Part shown: piece after piece, positions 1-64,000 of the stretch
How positions within the stretch are numbered: position 1 is the stretch's first letter
How the letters are laid out: every line of letters begins with the position of its first letter
From: Phaeosaccion multiseriatum
Lineage: Eukaryota; Protista; Ochrophyta, other classes
Direction of reading: 5' to 3'
Assembly: GCA_965112735.1 (NCBI GenBank)
Contig: OZ218965.1
Span: 1,612,001 to 1,676,000, forward strand
DNA length: 64,000 nt
The notes under the pieces: generated by a model
Seen by the model: the letters and a program-made list of their open reading frames with translations, nothing else
Database searches by the model: none
What the model was told of the DNA's origin: nothing
Program-made: the position numbers and the translations under genes

Positions 1-12
1 CGGCGGTGTAAC

Positions 13-1170
13 TCACCCTTTAGGCCCCTGCTTTGCCTGCTGTAATCTTAATCTTTCCCTTTGCCGCGCTGCCCTTTTCTGGAGCTTTGCCCTCTCCCTC
101 CCCTCCGCGCCTGCCTCTCTTCTTCTCTTTACCGCGGCCTCCCTCCTCTTCCGCAGCCTCTTCTCGTGGGCACTCTCACCTCCCCCGAAAGCGACACCAC
201 CCTCTGCAGCAGCAGCCTCTGCCGGTGCTACAGCAGCTGCTCCTGCGCCCGATCCTCCCGCTGCCGGTCCTGCCCCTGACCCTCCCGCTGCCGGCGGCAG
301 TGCTGCGGCTGCCTGCTGTAATCTTAATTTTTCCCTTTGCCGCGCTGCCCTTTTCTGGAGCTTTGCTCTCTCCCTCCCCTCCGCGCCAGCCTGTCCTGCC
401 CCTGACCCTTCCGCTGCCGGCGGCAGTGCTGCGGCTGCCTGCTGTAATCTTAATTTTTCCCTTTGCCGCGCTGCCCTTTTCTGGAGCTTTGCTCTCTCCC
501 TCCCCTCCGCGCCAGCCTGTCCTGCCCCTGAACCTTCCGCTGCCGGCGGCAGTGCTGCGGCTGCCTGCTGTAATCTTAATTTTTCCCTTTGCCGCGCTGC
601 CCTTTTCTGGAGCTTTGCCCTCTCCCTCCCTTCCGCGCCTGCCTCTCTTCTTCTCTTTACCGCGGCCTCCCTCTTCTTCCGCAGCCTCTTCTCGTGGGGA
701 CTCTCACCTCCCCCGAAAGCGACACCACCCTCTGCAGCAGCAGCCTCTGCAGGTGCTACAGCTGCCGGTCCTGCCCCCGATCCTCCCACTGCCGGTCCTG
801 CCCCTGATCCTCCCGCTGCCGGCGGCAGTGCTGTGGCTGCTGCTGCCGGTGCTGGTCCTGCTACTGCTGCTGCAGCTCCTCCTCCTCCTCCTCCTCCTCC
901 TCCTCCTCCTCCTCCTCCTCCTCCTCCTCCTCCTCCTCCTCCTCCTCCTCCTCCTCCTCCTCCTCCTCCTCCTCCTCCTCCTCCTCCTCCTCCTCCTCCT
1001 CCTCCTCCTCCTCCTCCTCCTCCTCCTCCTCCTCCTCCTCCTGCTCCTCCTCCTCCTCCTCCTCCTCCTCCTTCTCCTTTTTCTTCGTTCCCCCCTTCTT
1101 CCTTTTTTCCCCTTTTTCCGATAAACCTGAGACTAGTGAGGATGGCGAGCGATCTCTGTAACGGATCCAT
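13..1170 (-). pseudogene. Low-complexity Gly/Ala/Arg-rich ORF built from internal tandem duplications; probably a TE-associated gene relic
   Basis: ~120-bp unit (AGAEGRERAKLQKRAARQREKLRLQQAAAALPP) repeated, a larger duplication (~30-300 vs ~560-830) and a (CCT)n tract; diverged inverted paralog at ~2990-3270. Confidence 0.35.
876..1070 (+). repeat. (CCT)n microsatellite
   Basis: Near-perfect trinucleotide run. Confidence 0.97.
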
Positions 1171-1239
1171 GAACCAGTACGCTCTGTCGGGTCCGGTTCA
1201 AGCACCTTTGCAGGGAGGGTGGTGAGAGCGGCTCGGTCC

Positions 1240-1400
1240 TATAGCTTGGTGAGATTTGGGGATTTTGTGGGAGAAGCGCACATAGTCTAGTGTCGACCTG
1301 TCCGTCGCCCCGATTTTTGCCTCGATTTTTGCCCCGATTGCCCCGATTTTTTCTGTCCGTCGCCCCGATTTTCTCGTATTTTCGTATTTTCCCTTCTCCC
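1240..1400. repeat. Cluster of short GCCCCGATTTT-like motifs, possibly subterminal repeats of a DNA transposon end
   Basis: About 5 copies of (g)ccccgattt and 2 copies of ctgtccgtcgccccgatttt. Confidence 0.45.
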
Positions 1401-2362
1401 ACCTGTTTGTGCGCTCCATTAAAGAGGATCAACGCTGCTTAAATAACCACAACTGCTACATTCCAGCAGCAGCAATGGCTTAGTGAAGGCTTGCTCATGG
1501 CAGGAAGGTGGCAGGGCTAGTAGCAGCAGCAGTCAAGCAAAGAGAGGTACATTTCAAACCACCACACCACCAGCAGAGAAAAATGGAGGAGAATGAAGAA
1601 GCTGTAGCGGGGCAGCACAAAAGGATGGAACAGCACCACCTGTGTGACAGTCCTGAAGCGATTTCTGGCGCACAGGGCTCTGAGAATACGAGTGGAAAGG
1701 CCGCAGGAGCGCACGACGACGATGACAGTGATTGGGACGACGAGACTTGGACGCAAGCCGTTGCTCTGGCAGATGAAGCCGGCTGCGGCGGTACAACCAG
1801 CGACCGCTTCGAAACTGGGCACTCAAGCGGCAGTGGAGACTTAGCTTGCGACAATTGCTGCAGCACAGGAGGAGATGCGGTGAAACAATTGCAGACAGCT
1901 AAGCAGAGATTGAAAATCGAGAAGGGGCGCTGTAGAAGATGCTTACAAAGTTCGAGGAAGACGAGGCCGGCCCCTGAAGGGAATAAGCGAGAACCTGCGG
2001 TTGAATGGTGCAGCTATGAAAGGAATTGATGAGGATTTGCTTCTCCCAGCGGAGAAGGAAGATAAGCGAAAGAAGGAGGGGCTGTGACTTGTCTTCGAGC
2101 GCAGACAGGGTAGATGGTGCAAGTGGTGACCACTTCGTCGGGTTTTCTTCGCAGCCCCTTGGTCGCACGTCTAAGCGGTACGTTCTCAATGATCTCCTCT
2201 TCCTTCTTGATGCCTGGCTGCTCTTGTCCACGCCCCCCGCCCACTCTGGGCCGCCCTTTCTGAACATACCTTGACACACTTATTCCCCCTGTTGTTCTCG
2301 CCCCCTTTCACATCTTTTTTTGTGCTAACAGGGGTGAGAAAGACGAGGATGAGGACGAGGAG

Positions 2363-3335
2363 GATGGAAATACGGGCGACAAGGGGGGGCGGTGGTGGTG
2401 GGGGAGGGTTTGGGAAGAAGAATAGACCACCAGCGCAGACTGAGTTCATCAAAGTAGCACTCGAGGCGGCAAGGGATCCAAAGGAAGGGTTGCCTACCTG
2501 GCAAACTCCCTACTACAGGGCCTCGACGCCAAGCCGCCAGTCTGAAGTGGGAGGGTATGCCCAACGTGACGTGTTTGTCTGGGCCCCCCACCTCTTCCAC
2601 AACCTTGAAGAGGACCACCAGCAGCCTCTTTGCGCATGGGATGCATCGTCAGAGTGTGTACAAGCTAATGGGTGGACGTCGCCGCAGCGGGCTGTGTCTG
2701 TCACCAGCCTCGAGCAGGAGGAGGAGGAGGAGGAGGGGAGGGAGGGAAGAGGGGGAGGGGGAGGAGGAGGAGGAGGAGGAGGAGGACCATCATCATCAGC
2801 AGCAAGAGAATCACAAGGAGGAGGAGGAGGAGGAGGAGGAGGAGGAGGAGGAGGAGGAGGAGGAGGAGGAGGTGGTGCTGGTGTTGGAGGAGACGGGGGG
2901 GGGGGGAGGAGAGGAGGAGGAAGAGTTGCAGGTGCTGCTGAGGCTGGAGAAGGAGGGGGGGAAGGAGGAGGAGGAGGGGGAGGAGCAGCAGCAGCAGCAG
3001 CCGCCGCAGCACTGTGGCCGGCACGGGGAGGATCAGGGGCAGGAGCATCTGTAGCGCCTGGAGAGGCTGCTGCTGCAGAGGGTGGTGTCGCTTTCGGAGG
3101 AGGTGAGAGTACCCACGAGAGGCAGCTATGGAAGAGGAGGGAGGCCGCGAAAAGGAGAAGAAGAGAGGCAGGCGAGGAGGGAAAGGAGAAGGCGAGGCTC
3201 CAGAAAAAGGCAGCGCGGGAAAGGGAAAGATTACAGCAGGATAAGGACGGGCCAGAGGGTGATTTACCCGTTTCTGTATGCATAGTATTGTATATACAAC
3301 ACTTAGGTCTTCTACAGTTGCCTCTATTCTGCTGA
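2363..3335 (+). pseudogene. Transposon-protein-like fragment (DUF6729-like Cys motif) fused via (GGA)n to a paralog of the 13-1170 repeat ORF
   Basis: DVFVWAPHLF...PLC...C..ANGW..PQRAVSV resembles the FxWxP..CP..C....GW...RxV motif of DUF6729-type proteins (recalled, not searched); 2990-3270 is an inverted paralog of 20-260. Confidence 0.35.
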
Positions 3336-3427
3336 GGAGAAGGAGAGAGTCGATAGAGAGGATTCTTTCTTTTTTTTCTCCTTTTTTTACCCCCCCTTTT
3401 TTGTGCAGGCCACTCGTTCATGTCACA

Positions 3428-3484
3428 TCGGAAACCCCCTGACGCACTATCTACTATCCGCTATCCGCTAGCGCCAGGGGTCGA
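3428..3484. mobile_element. Degenerate mini-MITE of the CTATCCG family
   Basis: ccccctgacgcactatc...ctatccgctatccgctagcgccaggggtcga, similar to the element at 24639-24756. Confidence 0.45.
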
Positions 3485-3672
3485 GTATCCGTAAGGCTGT
3501 GGCGTCTTATCTCTCCCACCAAGGAGTGGGGAGTGTACAGACAAAGAAAGAAGAGGCGGCGGTGAAGGTTCGAAAGGTTCACCAACGCTGCTGATTGACA
3601 ATCTGGTGTCGAGCAACAAGCAGCTCTGAGGAGGGGGGGAGGAGGGGGAGGGAGAGCGAGGGGGAGGTGGAG

Positions 3673-4220
3673 TCGACCCCTGGCTGTAACCTGCTATATC
3701 GACCACATTCTCGATAGCATGCTTTCGGGCCCTGGTGCCTCGGCCGACCGCCAGCCAGCCGATATTGGTTTGTTTGCTCTAGCTAGGCCGCTAGCTAGGC
3801 CGCTCGGCCTTCGGCCGATCTATGCCTAGGTCGGCGGCCTCCGGCCGCTCTAGGCCGCTCACTTTTCAGTCCTAGGCGGCCTCTAGCCCGCCTCCAGGCA
3901 GCCTCCCAGCCAGTGACCGTGGCCCGTGGGCGCGTGCGTGGTGCCGCCCAGCCAGTGGGTAGCAGCACACCTGTAGGCCTGCACTCCTGTAGGGCCAGCG
4001 AGGCGGAAAGAGACAAGCACACGAACCAAGTCTTCTCCGCACTTCCAATCCCGTGCAATACATTTGCACTCTGGGCACTCGCTCCCACCGTCTGCCCTAG
4101 CTAGGCCGCGGGCCTCCGGCCCGCCTAAGCCGCCTAGGCGGCAGCATATAAATAGGCCGAGGGCCTACGGCCCTCGCTAGGCCGGGCAATTTTCCCAAAT
4201 AGGCCTAGGCCGCTAGGCGT
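3673..4220. mobile_element. MITE-like relic rich in CTAGGCC motifs
   Basis: Starts tcgacccctg; many ctaggcc/ggcctag motifs at 3780-3890 and 4095-4220, as in the element at 20408-20600. Confidence 0.4.
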
Positions 4221-4634
4221 GCATGGGGCAGGTGGTAAGGGGTCTAGCCTACTGTTGAGTGCCTCCGTCGGTGAGCAAGGCTTTACTTATGCATACGTTT
4301 ATGAAATCCCACTCTGCGATGAGACAGTTCGCGGAGCAATAGAGAGGGATTGGAAGAAAGGCATGGCAGTTAGACCAAGCAAGGTAGAGCGGACGGTTTT
4401 CAGTTTCAGCGACGTTATCAACAGTACCCAACACCATAGGAGGGGGTTGATCGATCCATTTGGACGTACTTAATGCGCTACACGGTACGAGGGAGCGGCT
4501 CGGAGGCAGGAGGGAAGACCCTCTTCCTTGGACCCAATCAATCCAATCAATCAGAGGAGCGATGGAAGGCGTTCCACTACTTCTCTCTCGCTTCCCACCA
4601 CAGGCAGGGCAGCCTCACTCGCACGTGCAGCTTC

Positions 4635-6743
4635 TCAATTCCAGGGGCCAGGCCGGCTCCTCTTCCGCGATGGTCCTTCTTCTTCCTTCTCAGTCTCGTT
4701 CTGCCCCAGCTCAAAGCCGTACTCTCCCATCAGTGTCTTCACCTCCCTCGACATGCCCTCCAAACAGAAGAACTCCGCGGCCTGCAGAGCCTGTTTCGCT
4801 CGAACGTCGTCGAACAGCTTCACACGCTTCCTCTTCTTGCCGCCCCGGCCAGTGCCTTCAGCTTTCCCCCCTCCTCCTCCTCGCCTGCCGCTGCTGCTGT
4901 TGCTGCTCGCGCCCCCCTCTGTACCTCCCTCTCGCGGCCTTCTCGCCAGCAGCTCCTCCACACTGCCCGTCGTCACGAACTGCACCACAGCCTCAAAGCC
5001 CTCCTCGGTGAAGTCCACGCCATCACAGCTCAGCTCTACGCGCTTCATCTGCTTCTTGCCCTTCCCTGCCCCCTTCTCCTCCCCATCATCATCTTCATCG
5101 ACCCCCTTGTAGCCGTGCTTCCTCGGGTCCAGCATATTCGGAAGAATGCCTGCCGCTGAGGCTTGGCCTGTGGAGGTCTTCACTCTTTCCTCCTCTCTCC
5201 CACTGACCCTTGCCGCCAGCCGCTCCATCAGAGGGATGCTCAAGACGTACTGCTTCTCCCCCTTCTCACCACTGCAATTATTAACCAGCCTAACCCGCAC
5301 TGCGCTGTCAGCCTTCTCATCCTCAGCACCAGCTAAAACGGACATGCAGTGCTCCGAAACGGTGTGGAGTCTGTCTTTGACCACATTGCACTCCTCCATC
5401 CCTTCTCGGAAGAAAGAAGCAAAGCTATCACCGAAGCCTGCCTCCCCTGCCACTTTCATCACCTTCCCATCGACAGCCGTGCCCATCTTCAGCAGGAATC
5501 GAGCCACCTTCTCGCGCGCCTCCTTCTCTCCTGGTGGTGCATCAAGCTCAAGCAAAGTCTGAGCCACCTTCCCTTCTCCAGGGCGCATGCACGATACCAA
5601 AGGACTTTCACCATCATCAGTGAGGGCATCGATCGCCGCTCCACTCTCCACCAGGAGGTAGGCCAGCTTGATGCTGCCCAGGGTGGCCGCGAGATGCAGT
5701 GCGGTGATCGAATTCGTGTCCTTGACATCAACAGAGGCATCGGCGCGTATCAGCTCGCTCACAATCTCCTCGTGGCCATAAAGGACCGCACACGAAAGGG
5801 AAGTGCTACCAAAGGCATTGACAGCATCAAGGGGGGCACCGCGGCGAATGAGCTCCTTCACACATCCCAGATGTCCACTCAGAGAGGCCGAGTGGAGCGG
5901 CGTGAGCAAAAAGTAGTTTTCCACTGCATCGACCTGCAGCCCTCTGCCCACAAGAGTGGGGATGCACTGCTCGTTTCCGAAACACGCGGCGAGGTGCAGG
6001 AGAGTCTGGCCGCCATCTTCGTCCTTCACCTTCACCTTCACATCTGCGCCCTTGTTGAGCAAGACCGACAGAGCCTCGGCCCGCCCTGCTTTTGAGCCGT
6101 GCCCCTCCTCCCCCATACAGCACCACTGGGCAGCCGTAAACCCCCGCTGATCCTTCTCGAATACATTGGCCCCCGCCTTCAGCAACATCTTCACACTCGA
6201 AGGGCTCCCAGCCCGAGCCGCATCGTGCAAGGCATAGCTCCCCTCCCATTTGGCTCCATGCTTAAGCAAGTACCACACTATCATGGGATTGCCGTTCCAA
6301 ACAGCAAGGTGTAGAGGTGTCCATCCAGCATCACACTCGATGTTGACATCCGCACCCGCCTCAACTAGCCCCACCACCAAGTCAAAGCGCCCCCACCATG
6401 CAGCTTGGTGCAGAGCCGTCTCGCCAGGCTCATCTTCATCCTCCTCACTGCTGAGTTTGGTGTCCAGGTTCAGTCCGCACTCCCCCAGCAGCTTCACCCC
6501 CTCCAGCATCCTCGAACCCTTCACCTCCGAACAGAGTGTCTTGCTCGGCTCAACATCGGCGAGGTAGTGCAGCGGACCATACCCCTTCTGCTTCAGCTCC
6601 TTGACATCGACGGTGCAGAGAACGGCCTTGAGCAAGAGCAGGAGGTCCTCCTTGCTGCTCCCCCAGCCCGAAGCCTCCAGCTCAGCCCTCTTGTCGTACC
6701 ACGCCTGCACCTTCCCGGCAATCCTCTCCCGCTCCGCGCTCAT
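4635..6743 (-). CDS. Intronless ankyrin-repeat protein with a C-terminal BTB/POZ-like domain (~702 aa)
   Basis: Uninterrupted ORF from ATG at 6743; ~9 ankyrin repeats (GETALHQAA, GWTPLHLAV, GQTLLHLAA, LTPLHSAS, ITALHLAA); BTB-like FTEEGFEAVVQFVTTG and ALQAAEFFCLEGM. Confidence 0.85.
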   Translation of the reverse strand: MSAERERIAGKVQAWYDKRAELEASGWGSSKEDLLLLLKAVLCTVDVKELKQKGYGPLHYLADVEPSKTLCSEVKGSRMLEGVKLLGECGLNLDTKLSSEEDEDEPGETALHQAAWWGRFDLVVGLVEAGADVNIECDAGWTPLHLAVWNGNPMIVWYLLKHGAKWEGSYALHDAARAGSPSSVKMLLKAGANVFEKDQRGFTAAQWCCMGEEGHGSKAGRAEALSVLLNKGADVKVKVKDEDGGQTLLHLAACFGNEQCIPTLVGRGLQVDAVENYFLLTPLHSASLSGHLGCVKELIRRGAPLDAVNAFGSTSLSCAVLYGHEEIVSELIRADASVDVKDTNSITALHLAATLGSIKLAYLLVESGAAIDALTDDGESPLVSCMRPGEGKVAQTLLELDAPPGEKEAREKVARFLLKMGTAVDGKVMKVAGEAGFGDSFASFFREGMEECNVVKDRLHTVSEHCMSVLAGAEDEKADSAVRVRLVNNCSGEKGEKQYVLSIPLMERLAARVSGREEERVKTSTGQASAAGILPNMLDPRKHGYKGVDEDDDGEEKGAGKGKKQMKRVELSCDGVDFTEEGFEAVVQFVTTGSVEELLARRPREGGTEGGASSNSSSGRRGGGGGKAEGTGRGGKKRKRVKLFDDVRAKQALQAAEFFCLEGMSREVKTLMGEYGFELGQNETEKEEEGPSRKRSRPGPWN

Positions 6744-7899
6744 CCTCCTCGAGAGCACACTCTTCCCTTACCCCGAGCCACTCTGTCGTACAGACAAGAG
6801 AAGAAGGGTAAGGAAGAGGGGAAGTTGGTAGCCTCGAACTTTGAAAGCTTCTGCTACACCAGTCGGGCACAGTTGACAGACAGCAGTGGGGGGAAGCCGA
6901 TGGAGAAAGGCAGCAGCGAATACAGACTGAGGCAGAGCCTCAGAAGGAGATAGAGAGGAGCACGAGCGGAACGAGGGGGAGAGGGAGGGGGGGAGGGTAT
7001 CGGTACAAAGCGTGAGAGAGGGGGGGGGGATTTAACGCCCTGTGATGAGTCGTAGGCCTTTAAGAGAGGCTCCCTTTTTTACTTTTGTTTGTCGTCGGAT
7101 TATCGTCGGCGTCATTGGAGGGAGGAGACGAATGAAGTCAAAGCCAAGAGATACAGACTATCGCAGACCAAGCGCTTTGGCAATCTCAGAGAAAACATTG
7201 TGGAATAGGGGTTGGGCTGCTGAAGAGGGTTCGCGGCGTTTGCGTGGCGAGAATTGGCAGCTGATAAAGCGAGGGTGCGTTTTCTTCAATTTTTGACCAT
7301 CTCAGTCAAGAGGATGTCATGGGCGAGCGCGACTCCACCGTCGGAGATGGAGCTGGGGCAGCCATGTGTCTCTTCCGTAGGATTGTGCGGAGCTTTTGAT
7401 GTGCCGCCCTTGCTCTGTCACGCCACAGTCACTTTGACTTTTCCCTCAAAGGGTGAGTACTCCGGCTTTGCTGATGTAGCAACGTGTAGATGCTGATGCT
7501 GGCCTTATCTACCGATCTCAGGGCCCGTCAGGCCATCATGCACTCCGTATGACACCGTTGGCAACTCCCGCACCACCGCTGGCTCCATGGGGCTTTGGTA
7601 GCGGGCCTCTCGCACGTGTTCTGCGTAGCTAAGTCGACGCAAGGGGAGAGAGCTTAGCAATGGAGGTATTGGCTGCGCGCGCTACCGACCACCACAGGCG
7701 AAGCGCTTCGGGAAATCTGAGACACAGACAGTATTTTAGATGTTAAGCAGCTTAAAGGCTGATTGTAGCGTCTGTATAGAGAGATTTAGGAGGTGAAGTG
7801 TGCTGATAGGTTGACGAGATCTTTGCCCTTGAACAAGGGAGAAAGAGAGAGGCGTAGCTCACACAAGAGGTGATGATCTTAGGGCAAATTACGGATTCT

Positions 7900-8100
7900 G
7901 TAGTAAAATAGCCGATGAGAAGCCGGGAGTGCGGTCTTTGGTGACAGTGGGCCAACATGTGGAGCTGAAGTGTCCGTTGCGTTGGCGGGAATTTGGCCTT
8001 AAACAAGGGAAGACCGTGTGCGAGCAAGAGCCCATGAGGGATGAATGGCTACGAGGAGACTGCGGCCCATATGAGGTAGTCGACGTTGAGCAGCTAAGAG
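7900..8100 (-). mobile_element. Possible CACTA/EnSpm-like transposase relic
   Basis: LPLFKAKFPPTQRTLQLHMLAH resembles the LE.IFPP...xHLLxH motif of EnSpm transposases; in-frame stop upstream. Confidence 0.35.
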
Positions 8101-8201
8101 TGCGATTGTGGGTGCTGTGGAGCGGAAGGGGTGAGGCGAGATGGAAACACTGATGGCACCAGTTTTCACCTCAAAAATGGTGAGGAGAGGGAGGAGTGTG
8201 T

Positions 8202-8432
8202 TCGGCCCCTGACATGCTTCTGAGACAGGCCAGCCCAGAAGCAGGAAGCAGGCGGGCTGGCGCCGGCCAGAAGCAGGAACTAGCCTTGGCCCTCATCATT
8301 GCCTTACATGGCTTTCCCCCAGAACCTGGAACCTGCCTGGCCGGCTGGCGCCGACCAGAAGCAGGAAGCAGGCCGGCTGGCGCCGGCCAGAAGCAGGAAG
8401 CAGGGTCGCCTCAGAAGCATGTCAGGGGCCAA
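8202..8432. mobile_element. MITE (CAGAAGCAGGAA family) with ~23-bp TIRs and 6-bp TSD
   Basis: TIRs tcggcccctgacatgcttctgag / ctcagaagcatgtcaggggccaa; direct repeat gtgtgt at 8196-8201 and 8433-8438; internal ccagaagcaggaa repeats. Confidence 0.85.
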
Positions 8433-11044
8433 GTGTGTGCGACCAGCAGACCACGAGATGTGAAACCCTTGAGAACACTTGAGGGATACATTGTCAGCCG
8501 AGTGCTGGGCAGCTCGAAGTGTCCTTTCAGGAGCTACAGAGTGAGGGAGAGAATTTACAAGTGTGAAGGGCCCCTTGTCATGGTCATTTTGACCCTCGAT
8601 CGAGGGGGAAGAGAGAGTATGACGATAGATATGGGCCAGATACAACGCTAGGCTATAGCTCATGACCATGCGCCGATTCGGTACACTTCACATGCTCTCC
8701 TTGTCGAGTTTGCGGTTTACAAGGCTATCTATGTATTTTTCGTCTGTTCAATCCAATTTAATACATGGGCAGCTCCAACTGTACACACACTGCCCCTACT
8801 CCCCATATCGGTGGTGCTACGGCTGCTACTACTCGAGATGCTGCACGAGGCCCCGTCTTACCTGCGACATCCGTCTCGGTAGCCCGCCAAGCCCTCCTCT
8901 GGCAGCTCCAACCCCCCCTCCCACGGCCTCCACCCCACTTTCTCTGCCTGCAGGGCGGTCAGCGACTTGAGTATGGCCTTGCGGCTCATCGTCCTGTCGC
9001 CCCTGAGTCATTCTCGCTTCTCGACCATGTGCCACGACGAACACCACCACCCACAGCAACAGCACGCTAACCCCCCCCTTTCTCCGGCTCAGCTCCCATG
9101 GCCGCCTCGGCTGCCGATGGCGCGTCCAGCTGCTGCTTGATTGAGCTTCTCTCACTCGTGGCTGGTAGGCTTCAATACGATCACGCTCATCCGCAGTAGC
9201 CAAGAGGAGCTGCAGCTGATCGTGCAGCAATTGCGTCCCCCGGGGTGGACGACGAGGCGGATAAGCTTGACTTCTATCTGGGCGCCTGTTTCTCTTCCCC
9301 CCACTCGTCTGGCCACCACTGCTCGTAAACCCCTTGCTCCTTACCTTCTCGCTCCCTGAAGAGAAGCAGGATGGTCGCCGCAGTCGTTCTCCTGCCCCGG
9401 TAATGACCCTCGTGATGACCTAACCGAAGGGGCCAAAATTAGGGAGGTGGACACGAGGTGATTTCCCATGTCTGGTTATGCTCGCTGAAGCTGAAAGTTG
9501 GACATCTGACAACTCACACACTAGATGCCACAACATACCTTGTGTCGCCCTTGACTCCGCCGGGAAGGTTCCTTCCCTTTCCTCTCCACCCTGATACTTC
9601 CCCACCTGTGCAGTGACCTCGGGAGAAGCTGTCGAAGCCGCCCCGATAGCCCCACCACCCACGTCCCGCAAGAACAGGGGGCAGGAAAGTTACCATGACG
9701 CCAATTGAGCAAGACCGATACTCTGACGGGGCGTGGGATTGGCTGCTCATGACCTCACAAAAAGGGCCCTTCAAAGGCAAAGGAGTGGGGAGTACACGTA
9801 TGCGATTGTGCACATGGGATTATGACCTTTGAAGCTAAAACTTGGTCACAAGCCAGGCTATATACGAGTGATGTTGATCCCCCTTGCCCCGCTCGTAACT
9901 GCCAGGCGAAGCCTTCCATCTCACGCCCTCTCCCCCGCTCGTGCGCCCTCACCTTTTCGGCCACCTCGGGTGACGACCTGCGATAGACCTCTTGCCCTCC
10001 ACCCATGGACAGCGGCGGTACGGGAGTCATCAGACGTGTCCTACGGACGAGATGACGCCCTGATGGACCCTGAAAATCGGTTGAATTGAGCAGCGTCCAC
10101 GTCTCAGAGACATCCAACTGTGAAGGTGGAGTACCCGAACTTCAAAGGCAAAAGTGCCGACGAGCTGGAGGCGGAAGAGCATGCGACGCATATGAAAAGT
10201 TTCGTACACTCCTGGAGAAGAGATCCTATCTTGGACCCCGCTTATCTCTATGGGTATACCCCCCTCCGTCCGTCCTCTCTCTCTATCGAAACCAAGGTTG
10301 GCGAAAAACGCACCTTTGCCGCTCACCCGCTAGTTATTGCCACAAAGCTCCTGCGAGCACGCTCTCAGCTGCCTAATCCCGAGTTCACTGTGTTTTCCTC
10401 AAGCTTGCGCGAGCGCTTTGCCTGGGATAGTCCGTATAATAATTAGTATTCACACAGGGGGGGTTAATTGACATACACGGGGGGCGGTTAATAATTGGCG
10501 CAAAAGGGCGGAAATTTCTGTTGGCTCTCGGGTCACTGTTGCAGATGAGATTATTATTAAGACATTATATTCGTTGGCACTATATGGAGGGAGCCGTGTT
10601 GGTAACTGCGTTAGGGACATCGCAACACGACAATTGTCGCGATCAACAGCTAGCTGTCCATTGTGCATTAGACAGGAAAAGTGCGACAACGAACGAGAGG
10701 CCCAGGTTTACCAAGATGTCAGATTGGCAAGATGGAGGGCGAAGAAGAAAAGGACGAAGGCGATACGGCCGTTCCTGATACGGAGAGTCTGCTGCGGTAG
10801 GTGGCAGGGCTCAATCGCAACACACTGCCCTTAGCCCGGAGGCTAACATTTGGCAACGACACATCCATTGGACTTTTGCGTGCAAAGCGGCTTCAGCAGG
10901 GTCGTGAGCTCATTCAATCGGGGGGGGGGGTAGTCTCGACGCAGCATGTCGACTGCAGGAGAGCCACGCGGGCCGGCAGCAAGCGGGCGAGGAGCAACAG
11001 GAGGAGAACAAATGACGGAGGAGGAGGCGATAAGGAGGGTGACG

Positions 11045-11190
11045 TGATGCTAGCGGGCAGAAGCGGTGGTGCGGACGTGAATGCTGTAGCGGGCGGAAGT
11101 GGCGCGGAACACGTGGATGCAGTAGCGGGCAGAAGCGGCGCCGTGGACGGGGATGTGCTGTAGCGGGCAGAAGCGTTGGCGATAGCGGGC
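11045..11190 (+). repeat. Short ~36-bp tandem repeat (about 4 copies)
   Basis: Repeated tagcgggcagaagcg core. Confidence 0.75.
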
Positions 11191-11229
11191 GTGATGGGGA
11201 TTTTGGAGGACAGAAGTGGATGTGAGATG

Positions 11230-12070
11230 TTTGAGGACAAGGACAAGGGCAAGGACAGGGGCAAGGACAAGGGAGAGGGCAAGGGCAAGGGCAAGGGCAA
11301 GGGCAAGGAGAGGGACGAGGACAAGAGGATAAAGACAGAGGACAGAGGACAGAGGGCAGAGTACAACGAAGACGGAGAGCAGAGGACAGAGGAGAGAGGA
11401 CTGAGGGCAGAGTACGAAGAGTACGAAGAGGACAGAGGGCAGAGTACAAACAAGACGGAGGACAGAGTACAAAGAGGGCAGAGTACAAAGAGGATAGAGG
11501 ACAGAGGACAGAGGGCAGAGTACAACGAAGACAGAGAGGAGAGGAGAGAGGACTGAGGGCAGAGTACAAAGAGGACAGAGCACAGAGGGCAGAGTACAAA
11601 CAAGACGGAGGACAGAGTACGGCGAAGACAGAGAGCAGAGGACAGAGGGCAGGGTACAAAGAGGACAGGGGACAGAGGACAGAGTACAAAGAGGACAGAG
11701 GACAGAGGACAGAGGACGGAGGGCAGAGTACAAAGAGGACAGAGGACAGAGAGCAGACGGCAGAGCACATAGAGGACAGAGGACAGAGGACAGAGTACAA
11801 AGAGGACAGAGGGCAGAGTACAAAGAGGACAGAGGGCAGAGTACAAAGAGGACAGAGGACAGAGGACGGAGGGCAGAGTACAAAGAGGACAGAGGACAGA
11901 GAGCAGATGGCAGAGTACAAAGAGGACAGAGGACAGAGGACAGAGGGCAGAGTACAAAGAGGACAGAGGACAGAGGACAGAGGGCAGAGTACAACGAAGA
12001 CAGAGAGCAGAGGACTGAGGGCAGAGTACAAAGAGGACAGAGGACAGAGAGCAGATGGCAGAGAAGAGGA
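11230..12070 (+). repeat. Degenerate purine-rich array based on AGAGGAC / AGAGGGCAGAGTACAA units
   Basis: Irregular iterations of agaggac and gggcagagtacaaag. Confidence 0.9.
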
Positions 12071-12074
12071 AGAG

Positions 12075-15000
12075 AGTAGAGACCGATGGCAGAAAAGAGG
12101 ACACAGCAGAGACAGACGGTAGAGAAGAGGACAAAGCAGAGACCGATGGCAGAGAAGAGGACACAGCAGAGACAGACGGCAGAGAAGAGGACACAGCAGG
12201 GACCGATGGCAGAGAAGAGGACACAGCAGGGACCGATGGCAGAGAAGAGGACACAGCAGGGACCGATGGCAGAGAAGAGGACACAGCAGAGACCGATGGC
12301 AGAGAAGAGGACAAAGCAGAGACCGATGGCAGAGAAGAGGACAAAGCAGAGACAGACGGCAGAGAAGAGGACACAGCAGAGACCGATGGCAGAGAAGAGG
12401 ACACAGCAGAGACCGATGGCAGAGAAGAGGACACAGCAGAGACAGATGGTAGAGAAGAGGACACAGCAGAGACCGATGGCAGAGAAGAGGACACAGCAGA
12501 GACAGACGGCAGAGAAGAGGACACAGCAGAGACCGATGGCAGAGAAGAGGACACAGCAGAGACCGATGGTAGAGAAGAGGACACAGCAGAGACCGATGGC
12601 AGAGAAGAGGACACAGCAGAGATCGATGGTAGAGAAGAGGACACAGCAGAGACCGATGGCAGAGAAGAGGACACAGCAGAGATCGATGGCAGAGAAGAGG
12701 ACACAGCAGAGACAGATGGTAGAGAAGAGGACACAGCAGAGACAGATGGCAGAGAAGAGGACACAGCAGAGACCGATGGCAGAGAAGAGGACACAGCAGA
12801 GACAGATGGTAGAGAAGAGGACACAGCAGAGACATATGGCAGAGAAGAGGACACAGCAGAGACCGATGGCATAGAAGAGGACATAGCAGAGACCGATGGC
12901 AGAGAAGAGGACACAGCAGATGGCAGAGAAGAGGACACAGCAGAGACAGACGGCAGAGAAGAGGACACAGCAGAGACAGATGGTAGAGAAGAGGACACAG
13001 CAGAGACAGATGGCAGAGAAGAGGACACAGCAGAGACCGATGGCAGAGAAGAGGACACAGCAGAGACAGATGGTAGAGAAGAGGACACAGCAGAGACATA
13101 TGGCAGAGAAGAGGACACAGCAGAGACAGATGGCAGAGAAGAGGACACAGCAGATGGCAGAGAAGAGGACACAGCAGAGACAGATGGCAGAGAAGAGGAC
13201 ACAGCAGAGACCGATGGCAGAGAAGAGGACACAGCAGAGACCGATGGCAGAGAAGAGGACACAGCAGAGACCGATGGCAGAGAAGAGGACACAGCAGAGA
13301 CCGATGGCAGAGAAAAGGACACAGCAGAGACAGATGGCAGAGAAGAGGACACAGCAGAGACCGATGGCAGAGAAGAGGACACAGCAGATGGCAGAGAAGA
13401 GGACACAGCAGAGATCGATGGTAGAGAAGAGGACACAGCAGAGACCGATGGCAGAGAAGAGGACACAGCAGAGATCGATGGCAGAGAAGAGGACACAGCA
13501 GAGACAGATGGTAGAGAAGAGGACACAGCAGAGACAGATGGTAGAGAAGAGGACACAGCAGAGACATATGGCAGAGAAGAGGACACAGCAGAGACCGATG
13601 GCAGAGAAGAGGACACAGCAGATGGCAGAGAAGAGGACACAGCAGAGACAGATGGCAGAGAAGAGGACACAGCAGAGACCGATGGCAGAGAAGAGGACAC
13701 AGCAGAGACCGATGGCAGAGAAAAGGACACAGCAGAGACAGATGGCAGAGAAGAGGACACAGCAGAGACCGATGGCAGAGAAGAGGACACAGCAGATGGC
13801 AGAGAAGAGGACACAGCAGAGATCGATGGTAGAGAAGAGGACACAGCAGAGACCGATGGCAGAGAAGAGGACACAGCAGAGATCGATGGCAGAGAAGAGG
13901 ACACAGCAGAGATCGATGGCAGAGAAGAGGACACAGCAGAGACAGATGGTAGAGAAGAGGACACAGCAGAGACAGATGGCAGAGAAGAGGACACAGCAGA
14001 TGGCAGAGAAGAGGACACAGCAGAGACAGATGGCAGAGAAGAGGACACAGCAGAGACCGATGGCAGAGAAGAGGACACAGCAGAGACCGATGGCAGAGAA
14101 GAGGACACAGCAGAGACCGATGGCAGAGAAAAGGACACAGCAGAGACAGATGGCAGAGAAGAGGACACAGCAGAGACCGATGGCAGAGAAGAGGACACAG
14201 CAGAGACAGATGGTAGAGAAGAGGACACAGCAGAGACAGATGGCAGAGAAGAGGACACAGCAGAGACCGATGGCAGAGAAGAGGACACAGCAGAGACAGA
14301 TGGTAGAGAAGAGGACACAGCAGAGACATATGGCAGAGAAGAGGACACAGCAGAGACCGATGGCAGAGAAGAGGACACAGCAGATGGCAGAGAAGAGGAC
14401 ACAGCAGAGACAGATGGCAGAGAAGAGGACACAGCAGAGACCGATGGCAGAGAAGAGGACACAGCAGAGACCGATGGCAGAGAAGAGGACACAGCAGAGA
14501 CCGATGGCAGAGAAGAGGACACAGCAGAGACCGATGGCAGAGAAAAGGACACAGCAGAGACAGATGGCAGAGAAGAGGACACAGCAGAGACCGATGGCAG
14601 AGAAGATGACACAGCAGATGGCAGAGAAGAGGACACAGCAGAGATCGATGGTAGAGAAGAGGACACAGCAGAGACCGATGGCAGAGAAGAGGACACAGCA
14701 GAGATCGATGGCAGAGAAGAGGACACAGCAGAGACAGATGGTAGAGAAGAGGACACAGCAGAGACAGATGGCAGAGAAGAGGACACAGCAGAGACCGATG
14801 GCAGAGAAGAGGACACAGCAGAGACCGGCGGCAGAGAAGAGGACACAGCAGAGACAGATGGCAGAGAAGAGGACACAGCAGAGACCGATGGCAGAGAAGA
14901 GGACACAGCAGAGACCGATGGCAGAGAAGAGGACACAGCAGAGACATATGGCAGAGAAGAGGACACAGCAGAGACCGATGGCAGAGAAGAGGACACAGCA

Positions 15001-15240
15001 GAGACAGACGGCAGAGAAGAGAACACAGCAGAGACCGATGGCAGAGAAGAGGACAAAGCAGAGACAGACGGCAGAGAAGAGGACACAGCAGAGACCGATG
15101 GCAGAGAAGAGGACACAGCAGAGACCGATGGCAGAGAAGAGGACACAGCAGAGACAGACGGCAGAGAAGAAGACACAGCAGAGATCGATGGCAGAGAAGA
15201 GGACACAGCAGAGACCGATGGCAGAGAAGAGGACACAGCA
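12075..15240 (+). repeat. 30-bp minisatellite (GGCAGAGAAGAGGACACAGCAGAGACCGAT), ~107 units including eight 24-bp units
   Basis: Homogeneous tandem array with a few recurring variant positions. Confidence 0.98.
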
Positions 15241-15674
15241 GCAGCAGCACAACAGGAGGGGGTGGAACGGGAGCAACACAACAAAACAGGGACAAGGGGG
15301 GCAGACCGAGAAGGACAGTAACTCGGACAATAGGGCAAGGGGCAACCGGCAGGGTCGGTACAGCAAAAAGGGGGTGGTGCGAGAGCATGTGGTTCTTTTT
15401 CTTTTCTTCGCGGAGGATGGTGGCACAGTGCGGGTGGTCTTGGCAAGAGTTGTGCACGGGGCGGACTCACCACAGAAGGAGTCTTGGGTCTTGTTGGAGA
15501 AGGTCAAAAGCAGAGGGGTCAGGGAGTACTTTGCGAATGGGTCAGTGTGCTTCAACGGAGTGAGCAGGGTCTTCAGAGGGGCGCCATTTGTAAGTGTATG
15601 GGCAGGACATTGACATTGGATATCGAGGAGGTCTATTTAGTTCAGATTCGGGACAGTGGGAGGGGCGGTTCAGT

Positions 15675-15920
15675 GACGAGGCCGTGGAGGGGGGCAAAGG
15701 GATGAGGCCGTGTAGGGGGCAAAGGGAAGGGACAAGGCCGTGTAGGAGGCAAAAGTGATAAGGACAAGGACGTACCGGACATGGAGGCAAGTGTGAGGAC
15801 AAGGACATTATCAAGGGAGGGGTATTGGACCTTAGCAACGTCTATTAAATCATCTTAGGAGAACTTGGAGTGAGCGGTAGGCCACTAGGTGGCTACTGAG
15901 CTGTTCCGGGAAGTGTCGTC
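15675..15920 (-). repeat. Older diverged partial copy of segment A terminus
   Basis: gagaacttggagtgagcggtaggccactaggtggctactgagctgttccgg matches the reverse complement of 18905-18985; 15675-15840 resembles 24050-24170. Confidence 0.65.
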
Positions 15921-16538
15921 ACTGCCCTTGTAGAGCTTGTGGGCACTGCATATACAATCCCCGGGACGGTGGTGGTCGGTCCCACATCTTTTTGCTTGCT
16001 TGTGCGGCTCAGAATCCGGTCTGGCTGGAGTTGGCCCCTCTTATATGCAGTAGCAGTGCACGATGAGTCACAGGTGGCTGGTGGATCATGGCGGCAAGGA
16101 GAGTCGCTTAAGATCACGTAGCTACGGTCCCCCATCTGCTGGTTGTGTTGGCGACTCCACACATAGCTAGCCCAGGCAGCCAGCCATAGGGTGGCTCAGC
16201 CATCAACACATGAAAGAAGCGGCCAAAGCAAGGGAAGCAAGGGGCATGGCTGGCTGGGCAGCTTTTTATGGTTACAAAAATCCCATGCCATGCTGTCCCT
16301 CTGTATCCACAGCCATCCTCTCCATCCTCGCTCCCCCCCCTCCATCCACTGCCACCCCCGCCCCCTCCTCCATCCACTAGTCTTGGCTACCAGCCATCCC
16401 CTCCTCCCTCTCCTGCAAAGATCGCGACTCCACACATAGCACATGGGGTGGTGGTTCACAGCCCAGAGGGCCGTCCCCCGTCCCAGCCAGGTAGGGGTGC
16501 AGCAAAACCCTCAGAATCTTTCGTTCCTTACTCTCATG

Positions 16539-16704
16539 TCGGCCCCTGACCAGCCAGGCCAGAACCTGGAACCTGCCTGGCCCGCTGGCGAGGCTTGCTT
16601 GGCAGAGTAGCCTTGCCCTCATCATTGCCATATCACATGATGGCTTTCGCCCAGAACTTGAGAACCTGGAACCTGGGTCGCCTCACAACCTGTTCAGGGG
16701 CGGA
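16539..16704. mobile_element. MITE related to 8202-8432
   Basis: tcggcccctga...tcaggggcgga ends; shared internal ccagaacctggaacctgcctggcc and gccctcatcattgcc; no clear TSD. Confidence 0.7.
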
Positions 16705-16812
16705 CACTCAGCCAGTTACACACGCACACGAAAGAAAGGGGAGGAGTGGAGAGGGACAAGATGGGCAGATTTTTACGCTTAGGAACGCCAAAAAGTGGCA
16801 AGAAGTGTGAAA

Positions 16813-16905
16813 GCTCGATTAGCTCAGCTGGTTAGAGCGTGGGTCTAATAACGTGTTCTTTACGTAGAGAACCCAAGGTCACCAGTTCAATCCTGGTATC
16901 GAGTA
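16813..16905 (+). tRNA. tRNA-Ile (AAT) with 19-nt intron (16851-16869)
   Basis: Acceptor GCTCGAT/ATCGAGT, A-box TAGCTCAGCTGG, anticodon stem TGGGT/ACCCA with AAT at 16847-16849, T-arm CCAG-TTCAATC-CTGG, T5 Pol III terminator at 16910-16914. Confidence 0.93.
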
Positions 16906-17236
16906 TACCTTTTTGCCTTTCAAAACAAAAATCCCCCCTTTTCCTGTCCCTTCTCTCCTTTTTGTTCTGGTGGTGCTAATACAAGAGGCAGAGACCTAAC
17001 ACCGTATCATATGGGTGCAGGGAGCATGTAAGCAAACAAAGAGCGAGGCAAAGTCGTCCCTTACCAGCACTTCGAAAGCAGGGGGGTGAGGTTGTGATGC
17101 TGGCCCTGCCCCATTGACTTACGGAAATTTCGGAAATTACTTGACGTACCTCCTCGTCGCTCGCTGGTTGGAGCCGAGCACCAGTGCTGGCCGGCTGCTC
17201 GAGGTACTCTTCATCGGAGCCGTAGACGTAAACCGC

Positions 17237-17535
17237 GTCTTGTCCATCACCCCCCGAAGACGAACCACGTGACTGCTGACCCGCCGCCTCGCTCGCTGCA
17301 CCACCAGCAGCACCACCACTCCTGGCCGGCTCCATCAATTCGCAATCGGAGTTGCTGACGCAAGTGTCTTGTCCATCATCCCCCGACGACGAACCACGTG
17401 ACTGCTGACCCGCCGGCTCGCTCGCTGCACCACCACTGAGCCGGCCTTCGTCCCATAACTTACGTCTTTGTCTCCCGCCGATGTCGAAACATATGACGAG
17501 TGCTGACCCGGCTCGCTCGCTGCACCAGCACCACC
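17237..17535. repeat. Local direct duplication (~70 bp x2 plus partial third)
   Basis: gtcttgtccatca.ccccga.gacgaaccacgtgactgctgacccgcc.gctcgctcgctgcacca at 17237 and 17366, partial at 17501. Confidence 0.8.
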
Positions 17536-17836
17536 AGTGCCCTCGTCCCCATGACCTCTGTCGCTCGCTTCGCGGCCGCCTCCAGGGAGCCTCGTGATTG
17601 GCCTTCTCCTCCTCCTTCGACTCTTGGCCTTCTCCTCTCGACGCTGCCTCCAGCTCTTGTCGTTGCTCTTGTTTGCCGGAGGTGCCTCCTGTGGGTAGTA
17701 GTTCGGGGTTCGTGAGGGAATGCGTAGCTACCTAGAGTACATCGCCCACGCTCCGGGGAGCACTCACCATTTGCGACTTCTCGGAGGAGGAGGAAGAAGG
17801 CTCGGAGCTGCTGGGGGGCTCGAGGTGGCTACCATT

Positions 17837-18210
17837 TTAGTACCCTCGCTCCACTCCTGGTGGTACGTGGTACACGGCCAACAGGGCACAGTGGCGGCCC
17901 TCGGCCAGGTTGTGGAGCAGCTCGCACTCCGGCTCCGAGCAAGTGGAGACGCACGCGTCGTTGGCGAATCTCCCAGAAATGCCATCCTCACCCTCGAGGT
18001 ACACACTGCCTGCCTGTAGTGGCCTCCTCGACCATCGCCATGTAGTCTTTGCTCCTTGTCCTCGTCGTCCTCGCCTAGGCATCACCACGACGGTGAAACC
18101 CCCGCGCTCCATCTCTTCCGTCGAAACCTGCGGCATCGTCATAATCTGGTGGCCGCAGCCAAGTGCCAGCCAAGACAGCCAGTCCAAGCGAGAGAGAAGC
18201 AAGAACAAGC
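17837..18210 (-). pseudogene. Degenerate SET-domain gene fragment
   Basis: RGQGAKTT (cf. KGWGLxT), ISGRFANDAC..PECEL (cf. RFxNHSCxPN), LLAVYHVPPGVE (cf. A.RDIxxGEEL); motifs altered and interrupted. Confidence 0.45.
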
Positions 18211-18946
18211 GGCGTTAGCACATCTTTGCGCAGCGCCGCAGGCAGGTTGTGTAGTAGTCTAGAAACAACACCTCACTCGCACGCACGCAGGCCAGTGGGT
18301 CCCGGCTTTTACCTTTTTCACTCCGGCAGGCGACGACTCTCCCCCTTGTCCAGGCGGGTCTAGACTAGCCCTAGCGTGGCGTGCGGCTGGCTGGAAATTG
18401 TGGAGCGACAACTGGCGCTAGTAGTACGCGCGTTCCTCTCCTCTTGGCTTCTACAACTGTTTGTTTTCTCTTCTTTTTCCTCTCTATCTCCCACGGTCCA
18501 ACTCGCATTATTTTTGCAGTCCCTCGCCCTCTGGTGCCATCCCCGACAAAAAACGAAACGGCAGAATGTTGCCCTTCGCTTTGTCACTACTCGAGTCGGA
18601 AGTAAGTAAATTACGTATTTATCCCTCCTGGGGCAGTTCAGCGCTCTGCCCGCTCGAGACCCCTCTAGTCTATCTCCTTCGTCTGACGGCATTGTTTGGC
18701 CTCTCGCTCCTTCCTCCACCGGTAGTGGCTACGCCTGGCTGTTCCCTCCTCCTTCTCCTCCTCCTCCTGTCTTTGCCTCCCTCTTTCTTTGCTCATGAAG
18801 CTCATGACGCTGCCTCTCGGCCCCTCGTCCACTCCCCACCTCACGCACACACGCCCTCACAGCGCTGTGTAAGCCTTCGAGCCAAGGGCAGACAGGGCGT
18901 GGGCTGACGACCCTTCCCGGCCGGAACAGCTCTCAGTACTAGCCAC

Positions 18947-20406
18947 GTAGTGGCCTAGCTACCGCTCACTCCCAAGTTCTCTGTGATGTAGCGACGGAAA
19001 GTTATATGTGCTAATGTCTAATACCACTCCCTTGATGATGCCCTTTGTCCTTTTACACCTGCCTCAATCATGTCTTATACGCTCTCACTTTTAGTATCCC
19101 CTTTTCCCCCCTACACGGCCTCGGGTGACACGAGTGACGAGCACGACACCAGCACCGGTGCAGCCAACCCAGCACTGCCACACCTGTGGGCATCTGCACA
19201 ACACGCACACACACGGCCCTGCACCTGACTTTGGGTCTCGATGTAGCGCTGGGTCGTGTGTGCGTGTGATGTACAGATGCCCACAGGTGTGGCAGTGCTG
19301 GGTAGCGGACCGCCCGCCCCCTCGCTGGAGCGCCAGCTACCTTCTCCTTCGGGGAAGCGGCTGAGAGGCGTACTCTCACTCTGTCCGTGCCATCAAAGAC
19401 AGCACGTCTCTCCGACAGAGGCGACGCCCAGCCAAGGTCGGGGTGGTGCTCTTCCCCTGACCCATATGCCCTACCACCCCTTGGCCCATGCAATGCCTTG
19501 GTGCGGCACGTGCTCCACATCCAGCGACTCTGACAAGGGGAAGAAAGTCACGGTACCACAAGAAGATGAGTCTCCCAAGCATGCATGACTGCGCCACTTC
19601 TCTGCCCTTTGGAGGGGACGGGGGGGGGGGGGGCACGGCGGAGGGGGGACAGGGCTGAGGCGGCGGGGGGGGGGCTCATTCATTCGCTCCTCAACTGCGG
19701 CAGTGCACAGGCGTTCCAATGGAACCCGCGATGAATGAACTGCTGTGCTACCTGTTGTCTGCTCTACGGTATTACTTGGTTTCTAACTATTTCCTCCTCA
19801 ATGGTACTACCTGGTGTCTACTGTTGGTCGTAATACTCCCTAGTAGTCTACTGCTGGTCCTTAGCAACGGTACTCCTCTTACCTTGTGGTCGCGCGTCTC
19901 GTTGCAGTTGCACAGCAGCTCTTGTTGGTTCAACACCGTCACAACGAGGGGGAACAGCAAGATGACTGTGTTGCCTCACACATCGGCAATGCCACCGCAA
20001 AGAGTGAGAGGCTTCCTGCCCTGCTGCTGGCTTGTCTGTTCTTGCGGTTCCGGGCTCGTTTGTCTTGCCCCCCCCCCCCAAATCACCAAGCATCACCGCA
20101 TGAGGTTGTTCTCAAAGCCTGGCATGAGACTCTACGTGTCAGAAGAGAGAGAAAGCAAGTGAGGGTAAGAGGGAGAGACAGAGAGGGTAAGAGAGAGAGA
20201 GAGAGAGAGGGTAAGAGGGAGAGACAGAGAGGGTAAGAGAGAGAGAGAGTAAGCGAGGCAACGCGCAATACAAAGGGTAGAGCGCAACTTGTCGGCAGCA
20301 GGACTTTGGAATCATCATCACGCAAGCGAAGCACTACAGAGAGCGACGGCAACTTGCACGCGCATCACGCGCCCTCACCTCCACAACCTTGTCCCCGTTG
20401 GTGATC
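18947..20406 (+). repeat. Segment A copy 1: direct duplicate of 40051-41424 including Vps33 last exon and part of the penultimate exon
   Basis: Colinear high identity with 40051-41424; reverse complement of ~22800-24218. Confidence 0.92.
19167..19303. repeat. 137-bp stem-loop (~47-bp arms), copy 1
   Basis: acccagcactgccacacctgtgggcatctg...cagatgcccacaggtgtggcagtgctgggt. Confidence 0.9.
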
Positions 20407-20407
20407 G

Positions 20408-20600
20408 TCGGCCCCAGACTGGCCTAGAAGCCTAGGCCTAGAGTCGAAATTTGGCCGGCCTAGGGGGGCCGCAGGCCCCCGGCCTAGGCCTATTTTTGGC
20501 GCAGCCCCCCCGGCTAGGCCTAGGCCTAGAACCGCCGGCCTAGGGAGAAAAAATGGCCGAGGCTTAAAGCTTCTTCTCCTGTAGGCCAGTCTGGGGATGA
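20408..20600. mobile_element. MITE (CTAGGCC family)
   Basis: TIR core ccccagactggccta / taggccagtctgggg; tgatcgtc repeated at 20402-20409 and 20598-20605; internal ggcctagg repeats. Confidence 0.8.
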
Positions 20601-20605
20601 TCGTC

Positions 20606-21202
20606 CTTACGTAAGGTACTAAAAGTAATGTACTTTTTTCTTTTCTTCCGCCATCTAATTAAACTACCCTACTCCTGTCCCTGCCTCTGCTGCTGCTGTT
20701 CCGGCGTTGCCCCCACGATGATGGCTGCGGGAGTGGTCTCCTTCTCGGAGTTGAAATGAGCCTTGGTTTGCCACATTAGAGAGAATATTGTGAGTGGCAC
20801 AGCTGGTACTTGCAAGGAAGGACTGAAGGCTTTCTTGGCTGAGCCGAGGGGAGAGACACCAAGGTGAGCCACAGCAACATGTGAAGCTTGGGAACGACCT
20901 TCGGAATTTCATACATTTCATTGTCTCATCCTTGCTTGTTCTTCGTCTTGTCGCTCATGGCAGGCTTAGCTACTTGAGAGAGAAGGGGAAGTCTTAGCGG
21001 GCGACGAATGGCGGGGAGACTGAGATGCGCATTGAGAGAGGGAGAGACTTGTGACATCTAGCCTGGTGGTAGTGGAGATGACGGCCACCCTGAGCAGAGG
21101 TCTCACGTGCAACACAGGCAGGGAGCCGTCGAGGCAGGAGCGAGTGCCACCACCACCACAACCACGAGCACCAGCAGCTTCAGCAGTAGCATTTGCGGCA
21201 GT

Positions 21203-21238
<36 letters not shown>

Positions 21239-21732
21239 CAGCATCAGCAGCATGGAGGAATCTCCTCGCGGGTGGCACCAAACCCGGAGAGGTAAACGCT
21301 TCGACACACTGCAACAACGGCCATTGACCTTCGGAGTGTGAAGGATGCAAAAGGGATGCCGCTGTCGAAGCGAGCACGGCAAGCTTTGGCGCAGAGGCTC
21401 ACCAGCGTGCCATCCCCCCCTCCCCATCAGCAGTGGCTGTATCAGCGGGACAGCAACCACAATGCAGACGGCGATACGATATCGAGGGGTCGACAGAGAA
21501 GGAAGAATGATAACGTCAGCCTTAGGAAGGCGGCGCAGCAGTATGGAATCACCAAGACTGCTCTGGAGTATAGGTGCAAGGGACGGGTTGCTTCTGTGGC
21601 TGTGGTGTGGGAAGGGCAATCAAGCCTTTGTGAGCTTTGTTGTGGGGTTGACTGGAACCACGTAGGCACCCTGGGCATTGGGAGTTGCTTCATTCGCGGC
21701 ATCAGGAGGCTGGCTGCAGGGCTTCAAGCGCC
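20606..21732 (+). mobile_element. Segment B copy 1: pogo/Fot1-like transposase relic with HTH_psq-like motif
   Basis: SLRKAAQQYGITKTALEYRCKG at ~21515-21585; inverted paralog at 27558-28922. Confidence 0.6.
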
Positions 21733-22320
21733 GGCTGCAACGACAAGACAAGGAGGCGGTATCTAGACGAGTCCCTACCTTGGTGAGTCCACATTCGTGG
21801 AGGGCAGGATATCGCCCGTGAGTGACTGGAGAGGGGCGTGGGGGTAGGGACAGGACAGAGGAGAGGCGCGTGCGACAGGGAGAGGGCATAGGGAGAGGGA
21901 GAGTGAGGGGGCGGAGGGCGAGGAAGAGGGGGAAGGAGGGCGAGAGTGTGTGAGGGAGAGAGGTCGGAGGGAGAGGGCAGAGGGCAGGGAGAGAGAAAGG
22001 CCTGTAGCTACTCTCCCCCACCAAATGACTTGATCCACCCATCACCACGATAATAATTGTTCTCTGCCTCGCTTGCTTCCCCTCCCCTTGTCAGTATGTG
22101 TTGTCATCCGGGTGTGAGGTGGAGGACCTCCAACCGGTGCAGTTGCCTATTAGGGGCGCAACCTGATGTGTCAATGACAGCTCAGGAGCGATCAAGGTCC
22201 ATGCCGCTGCTGGTGGATGCATGAGCCCGTTCTTCGTCATTACTGGAGCACGGAGGCAGGCACACACACATACACCTGGCTCTGACTTGGAACAGTCCTT
22301 GCCGGCCACCGCGGAGAAAG

Positions 22321-22340
22321 GATAGTGTATCAGGGGTTGA
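22321..22340. mobile_element. Orphan MITE terminus
   Basis: gatagtgtatcaggggttga, identical to 24737-24756. Confidence 0.8.
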
Positions 22341-22431
22341 GTTTAGGGGGGCTGTTTGTGGGCCCTGGCGCTCATGGCTTGGCGCCAGACACATGGGCGG
22401 GTCCGTGGCCTGCCCTAATCGTTTTGCTTGC

Positions 22432-23030
22432 ATCGGAGGCATGACCTTCATGGAGATTGCGACGCTGCGCTTCTTGTCGAGGCAGAAGGAATGTGAGTAT
22501 GAGCAATGCAGGAGGAGTGTGAATTGTGTCTGAGCACTGTGAGTAGGGCAGAAGGAGGTGAGAGTCGTGGAGTGTATGTAGAGTGCTGGACTCGCTGCGC
22601 GGGGGAAGGTCAGGTCAGTCAGAGATGAGAGGCTTCTTCCTTGGCGGGTGCAACAAGTGGATGGGAGGCTCCATGCAGTTTGCTTTTGTTGCAACGCACG
22701 CGGGCTGACCAAACTCCGTCACCTTCCTCGCTGTCCTTCCTTCCTTCCTTCCTTCCCTGGGCGGTCCAGTTCCCTTCCAGATTGTCATGGCGACCACGCA
22801 GATCACCAACGGGGACAAGGTTGTGGAGGTGAGGGCGCGTGATGCGCGTGCAAGGTGCCGTCGCTCTCTGTAGTGCTTCTCCTGCGTGATGATGATTCCA
22901 AAGCAAGTCGTGGCTGCTGCTGACAAGTTGCGCTCTACCCTTTGTATTGCGCGTTGCCTCGCTTACTCTCTCTCTCTTCTGACACGCAGAGTCTCATGCC
23001 AGGCTTTGAGAACAACCTCATGCGGTGATG
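22432..23030 (+). pseudogene. Duplicated 3' fragment of Vps33 (last three exons with introns, first one truncated)
   Basis: IGGMTFMEIATLRFLSRQKE | FPFQIVMATTQITNGDKVVE | SLMPGFENNLMR*; reverse complement of 41204-41786. Confidence 0.9.
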
Positions 23031-23868
23031 CTTGGTGATTTGGGGGGGGGGGGCAAGACAAACGAGCCCGGAACCACAGGCAGGTCGAGCAAGACTTGTC
23101 TCGTGAAGAACAGACAAGCCAGCACCAGGAGAGGACGAAGCTTCTCACCCCTTGCGGTGGCATTGCCTATGTGTGGGGCAACACAGTCATCTTGCTGTTC
23201 GATGCTGGTGACGGTGTTGAACCAAGAGCCGGCTGTGCAACTGCAACGAGACGCGCGACCACAAGGTAAGAGGAGTAAGTAGGACCAACAGTAGACACCA
23301 GGTAGTACCGTTGCGGAGGACCAGCAGCAGACTACTAGGGAGTATTACGACCAACAGTAGACACCAGGTTGTACCATTGAGGAGGAAATAGTAGAAACCA
23401 AGTAGTACCGTAGAGCAGACACCAGATAGCACAGCAGTTCATTCATCGCGGGTTCCATTGGAACGCCTGTGCGCTGCCGCAGTCGAGGAGCGAATGAATG
23501 AGCCCCCCTTCCCCCCCGCCTCAGCCCTGTCCCCCCTCCGCCGTGCCCCCCCCCCCCCGTCCCCTCCAAAGGGCAGAGAAGTGGCGCAGTCATGCATGCT
23601 TGGGACTCATCTTCTTGTGGTACCATGACTTTCTTCCCCTTGTCAGAGTCGCTGGATGTGGAGCACGTGCCGCACCAAGGCATTGCATGGGCCAAGGGGT
23701 GGTAGGGCATATGGGTCAGGGGAAGAGCACCACCCCGACCTTGGCTGGGCGTCGCCTCTGTCGGAGAGACGTGCTGTCTTTGATGGCACGGACAGAGTGA
23801 GAGTACGCCTCTCAGCCGCTTCCCCGAAGGAGGAGCTGGCGCTCCAGCGAGGGGGCGGGCGGTCCGCT

Positions 23869-24005
23869 ACCAAGCACTGCCACACCTGTGGGCATCTGTA
23901 CATCACACGCACACACGGCCTTGCGCTACATCGAGACCCAAAGTCAGGTGCAGGGCCGTGTGTGCGCGTGTTGTGCAGATGTCCACAGGTGTGGCAGTGC
24001 TGGGT
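23869..24005. repeat. 137-bp stem-loop, copy 2
   Basis: Same arms as 19167-19303, opposite orientation. Confidence 0.88.
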
Positions 24006-24638
24006 TGGCTGCACCGGTGCTGGTGTCGTGCTCGTCACTCGTGTCACCCGAGGCCGTGTAGGGGGGAAAAGGGGATACTAAAAGTGAGAGCGTATAAGAC
24101 ATGATTGAGGCAGGTGTGAAAGGAGGGGACAAAGGGCATCATCAAGGGAGTGGTATTAGACATTAGCACATATAACTTCCGTCGCTACATCACAGAGAAC
24201 TTGGGAGTGCGCGGTAGCGAGCGAGGGCCTGCTGTTCTCTCCGCGAGAGGTCACTTGCGTGACCTTTTCAATCCTCCTTTGAAGCAAGCCCGCGCAGCAA
24301 ATCGTCCAGCCATGGGAGTCGTCTCGCTCCCTCCGATTCTCTGTGACATGCTTGTTGCTTGTTGCCACCAGAACCAAGCTCGCTCCTCCTCGTCCTGCGT
24401 CTGTCCGAAGCAACGTGTACGCACGTCGTCAACACGTTGGTTCTCCAATCGAAAAGAGGCCTCACCCCCCCGGGGTTGGCGGCTTACTCCCGGCCACCAA
24501 AAGCCCAACACAGACAGCTACAGAGAGAGCAAGAACAAATACAACAGGTGCGTGTGCGTCGCGTGATGCTTCCATGGAGCACCCTCGCGCGTGCGTCATT
24601 GCCAGCAGCGAATAGGTGGCGTGGTGTGGAGCCCATCC

Positions 24639-24756
24639 TCAACCCCTGATACACTATCCGCTATCCGCTATCGCCAGCTATCCCGCGCTATCCTCTATCG
24701 GCCGGCGGCCGATAGCGCGCTATCGAGAATTTGGGCGATAGTGTATCAGGGGTTGA
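24639..24756. mobile_element. MITE (CTATCCG family), 118 bp, perfect 20-bp TIRs, 6-bp TSD
   Basis: tcaacccctgatacactatc / gatagtgtatcaggggttga; ccatcc at 24633-24638 and 24757-24762. Confidence 0.88.
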
Positions 24757-24858
24757 CCATCCTCTTCTTCCTCCCTTCCCGCGCCTTCCCTGCTTTGACT
24801 CCGCACCCCCCCGCGCCTTGCCTTCTCTCCGCACCTCCCTCAGCAGACGAGCATCAAA

Positions 24859-25620
24859 ATGTCCCAAAACAAGAACGCGGCGTACGGCTCCTCGGCGGCC
24901 GAGGAGGGGGGAGATTAGTTCCAAATGACCAAAGGGGGAAGGGTCGTGAAGGTCGTGCCGCACACCGATGCCCGCCACAACCGTTCCGTGCCCCCCTCCT
25001 CCAACGACGGGGCCACCTTCAGCCTCGACAGCCACGAGGACTTCCCCCCTCTTCGCGAGGAGGCGTCGACACAGGGCGACGACAACAACCCCGTCGGGGG
25101 GCGGGAACAAGAGCAAAGCTCCCGCCCGCGGATTTCAAAATGCGAGGAATCAATGCTTCATGGCGGCGGCGCTTCAGCTGGTACGTACATACAGGGGCGA
25201 TGAGTCTGAGCCTAGTAGACCTCCCCTCCCAGGCTCACTTTTTACTCTTGCTTGCTTGCTTGCTTCCCCTTCAGTTGGACCCCGCCTTCCGGGACAGCTC
25301 CGTCCAGAACACGAGCAAAAGCCCCGTCGGGGTTGAAGCTGCGGCCCTCATCAAGGCCACCAACAAGCAAGGCCCGTCCCTGCCCCTTCACAAGATGGAG
25401 AAGCTGCTCGCAGAGGAGCGCATCTGCAAGTTGGGTGGGCAGAACGATGCCGGCGACCTCGCCGCTTCCCTGGTCCACCTCTGCGGGATGGGGGAGTCGG
25501 TCCTCCAGGTTATCGCCGACGCCGTCAGGCAAGGCTCTATCCAGGACGCTGTCCAGGACGGCTTGGCGAGTAACATGGCCCAGTACGTCATGGTCATCAT
25601 TAACGTGACGTACTGGGCGA
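24859..25620 (+). pseudogene. USP (peptidase C19) N-terminal fragment, left arm, disrupted
   Basis: Cys-box-like GFQNARNQCFMAAALQL, GT..AG intron, QQD-box-like LGGQNDAGDL; TAG and frameshift in exon 1. Confidence 0.7.
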
Positions 25621-25629
25621 GTAATATTA

Positions 25630-26395
25630 ACTCGCCCAGTACGTCACGTTGATGATGACCATGACGTACTGGGCCATGTTACTCGCCAAGCCGCCCTGGA
25701 CAGCGTCCTGGCTGGATAGACCCTTGCCTGACGGCGTCGGCGATAACCTGGAGGACCGACTCCCCCATCCCGCAGTGGTGGACCAGGGAAGCGGCGAGGT
25801 CGCCGGCATCGTTCTGCCCACCCAACTTGCAGATGCCCTCCTCTGGGCTGCGAGCAGCTTCTCCATCTTGTGGAGGGGCAGGGGCGGGCCTTGCTTGTTG
25901 GTGGCCTTGATGAGGGCCGCAGCTTCAACCCCGACGTGGCTTTTGCTCGTGTTCTGGACGGAGCTGTCCCGGAAGGCGGGGCCCAACTGAAGGGGAAGCA
26001 AGCAAGCAAGCAAGAGTAAAAAGTGAGCTCCGGAGGTTCACTTTTTACTAGACTCAGACCTCATCGCCCCTGTATGTACGTACCAGCTGAAGCGCCGCCG
26101 CCATGAAGCATTGATTCCTCGCATTTTGAAATCCGCGGGCGGGAGCTTTGCTCTTGTTCCCCCCGACGGGGTTGTTGTCGTCGCCCTGTGTCGACGCCTC
26201 CTCGCGAAGAGGGGGGAAGTCCTCGTGGCTGTCGAGGCTGAAGGTGGCCCCGTCGTTGGAGGAGGGGGGCACGGAACGGTTGTGGCGGGCATCGGTGTGC
26301 GGCACGACCCTCCCCCCTTTGGTCATTTGGAACCAATCTCCCCCCTCCTCGGCCGCCGAGGAGGAGCCGTACGCCACGTTCTTGTTTTGGGACAT
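25630..26395 (-). pseudogene. USP (peptidase C19) N-terminal fragment, right arm
   Basis: Exon 1 (26395-26084) open, MSQNK...GFQNARNQCFMAAALQL; exon 2 frameshifted; truncated at palindrome centre, no His box. Confidence 0.7.
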
Positions 26396-26532
26396 TGTGA
26401 TGCTCGTCTGCTGAGGGAGGTGCGGAGAGAAGGCAAGGCGCGGGGGTGCGGAGTCAAAGCAGGGAAGGGAAGGGAGGAAGAAGAGGATTGTCAACCCCTG
26501 ATACACTATCGCCCAAATTCTCGATATAGCGC

Positions 26533-26799
26533 GGGGGCCCGATAGCGGTGAATGTGTTCTGCCTTCGGATCACTCACAGTTACGGAAATCCCTGACTTAG
26601 CTATGTGCACCTGGATATAAGGGGGGATAGAGCTGCCCACGCACCTATCTCACTATACCCCTTAACGAATAGTCTCTACGTTGCCATTAGCCCGTACGTG
26701 TCAACCTCAGTAGTCTCTTCTATCCATTCTCAGTAGGGTTATCAGCCCCTTGTGCTCTTCACTCTACACTTCTCTTCACATCTTAATCAATCTATATCA
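26533..26799 (-). mobile_element. Probable 3' LTR preceded by a polypurine tract
   Basis: Minus strand agagaggaagaaga-ct-TGATATAG...AACACA; AT-richer than flanks; decayed acidic ORF upstream (26800-27550). Confidence 0.45.
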
Positions 26800-27557
26800 A
26801 GTCTTCTTCCTCTCTCGTCTGCCTGCGGGCAGGCCGGACTGGCTGTCTCTGTCTCTCCTTCGGCTCGCTTGTCATCCCGTAAGTACTACATCACGTTTAT
26901 AAACGTACTGTTTGTAACAGTTCCCCGGCCGGGATAGAAACGTTATTTACTCGGGATCTTGCAGTCGGAACCGGGATTGGATTCTTCAGCCTCTAGCAGC
27001 TCTGGCCTTTTCTTCGGCACCTCTCCCAGCAGGCTCCTCTTCTTCATCAGCTTCTTCCGAAGCTCCAGCACGGAGCATGTCTTTACTTTTCGCTTCTTCA
27101 TTGGCTACCTGCATTGGAGCGCCTATCTGAATCTTCTGCGCTCATTACTTCTCCGGACGGATCTTCTTCTTCGCCTTCTTCATCTGCTACTTCGACGGCC
27201 ATCGCATCATTCGTGGACTCTGCTGCTCGCATGCCCTCGGGTGCAGCTGCAACTTCCTCTACCACGGCATCTTCTTCTTCTACGGCGGTGTCTTCTTCTC
27301 GTCCTCTCCCTGTCATCGCTCTCGCCGTGGATCTTCGCCTACCGGACCCGCTCTCCGCCTCCGCATCCAGCCCTCCATCACCACCTTCGCCATCTTCGAC
27401 AGCTTTCTCTCCTTGATCGGATTCGAACACTCCCCTTCTCTCTCTTCCGCTGTGCCAACTGCCCCTGTGCCTCCTGCAGGCAACACCCCCAGCGCTGGAC
27501 GCCACCGTACCTCTGCCACGACGAGGACCAGTGCCACAGCAACTAAACTTGGGTGGC

Positions 27558-28922
27558 GGCGCTTGAAGCAAGCCCTGCAGCCAGCCTCCTGATGCCACGA
27601 ATGAAGCAACTCCCCCAACGCATGGGCCATGCCCCTGGCCAGGGTGGCTACATGGTTCCAGTCAACCCCAAAGAAAGCTCCCCAGTGCCGCTTCGGTTGA
27701 GGCAGGCAAGGCTTGATTGCCCTTCCCACCAACAGCCACAGAAGCAACCCGTCCCTTACACCTAATCTCCAGAGCAGTCTTGGTGATTCCATGCTGCTGC
27801 GCCGCCTTCCTAAGGGTGATGTTATCATTCTTCCTTCTCTGTCGACCCCTCGACATCGTATCGCCGTCTACATTGTGGTTGCTGTCCCGCTGATACAGCC
27901 ACTGCTGATGGGGGGGGGGGGGGGGGGGGGGTGGCCCGCTGGCGAGCCTCCGCGCCAAAGCTTGCCGTGCTGTCTTCGACAGCGGCCTCCCCTTTGCATC
28001 CTTCACACTCCGAAGGTCAATAGCCGTTGCTGAAGTCGCGAGCGCAGGTGGCTGTGACACACGTGTCGAAGAGTTTACCTCCCGGGGTTTTGTACCACCC
28101 GTCAGGAGATTCCTCCATGCTGCGTGCCTTCGCAGCAGCATCCTCCTCATCCTCGTCCTCGTCGCTGCTGCTGCTGATGCTGATGCTGATGCTGCTAATG
28201 CTGCTGCTGGTGGCACTCGTTCCTACCTCGACGGCTCCCTGTGTTGCACGTGAGAGTGGTCCCTTCTGCTGCCCTCCATCAAATGTCGTGGCTCTGCCCC
28301 TCTCCTCAGGGTGGTGGCCGTCATCTCCACTACCACCAGGCTCGACGTCTGAATCATCAGTAGACATGTGCATCTTTTAGTCTCCCTTTCTTTCAGTCTC
28401 CTGAATGTCTTGTGGTCGCCATTCGTCGCCTGCTGGAAGTCATTCCACGTCATCGATGGCAGGTCCTTCCCAAGGCTCTCAAGGATAGATTCATCAGATA
28501 GCCCCTTCACGTTAGGCCTGTCATGAGCGACAAGACGAAGAACAAGCAAGGATGAGACAAATGAAATTTGGAAGGTCGTTCCCAAGCTTCACATGTTGCT
28601 GTGGCTCACCTTGGTGTCTCTCCCCTCAGCTCGGCCAAGAAAGCCTTCAGTCCTTCCCTACTGGTACCAGGTGTGCCACTCACACCTTTGTTTACTTCTG
28701 ACCCAGGGTAAGTCATCCTTCAGGAATGAGAGATAATCGGGTCCCTCACGTGGCAAACCAAGGCTCTTTTGAACTCCAAGAAGGAAAGCACTCCCGCAGC
28801 CATCATCTTGTCCGGCCATTGCAATGGGGGCGACGCTACAGCCGGAACAGCAGCGGCAGCAGAGGCCATACACAGGGAGCTTGAAATCTGGGGAAGATAT
28901 TACTTTTAGTACCTTACGTAAG
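27558..28922 (-). mobile_element. Segment B copy 2: pogo/Fot1-like transposase relic
   Basis: TLRKAAQQHGITKTALEIRCKG...GGKGNQALPASTEAAL; inverted relative to 20606-21732. Confidence 0.6.
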
Positions 28923-28989
28923 TACGTCATGTAAGGGAAATTGGGTGTCTGTCCGCTGGGGAAATTGGCCCCCCCCCTCCAGAGGTGCG

Positions 28990-31735
28990 TCACCCACTCA
29001 CTCACTCACTCACTCACTCACTCACTCCCTCACTCACCCATCCACTCACTCACTCACTCACTCCCTCACTCACGCACTCACTCACTCCCTCACTCACTAC
29101 CTCACTCACTCACGCACTCTGTCCCTCACTCACTCCCTCCCTCCCTCCCTCACTCACTCACTCACTCACCCACTCACTCACTCACTCACTCACTCACTCA
29201 CTCACTCACTCACTCACTCACTCACTCACCCACTCACTCACTCACTCACTCACTCACTCACTCATTCACTCACTCACTCACTTAATCACTCACTCACTCA
29301 CTCACTCACCCACCCACTCACTCACTCACTCACTCACTCACTCACTCACTCACTCACTCACTCACTCACTCACTCACTCACTCCCTCACTCCCTCACTCA
29401 CTCTCTCTCACTCACTCACTCACTCACGCACTCACTCACGCACTCTGTCCCTCACTCACTCCCTCCCTCCCTCCCTCCCTCACTCACTCACTCACTCACC
29501 CACTCACTCACTCACTCACTCACTCACTCACTCACTCACTCACTCACTCACTCACTCACTCACTCACTCACTCACTCACTCACTCACTCACTCACTCACT
29601 CACTCACTCACTCATTCACTCACTCACTCACTTAATCACTCACTCACTCACTCACTCACCCACCCACTCACTCACTCACTCACTCACTCACTCACTCACT
29701 CCCTCCCTCACTCCCTCACTCACTCTCACTCACTCACTCACTCTCACTCACTCTCAATCACTCACTCACTCACTCACTCCCTCACTCACTCACTCACTCT
29801 CACTCACTCTCAATCACTCACTCACTCACTCACTCACTCACTCACTCACAAAGTCACCCACCCACTCACTCACTCTCACTCACTCACTCACCCACCCACT
29901 CACACTCACACTCGCTCACTCACCCACCCACTCACTCACTCTCACTCACTCACTCACCCACCCACTCACTCACTCTCACCCACCCACTCACTCACTCTCA
30001 CTCACTCACTCTCACTCACTCTCAATCACTCACTCACTCTCACTCACTCTCAATCACTCACTCACTCACTCACTCACTCACTCACTCACTCACTCACTCA
30101 CTCACTCACTCACTCACTCACTCCCTCCCTCACTCACTCACTCACTCATTCACTCACTCACTCACTCATTCACTCACTCACTAATTCACTCACTCACTCA
30201 CTCACTCACTCACAAAGTCACCCACCCACTCACTCACTCTCACTCACTCACTCACCCACCCACTCACACTCACACTCGCTCACTCACCCACCCACTCACT
30301 CACTCACTCACTCACTCACCCACCCACTCACTCACTCTCATCCACCCACTCACTCACTCTCACTCACTCACTCACACACTCTCACTCACTCTCAATCACT
30401 CACTCACTCTCACTCACTCTCAATCACTCACTCACTCACACACTCACTCACTCACTCACTCACTCACTCACTCACTCACTCACTCACTCATTCACTCACT
30501 CACTCATTCACTCACTCACTCACTTAATCACTCACTCACTCACTCACTCACTCACCCGCTCACTCACTCACTCACTCACTCACTCCCTCACTCCCTCACT
30601 GACTCAATCACTCTCAATCACTCACTCACTCACTCACTCACTCACTCAATCACTCCCTCACTCACTCACTCACTCACTCACCCACCCACTCACTCCCTCA
30701 CCCACTCAGTCCCTCAGTTACTCACGCACTCACTCACGCACTCACTCACGCACTCACTCACGCACTCAGTCCCTCACTCACTCGCTCACTCACTCACCCA
30801 CCCACTCACTCACTCACTCACTCACTCACTCACTCTCACTCACTCTCAATCACTCACTCACTCTCACTCACTCACACACTCACTCACTCACTCACTCGAT
30901 CACTCACTCACTCACTCATTCACTCACTCACTCATTCACTCACTCACTCACTTAATCACTCACTCACTCACTCACTCACTCACCCACTCACTCACTCACT
31001 CACTCACTCACTCACTCACTCCCTCACTCCCTCACTCACTCAATCACTCTCAATCACTCACTCACTCACTCACTCACTCAATCACTCCCTCACTCACTCA
31101 CTCACTCACTCACCCACCCACTCACTCCCTCACCCACTCAGTCCCTCAGTTACTCACGCACTCACTCACGCACTCACTCACGCACTCAGTCCCTCACTCA
31201 CTCGCTCACTCACTCACCTACCCACTCACTCACTCACTCACTCACTCACTGACTCACTCACTCACTCACTCACTCACTCACTCACTCACTCACTAATTCA
31301 CGCACTCACTCACTCACTCAGTCACTCAGTCACTCACTCACTCACACACTCACTCACTCACTCACTCGCTCACTCACCCACTCACTCACTCACTCACTAC
31401 CTCACTCACTCACGCACTCACTCACTCACTCACTCACTCACTCACTCACTCAATCACTCACTCACTCACTCAATCACTCACTCACTCACCCACCCACTCA
31501 CTCACTCACTCACTCACCCACTCACTCCCTCACTCCATCACTCACTCACTCACTCACTCACTCACTACCTCACTCACTACCTCACTCACTGACTCACTCA
31601 CTCACTCACTCACTCCCTCCCTCCCTCCCTCACTCACTCACGCACTCACTCACTCACGCACTCACTACCTCACTCCCTCACTCACTCACTCACTCTCTCA
31701 CGCACTCACTCACTCACGCACTCACTCACCCACCT
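28990..31735 (+). repeat. (ACTC)n satellite array with internal higher-order duplications
   Basis: Tetranucleotide array with recurring landmarks cttaatcac, cacaaagtcacc, cagtccctcagttac. Confidence 0.97.
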
Positions 31736-31956
31736 CGGTAAGAGACGCCATCGCCGGTAGCACTCACTTTTTGTTCGCGCTGCTGCTGAGCTGCTCCTCT
31801 TGGCCTGTTGGTATTAAGCCGTCACAACCCACCCTGACCCCCCTACCCCCGTGCCTCTTCTTCCTGTCTGGCTTGGCCTTTGCTACAAAGTGCCTCCTTC
31901 CGTCCTCCTCAATCTCTGTTTCATATCGCTCTTCTTCCGCTTCTTGGTCCCTTCTT

Positions 31957-32488
31957 CCCTCCCTCCGTCCCTCCCTCCCTCCCTCCCTCCCTCCGTCCCT
32001 CCCTCCCTCCCTCCCTCCCTCCCTCCCTCCCTCCCTCCCTCCCTCCCTCCCTCCCTCCCTCCCTCCCTCCCTCCCTCCCTCCCTCCCTCCCTCCCTCCCT
32101 CCCTCCCTCCCTCCCTCCCTCCCTCCCTCCCTCCCTCCCTCCCTCCCTCCCTCCCTCCCTCCCTCCCTCCCTCCCTCCCTCCCTCCCTCCCTCCCTCCCT
32201 CCCTCCCTCCCTCCCTCCCTCCCTCCCTCCCTCCCTCCCTCCCTCCCTCCCTCCCTCCCTCCCTCCCTCCCTCCCTCCCTCCCTCCCTCCCTCCCTCCCT
32301 CCCTCCCTCCCTCCCTCCCTCCCTCCCTCCCTCCCTCCCTCCCTCCCTCCCTCCCTCCCTCCCTCCCTCCCTCCCTCCCTCCCTCCCTCCCTCCCTCCCT
32401 CCCTCCCTCCCTCCCTCCCTCCCTCCCTCCCTCCCTCCCTCCCTCCCTCTCATCCCTCCCTCCCTCACTCCCTCCCTCCCTCCCTCCC
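31957..32488 (+). repeat. (CCCT)n array
   Basis: ~530-bp near-perfect run. Confidence 0.97.
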
Positions 32489-32529
32489 TCTGTGGTGCAG
32501 GTGGGACAGGCTCAAATACGTAATTATTA

Positions 32530-32700
32530 TGTAGGTAGAATTTGTATTCCAGTTAGGCTGATGGAGGCTGGCTGGGTTCTCTGGCCCTTGCCGCACTCCT
32601 GAACCCGTACAGACCAGTCGATAGCGCTCCTTTAAACAAGGAGGCTGTCTAGGGTCTTAGGGTGGGATAGTCCCTGTTATTAATAATATACTTTGTATCA
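32530..32700 (-). mobile_element. Probable LTR remnant with polypurine tract
   Basis: Minus strand aagaggggagagaaga-ttgc-TGATACAAAG...CCTACA. Confidence 0.4.
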
Positions 32701-32925
32701 GCAATCTTCTCTCCCCTCTTATTGGGACCGGCACATCACGCTCAGCTTGGGGGTACCTTCCTCCTCTTAGGCAGAGGGAGGTAGCGGCCCCACACCTCCC
32801 TCCCTCCCTTCCTCCCTCCCTCCCTCCCTCCCTCCCTCCCTCCCTCCCTCCCTCCCTCCCTCCCTCCCTCCCTCCCTCCCTCCCTCCCTCCCTCCCTCAC
32901 TCACTCACTCACGTATCCTTTCACT

Positions 32926-33199
32926 TGTAGCCAACCCTGCTATCGCTAGCAAGTCGGAAAGTGAGCCAATATTCGAAGAGATGGGTGCAAGGTTGTAAAG
33001 TTTGGAGGCCTTGCCTCAGCTCCAGTAAAGAGCCGAGTCTCCTTTAGCTTTATGGTGGATAAGCTAAGAGTGAGGGAGCGCCACAGACTACTACTCCCGG
33101 TGGGCTATGTGCCACCTCATTGTGCCACGTAAGATGTCATATGGGCATGGTGACGGTTACACGTACTAAGGCAATGAATATGAGGCTGTAGGGGCAACA
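32926..33199. mobile_element. Probable solo LTR (274 bp)
   Basis: TGTAGCC...GGCAACA termini flanked by 4-bp direct repeat CACT. Confidence 0.55.
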
Positions 33200-33564
33200 C
33201 ACTTACTCACTCGTCCAGTCCCTCCCTCCCTCCCTCCCACCCTCCCTGCCTGCCTCCCACCTGTACAAGAAGAGCGTGATAGGGGAGGTTCTCCCGTAAC
33301 TGCGTCATGTAAAACGACATACGCACGACCGACATGCGCTGTCGCCTACAGATAGGATGGAACTAGACACACGGACAAGGTAACAGCAACCCCAAAGCCA
33401 GCCTAGCAGCCAGCCTTGCCTCTATTAACTTATCGCATGCTAGTCCTAAACGACCACCTACGCACATAGGATAGTGGGAGCCACGCCACTCGTTCTCACC
33501 GTATCTGCCTGGGCCTGGGCCATTGACTTACGAATGGACTTTCCACAGGGAGGAATAGCGGGAT

Positions 33565-33988
33565 AGAGGGAGGGAGGGAGGGATGGATGGAGGGAGGGAG
33601 GGAGGGGCGGGGGGAGGGAGGGAGAGAGGGAGGGAGAGAGGGAGGGAGGGAGCGAGGGAGGGAGCGAGGGCGGAGGGGGATACCGGGATAGAGGGAGGGA
33701 GGGAGGGGCGGAGGGAGGGAGGGAGGGAGGGAGGGAGGGAGGGAGGGGATGGAGGGGAGGGAGGGAGGGAGGGAGGAAGGGAGGGAGGGAGGGAGGGAGG
33801 GAGGGAGGGAGGGAGGTGTAGAGGGAGGGAGGGAGGGAGGGAGGGAGGGAGGGAGCCAGGGAGGGAGGGAGGGAGGGAGGGAGGGAGGGAGGGAGGGAGG
33901 GAGGGAGGGAGGGAGGGAGGGAGGGAGGGAGGGAGGGAGGGAGGGAGGGAGGGAGGGAGGGAGGGAGGGAGGGAGGGAGGGAGGGAGG
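33565..33988 (+). repeat. (AGGG)n array
   Basis: Complementary strand of the nearby (CCCT)n arrays. Confidence 0.95.
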
Positions 33989-33997
33989 CACTAGCCC

Positions 33998-34155
33998 TGC
34001 TTCTGAGGCGACCCTGCTTCCTGCTTCTGGCCGGCGCCAGCCGGCCAGGCAGGTTCCAGGTTCTGGGGGAAAGCCTTTTAATAAGGCAATGATGCGGGCC
34101 AAGGCTGGTTCCTGCTTCTGGGCTGGCCTGTCTCAGAAGCATGTCAGGAGCCGAA
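33998..34155 (-). mobile_element. Truncated inverted copy of MITE 8202-8432
   Basis: ctcagaagcatgtcaggagccgaa end and internal motifs match rc of 8201-8420. Confidence 0.8.
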
Positions 34156-34469
34156 GAGCAGGGGAGGAAAGGGAAGGGCGGGGATCACCACGTGGATGGA
34201 GTCATGGGAGGCTTCAACAGCGTGAGTGCGTTCAGGAGAGGCAGTCTTTTAGCTGCCGGGTAGGGAAAGGGCGCTGCAAACACTTGCTCGGTGGGTGTAA
34301 TTATTTGTATTTATGGGATTTTAAGCCAATCATCCTTTGTAATTATGTGTACTTCGTAGTATTACGTGCGTGTGCAGGAGGAGAGAAAATGAGGACCGCC
34401 TGGGAAGTTGGTAAGATTTGATCTCTTGGTGGTCACATACTTCGTACAAGTAGTACGTAACAGAGCCAG

Positions 34470-34595
34470 CTGTGTGCCTTGGCGTAAAAGCTGTTGGTCT
34501 AAGAGACAGAAAGAGGGTCTACCGCCCCGCTGTGTGCCTTGGCGTAAAAGCTGTTGGTCTAAGAGAGAGAGAGAGAGAGAGGGTCTACCGCCCCT
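34470..34595 (+). repeat. 60-bp tandem duplication
   Basis: ctgtgtgccttggcgtaaaagctgttggtctaagaga...gagggtctaccgcccc x2. Confidence 0.85.
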
Positions 34596-34619
34596 GCAGA
34601 GCCCCCCCCCCCCCCCTCC

Positions 34620-37297
34620 CACTCACCCACTCAAACGATAGCACTCACTCACTCACTCACTCAATCACTCCCTCACTCCCTCACTCCCTCACTCACCCAC
34701 CCACTCACTCACTCACTCACTCACCCACCCACTCACTCACTCACTCACCCACTCACTCACTCACTCACTCACTCACTCACCCACCCACCCACCCACTCCC
34801 ACACTCACTCACTCACTCTCAATCACTCACTCACTCAGTCCCTCAGTTACTCACTCACGCACTCAGTCCCTCACTCACTCGCTCACTCACTCACCCACCC
34901 ACTCACTCGCTCACTAACTCACTCACTCACTCACCCACCCACCCACCCACTCACTCACTCATTCACTCACTCTCACTCACTCACTCACCCACTAACTCAC
35001 CCACCCACTCACTCAGTCCCTCAGTTACTCACTCACGCACTCAGTCCCTCACTCACTCGCTCACTCACTCACCCACCCACTCACTCACTCACTCACTCAC
35101 TCACTCACTCACTCACTCACCCACTCACTCACTCACTCACTCACTCACTCACTCACTCACTCACTCACTCACTCACTCACTCACTCACTCACTCACTCAC
35201 TCACTCACTCACTCACTCACTCACTCACTCACTCACTCACTCACTCACTCACTCACTCACTCACTCACTCACTCACTCACTCACTCACTCACTCACTCAC
35301 TCACTCACTCACTCACTCACCCACTCACTCACTCACTCACTCACTCACTCACTCACTCACTAACTCACTCACTCACTCACTCACTCACTCACTCACTCAC
35401 TCACTCACTCACTCACTCACTCACTCACTCACTCACTCACTCACTCACTCACTCACTCACTCACTCACTCACTCACTCACTCACTCACACACTCACACTC
35501 ACACTCGCTCACTCACCCACTCACTCACTCACTCACTCACTCACTCACTTCCTCACTCACGCACCCAGTCCCTCACTCACGCACTCACTCACTCACGCAC
35601 TCGCTCACTCACCCACTCACTCACTCACTCACTCACGCACTCACACTCACACTCGCTCACTCACGCACTCACTACCTCACTCACTACCTCACTCACTCAT
35701 TCCCTCACTCACTCACTCCCTCACTCACTCCCTCACTCACTCCCTCCCTCCCTCACTCACTCACGCACTCACTCACTCACTCACTCACTCACTCACTCAC
35801 TCCCTCACTCACTCACTCACTCACTCACTCACGCACTCACTCACTCACTCACTCACTCACTCACGCACTCACTACCTCACTCCCTCACTCCCTCACTCAC
35901 TCATTCACTGACTCACGCACTCACTCACCCATCCACTCACTCACTCACTCACTCACCCACTCACTCACTCACTCACTCACTCACTCACTCACTCACTCAC
36001 TCACTCACTCACTCACTCACTCACTCACTCACTCACTCACTCACTCACTCACTCACTCACTCACTCACTCACTCACTCACTCACTCACTCACTCACTCAC
36101 TCACTCACTCACTCACTCACTCACTCACTCACTCACTCACTCACTCACTCACTCTCTCACTCACTCACTCACTCACTCACTCACTACCTCACTCACTACC
36201 TCACTCACTCATTCCCTCACTCACTCACTGACTCACTCACTCCCTCACTCACTCCCTCCCTCCCTCACTCACTCACGCACTCACTCACTCACGCACTCAC
36301 TCACTCACGCACTCACTCACTCACGCACTCACTACCTCACTCCCTCACTCCCTCACTCACTCATTCACTGACTCACGCACTCACTCACCCATCCACTCAC
36401 TCACTCACTGACTCACCCACTCACCCACTCACTCACTCACTCACTCACTCACTCACTCACTCACTCACTCACTCACTCACTCACTCACTCACTCACTCAC
36501 TCACTCACTCACTCACTCACTCACTCACTCACTCACTCACTCACTCACTCACTCACTCACTCACTCACTCACTCACTCACTCACTCACTCATTCTCTCAC
36601 TCACTCACTCACTCACTCACGCACTCACTCACTTCCTCACTCACTCACGCACTCATTCCCTCACGCACTCAGTCCCTCACTCACTTATTCACTCACTCAC
36701 TCACTCATTCACTCACTCAATCACTCACTCACTCAGTCCCTCGCTCACGGACTCACTCACTCACTCCCTCCCTCACGCACCCAGTCACTCACTCACTCAC
36801 TCACGCACTCACTCACGCACTCTGTCCCTCACTCACTCCCTCCCTCCCTCCCTCCCTCACACACTCACTCACCCACCCACCCACCCACTCACTCACTCAT
36901 TCACTCACTCACTCCCTCACTCACTCCCTCCCTCACTCACTCACTCACTCACTCACTCACTCACTCACTCACGCACTCACCCACTCACTCACTCACTTCC
37001 TCACTCACTCACTCACCCACCCACCCACTCACTCACTCACTCACGCACTCACTCACTCATTCACTGACTCACGCACTCACTCACCCATCCACTCACTCAC
37101 CCATCCACCCACTCACTCCCTCACTCACTCACGCACTCACGCACTCACTCACTCCCTCACTCACTACCTCACTCACTCAGTCCCTCACTCACTTATTCAC
37201 TCACTCGATCTCCCAGTCACTCACTCAATCCCTCAACCCCCCCCCCCCTCCCCCCCCTCCCTCACTCACTCACGCATTCATTCACTCACTCACTCAC
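34620..37297 (+). repeat. (ACTC)n satellite array 2
   Basis: Same motif, strand and landmark variants as 28990-31735. Confidence 0.97.
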
Positions 37298-37427
37298 GGG
37301 TGAGAGTGAGGGTGAGGGTGGGGATGAGCCAGCATAGATGAGCACGTCTCTTCTTGAGTGAGATGCGGATAGTGTCGTTGGCATTCGATTAGATGGTCGG
37401 TCTGACAGAACTACAGCTTCCCTCCTC

Positions 37428-37487
<60 letters not shown>

Positions 37488-38160
37488 CTCAGTTGGTGTT
37501 GTCGTGGTTGTTCTGGTGGGCTCAGACTCCCCTCACCAGGCGTCTGCCAACCTCTTCAGCACCACGTTCGCCAACGCTGGGTTCGGGTCGTTAATGCACA
37601 CTGTGCACAGCTGTACGGGTGGCCGGGTCTTGGGCAGGAAAGGGAGAGCCATGGCGCCTGTGCATAGTGTAGACGGGGGGGAGCAGGGACACATCAATAC
37701 CTCAGATGCGGCACCAGCAGGGAGTAGATACTTGCTGCCCCCGCACTTACTTCTCTCCTCCATGCTGGGGCCGGTCGCGGTGCCGTGCCGACCGTCAGCT
37801 CCCTTGGCGCTGGACGCCTTGCCTGTGTAGGCAGGGAAAAACGAACAGCAGCAGCAGCCAGGTCAGTGCGACACGTGGCGACCCAGACACCCACAGTCAC
37901 GAGAAAACGCACCGCCCTCACTGGGGTCAAGCCCGCCCTCCTCCCCGATGAGGCGGATGTTGTTGTTGCCCTCCCTTCGGTTCTTCTGGGCGATGAGGCC
38001 TGCTCTCGAGGCGGAAGGGGGAGCAGCAGCCAGTCAGTCGTGAGGATGGGTGGGTGAGGTTGAATCCATACCACGCAGCACTCACCTTGGCCTTTCTCCC
38101 GCTGGACGGCACTGTCCATGCTTCCGTCGTCCACGTCACCGTAGCTACTCCCACTCCCCG

Positions 38161-38913
38161 ATAACGCTGGCCTTGTGGACGCCCTGTACATGCTGGCCAA
38201 GGAAGAAAGCCTGGCACCTGAGCTGTAGCAGCAGGTGCAAGACACCGTGAATGCGGCGATAGGCAAGGGCATAGCTCCTTCTCTAGGAGTATTCCTGCAG
38301 GCGGGGGAGAAGGATCCTCTCTTGTCTCTCGTCCGCAAGGCCTGCGCAGAGGTGGAGGTAGCTCCGGGGGTGACTCTTTCGAAGGTGCAGTTGGCCAAGT
38401 CACTCAGCCAGGATGTCCACGTCATCATGGCCGCCTGCGCGCCTCTGCAGGAGTTCGTCGACAGGACCCCGTACCGGGACCAAAAATTCGACCACAGCAC
38501 GCCGACCAACAATAGCCTCTTCTCCCGCCCCGAGAAGAGGCTATTGTTGGTCGGCGTGCTGTGGTCAAATTTTTGGTCCCGGTACGGGGTCCTGTCGACG
38601 AACTCCTGCAGAGGCGCGCAGGCGGCCATGATGACGTGGACATCCTGGCTGAGTGACTTGGCCAACTGCACCTTGCCCGAGCGCAGGCCTTGTGGACGAG
38701 AGGCAAGAGAGCATCCTCCTCCCCCGCCAGCAGGAATACTCCTAGAGAAGGAGCTATGCCCTTGCCTTCCCTCTGCGCCCTCCCTCGAGGCAGCCTCCCC
38801 CGCAGCACGCTCAATCGCCGCATTCACGGTGTCTTGCACCTGCTGCTGCAGCTCAGGTGCCAGGCTTTCTTCCTTGGCCAGCATGTACAGGGCGTCCACA
38901 AGGCCAGCGTTAT
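38161..38913. repeat. ~750-bp palindrome with 7-nt spacer (38525-38531)
   Basis: ataacgctggccttgtggacg...cctcttctc-ccgcccc-gagaagagg...cgtccacaaggccagcgttat. Confidence 0.95.
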
Positions 38914-39006
38914 AAACGGGGGTTCCGAGACGAATCTCCCTATCCTTCTTCCTTGCCTTGCTTGCCGCCTTGCTTACCGCATTGCTGCTGGTGGTGGTGG
39001 TGGGAC

Positions 39007-39044
<38 letters not shown>

Positions 39045-39303
39045 CTGCTGCTGCTCTTGCTGCCGCTTTCGTCACTCTCCTCCTCCCAATCGCTTTCATC
39101 GCTCTCATCCTCCCAATCGCCTTCATCGCTCTCATCCTCCCAATCGCTTTCGACGTCGAGTTCTCCTGCAGGTGCGTGTGGAAGAAAAAAGAGAAAGGGG
39201 GGGGGGGCATGAGTTCCTACTAGGTGGTGTGGACACGGGAAAAAAAAGGCATCACTCACTCCACTCCAATCCTTCCTTCCTTCCGCCCTCACCTGGCCAG
39301 CCC

Positions 39304-39342
<39 letters not shown>

Positions 39343-39580
39343 CTGTTGCTTGTTGTCCACAAGTCGCTCAACGTCTTCCGACTGGGTGCTGGTTGCTGCG
39401 GAGGCTGCCGCTCCTGAGCGGTCGTCTCTGGCTGCCTTCTTGCTTGCCCGTCCCTTGCCCGTCGGTCGACGCGTCTTGTCGCTTCCTCTTCCGCCGATAT
39501 CGCCTCTTCCGGAGACTTTCCGCGATGGTGTGGGTACCGGTAGCTTCTCCAGAGGGGGGGCGATCCATGTCCATTCGTGG
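38532..39580 (-). pseudogene. Unidentified intron-containing gene fragment truncated at the palindrome centre
   Basis: Donor at ~39290, acceptor at ~39165; acidic (DWEDESDE)x3 then REIRLGTPVYNAGLVDALYMLAKEE...; frameshifts. Confidence 0.45.
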
Positions 39581-39664
39581 CTGAAAGAGAGAGAGAGGCC
39601 ATTGGCGCGCAACAGTAGTGAAAGAGGGAGAGAAAATGATGATGAGAGAGGGCTTCTTGTCGCG

Positions 39665-39749
39665 GGCGGGCGCTATCGGGCTCCGATAGCGGATAGCGCG
39701 CCGGCTCGCGCCGGCGATAGCGGATAGCGTATATTCTATCAGGGGTTGA
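39665..39749 (-). mobile_element. Half MITE of the CTATCCG family
   Basis: gatagcggatagcg repeats ending ctatcaggggttga; same flank (gcccatcc) as 24639; other terminus missing. Confidence 0.7.
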
Positions 39750-40278
39750 GGATGGGCTCCACACCACGCCACCTATTCGCTGCTGACAATGACGCACGCG
39801 CGAGGGTGCTCCATGGAAGCATCACGCGACGCACACGCACCTGTTGTATTTGTTCTTGTGCTCTCTGTAGCTGTCTGTGTTGGGCTTGTTTTGGTGGCCG
39901 GGAGTAAGCAGACAACCCCGGGGGGGTGAGGCCTCTTTTCGATTGGAGAACCAACCGTGTTGACGACGTGCGTACACGTTGCTTCGGACAGACGCAGGAC
40001 GAGGAGGAGCGAGCTTGGTTCTGGTGGCAACAAGCACCATGGACTTTGAGGTAGTGGCCTAGCTACCGCTCACTCCCAAGTTCTCTGTGATGTAGCGACG
40101 GAGGAATGATAGATGTTGCTAATGTCTAATACCACTCCCTTGATGATGCCCTTTGTCCCCTCCTTTTACACCTGCCTCAATCATGTCCTATACGCTCTTG
40201 CCTTTAGTATCCCCTTTGCCCCCTACACGGCCTCGGGTGACACGAGTGACGAGCACGACACCAGCACCGGTGCAGCCA

Positions 40279-40415
40279 ACCCAGCACTGCCACACCTGTG
40301 GGCATCTGCACAACACGCACACACACGGCCCTGCACCTGACTTTGGGTCTCGATGTAGCGCTAGGCCGTGTGTGTGTGTGATGTACAGATGCCCACAGGT
40401 GTGGCAGTGCTGGGT
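40279..40415. repeat. 137-bp stem-loop, copy 3 (~0.8 kb downstream of Vps33 stop)
   Basis: Arms extend to cacacggcc/ggccgtgtg. Confidence 0.9.
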
Positions 40416-41203
40416 AGCGGACCGCCCGCCCCCTCGCTGGAGCGCCAGCTACCTTCTCCTTCGGGGAAGCGGCTGAGAGGCGTACTCTCACTCTGTCCGT
40501 GCCATCAAAGACAGCACGTCTCTCCGACAGAGCCGACGCCCAGCCAAGGTCGGGGTGGTGCTCTTCCCCTGACCCATATGCCCTACCACCCCTTGGCCCA
40601 TGCAATGCCTTGGTGCGGCACGTGCTCCACATCCAGCGACTCTGACAAGGGGAAGAAAGTCACGGTACCACAAGAAGATGAGTCCCAAGCATGCATGACT
40701 GCGCCACTTCTCTGCCCTTTGGAGGGGACGGGGGGGGGGGGGGGCACGGCGGAGGGGGGACAGGGCTGAGGCGGGGGGGAAGGGGGGCTCATTCATTCGC
40801 TCCTCGACTGCGGCAGCGCACAGGCGTTCCAATGGAACGCGCGATGAATGACCTGCTGTGCTACCTGGTGTCTGCTCTACGGTACCACCTGGTGTCTTCC
40901 GTGGGTCCTAATGGTGTCTGCTGCTGGTCCTCCGCAACGGTACCACTTGTTGGTCCTACTTACTCCTCTTACCTTGTGGTCGCGCGTCTCGTTGCAGTTG
41001 CACAGCCGGCTCTTGGTTCAACACCGTCACGAGCATCGAACAGCAAGATGACTGTGTTGCCCCACACATCGGCAATGCCACCGCAAGGGGTGAGAAACTT
41101 CGTCCTCTCCTGCTGCTGGCTTGTCTGTTCTGCACGAGACAAGTCGAGCTCGACCTCTGGTTCCGGGCTCGTTTGTCTTGCCCCCCCCCCAAATCACCAA
41201 GCA

Positions 41204-41906
41204 TCACCGCATGAGGTTGTTCTCAAAGCCTGGCATGAGACTCTGCGTGTCAGAAGAGAGAGAGAGTAAGCGAGGCAACGCGCAATACAAAGGGTAGAGC
41301 GCAACTTGTCGGCAGCAGGACTTTGGAATCATCATCACGCAGGAGAAGCACTACAGAGAGCGACGGCACCTTGCACGCGCATCACGCGCCCTCACCTCCA
41401 CAACCTTGTCCCCGTTGGTGATCTGCGTGGTCGCCATGACAATCTGGAAGGGAACTGGACCGCCCAGGGAAGGAAGGAAGGAAGGAAGGAAGGTGACGAA
41501 GTAGTTTGGTCAGCCCGCGTGCGTTGCAACAAAAGCAAACTGCATGGAGCCTCCCATCCACTTCTTCCTTGCAGCCGCCAAAGAAGAAGCATCTCATCTC
41601 TGACTGACCTGACCTTCCCCCGCGCAGCGAGTCCAGCACTCTACACTCCACGACTCTCCACTCCTCCTGCCCTACTCACAGTGCTCAGATACAATTCACA
41701 CTCCTCCTGCATTGCTCATACTCACATTCCTTCTGCCTCGACAAGAAGCGCAGCGCCGCAATCTCCATGAAGGTCATGCCTCCGATAAAGTACACGAGCA
41801 TGACCTTCTTCGTTGGCATGCCGACTTGCGACTGCGGGGCGGCGGCGGCACCACCAGCTTCGGCATACTCACGCACTGCGCAGAGCAAGGGAACAAAAGA
41901 AAAGTC

Positions 41907-41947
<41 letters not shown>

Positions 41948-44900
41948 CACATGGTGAGCGCGAGCAGTGGAAACGTCTGTCGGGGCAGAAACAGAACCCC
42001 AAAAGCGCAGAAAGGCACAGGGGCTGTAAAAGGGTGACCAGACCGGCCTAACTACCCTACCTGCTTCCTCCAAGTCTTCCACGGGCTCCAGCGCCGATTG
42101 GTCAAACTCCGTCAACAGGCCGGGCAAGAGCCGGAGGGCTTCTGCCACAGAGGCGTTGCCCCATCCGCCCGCGCGAGCCGCGGCCTGCACCAGACGGACG
42201 GAGAGCGGGCAGTAGCCCGACGATACGTAGCCAATGTCATCGAGGCCAGGGGTGTGCACGTCGACGCTGTCGTTAATGAGGCGCAAGGAGCGACGTAGGG
42301 TGTTCCACGTGCTGCTGCCACTGCCCGAGCGAGAGGAGGTGAGGAGGAGGAGGAGGAGGAGGAGGAGGAGGAGGAGGAGGAGGAGGAGGAGGAGGAGGAG
42401 GAGGAGGAGGAGGAGGAGACATGACAAGGATCAGAGGGGGTAGAGGGCTACTCCCGTGTCGTCTGCCCAAGATAGTCCTCCCTCTGCACTGCTGACAGCC
42501 CCCCTGGAATAGCCCTCTCTCACGCACGCCTTCCCACCCACCTGTCCACCCCCCACGAGGCCTCTCTCTTGTGCAGAAGCCCAATCTTCTCCAAGTTGGT
42601 GAGCGTAAAGAGGTGTTCGTAGCCGTACGTCTGGACGATTTCGCGCTTCAGAGTGTCGTACTTGTTGCTGTGCGTGCGTGCGTGCGTGTGCGAGAGACAG
42701 AGAGATAGAGGGAAGGATTCGGCGGCGGCGGTAGGGATTGAGCAGTTGTCGAGCAACACTCCGAAAGGGGAGGCAGCGCGGGGGGGGAGCTCCATGACCA
42801 GTGCGAGGCTCAAGGAAATACTACTTTTTCTTCTTCCTCCCTCTGGGTAATCATGTAGTACATATTTGGAGCATGCAAGCCCACATCAGCCCGACCCTCC
42901 CTCCCAGCCCACCTGCGTATACCGCCATTTGTGACGCTCTGGAGACAGAGTAGGCGAAGCACTCTCAGCACGGGCTCCTGCGAGTAGAGTAGAGGGCATA
43001 CATACATACGCACGAGTGAAAGGATGAACGAACAACTGTGCAACGCATCATCAATTGACTGAACGAGGCACCATACAACCAACGTACGAGGTCCCTTCTC
43101 CCCCCTCCCGCGAACCCTATTTCGAATACAATGTAGTCTCGTCTTCCTTTCCTCTCCACTACCCAATGCAAGACTGGCGTGCCAAATGCCGACCCTCCCA
43201 AACACTTGCCCTTCCCTCACCTCCTCCTGCCCTACCGTGTATCACCAACTGCCCCTGGTACCTGCATGTTGATGGCCTCCTCCAGCATCTCGTAGTTAAT
43301 GTCTCCCTCCAGCATACTCCGCTCCGTCTGCCAGCGCTGCCGAAAGGCCGGGGAGTCCGTGGTCTTCTTGATAAGCTCGGCAATGTTGATGTGCTGCGTT
43401 GCCGACCTGTAGGCAGTGCGTGCGGTGAGGGGTGGGGGAGAAGTGAGAATGGGGGCTAGTCGAATGAGACGAGGGAGGAAAGAGGAGGGGAGAAGGGCGC
43501 CGGGAGGAAAGGAGGGGAGTGCTGTCTCCGACTACCACTACTACTACTACGACTACTACTGCTGCTACTACTACTACCACTACTACTGCTACGACGACAA
43601 CGACGCCACGACCACCACCACCACCATAACCACTACAACTTTATAGCAACTCTCTGCCTCTCCCTCCCTGCCTCTCCATCTCTCCCAACTCCCTCGCTCC
43701 TCTCTCTCCCCCTCTCTCCTCTCTCTCTCTCTCTCTCCCTCTCTCCTCTCTCTTTCTACTCTCTCTCTCTCTCTCTCTCTCGCCTTACTTGTAGTTCTGC
43801 GTAAGGCCAGGGATGCGCTTTACAAAGTCATGTATCTCCCCGATGGATTGGTCCTTGTTGCTGCGGAAGCTCGAGTACGAAGCTCGAATCTCCTTGGCTT
43901 TTTCCTGTGTGAGACGGGGGCATGCCAGGCAAGAAGGCAGGAGGACGCACACAAACACCGACGGGGAGATAAGACATGACACAACAACACTTCCAACAAA
44001 CTGTTCTCTTGCCTCATGAATGAGTCCCCTCCCCATGATGCCGTGAGGTGAGTGAGAGAGTGAGTGAGTGAGAGAGCGAGTGAGTGAGTGAGTGAGCGAG
44101 TGAGTGAGTGAGTGAGAGAGTGAGTGAGTGAGGGCGTGCTCCGCTCCCTCATACTTTACTCACTCATGCTCCGCTCCCTCATACTCCTCCGCTCGGATTA
44201 CCTGAAGGAAGGGCCCGAGAGCCTCAACGTTGAGATCCCGAATGACGCCAAACAAGGCGTCGTTCGAGTTGAGCGGAATGGCGACCTGCTTCTGCTTCTT
44301 CTTCCCTCCTGCCCCTCCCTGTGCAGCACTGCTGCCCCCCCCCGCTGCCCCACCACCGCCCTCCTTCTTGCCAGCCCCTGCCCCCCCCGGGGACTCCTCC
44401 ACTCCCGCCAAGTCGGGGTCGAGCTTCACAAAGCCGTTGCCAATGCCAATCAGCTCGTCGATCAAACCTGTTGACGGACAAACCAATTGGCATACATACA
44501 AACGCGGGGGGAGGGGCAAGTGGGAATCAATGACATAAGGTGCACACGATGAAGAACGACAAGTGAGGAGGGTCGGTTTCTGCCCTGCCCTACCCTACCC
44601 TGCACACCCTCACCCCCTACTCCGTGAGCCTGTACCGGCCCCTCCCCTCCCCTCCAGAGAGAGAGAGAGAGAGAGAGTATAGCCCTCCGTAGTACTAGTA
44701 CCTTCGTACCTTCGTAGGTGAGCGGCGTGACCAACGCCGAGGCCAGGTCCACCCCCCTGTCGAGCATGACGAGGGTGTCGATGGAAGGCACCCTACAGCT
44801 CTCATCGTCGGGCTGCTGCGGGTCCATCTCCTCGAGAGAGAGACGGAGGAGCTTCTTGAGCACCTGTTTGCTGCTCGAGCCCTTGGCCTGGACAATAGCA

Positions 44901-46894
44901 AAGGAGGGAGGGAGGGAGGGAGGGAGGGAGGGAGGGAGGGAGGGAGGGAGGGAGGGAGGGAGGGAGGGAGGGAGGGAGGGAGGGAGCGAGTGAGGGAGCG
45001 AGGGAGGGAGCGAGGGAAATAACAAGAGTGAGTGAGGGAGGGAGGGAGAAAGTGCTGGCCACATAGTTATACGTAAAGGGGAGGTCGTGGGTGTTGCACA
45101 TACACAAGAGGCCGCCCTGCCGCCCTGCCACACAATACCACGCACGCCAAGTGATGCATTGGGACGGGCTGAGCTGCGGCGAGTGTCTTCTGCTCGCACC
45201 CTGCTGCTGCTCCTCACAGAGGCTCCTCTGCTGTCTTGTACAACACCCCCCTCGCTTCGATCGACCTCTTTCCTTCCTCACTGACTGTCTGACTGACTGA
45301 CTGACTGACCGACTGACTCACTGACTCACTGATTGACATCAACTGACTGACTGAATGACTGACTGACTGACTGACTCACTGACTGACTCACTGATTGACA
45401 TCAGCTGACTGACTGACTGACTCACTGACTGACTTACTGACTGACCGACTGACATCAACTGACTGACTGACTGACTGACTGACTGACTGACTGACTGACT
45501 GACTGACTGACTGACTGATTGACTGACTGACCGACTGACATCAACTGACTGACTCACTGACTGACTCACTGACTCGCTGACTGCACTTGATGTGTGAGCT
45601 ATTTCGTGCTAATTCGCTCACCTTGACGTGTGGGATGGTGCCGAAAATGGCTTGCAGCTTCTGCAGCGACCTGCGGGCAATCGAAGCAAGAGGGGGCGCC
45701 ACATCACCCCGTACCACAGCGTCAATTGATAGAGAGAGGAATAAGAGAGAGAGAAAAGGTAGGGCGGAGGGTCTCTTGCCCCTCTCAATTGATAGAGAGG
45801 AGCAAGAGAGGGGAAAGGTGGGTAGGGCGGAGGGAGCCTCGGGTCCGAGCGAGGCCACCCCTATAGGCAAGCACCAAAGCACCAAAGCACCAAAGCAGTC
45901 CCCACCCCCCCCCCCCCTACCCTTTCCTCACCTGGCTACAGTGGTGAGCGAGCCGTAGTCGGCGTCAAGCAAGCACTCGCGGAAGAGCTGATCCAGCTCC
46001 AGAGACAACACGTCCTAAGGATACACGAGAGGAGGGTGTACAGCAAGGGCACAAGGCCGAGGAGTCCGTCAGTCTGCCAGCTACTGCAGCTAAGGCGGGC
46101 GAGAGGCTGGCCGCCCTCTCTCTCTCTCCGTGCCTCTTGTCTCTGACTCTCTCTCTTTCGTCCTCTGTCTTCTCCCCCCTTACCTCTTCTCTCTGTCTCC
46201 CTCTCTTTCGTCCTCTGTCTTCTCGCCCCTTACCTCTTCTCTCTGTCTCCCTCTCTTTCGTCCTCTGTCTTCTCTCCCCTTACCTCTTCTCTCTGACTCT
46301 CTCTCTCGTCCTCTGTCTTCTCCCCCCTTACCTCTTCTCTCTGTCTCTCTCTCTCCGTGCCTCTTCTCCCTGACTCTCTCTCTCTCTTTCTCTCTCTCTT
46401 TCGTCCTCTGTCTTCTCTCCCCTTACCTCTTCTCTCTCTGTCTCTCTCTTTCGCCCTCTGTCTTCTCTCCCCTTACCTCTTCTCTCTCTCTCTTTCGTCC
46501 CCTGTCTTCTCTCACATTACCTCTTCTCTCTGTCTCTCTCCCCCCTTACCTCTTCTCTCTGACTCTCTCTCCCCCTGCCTCTTCTTATTTTTCCCCTGCC
46601 CCCCCCTGTTCTCCGCCTCTCCCTCCCTCCCTCCCTGCCCCTGTTCTCCCCATTCTCTGTCCCTCCCCCTCTCCCTCCCTCCCTCCCTCCCTCCCCCTCT
46701 CCCCAGATTCTCTGACCCTCTCCCTCTCCTTCCCTCTCTTCCCCCCCCCCTCTCTCTCTACCTCGTCCAACCTTCTCAAAGGGCACGAGGTCCAGCGGAA
46801 AGTCGCCCACATCGATTTTCCTCAGCACATTCTCCTCCTTGAGTATCTGCTGACACACCAGCGTGCGCTGCGGTACAAAGAACACCTGCCGGCA

Positions 46895-46925
<31 letters not shown>

Positions 46926-47476
46926 AGGCCAACAAACAAGCAAAACCCAAATGTCAGGCGCTCTGTTGGGGGGCAGAGGCCATCCATCCCCTTGTTGTTT
47001 ACCTTGTATCGAAAGTCGTAGGCACCCCCTTGCTTGGTCCGGGTGTGTATCTGGTCAGCGATGAACTTCATGTTGGGGATGGTGGGTCGTACCATGTAGA
47101 TGATCTGGTCGGGATCCACAGACGTCCTGAGCAGCAGCAGCAAGGCACGCCAGGCGGGGGTGGGTTTAATTCAGATACAATACATCGTCTCTCTTTCCCG
47201 GACCCACACTCACCCTCCTGCCGCCGCCGAGATGGCAGTCCCCCCAAGGCCGCTGAGCCCGCTCCTGAGCTCTCTAAAGTAAACGACGCCCTTCTCCTTG
47301 AGCAGCCGGCTGCCCTCGGGCACGACATGGTTGAGCAGCCCGCCAATAAAGCTGTCCAGCACCAAGCACTTGCTGCCGGGCAGCCGGTCCAGAAGCGCAT
47401 TCAGCTCAGCCCTCGCATCTTCTCGCAGCAGCTCCAAATTGATCGCCGCGCCATCAAGCGACAGGCCCTGCACCAT
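41204..47476 (-). CDS. VPS33: Vacuolar protein sorting 33 (Sec1/Munc18 family), multi-exon
   Basis: Exons: INLELLREDARAEL..KCLVLD; FFVPQRTLVC..DLVPFE; LVMLDRGVDLASALVTPLTYEG; LIDELIGI; LNSNDALFGVIRDLN; QHINIAE; VLRLLCLQSVTNGGI; IVQTYGYEH; DIGYVSSGYCPLSVRLVQ; LVYFIGGMTFMEIAALRFL; ATTQITNG; SLMPGFENNLMR*. Confidence 0.93.
45280..45585 (+). repeat. Intronic (GACT)n microsatellite
   Basis: Tetranucleotide run inside a Vps33 intron. Confidence 0.92.
46125..46580 (-). repeat. Intronic ~49-bp minisatellite
   Basis: cccttacctcttctctctgtctc..tttcgtcctctgtcttct repeated about 8 times. Confidence 0.88.
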
Positions 47477-47677
47477 GTTGAAAGAAAAAAAGCACTGAAG
47501 TCGATGTGAAGGCGCCCAATCGCCATCAGGTGCCATCCCTCGTTGGGAGGGGTTATGGATTATGCTAGGGGGGGGCTTTTACAAGGCCGTGTAGCAGGCT
47601 ACGCCCTCCATAATTGCAATGCCATCGTCTCAGGACGAGTAGAAGTACAAAACGAACCTGTTGGAAGCGAAGGAGGT
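47477..47677. promoter_or_regulatory. Putative bidirectional promoter (Vps33 / metalloprotease)
   Basis: Divergent ATGs at 47476 and 47678. Confidence 0.45.
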
Positions 47678-50600
47678 ATGGCAATGTCTTCCGGCGGGCA
47701 AGAAGGTGGGTGCGACTCCTGAATGTTCCACACATGTTCCCCAACAACGTGTGCAGTTTCAAAGCGCGCCTTGCCACGCGCTCGGGTGCTTCGTAGGCGT
47801 CTTACGGCAGCACTTACAGCAAAGGAGCAGTAGAGCAAGTAGTAGCAACGAGTAGGCTTGTTCTCTTGTCATTCACACCCTTTTTTTGCTCCCCTATTAC
47901 TTTACTACTATACCAGACACAGAGTTCTCAGGACTCACGCAAGGCGAGGGCTGGGGCGGCGACTCCCCCCCAGTGGCAAGGAATGTGGGCCTGCCGTCCT
48001 TCGGGGGGGGTGGCGACGGCGGCGGCAGAGCGCGGGGGAGGGCCAGGGCCATCGGCTCGATGCCTCGCACAATATTCCACAGGACTCTGGCAACGTTGCG
48101 TCGCCGAGGCTGCCTCAGTGCGACTTTCGCCTTCCTGCTACTGGGACTAGTTGTAGTGGCGCTGCTCTCCGTCCTCACAGACCTGTCCAAGCAGTTGGTG
48201 AAGCTTGAAACGCCGGCAGGGGCGATCGACTTTAACTCGCTGCGGCCGCTTCTCGTGCCGAAGGAGTCCGAGTTCGTGACCGTGTACAGCTTCATAGAAG
48301 ATGCCACCATGGTGAGAGAGAGAGACGCTGATTAGCTTGTACCAGGGGGGCTGTGGCTGTGGCTGTGGCAGAAGCTACCCCCTCCCTATTTGAGCCCCCT
48401 CCTCCTCGTGCCCTTCTCGCGACCTCAGCTCTTCATGGAGTTCAGAGGCTCCTCCATCGGCTTCAGTGGCACCCCCAAGCCCCTCCTCTTCAGCGCCATC
48501 TTCGCGCAAGGATCCTTCGACGAGGACGACCCTGAAGGCACCATTCTGCTGCATTACCCCGCAGAGAACACAGAGTCCAATGTACGTGACAGAGAGAGCA
48601 GTAGGAAACAAACCATGACGACGACAGCGATGATAGCAATGGCGAGCAAGTGCGTGAGATGGAAAGGCGGGGCGTGGGTGGCGTTACAGAAACTCTCCGC
48701 TCTGCAACGACGAAAACCAAATCATCATCAAGCACCAGCAGAAAGCAACTCTCCTGTAACTGTAACTGTAACTGTAACTCAACCCCACCCCACCCCCAAG
48801 GTGTTCCACTTTCAAATAACGGAGGATCTGCGCTCGGTGGACGTGATGCGGGAGGAGATGTACGTTCGCTCGACGGACCCCGAGGATCAGGACACCACAC
48901 GCGGCTCCGCACCGGCCACGTGGGTGGCGTCTCTGCCAGTTGTGAACATGGCCCCCGGGGATGACGAGGACGGCACGGTGAGCGGTGGATAGAGAGCTTG
49001 AGAGCTTGGGGGTGGCTGCTTCGGCCTAAACAGACGACAGATAAGGCTCTCTTTGGTTGCTCGCCTTTTCTGCTCTGCTGCTTCCCCATGATCCGCGTGG
49101 AGCGTCCATCTCTTTCACCACGTACTCCTGGTCTAAGCTCTGAGCTGTCATCATTCTCCTCCTGCTTCCTCCTCCTGCTGTGTCATTGTATCACCAACCC
49201 GCTTAGGAGCTCAAGGTGATTGTCATGGCCAATGCCCTCCTTGAGAACGGGCTGTATGTCACGTCAATCATCCCAGAGGAGGTCATGAACTATCGCATCA
49301 AGCTGAGGTCAGTGGACCACAACACTACGTAACACTACGTACCATACTGTCGCTCCTTACGTACCAGGATGCCTCAGTGACTCACTGCTGTGGCCTTGAG
49401 CTGTGGCCTTTGACTAGTGCTGTCACTCCTTGGTCGTCCTGTCTTCTACCGGCCTCCATGTGTTGTCTTCTTGTCTTGTTTTCCTTCAACCAACCAACCA
49501 ACCAACCACCCAACCAACCAACCTACTAACCAACCAACCCACCAACCAACCAACCTACCACCCAACCAACCTACAACCTAACCAACCTACCAACCACCCA
49601 CCCAACCAACGAGCCAACCAACCAACCACCTACCCAACCAACCAACCAACCAACCAACCAACCAACCTACCTACCTACCTACCCGCCAACCAACCAACCA
49701 ACCGATCAATTAATGTGCCGCTTCTGTTCCACACCCGCCCGGCCCCCTTCTATGCCCTTCTCTCGCCCTCAGTCACACGCGAGCCTACCCTCGCAACGTG
49801 GATTTCACTGTGGAGTACCAACTGCGCCCCTTCGGCACCCTGGACAATGTGCAGCTGGCCCTCGCCTTCAGCGTGGCGGCCTTGCCGGAGGTGCCCATGA
49901 CCCCGAGAGTGGCGGACGAGCGAGTGGGCTTCTTCACCACCACATATAAGGGTACGTATGGGGTGTGTGTGTAGGTGGGTGGTTGTGGGTGGGTGCGTGC
50001 GTGTGCGTGTGCGCGTGTATGTTGGATGGCTTGTTGCTTTGGCTGGCTTTTCGACCCATGTGAAGGAAAGGAATGGGCCGCTGTCTGTCTCTCTCTCTCT
50101 CGTGGGGTTTTTTTGTCTCAAAAGGCTTGTTTCACCCTCTTGTGTCTTTCACTCGCTCCCATCTCACTCACACAACACGACCCCCCCCCCGCTCTCTCTC
50201 TGTCCCCCCTTGCCCTCTCTCCCTCCCTCCCTCCGCTCCCTCCCTCCCCTCCCTCTCTCTCCTTGCCTTCCCCCCCCCTCCCCCCTCCCTCTCTCCCACG
50301 CATACAGACATGGGCGATCACCGCGCTGAAACCGCAGCCACCCGCAAGCGCCGCGAGTCAACCATGGTCGACACCACAGTCAAGGTCATCAACCGCCGAC
50401 GACTGAGCACCGACCCTACCTTGGCCCTCCTCTACCACATCGACCCCTCTGTGCCTCCGACGTGGTGGCCAGCCATGAAGGAGGGCGTGGAGCGGTGGCA
50501 GCCTGCGCTAGAGCAGCTCGGGTATGGAAAGGCCGCCATTCGGGCGGTGTTGCCGTCGGATGATGACTTCCCCATTGATTATGATGCCGGGGACGTGCGT

Positions 50601-53600
50601 TACAACTCCATCACTTGGGCCATTGATCTGCAAGAGGTACGTGTGTGCTTGCAGATTGAGCGTTCGTCTATACGTGCGTGCGTGCGTGCGTGCGTGCGTG
50701 CGGAGGGAGTGGGTTTGCGCTTCGTATCGTACAAGAACGAGCTGCGGAAGCGGTGTGACTGAAGCATCAACTCACCACCACTCCACTGCTTTGAGTGTCT
50801 AGCTCAGCCCCCATCCCTTTGCTTGTTTGTTCGGGCGGGCCCTCCTCCAGACCTTCGCCCTGGGCCCCTCGACCGTCGATCCTCGGACAGGAGAGATTCT
50901 TCGAGGCGCGATTGTCTTCACCAGCGGGTGGGTCAAGTCCTATCTGCAGGGCTTTGACCACTACGATACGACAACGGTGGACCCTCGGGGGACGGGGAGG
51001 TCCCTGTCCCTGCTGACGGATCAAATGACTGCGGCGGTGAGCGGCGCCACACAGGGGGGGCAAGGTCTGACGGCCCGGTTAGGGGACAGGGTTTTGCAAG
51101 GCGTGGCAGGAGGCGTGGGTGGTTCCCCCAGCAGGGCAAGTAGCACGAGCAGCAGCAGCAGCAGCAGCCCGCTCTCTCCCCACGCATCGAGAGGAGACCT
51201 TGTGCAAGCCCTCTTGGCGGAGAAACTTCCCTCTTTTGCCGCCTTCTCCTCCTCTGGCGCAACAACAACAGCAGCAACACCGAGCAGCCGCAGCCGCAGC
51301 CGCCTGGCAACCTCCATCCGACACCACAGCAGCCACGACTGCCAACACGAAAGGCGACAGGATGCCTCAATGCCCCTGTTGAGTCTGGCAGCCGCCGCCG
51401 CCGTCTCCTCTACCTCCTCCTCTTCCACCTCCAAAGCCGCCTCTGGCTCAGGCTCCAACGGGACGGCAGGCTACGATAAGGACGCCATGATCGCGCTGGG
51501 CATTATGGACGTGGTCACTCACGAAGTGGGGCACACCATGGGCCTCAGGCATAACTTTAGGGGAAGCGCTGCCCTCACGGCCAAGCAAGCGCAGGTAAGT
51601 CGGTGCAGGGTGTGGGGACTTGACGTGTAGGGTTATGTAAGATTAGGTGCGATTGGATAAGGAAACGTTCTCGTAACGGTCGTGACTGCGTATTGTGTGT
51701 GGGATGGGAAAGGAGGGGGCAAGCCAGTCCGTCGGTTGGTCGGTCGGTCCTAATGCACTCCCTTCGCTTCGCCCCCCCCCCCCTCCAGAATCCGGCTTAC
51801 ACGGCTGAGCACGGCTTGACCAGCTCCGTCATGGATTACCTCCCAGTAAGTCACAGTTGGCAACGAGTGCGTGGTTCGGTCCTTCCCCCCCGCATTCTCT
51901 CAGAGAAACAAAGTCTCAGTCGGCCCTCTCGAACAAAGCACACGACTCTTTTCTCTTTTCTCATGGATACGCTCTTCCCTCCCTCCCCATGCATTGCCAT
52001 CCCCTCTCTCCGCGAAGGTGAACTTCGCCTCCAGCGGGGTTCGAAAGACAGCGCTGAGCAAGACCGGGCAACTTCCCGACCTCTTCACGCCCGTCATTGG
52101 TGAATACGACTACTGGGCCATCCGTTACGGTTACACAATCATCGACGAGGAAGGCAAGGACGGTCCTGAGAGGCTACTCACTCAGCACCCAACGCTCAAG
52201 AGCATTGCAGATCTGGCCCTGCCCTTCAGCACGGACGAGGATGGAGCGACCAGCACGGGAATGGACCCTCTGAACAGCTTGTTCGACATTGGCTCGGTGA
52301 GGAGGAGGCAGCAAACACGGCATGTGGACTTGATGGGAAGGGTGTGTGCTACGGTTACGGGCCCATGCTTCGCTTCGGACGTGTGTCTGTTCTATCTGTC
52401 GTCGGACATGTGTGATCCATCTCCTCACCTTTTGTACTGTGCTTTGACAGGAGCCGGTGGACTACTGGGAGGACCGCCTTGTGTTCCTGTCGGAGCTTCG
52501 TGCGGGCCTTCTTGATCGCGCAGTGTGGCAGGTGCGGTGGTGCGGTGGTGCGGTGGTGCGGTGGTGCGGTGGTGCGGTGGTGCGGTGGTGAGGTGGTGCG
52601 GTGGTGCGGTGGTGCGGTGAGGTGGTGCGGTGGTGCGGTGGTGCGGTGGTGCGGTGGTGCGGTGGTGAGGTGATGGCGTGCTGTGCTCGGCTCTCACGGA
52701 GGAGAGAGGAGAGAGGGGAAGGGAGAGAGTCCCGCCGGCTTTTATCTCTATGTTGGTGTTGTTTCTCTCGCTGCGCAGCTCTGTGCTGAGCGAAGGAGGC
52801 GCGACAGAGAGGCGAAAGACCAACCCCATGACTGACTTACTCTCTCTCTCTCTCCCTCTGTATCCCTGTCGGGCGTGTGATTGGTATACTTCCTCCCCTT
52901 GCGGTGCCCTTGCTGTGCTCGCTCCGTCTGCTTTCGTTGCTCCCCCATCCCATCCCGACGTGCTCGGGCCACGGACATGTTTCGAAACTCGTGTTGTTCC
53001 TCCGCTACTGCCTCCCCCTCACCTCCTCTCGTCTCACCACATCACATCATACACACCCATCCATCCATCCCATCAGGACGAAAAGTACACGCGCTACGCC
53101 CCCATGGAACGCCTCTTGCTCAACAACCTTCTCACGGCGGGCCTGTACTCTGCCAAATACATTGGAGGTTTCCAGGTCGACAAGCAGCGCCGCCTCTCCT
53201 CCGGCGGAGCTGCAGTCGACAAGCCCGCCGATCCTGTGAGCCTGGAGCGACAGCAGCGTGCGCTTGACTTGGTGCTGAAGGTGGTGGGGTCGGGCTTCGA
53301 TGACACTCTCTTTCCAAGTGCTGACCACCTACCCCTGATGGTGGAGGAGGGAGGGTCGTGCCAAGGCTTGGAGCAGGCTTGCTACGCTACTGACTTGTAC
53401 GACGTCGTGGCAGGGGTGAGTGAATGTGTGTGTGTGTGTGTGTGTATGTGCACATGTGTGTTGTGTCTGCGTATCGTTGCGACTGCCACTGCTTCTGCTT
53501 CTGCTTCTACTGCTGCGATTTGTACGGGGAAACAAAGGCAAGGGCAACCAAGCGAGGCCTCTTGTGTGCGCTGCTCGCATCACGTGTCCTTTCTCCCCCT

Positions 53601-54529
53601 TCTCCACCAGGGCGTAGTAGCTTGCTTGACAAGCTTGCTTGACACCGGCCACTCCCTGACCCTGTGCTGCGAGTGTCGATGTGACGCGGCCATCCATTTC
53701 ACTCATGTTCTCGCGCCCCACCCCACCACGCACACACTCGCCCACAGATTGGTGGCTTGAAGAAGACCCTTCTACTGTCGCTCTTGTCTCCCGAGCGCCT
53801 CATGCGCGTCCGTCTTCACGGATGGCAGGCAACGTCAATGGCCGCAACAGACTCACCCCAAACTCAAACTATGAGCCTCACCTACCTCATGGACCAAGTG
53901 GTCAAGGCCGTCTTTGGGGATGATCTACTTGCAGGGCAGGAGGTGACCCTCCCCGAGAACTGGGACGTGCAGCTCTTCCTCGTTGACTTACTCATGCTGC
54001 TGGGGCAGCAGACGAGCAGCCTCTCCGGCGGCGGGCTGCCCGGTGACGTCATCGCTGTGGCCACCGGGAAGGTGTACGACCTGAGGGACAGTGTTGGCCT
54101 GGAGGAGGATATTAGCAGCGAAGCCAAGCCTCTCATCAGGTGGGGTGGCCGTGGCCGGGCGCAGGGGAGAGAGGAAGGAGGGAGGGAAGAAGTTCGGACT
54201 TCTCTCTAGATTGCATTGGTACTTGCTACTCTGTGGGTGGGGGGGGGGGGGGGGGGTTGTTTCACACGTTTCTTCTGCCCTCCGTGAGGCTCTCGCCCTT
54301 GCCCTGGTGATGTATGTATTGGTGGGCTGTGAGCTCCATTCCTTCCACTCGGCCCTGACTCCCTCCCACTTGCTGCTTTTCTATATGTCTGTGTCTGTGT
54401 GTCGATTCGTCTGCCCGCTGTCTGTGTCTGTGTGTCGATTCGTCTGCCCGCTGTCTGTGTCGCTCTCTTGTGTGTCACAGAGCATTCCAGAGAAAGCTTG
54501 CCGCCTGGGAGGTGTCCACGGGAGGTTGA
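47678..54529 (+). CDS. Membrane-anchored zinc metalloprotease, EcxA/DUF5117/DUF4953-like metzincin, multi-exon
   Basis: [16 protein letters not shown]; [15 protein letters not shown]; YHIDPSVP..W; [12 protein letters not shown]; [13 protein letters not shown]; [16 protein letters not shown] (51520-51567); SSVMDYLP; [13 protein letters not shown]; phase-consistent first and last exons. Confidence 0.85.
49487..49703 (+). repeat. Intronic (CAAC)n microsatellite
   Basis: Imperfect tetranucleotide run. Confidence 0.9.
52531..52670 (+). repeat. Intronic (GGTGGTGC)n 8-bp repeat
   Basis: About 17 units. Confidence 0.9.
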
Positions 54530-55128
54530 GGCCGAGAGGCATCACCAGACCAGACCAGACGGAGGCGTATGGGCAGACAGACAGACAGACAGACAGACAG
54601 AGTAGATCATTGAGCAAAACCGGTAGAGACGACACCAGGTGGGCGTTGTCAGACCCCCCTCAGTCATTCCGGGTCACGACGACGTGACAGGCACGTGCAC
54701 ACACACACACACACACTCTCTCTCTCTCTCTCATCAACGACCTTGAGTGATTCGTCGGCCCCCTTCCTTGGAAGAATGGTCGCACTGAGGAGAGAGCAGG
54801 AGCCTCTGCCCTGCCACTTGGGCGAACCACTTGGGTTTCCGACGTGAGGTGCCTTGGTCCAAAGGCAGAAGCACCAGACTCCCCATCCATACCATGAATG
54901 GAAGACAAGTTCATTATTATGGATTCGCTCTTGTTCGAAGTGATGGAGTTCAAGTCAATTTTATGTATTTCTATGTGTGTGTGTATGTATGTATGTATGT
55001 ATGTATGTATGTATGTATGTATGTATGTATGTATCTATGGAAGACGGAAGGATCGCTGTGCTACCTCTATGGTAAAGGCAAGACACCTCGCACCGCATGT
55101 GTCTTGCTTGCCATTGGCCACCTTCCCA

Positions 55129-56428
55129 TCAGGACGAAGACGACGTAGCTGTGCTACTTCTGCTACTTCGACTCCCTCTGGAAGAGAAGGAGCCCTGTCT
55201 TCCTCCCTCGCTCGAGTCCTCCCCTCCCCCGCTGTCCTTGCGCCGCTGCTTCTTGCTCTTCTTCTTGACGGCCTCGCCGCCTCCACCTTCCTCCTGCCTC
55301 TTTTTCGATCGTCTTTTGGGTTCATGCTCAGACTCTAACTCAACTTGATCGTCGGCGGTGTGCCTCTCCTCTCCGCTCTCTGCCGCCCTCTCTTGCTCTC
55401 TCCTCCTCCTCCTTCTCGCCTCCTTCTTCCTCCTCTCCCTTTCCTCGTCCCGCTTATCGTCCTTCTTTCTGTTGGCATCTCTATAGGACTGCCTCCCCTT
55501 GTCGTCCTCCTCATCCTCCATCTTTCTGTCGTCGCCATACATGACAAAGCCATCACGGGCATTCAGTTGCTCTGCCCTCCTGGCCAGATGCTCGTGCTCC
55601 TCCTTAAGCTTTCGGAGCCACTTGACAGACATCTTCTTCCGACCTGATCGAGCCTGGCGCCACACCTGACAGAAGAACAAAAGAACCACACACCCATCAC
55701 CATCGATACAGGAAACAAAACACTTTCAGCACGGATAGGGTACAAAGTAAAGCAAGCAGTAAAGCAAGCAGTAAAGCACCCCACCACCTTCAATCTCCAG
55801 ACTCATCTGGCAAAGAAAGGAACACACAACAACCGCCACCCCTTTCCCTCATGCCCGCCCCTCTCATCCTCTCCCCTCAGCTCGGCTCCCCTCCTCTCCC
55901 CTCTCCAACCCTCCCTTCCCCTCCCTTCCCTTCCCCTCCTCTCCTCTCCCCTCCCCGCTCCAACCCTCCCTTCCCCTCCCTTCCCCTTCCCCTCCCTTCC
56001 CCTCCCAGCCCCCTTTCACTCCTCGTACCTTGTCAAAGTTGTTCCTACCGCAGTAGTTCTGAGTGATGGCCAGCGTGTCGTCCAGATTCACCACTGCGTG
56101 CCACCATCCCCCGGGTATGAAGACCGTGTCCCCCGGGTACTGAATGAATTCGTACATGCGGAGGCCCTGCTTCACGGCCACCTGCGCGGGCATTGCAACA
56201 CAGCGTGAGGGTGAAGGTGAAGGTCAGGGTCGGGGTTGGGGTCAGAGGCAGGACGGGAGAGCAGTCTCATTAACTGCGCCCCCTTCGAGACCGAACGGAG
56301 AAGACGACAACACAGTACAGTACAGCACACCGGTGCCTACCTTCCGCAAGTAAAAGTGATGGAGCGGGGCTTTGCTGAGCTTTGATGGACACTTACCCCC
56401 CCCCGCCCCAAAGCAAGTCACGGACGCA

Positions 56429-56468
<40 letters not shown>

Positions 56469-58005
56469 CGCACCTCTCGCATCCTTGGCAGCAGGTCCAT
56501 GAAGAGGTTGATTGGCTCGTCGTCCTCGTCCTCTTCAATCACCGTCTTTCCCTTGGCGAAGCGCTTCTCCGTCTCCGGGGGCATGAGGAACCATCGCTTC
56601 CTGAGAAGATAGAAGAGAAGATTGAGGCGTATGGGTATGGACAGGCCAGCAGGATGGCCGGCCGGCCTGCCCGCCTGCCTGCCGTAGTGCGATCCGTAGT
56701 GCGATCGGCTCCTCTTCCTCCTCCTCCTCCTCCTCCTCCTCCTCCTCCTCCCCCTTACCCTCACTCCCCCTGTCCCTCACCTGCCCTTGATGACTGTGTT
56801 CCAGGCACTGGTGGCCAGGGGGTCAATGTGCGTGGATGTGCCCGACCTCCGAGGGCCGATGAGGAACCAGCGGTAGGGCGGCCGGCGGCGCTCGCCCACG
56901 AGCTCGAACAGATCGTCCGGGAAGTAGCTCGGAACCTTCAGCCACGCAAGGCCAGAACAACAGTGAGACGACAGGGAAGGCAGGGAGAGGGCACCCGGTC
57001 CGTACCCAGCGCAAGGCGAAACCGGCACGGAAAGGTCGCGGAACGGTCGGGTGGGGTACGGGGGGAGTGCGTGCGTGAGCATGGCATGCCAGATGCTAGA
57101 CCTCTCCCTCCATGACGCGACATCCATACCCAGGCGCCCTTCCTTCTCTTTTGCTTACCGAAAAGTCGTCGAGCAGGGCGCTAGCCTTGTTGTCGTCGTC
57201 AAACCTGGAGTCGAACACGTACAGCGGGCTGTCGTCCCTCTGCGCTTCGGTGTAGTGCAAAAAGTGTTTCATCCGCACCTGCAAGCAGAGCCACGGAGAC
57301 GGTAAGGAGGATCATCCAGGACCACCACCCCTTCCTACTTACTCTACCCCGCGACACATCTCGCCCACACCCCGTCCAGGACATACACGCACACACGCAC
57401 GCACCTTGACGCTGTACCCGTCGTCATCCTCCCCGCACTTCATCTTGTAGTCTCTGTATTTGGAGAGAAGCTTGTCGAAGGTCCAGTTCTCTAGCGCACG
57501 CCAGCGCTCCTCGGCGGGCACGTTTCTGCCGTAGAGGAGAGAGAGAGAGTGAGCGGGGGTGAGCAGAAAGAACCAATGCCGTGGGGGGGGGAGGGAGGGA
57601 GGCAGGGAGGTAGGGAAGTAGGTAGCTAGGCAAGGAGGAAGGGAGGTCGCTCCTTACGAACAGCCGAAGGGCGGACTCCAGGGGCAAGCGGATGGACGCA
57701 CCTTATGAGGACGGGCTGGCAGCGCTTCTCATAGCGCTCGAAGAACTGCTCGACGCTCAAGTTGGAGCAGTCCACGGAGTCGATCTGGGAACACGACGAC
57801 ACACCACACGGAGCAGGCGGGAGAGCAGCCAGCGACGAGACGTGCGCAGGGGGTTGCGGTGGATGAGTGAGCCAGAAGCGAGTCATGTATTGGCGGAGCT
57901 CCCGCCGTTCTCGCGCCCTCGGTCCTCCTCCTCTCCTCCGCTACTGCGGGACTCTCCTCTTTTGCGACCAGCAAGGTCGTGTAAGTCTATCCCGTTCCGG
58001 ACTGT

Positions 58006-58049
<44 letters not shown>

Positions 58050-58514
58050 ACCGGGTGCGTGTCTCCGGACGCCCTCTGCAGGGTTGGGAGGTCTTGAGCA
58101 GCAAAGGCCTCGAACTCTCCTTCTCTCCGCCCCCCTGGCCCGAAGCCGTCCTTGCCCCAGTCTCGCAGTCTGTGCCAAGCGTCCCGGAGTCAAGAGTCAG
58201 GCGAGGCATTCGGAGTGTTGGGAGGGCGGGTGAGCGTAGAGCTACCAAGGGGGGGAAGCGTGCCAAGGAGGAGGGCAGAGAGGAGAGGAAGGGAGCGTCT
58301 CCCAGGCCCCTTCTACCTGTCCCGAAAGCGTCGATGCTCTTGCCCAACCCCGCATCCATCCAAACCAATCCCTCGCTCCGTTTATAACGCCGCAGCAGGG
58401 GGGGTCCTCTATCCAATAAAGTCAAACTCACTTGGGTCGGTGCGCTCGTTTGGCCCTGTTCATCTTCCTCTCCCAGCGGGGCACATGGCTGCTGCTGTCA
58501 TCAGAGGAAGCCAT
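55129..58514 (-). CDS. JMJD6: JmjC-domain protein JMJD6 (arginine demethylase / lysyl hydroxylase), multi-exon
   Basis: AKRAHRP; [19 protein letters not shown]; [13 protein letters not shown]; [10 protein letters not shown]; [39 protein letters not shown]; [30 protein letters not shown]; charged/Ser tail. Confidence 0.93.
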
Positions 58515-58722
58515 GAGCGGCCTCCAACTCTGTAATTTTTTTTTCCTATGTGGGTGGCCGGGGGGCAGGTGGAGGAGTTAGGAATACGCGCGTCGTCGCC
58601 ATCTCCACATTCGCTCCCGCCTGCTGGGCCTTAAAATTTTTTTTAACCCCTAAAATCGTTCCTACACAACCCTCTCATCAATACCGTCCGCCTCTCTGCC
58701 TCCAGCCCATCATATACCAACC
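58515..58722. promoter_or_regulatory. Putative bidirectional promoter (JMJD6 / NEET)
   Basis: Divergent ATGs at 58514 and 58723; T-rich tracts. Confidence 0.45.
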
Positions 58723-59771
58723 ATGAAGCTCTTCATCCTCGCCGCCGCTCTCAGCGCTCTGTCATGCAGCACCGCATTCGTGGTGCCCTCCGCCGTTCGA
58801 GCGCCCACCCCCCTCAGAGCGGAGGGTTGCCGCCACAACACCGCCCAAGACCTGGACTCGCCCAAGGCAAGCACTGGAATCTGTATCGCCTTGCCCTTTA
58901 GCGACCCCCCCCACCTTGCGTGTGCCTGCGTTGGCCTCTATTTCCCCCCGGAAAGGTTTCCTTTTTATTACCGTCCTACTACTACATGTAATTGCCCCAC
59001 TTTTGGTCCGTCAATCACCCCACTCCCCCCCTACTGGATGACTGACTGTGCCTTGCTGCTCCTCCTGTCGTGCCGCTGCTTTGCCGCTTCCGAGAGAAGG
59101 TTGTAACCCAGGAGAAGCTCGCAGCCGGCGACAAGAAGGTGTACTGCAGGTGTGTGTGACCGAGGAGGCGGGGCTCGGCACTCTCCTTTGCAACAAAACG
59201 TGCCAACGCCTTGCTAACGTGCTGCTAGGGAAGCGGAGTGGGGACAAAGACCAAGACAGCCAGTAGACCCAGCATGTGCACACCCCTACTTCAACTCCAA
59301 CTCCTGCTGCTCCTCCTTCTGTCTTGTCAACTGCTCGTCTGTACTCACCTTAGGTGCTGGAAGTCTGGCACATTTCCTTTGTGTGACGCCGCCCATGTGA
59401 CGCACAACAAGGAGACTGGGGACAATGTTGGGCCCCTGGTGAGTGCCCAAGCAGAAGGGGGGTGGTGTATGTATGAGGCCACAGTGTGGGAAGAGAAGGA
59501 GATCGGTGCCTTGCCCTGCCTCCCTCATCCTCGGGCATAGTCTCTGTGCCTGATTCGCCGTATAAGCGGTGGTGGCAGGTCAATGCGTTGAGCAACGTAT
59601 GGTCCGGTCCCCACTCTTGGCTTCGCCCTCCCCACCCCGTTGCTCTTGCAGCTCATCGACAAGTGCTCCTCCGCCTCCCGAGCGACGGGGACTCCCTCAC
59701 TCACACCCCGTTCCTTCGTTGCTTCCCCTCTCTGCGCGTTGGAGCAGATCGTTGCCGTGGCGAAGGAATAG
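58723..59771 (+). CDS. Plastid-targeted CDGSH iron-sulfur (NEET) protein; exons 58723-58866, 59100-59149, 59354-59438, 59748-59771
   Basis: Signal peptide plus TAFVVP; spliced DLDSPK|VVTQEK..KVYCR|[28 protein letters not shown]|IVAVAKE*. Confidence 0.9.
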
Positions 59772-60429
59772 AGCGACAAAGGAAAGTCGGTGGTGGTCCT
59801 TCGACGAGTTCCTTCGATCTGGGTTTGCGCCCCCCTTCTTCGGTCCAACGCAGCCGGGCCTATCGGTCATTAATCCTTGTCACAATGACTATGAATATGA
59901 ATATATGTAATTTATTGAAGTTGATAACACAGCAAGAGAGTGGTGAGTAGGGCGTCCAGGTCCTGCCCGCCCTCCCCCAAGGTTGGGGCTTGCCTAATAT
60001 TGTCAGTTACGAAACTGTAGGATTCCTCTTGTGGAGAGGAGGAGCTCTCAGCTCGACCGCCTAACCTTCCAAGAGTAACAAACTGTGTTAGGATTTCATT
60101 CCTCGTCAGCCGGCCTTGATCTCCTGACCTGCTACCGGCCGACCGGCCGGCCGGCCAACCATCATCTGGCACCGCCGGCGTGAGCTAGCTGCTATCTGCT
60201 ACCGCCGGCGTGAGCTGGCGTGCTAACGGGTCCGAGGGCACGAAAGCATACCGCAAGGAAGGGTCGAGGGGAGGCTGGCTGATCGGATCGGATTGCTCGC
60301 GGATTGATTGATTGCCTCAGTGAGGGATTTGTTGACATATTTCTCATTTCTCTCGAGGGGGTGGGTGAACGATATCGGTGAACTGTACCACCTCGTCCCT
60401 TTTGGTCATAACAACCCCGTATAAAGAGG

Positions 60430-61151
60430 CGACAAGGGTCTCGTCAAAGGGCCCTTCACGGGGCCGGAAGATCAGTGCATTAAAGACTGGTGAGCGAGCG
60501 AGGTAGAGGAGGGAGGATGGCGGACGCTCCGTATGCTCTCTGCAAGCAGAATAGGTCCTTGTGATGCAGAGACGATGCTGAGCAGTTCGCCGCCTGTGAC
60601 CCCCTGCGACTCCTTCCCCTGCGTCCTGCGTCCCTCCTCCCACATCTATCTACGCTTGGCATTGACAATGGCTCCCACACCCCATGCGACATTCTCCTCC
60701 CGTCCCTCTTGTGCAGCATGAGTCGACTGGGGACTCGTCTCGCAAGCCCTCGGCGGGACACGAACGCACAAGCAGCTGCGAGAGAGGTGGGAGAATCACC
60801 TCGACCCCTGCCTCAAGCACGGAGAGTGGACCCAGGAGGAAGACGAGGTAGGTGTGATTGCCGCGGCCCGCAGACGGAAGCGCAGGCAACGCCTCTGAGG
60901 GGGGATGAGCGCAGTGAGGTCCAAGTGAAAGAGAATGGCCTGCCTGAGTCTTTTGCTGTGCGCGCGGGTTTGAAACGCTGAACTCACTCGTCTCTTGGCG
61001 TTGTCTTCTTCCCCCCCCCCCCCTCCCCCCTCCTCCTCCTCCTCCTCCTCCTCCTCCTCCTCGCTCCTCGCAGCTCCTTGAAGAGGCGCACTCGTCCCTC
61101 CTCGGCTCGTGGAAGTCTATCAAGAAGCTCTTTGTCTGCCGCAGGCCCTAG
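60430..61151 (+). pseudogene. Myb-repeat gene, apparently frameshifted/truncated
   Basis: Three exon-like blocks: GLVKGPFTGPEDQCIKD (to 60489), VDWGLVSQALGGTRTHKQLRERWENHLDPCLKHGEWTQEEDE (60722-60847), LLEEAHSSLLGSWKSIKKLF (61074-61151, TAG). Confidence 0.7.
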
Positions 61152-61162
61152 AGAGGCCATAG

Positions 61163-61318
61163 ATGAGCACAGCAGGGCCTGCTGCTGCTGCAGAAGCTGC
61201 TGCCAGTGCGGCGGCTGCAGCAGCTACAGCGGCAGCTGCGGCTCGAGGCAGTCAACAGCAGCAGCAGCAGCCGCAGTTGTCCATCTCTCTGAATCCCGAC
61301 ACCTTGGCCGCTGCGCAT

Positions 61319-61358
<40 letters not shown>

Positions 61359-61416
61359 TCTTACATCAACAGCAATGGCAACAGTACCACCAGCAAATGC
61401 AGCAGTACCAGCAGCA

Positions 61417-61450
<34 letters not shown>

Positions 61451-61966
61451 GGGTATCAACATCCCCAGCAACAACAGCACCACGTGCAGTACCATCCACA
61501 GCAGCCGCCACAACAGCAACAGCAGCAGCCGCATCCTCAACAACAACAGCAGCCAGCGCACTACTACGCCCAAGTCCAGCCGCACCAGCAGCAGCACCCC
61601 CACTACCCCGGAGCAGCAGCTCCCGCTTACGCCTACCCTGGCGCGGTGCCACAGCAGCAGCAAGGGCAGTACCCTCCACAAGCCGGCTACTATCCTCACG
61701 CGGCACCGCCTGCTGTTGCTGCTGCTGCTCCTGCTGCTACTACTGCTACTCAAAGCCACCCCCTCGTGCATCAGTTTCTGGCGGCAGCGCCACCACAATC
61801 AGGGCAACAACCAACAGCAGCAGGGCCACCAGCGCACCATCCACAACAGCAATATCCGCAGCAAGCAATAGCAGCAGGGCCGCCAGCGCACCATCCACAG
61901 CAGCAGCAGCAGCAGTATCCGCAGCAACAGCAGCCTCCGAATCAGCCCGGCTACACTTCTACCCCT

Positions 61967-62011
<45 letters not shown>

Positions 62012-63258
62012 CCGAATCAGCCAGGCTACGCTTCTGTGCCTCAGCAGCAGCAGCAGCAGCAGCAGCAGCATCAGCAGCACAAGCAGCAGCATGCGCCTAT
62101 GCCTGGAGTGAGCTTTGTGCACGCCGCTGGGGGGGAGGCAGAGGCGGACTCCAAAGCCGCCCCTCGGCCCAAGCTCGACGACGAGATGGAGCGCCAGGTA
62201 CGGTTACAGAGACAGTTTGGGCCGTGGGGTGTGTGTGTCGCATATTGTCGCATATGCAAACGACGACTTTGATAAGTAAATGAATGGCTGCAAGTCCGCC
62301 GAGTCTTTCCCTTCCACCACCACCCCGCCCCGCCCGTTTTACTACACGACCTCCTCCTCCCCGTCTTGGTACATCAAAAGTGCACAGGGAGTCTCCTTCC
62401 TTCCTTTCCAGCGCGACTGCCTGCTCTGTGTAGATGGGTGGTTTGGGGGGGGCAGGCGAGTGTGTCGAGTTTATTAAAAGACGAACGCAGGGAGGACTCT
62501 GCGTCTCTCCGTCTCGCAGACTCAGCATGACTCGTTCGATTTGACTGCGAGAAAGGCCTGGCTGACGCCACCGCTTGCGTTCGCCCGCTGTGCTGCCGGC
62601 CGACTCTCCCAATTGCCCTCCATCCATCCTTCCTTCCTCCACAGGAGCAGCAGGTTAGTGACTACATGAATGCTGCGGTGCGGGGGCGAGGCTTGGGCTT
62701 TGTGGTACCCAAGCGGGAGGAGGAGGAGCAGCGCTTTCTTAGACCAGCAGCAGCTCCCCAGGGGGGTGCGTCCATCGCCCCTCCCTCGTCCTTAGCGGGG
62801 CAGGTGAAGGAGGAAGGAATGGTCGTTGTGAAGAGCGAGCAAGAACAAGAGCAAGGGAGCGAGGGGGTGGGCGCGACTGGAGAGACAGGAGGAGCGCCCC
62901 CTTCCACTCCCTCTGCGGGTCTCACAGGGGCAGCAGCAGCCGCCGCAGCCATCGCCGCTCGGTTAGGGGCAATTAAGTCCGACGCAGTCAGTCAGCAGGA
63001 GCTACCCCCGGGGGAGAGACGGATGGTACCAGACGGCTTCGTCGCGGCCGCTGAGATCATCCCGTTGCCAGAGGTGCTGGAGCGCCCCTTCGTGCTTCCG
63101 CTGGTGTTTGATGCCACCACCAGCCTCATCAGGCCCAGGGAGAGGGACAGGCTCAAGAAGGCGGCTATTAAGAACATTGAGTACATAGAGAGGTGGGTGA
63201 GCAAGAGAAAGAGAGAGAGAGGAGAAAGAGAGAGATAGAGAGAGAGAGAGAGAAAGAA

Positions 63259-63319
<61 letters not shown>

Positions 63320-63320
63320 T

Positions 63321-63367
<47 letters not shown>

Positions 63368-63432
63368 TAGAGAGAGAGAAAGAGAGAGAGAGAAAGAGAG
63401 AGAGAAAGAGAGAGATAGAGAGAAAGAGAGAT

Positions 63433-63479
<47 letters not shown>

Positions 63480-63480
63480 T

Positions 63481-63527
<47 letters not shown>

Positions 63528-64000
63528 TAGAGAGAGAGAGTGGACCAAAGTCGGCAGTCGACGGCCATCAAACGTGCGCTGTGTTTTGATGTTGTAGGGG
63601 GCGCTGCTCGTACGCTTTCGAGAGAGCAGCCGAATCGCCTTTTCCATCCCTTGTACGTGTTTCCTTGGCCAAGCCCTCTGCTGCGTCAGTCAACTGCAGC
63701 CTCCTGTGCCCGTCTTCTCTCCGCCCTTCCTTCCTCCTCTATCGCTGCTGCTCACCTGCTACTGCTGTTGCTCGTGCCCGCCATGATCCGCACTCTCGCT
63801 TGCAGGAAGGAGATGGAAGGGAGGATGAAGAAGCTGGAGCGCCTTGACCAGGTGCATTATGTAATGTTATGTAGGACTGGTTGGGCCTTCCCCCTGCAGC
63901 TTGTTGGGCCTCCCATCCTTGTCTTTGTCTTTTAGACAGTTGTGCCTCGGTCTTGAGCAGGGATGGATTTTCTGATCTTCTACCCCCCTCCCACTTACCC
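61163..64000 (+). CDS. Gln/Pro/His-rich protein of unknown function, continues beyond window
   Basis: Exon 61163-62197 (donor GTACGG), exon from 62645 (EQQVSDYMNAAVRGRGLGF...KNIEYIER), exon ~63806-63851 (KEMEGRMKKLERLDQ). Confidence 0.6.
63203..63540 (+). repeat. Intronic (GA)n microsatellite
   Basis: Imperfect dinucleotide run. Confidence 0.95.

Follow-up and report, generated by a model that had tools for sequence, protein, structure and literature searches.

Inverted triplications of the DUP-TRP/INV-DUP type were reportedly described in humans by Carvalho et al. in 2011, and maize Mu killer is said, following Slotkin et al. in 2005, to be a hairpin-RNA locus born from an inverted duplication of its target gene. 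In yeast, ODIRA produces three copies of which the middle one is inverted, with junctions at very short self-complementary sequences and with secondary loss from the arms (PMC4689423, PMC10766183); the junctions of such inverted triplications use pre-existing inverted repeats of 2-14 bp, and secondary arm deletions are common (PMC10766183). Fold-back duplication at a double-strand break, primed by short inverted repeats, leaves spacerless palindromes with a few bases of microhomology and nested inverted repeats (PMC7999016), and templated inverted insertions have also been reported (PMC11724301). In Drosophila hpRNA loci, the 5' portion of a gene has been duplicated in inverted orientation along with the upstream region belonging to it, and the product can form a long RNA hairpin (PMC10317233). 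The locus discussed here, within a 64,000-nucleotide stretch of DNA from the alga Phaeosaccion multiseriatum (the window), resembles ODIRA in its three copies with an inverted middle one, in the very short self-complementary sequences at its one readable junction and in the probable loss of parts of arms. With break-primed fold-back it shares a spacerless palindrome, a few bases of microhomology and small nested inverted repeats at the centre, and with hpRNA loci an inverted gene piece that could form a long RNA hairpin. It differs from ODIRA and DUP-TRP/INV-DUP in having an incomplete copy 1, one junction that transposons have made unreadable, and an old structure into which repeats have since moved. 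Break-primed fold-back systems usually give a dicentric or terminal structure, whereas the palindrome in the window is interstitial and stable. Compared with hpRNA loci and Mu killer, its arms are decaying, and its hairpin RNA would be a predicted one.

The original prediction described, on the plus strand from 22432 and on the minus strand from 41786, the same upstream module in front of two unrelated cargoes. The twin layout is indeed observed by self-BLAST, in which 22432-24718 pairs with 41786-39670 through three inverted matches (22432-23332 with 41786-40916, 93.4%; 23393-24221 with 40897-40059, 95.8%; 24356-24718 with 40036-39670, 93.3%), while 24716-25622 pairs with 26533-25630 at 93.5%. 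The left side, 22432-25622, is collinear with 41786-40916, 40897-40062, 40039-39683 and then 26533-25630, and at the join just 14 nt, in the core of a MITE, remain unaligned. Substitution divergence over these four collinear segments is 3.1, 3.3, 4.6 and 2.7%. From this uniform divergence and the in-order alignment it therefore follows, with a probability that we put at roughly 0.7, that the apparent cassettes represent both sides of one and the same palindrome with 3.19-kb arms, an old inverted duplication or triplication made beside a Vps33-like gene by template switching or fold-back, one arm of which was later split. On that reading the claim of one shared module before two cargoes falls away: the modules are both arms of one duplication, a single break is viewed from its two sides, and the structure results from copying gone wrong in a familiar way rather than from a gene-silencing device that can be reused. 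The indels between the arms measure 1-10 bp, and transitions about equal transversions, which together with the approximately 3% of substitutions fits one event followed by real divergence rather than read error; a search for methylation or RIP-like mutation bias between the arms found none.

The intact left arm (22432..25623, plus strand) carries a piece of the last Sec1/Vps33 exon, segment A, segment C (24353-24640), a complete MITE, and USP-like exons running toward the centre. The inner piece of the right arm (25624..26547, minus strand) holds the inverted USP-like exons and the right-hand 70 bp or so of the MITE, and the outer piece, copy 3 (39670..41786, minus strand), holds the left-hand 90 bp or so of the MITE, segment C, segment A, and the Sec1 3' end. 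The 137-bp hairpin noticed earlier within segment A occurs in every copy of that segment (23869-24005, 40279-40415 and 19167-19303; DNA fold z = -11). Copy 3 runs unbroken into a real Sec1-family gene on the minus strand (exons within 41730..44902), as had been proposed: PF00995 matches at 41730-41849 and 44708-44902, and VPS33A provides the sole PDB matches (E = 9e-4). The left-arm copy of its last exon starts at ...IGGMTFMEIA...; the outer end of the palindrome (22432/41786) lies inside a host exon.

The break in the right arm lies in the hairpin core of a 121-bp element (24640..24760, plus strand; DNA fold z = -5.8). The element has a core that is palindromic, terminal inverted repeats of 20 bp that open with TCAACCCCTG, and CCATCC as its 6-bp target duplication. 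This CTATCCG element is a MITE by its short length, non-coding sequence, terminal repeats, target duplication, high copy number (at least 40 scored copies, 293 candidates) and empty site, seen in loci L017 and L018 of contig 1; the CCATCC duplication in the window flanks the site that these loci define. Compared with an ordinary MITE there is nothing unusual about it, except the later break of the arm in its hairpin core. Copy 3 holds the left end of the MITE at the same insertion site as the left arm, so the left arm retains the ancestral order. Homology between the A-C stretches ends within the MITE, at left-arm coordinates 24701-24718, and the switch of cargo was correctly placed there.

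What now separates the two pieces of the right arm is a 13.1-kb block (26548..39669) composed of a transposon, T1 (26548-27545), a repeat, X' (27542-28900), some 8 kb of (TCAC)n, (TCCC)n, (GAGG)n and (CACT)n microsatellites (28990-37297), and DNA related to contig 12 (37559-39623). The T1 terminus begins 15 bp past the end of arm homology, immediately after the MITE sequence, and its copies elsewhere all begin at query base 16-17, the true end of the element. The second cargo is the edge of this block interrupting one arm. Its fold-back, centred at 38528 as predicted, was recovered by self-BLAST (38382-38674, 97.6%), with older outer arms at 38161-38260 and 38814-38913 that extend it to 753 bp at 79% (38161..38913); the arm sequence is common to contig 12, where a smaller palindrome of the same sequence lies at 1346169-1346335. 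Pfam scans gave this cargo no family match, and the different gene fragment proposed for it stays putative. At 79-89% identity to its contig 12 relative, the contig-12-like DNA looks old, whereas divergence between the arms is only about 3%. Either the block was already assembled when it moved in, or gene conversion between the arms hides the true age of the palindrome and lets it seem younger. Some 20 bp of the MITE core recur on both sides of the block, which counts against a single palindrome.

A rival to the single palindrome is a two-event history, namely an inverted segmental duplication of the Vps33 end, A, C and half the MITE, and a separate local fold-back of the USP-like exon bounded on its outer side by the MITE hairpin core. 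Local fold-backs bounded by MITEs do occur in this genome: L017 relative to L018 is a clean example, a 474-bp inverted insertion in which a hairpin MITE of 91 bp occupies the centre and part of another copy of that MITE the far end. We nevertheless consider such a history unlikely, as it needs two independent breakpoints within some 15 nt of each other in the same MITE and equal divergence of all segments by chance.

The split palindrome turns at 25623 (25625 in the original prediction), where self-BLAST finds a spacerless palindrome of 1.8 kb and 93.5% (24715-26532). Its centre (25576..25672) has a 7-nt loop and a 13-nt inverted repeat in each arm (fold z = -17). The turn lies 4 nt past the end of a predicted exon (...ATTAAC followed by GTGA), at a 3-nt microhomology (TGA) among nested short inverted repeats and ACGT/GTAC motifs, and at the matching point L018 runs on as GTGAGTGCG and then as a (TG)n tract. 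Template switching would be expected to leave such microhomology and nested repeats. Control loci without relation to this one, about 117 kb in all, contain not one palindrome with arms longer than 300 bp, so those of the window are not chance features.

For the single split palindrome we infer the following mechanism and order of events. The ancestral minus strand would have carried the Vps33-like gene, intergenic segment A, segment C as the upstream region of the next, USP-like gene, the MITE insertion, and the first two USP-like exons. A copying error, likely a template switch at a few self-complementary bases at a stalled fork or fold-back priming at a break, would have reversed the direction of copying where the second USP-like exon ends and produced the spacerless inverted duplicate, reaching from there back into the last Vps33 exon. 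Later the right arm would have been broken in the MITE hairpin core, where transposons, expanded microsatellites and the contig-12-related segment now lie; this segment has its own fold-back, and its contig 12 relative has a smaller one.

A third, partial copy of segment A (copy 1, 18947..20406, plus strand) had been missed in the original prediction. It has the same orientation as copy 3 and matches it at 89.7% (18947-20164 against 40051-41275), and the left arm at 96.2% in inverted orientation (18958-19877 against 24218-23300). The copies are thus ordered + - + (18947-20406, 22432-24718 inverted, and 39670-41786). This order is the mark left by an inverted triplication of the ODIRA or DUP-TRP/INV-DUP type, or by one fold-back followed by another. 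A single age for the copies, as a triplication would have, is indicated by the arm divergence and by a three-way alignment of segment A, in which 1372 shared columns show 54, 22 and 32 changes unique to one copy, a pattern close to a star. Copy 1 measures only 1.46 kb and is without segment C, the MITE, the USP part and the Sec1 end, so a one-step triplication requires later losses. Also counting against the one-palindrome model, the outer junction between copies 1 and 2 (20407..22431) has been overwritten by transposons: a 116-bp MITE (20407-20522) with many copies at 93-99% identity, a dispersed repeat X (20789-22317) with at least 12 copies on contigs 1, 3, 4, 9 and 14, and a 121-bp repeat (22311-22431). 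X and X' were considered as outer palindrome arms or as the ends of a carrier transposon, and rejected because X is dispersed and each of the two resembles copies from other contigs at least as closely as it does its counterpart here.

The gene fragment folded at 25623 had been called a USP fragment. Pfam and PDB lend no support to this name, which depends on a Cys-box-like motif: in six real USP genes of the same genome, the UCH domain begins exactly where this motif aligns (best E = 5.6e-5, search space 33 kb). Family searches were done exon by exon; a whole-genome six-frame scan gave no UCH (PF00443) match at the window locus, Pfam nothing significant for ten ORFs across the region, the 270-aa USP-like ORF or the single exons, and a PDB sequence search with the USP-like sequence no match. 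The exon thus has no significant PF00443 match that would assign it to the UCH deubiquitinases, the Cys-box motif being the sole part to align. Upstream of this exon, segment C is in its native place: the two adjoin without the MITE at 3696.3-3697.5k and 3813.5-3814.7k of contig 1, and a genome search found segment C outside the local copies only together with the USP-like exon. No remainder of the USP-like gene was found left of the left arm by tblastx against the contig 1 loci.

The genome holds five copies of the USP-like exon, and four of them, on four contigs, lie in separate fold-backs that formed in place around different centres, three of the four turns falling within 5 nt of a predicted exon end. 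Besides the one in the window, these fold-backs lie at 3697.2-3697.9k of contig 1, 1244.7-1246.2k of contig 3 and 1324.6-1325.6k of contig 12. The proposal of a site that repeatedly triggers fold-back repair comes near the likely mechanism, but the recurrence belongs to this exon family and not to the A-C module. There is a small chance that the members of this family arose as hairpin loci independently of one another, by folding back where they stood; if so, either selection would be keeping hairpin RNAs against the USP-like family, or a process linked to splice sites or microsatellites would be recurrently producing inverted duplications at the ends of these exons. That the palindrome in the window now works as a hairpin-RNA locus, one of a small family kept because their small RNAs silence the USP-like family, we regard as unlikely. 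A hairpin RNA is possible, since the genome encodes a Piwi-domain (Argonaute-type) gene (contig 13, 419.6-420.9k) and RNase III domains at three loci, and the window does contain a long inverted repeat able to form dsRNA, as in hairpin-RNA loci; the fold-backs in place at four of five loci, set beside their absence from the controls, also speak for such a role. Against it, stops and frameshifts interrupt most USP-like copies, none of the paralogues has a detectable full UCH domain that would make it an intact target, and arm identity drops with apparent age.

The attractive idea of a natural RNAi trap, in which A, C and the MITE would serve time and again as a promoter module, capturing pieces of genes and transcribing them as long hairpin RNAs that silence gene or transposon families, is in our judgement wrong, and its chances are very slim. 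Both palindromes would give long dsRNA if transcribed (the central 1400 nt fold as one stem at -1511 kcal/mol), the silencing components just named are encoded, and the arms share 61-89 exact 21-mers with paralogues. However, the A-C module is found solely as these local copies, with no other cargo anywhere in the genome, and segment C naturally flanks the USP-like exon. Cargo 2 is joined at a break and not at an element end, and its contig 12 relative has the smaller fold-back at the matching place. Neither transposon termini nor target duplications bound the module, and in the decaying arms, down to 86-94% in the older palindromes, pairing does not look preserved. A gene-capturing transposon (Pack-MULE, Helitron or CACTA) was rejected on the local restriction of the module, the company of segment C elsewhere, and the outer end in a host exon; a Foldback transposon was rejected because there are only five related loci and the arms include locus-specific host DNA. 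An assembly artefact from chimeric fold-back reads or a repeat mis-join is hardly credible: two tetranucleotide arrays of 2.7 kb and many repeats make the region hard to assemble, but artefactual fold-backs are near-identical whereas these arms carry substitutions and indels, the structure sits in the middle of a 2.4-Mb contig, and paralogous loci have the same kind of structure.

The locus illustrates clearly how a single inverted duplication can mimic two cassettes once repeats have split it at the hairpin of a MITE, and it adds to the signs of frequent inverted duplications and triplications in this alga's genome. A 30-bp minisatellite is present at 11233-15241; it was compared with the arrays downstream of the contig 1 copies and does not match them, these being degenerate (TG)n tracts. 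An oddity in its own right is the repeated fold-back of one small family of gene fragments, the USP-like one.

Self-BLAST of the window bore out the layout described in the original prediction, in which a Vps33 3' end, segment A and segment C recur in inverted orientation and each series runs towards a fold-back. The stretch 22432-24718 matches 41786-39670 inverted in three blocks (93-96% identity), a spacerless palindrome occupies 24715-26532 (93.5% identity, centre 25623), and a second palindrome lies at 38382-38674 (97.6% identity, centre 38528), with degraded outer arms that bring the whole to 753 bp at 79%. Segments A and C are the blocks between the 3' end of the Vps33-like gene and a MITE; the 137-bp hairpin of segment A was found in each copy and folds well above shuffles (z = -11). 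Segment A also has a third, partial copy, absent from the prediction, at 18947-20406 in the orientation of the copy at 40051-41423. Next to it, at 20407-20522, lies a 116-bp MITE that occurs many times in the genome at 93-99% identity. The gene on the right is indeed of the Sec1 family and on the minus strand (PF00995 exons at 41730-41849 and 44708-44902), with VPS33A as its only PDB match (E = 9e-4); the duplicated piece begins within its last detected exon, at ...IGGMTFMEIA.... The window, contig 16:1,612,001-1,676,000, belongs to a eukaryotic assembly (67 Mb in 22 contigs) with a G+C content of about 58%, in which no DNA resembling human sequence was seen; its genes bear introns, so that bacterial-style ORF lists are a rough guide only. 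At 11233-15241 a 4-kb minisatellite (about 108 copies of a 30-bp unit, 91% matches) gives rise to ORFs, about 1500 aa long, on both strands.

The twin cassettes form a single palindrome, the 3.19-kb arms of which reach from within the last Vps33 exon to where the second USP-like exon ends. When the left side (22300-25623) was aligned with the right-hand pieces laid end to end, the match was collinear, in four blocks of similar substitution divergence: 22432-23332 versus 41786-40916 (3.1%); 23393-24218 versus 40897-40062 (3.3%); 24353-24701 versus 40039-39683 (4.6%); and 24716-25622 versus 26533-25630 (2.7%). Indels between the arms are 1-10 bp long, and the four aligned blocks show no transition or CpG bias; with the similar divergence, this argues for one age and for real divergence rather than read error. 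It is from the collinearity and the single age that the two cassettes are recognized as one palindrome. Only 14 nt remain unaligned at the join, within the palindromic core of the MITE. Alignment with two related loci on contig 1, L017 and L018, in both of which the empty site is visible, delimits this element: it is 121 bp long, separates segment C from the USP-like exon in the window, has 20-bp terminal inverted repeats beginning TCAACCCCTG and a 6-bp target duplication (CCATCC), and is high-copy, with 293 candidate matches genome-wide. Since the copy at 39670-39760 retains the left end of this element, inserted at the identical site, the insertion predates the duplication. The ancestral order of segment C, MITE and exon is kept in the left arm; in the right arm, a block of 13.1 kb (26548-39669) interrupts the MITE core, and about 20 bp of the core flank it on each side. 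The cargo had been said to switch exactly within the MITE, and the switch does lie there; it is this single break viewed from either side.

The block opens with a transposon end: element T1 (26548-27545) has copies of 95% identity on contigs 13 and 3, all of which begin at the same base. After T1 there is a copy of X, a repeat dispersed in at least 12 copies, followed by about 8 kb of tetranucleotide arrays; at 28990-37297, a (TCCC)n / (GAGG)n pair in inverted orientation has a 2.7-kb (TCAC)n array on each side, these two being in direct orientation. Elsewhere, at L023 (C4:3433000-3438000), short pieces of segment A and a CTATCCG MITE copy are found within a few kb of a copy of X, and parts of segment A are thus dispersed repeats themselves. 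The last 2 kb of the block, which contain the second palindrome, are related to C12:1345.8-1346.8k and C12:1297.8-1299.0k (79-89% identity). A smaller palindrome with the same arm sequence and the same flanking order is present in the contig 12 relative, at C12:1346169-1346335, so the fold-back centred at 38528 probably came with this segment and was not made by a cassette. The sequence around that centre had been taken for a different gene fragment; no family match was found for it.

At centre 25623 the exon, reading ...ATTAAC GTGA, reverses direction; L018 at the matching point runs on into the intron (GTGAGTGCG...) and then into a degenerate (TG)n tract of roughly 1 kb. The turn has a 3-nt microhomology and a nested 13-nt inverted repeat in each arm, features typical of serial template switches. 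We propose that template switching at the end of the second USP-like exon would have turned the DNA back and given the inverted copy. The three copies of segment A are roughly equidistant in a + - + layout, the signature of inverted interstitial triplications. Two fold-backs in succession would produce the same layout, and the gap between the first two copies is now filled by transposons, which leaves the junction there unreadable. The best reading is a decayed inverted duplication or triplication, a known kind of structure, that was later split at the MITE hairpin.

Fold-backs accompany the USP-like exon at four of its five genome loci, L018 being the one without. Besides that of the window (arms 3.19 kb, about 93-96% identity, turning where the second predicted exon ends), they are found at L017 (C1:3697.2-3697.9k; arms 374 bp, 98.4%), where comparison with L018, a sister locus of 92-97% identity, shows a clean insertion of 474 bp; at L019 (C3:1244.7-1246.2k; arms 763 bp, 87%); and at L026 (C12:1324.6-1325.6k; arms 479 bp, 86%, spacer 88 bp). 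Their arms include locus-specific flanks, which indicates formation in place, and about 117 kb of unrelated loci held no palindrome with arms >300 bp. The centre of the L017 fold-back is a 91-bp perfect-hairpin MITE (L017:5527-5617, C1:3697526-3697616), with a partial copy at the far end; at least 40 copies of this MITE (97-100% identity), mostly on contig 14 at 2.37-2.73 Mb, look like a very recent burst. Around the L019 fold-back, C3:1244300-1255230 (L019, L032) is a nest of inverted duplications, with a 450-bp upstream piece repeated + - +. Of the four fold-backs, three turn no more than 5 nt from a predicted exon end. At L019:4460-4500 (C3:1245480) and L026:2015-2115 (C12:1325020) the turn immediately precedes a conserved GTACGT that follows the Cys-box exon; at 25600-25650 of the window it falls at ...ATTAAC/GTGA, beside the (TG)n-rich intron. 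The splice-donor sequences at the turns, GTACGT, or GTGAGT beside (TG)n, have some self-complementarity or adjoin a microsatellite, and this may suffice to explain the turn positions. Selection may also have kept the fold-backs for putative hairpin-RNA formation: the central 1400 nt are predicted to fold into one stem, 61-89 exact 21-mers are common to arms and paralogues, and RNase III domains and a gene with a Piwi domain are present in the genome; yet arm identity drops with age, and no intact target for a hairpin RNA was seen.

In whole-genome searches, segment C (24353-24640) has two other sites only, C1:3696.3k (L017) and C1:3814.4k (L018). At both, the USP-like sequence follows directly 3' of segment C, starting with ATG and with an ORF of 270-272 aa, which makes segment C the native upstream region of the USP-like family rather than a portable module. 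Other copies of segment C had been expected to precede palindromes, as holds at L017 and not at L018. A reusable cassette is not supported, segment C being native to this family and the twins being arms of one palindrome. L017 and L018 (C1:3692000-3702000 and C1:3809000-3819000) form an inverted segmental duplication of >10 kb, 90-97% identical and about 117 kb apart.

The name USP fragment, also from the original prediction, agrees with a motif match and lacks Pfam or PDB significance: neither the ORF nor the single predicted exons, searched exon by exon, gave a significant match in either database. The motif G-x-x-N-x-x-N-Q-C-Y-M-x-x-A-L-Q aligns exactly with the first UCH domain residues of six real USP genes of the genome (best E = 5.6e-5, in a small search space), and a Q-N-D-A motif occurs in the next predicted exon. 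On both arms in the window, the USP-like copies are interrupted by stops and frameshifts.
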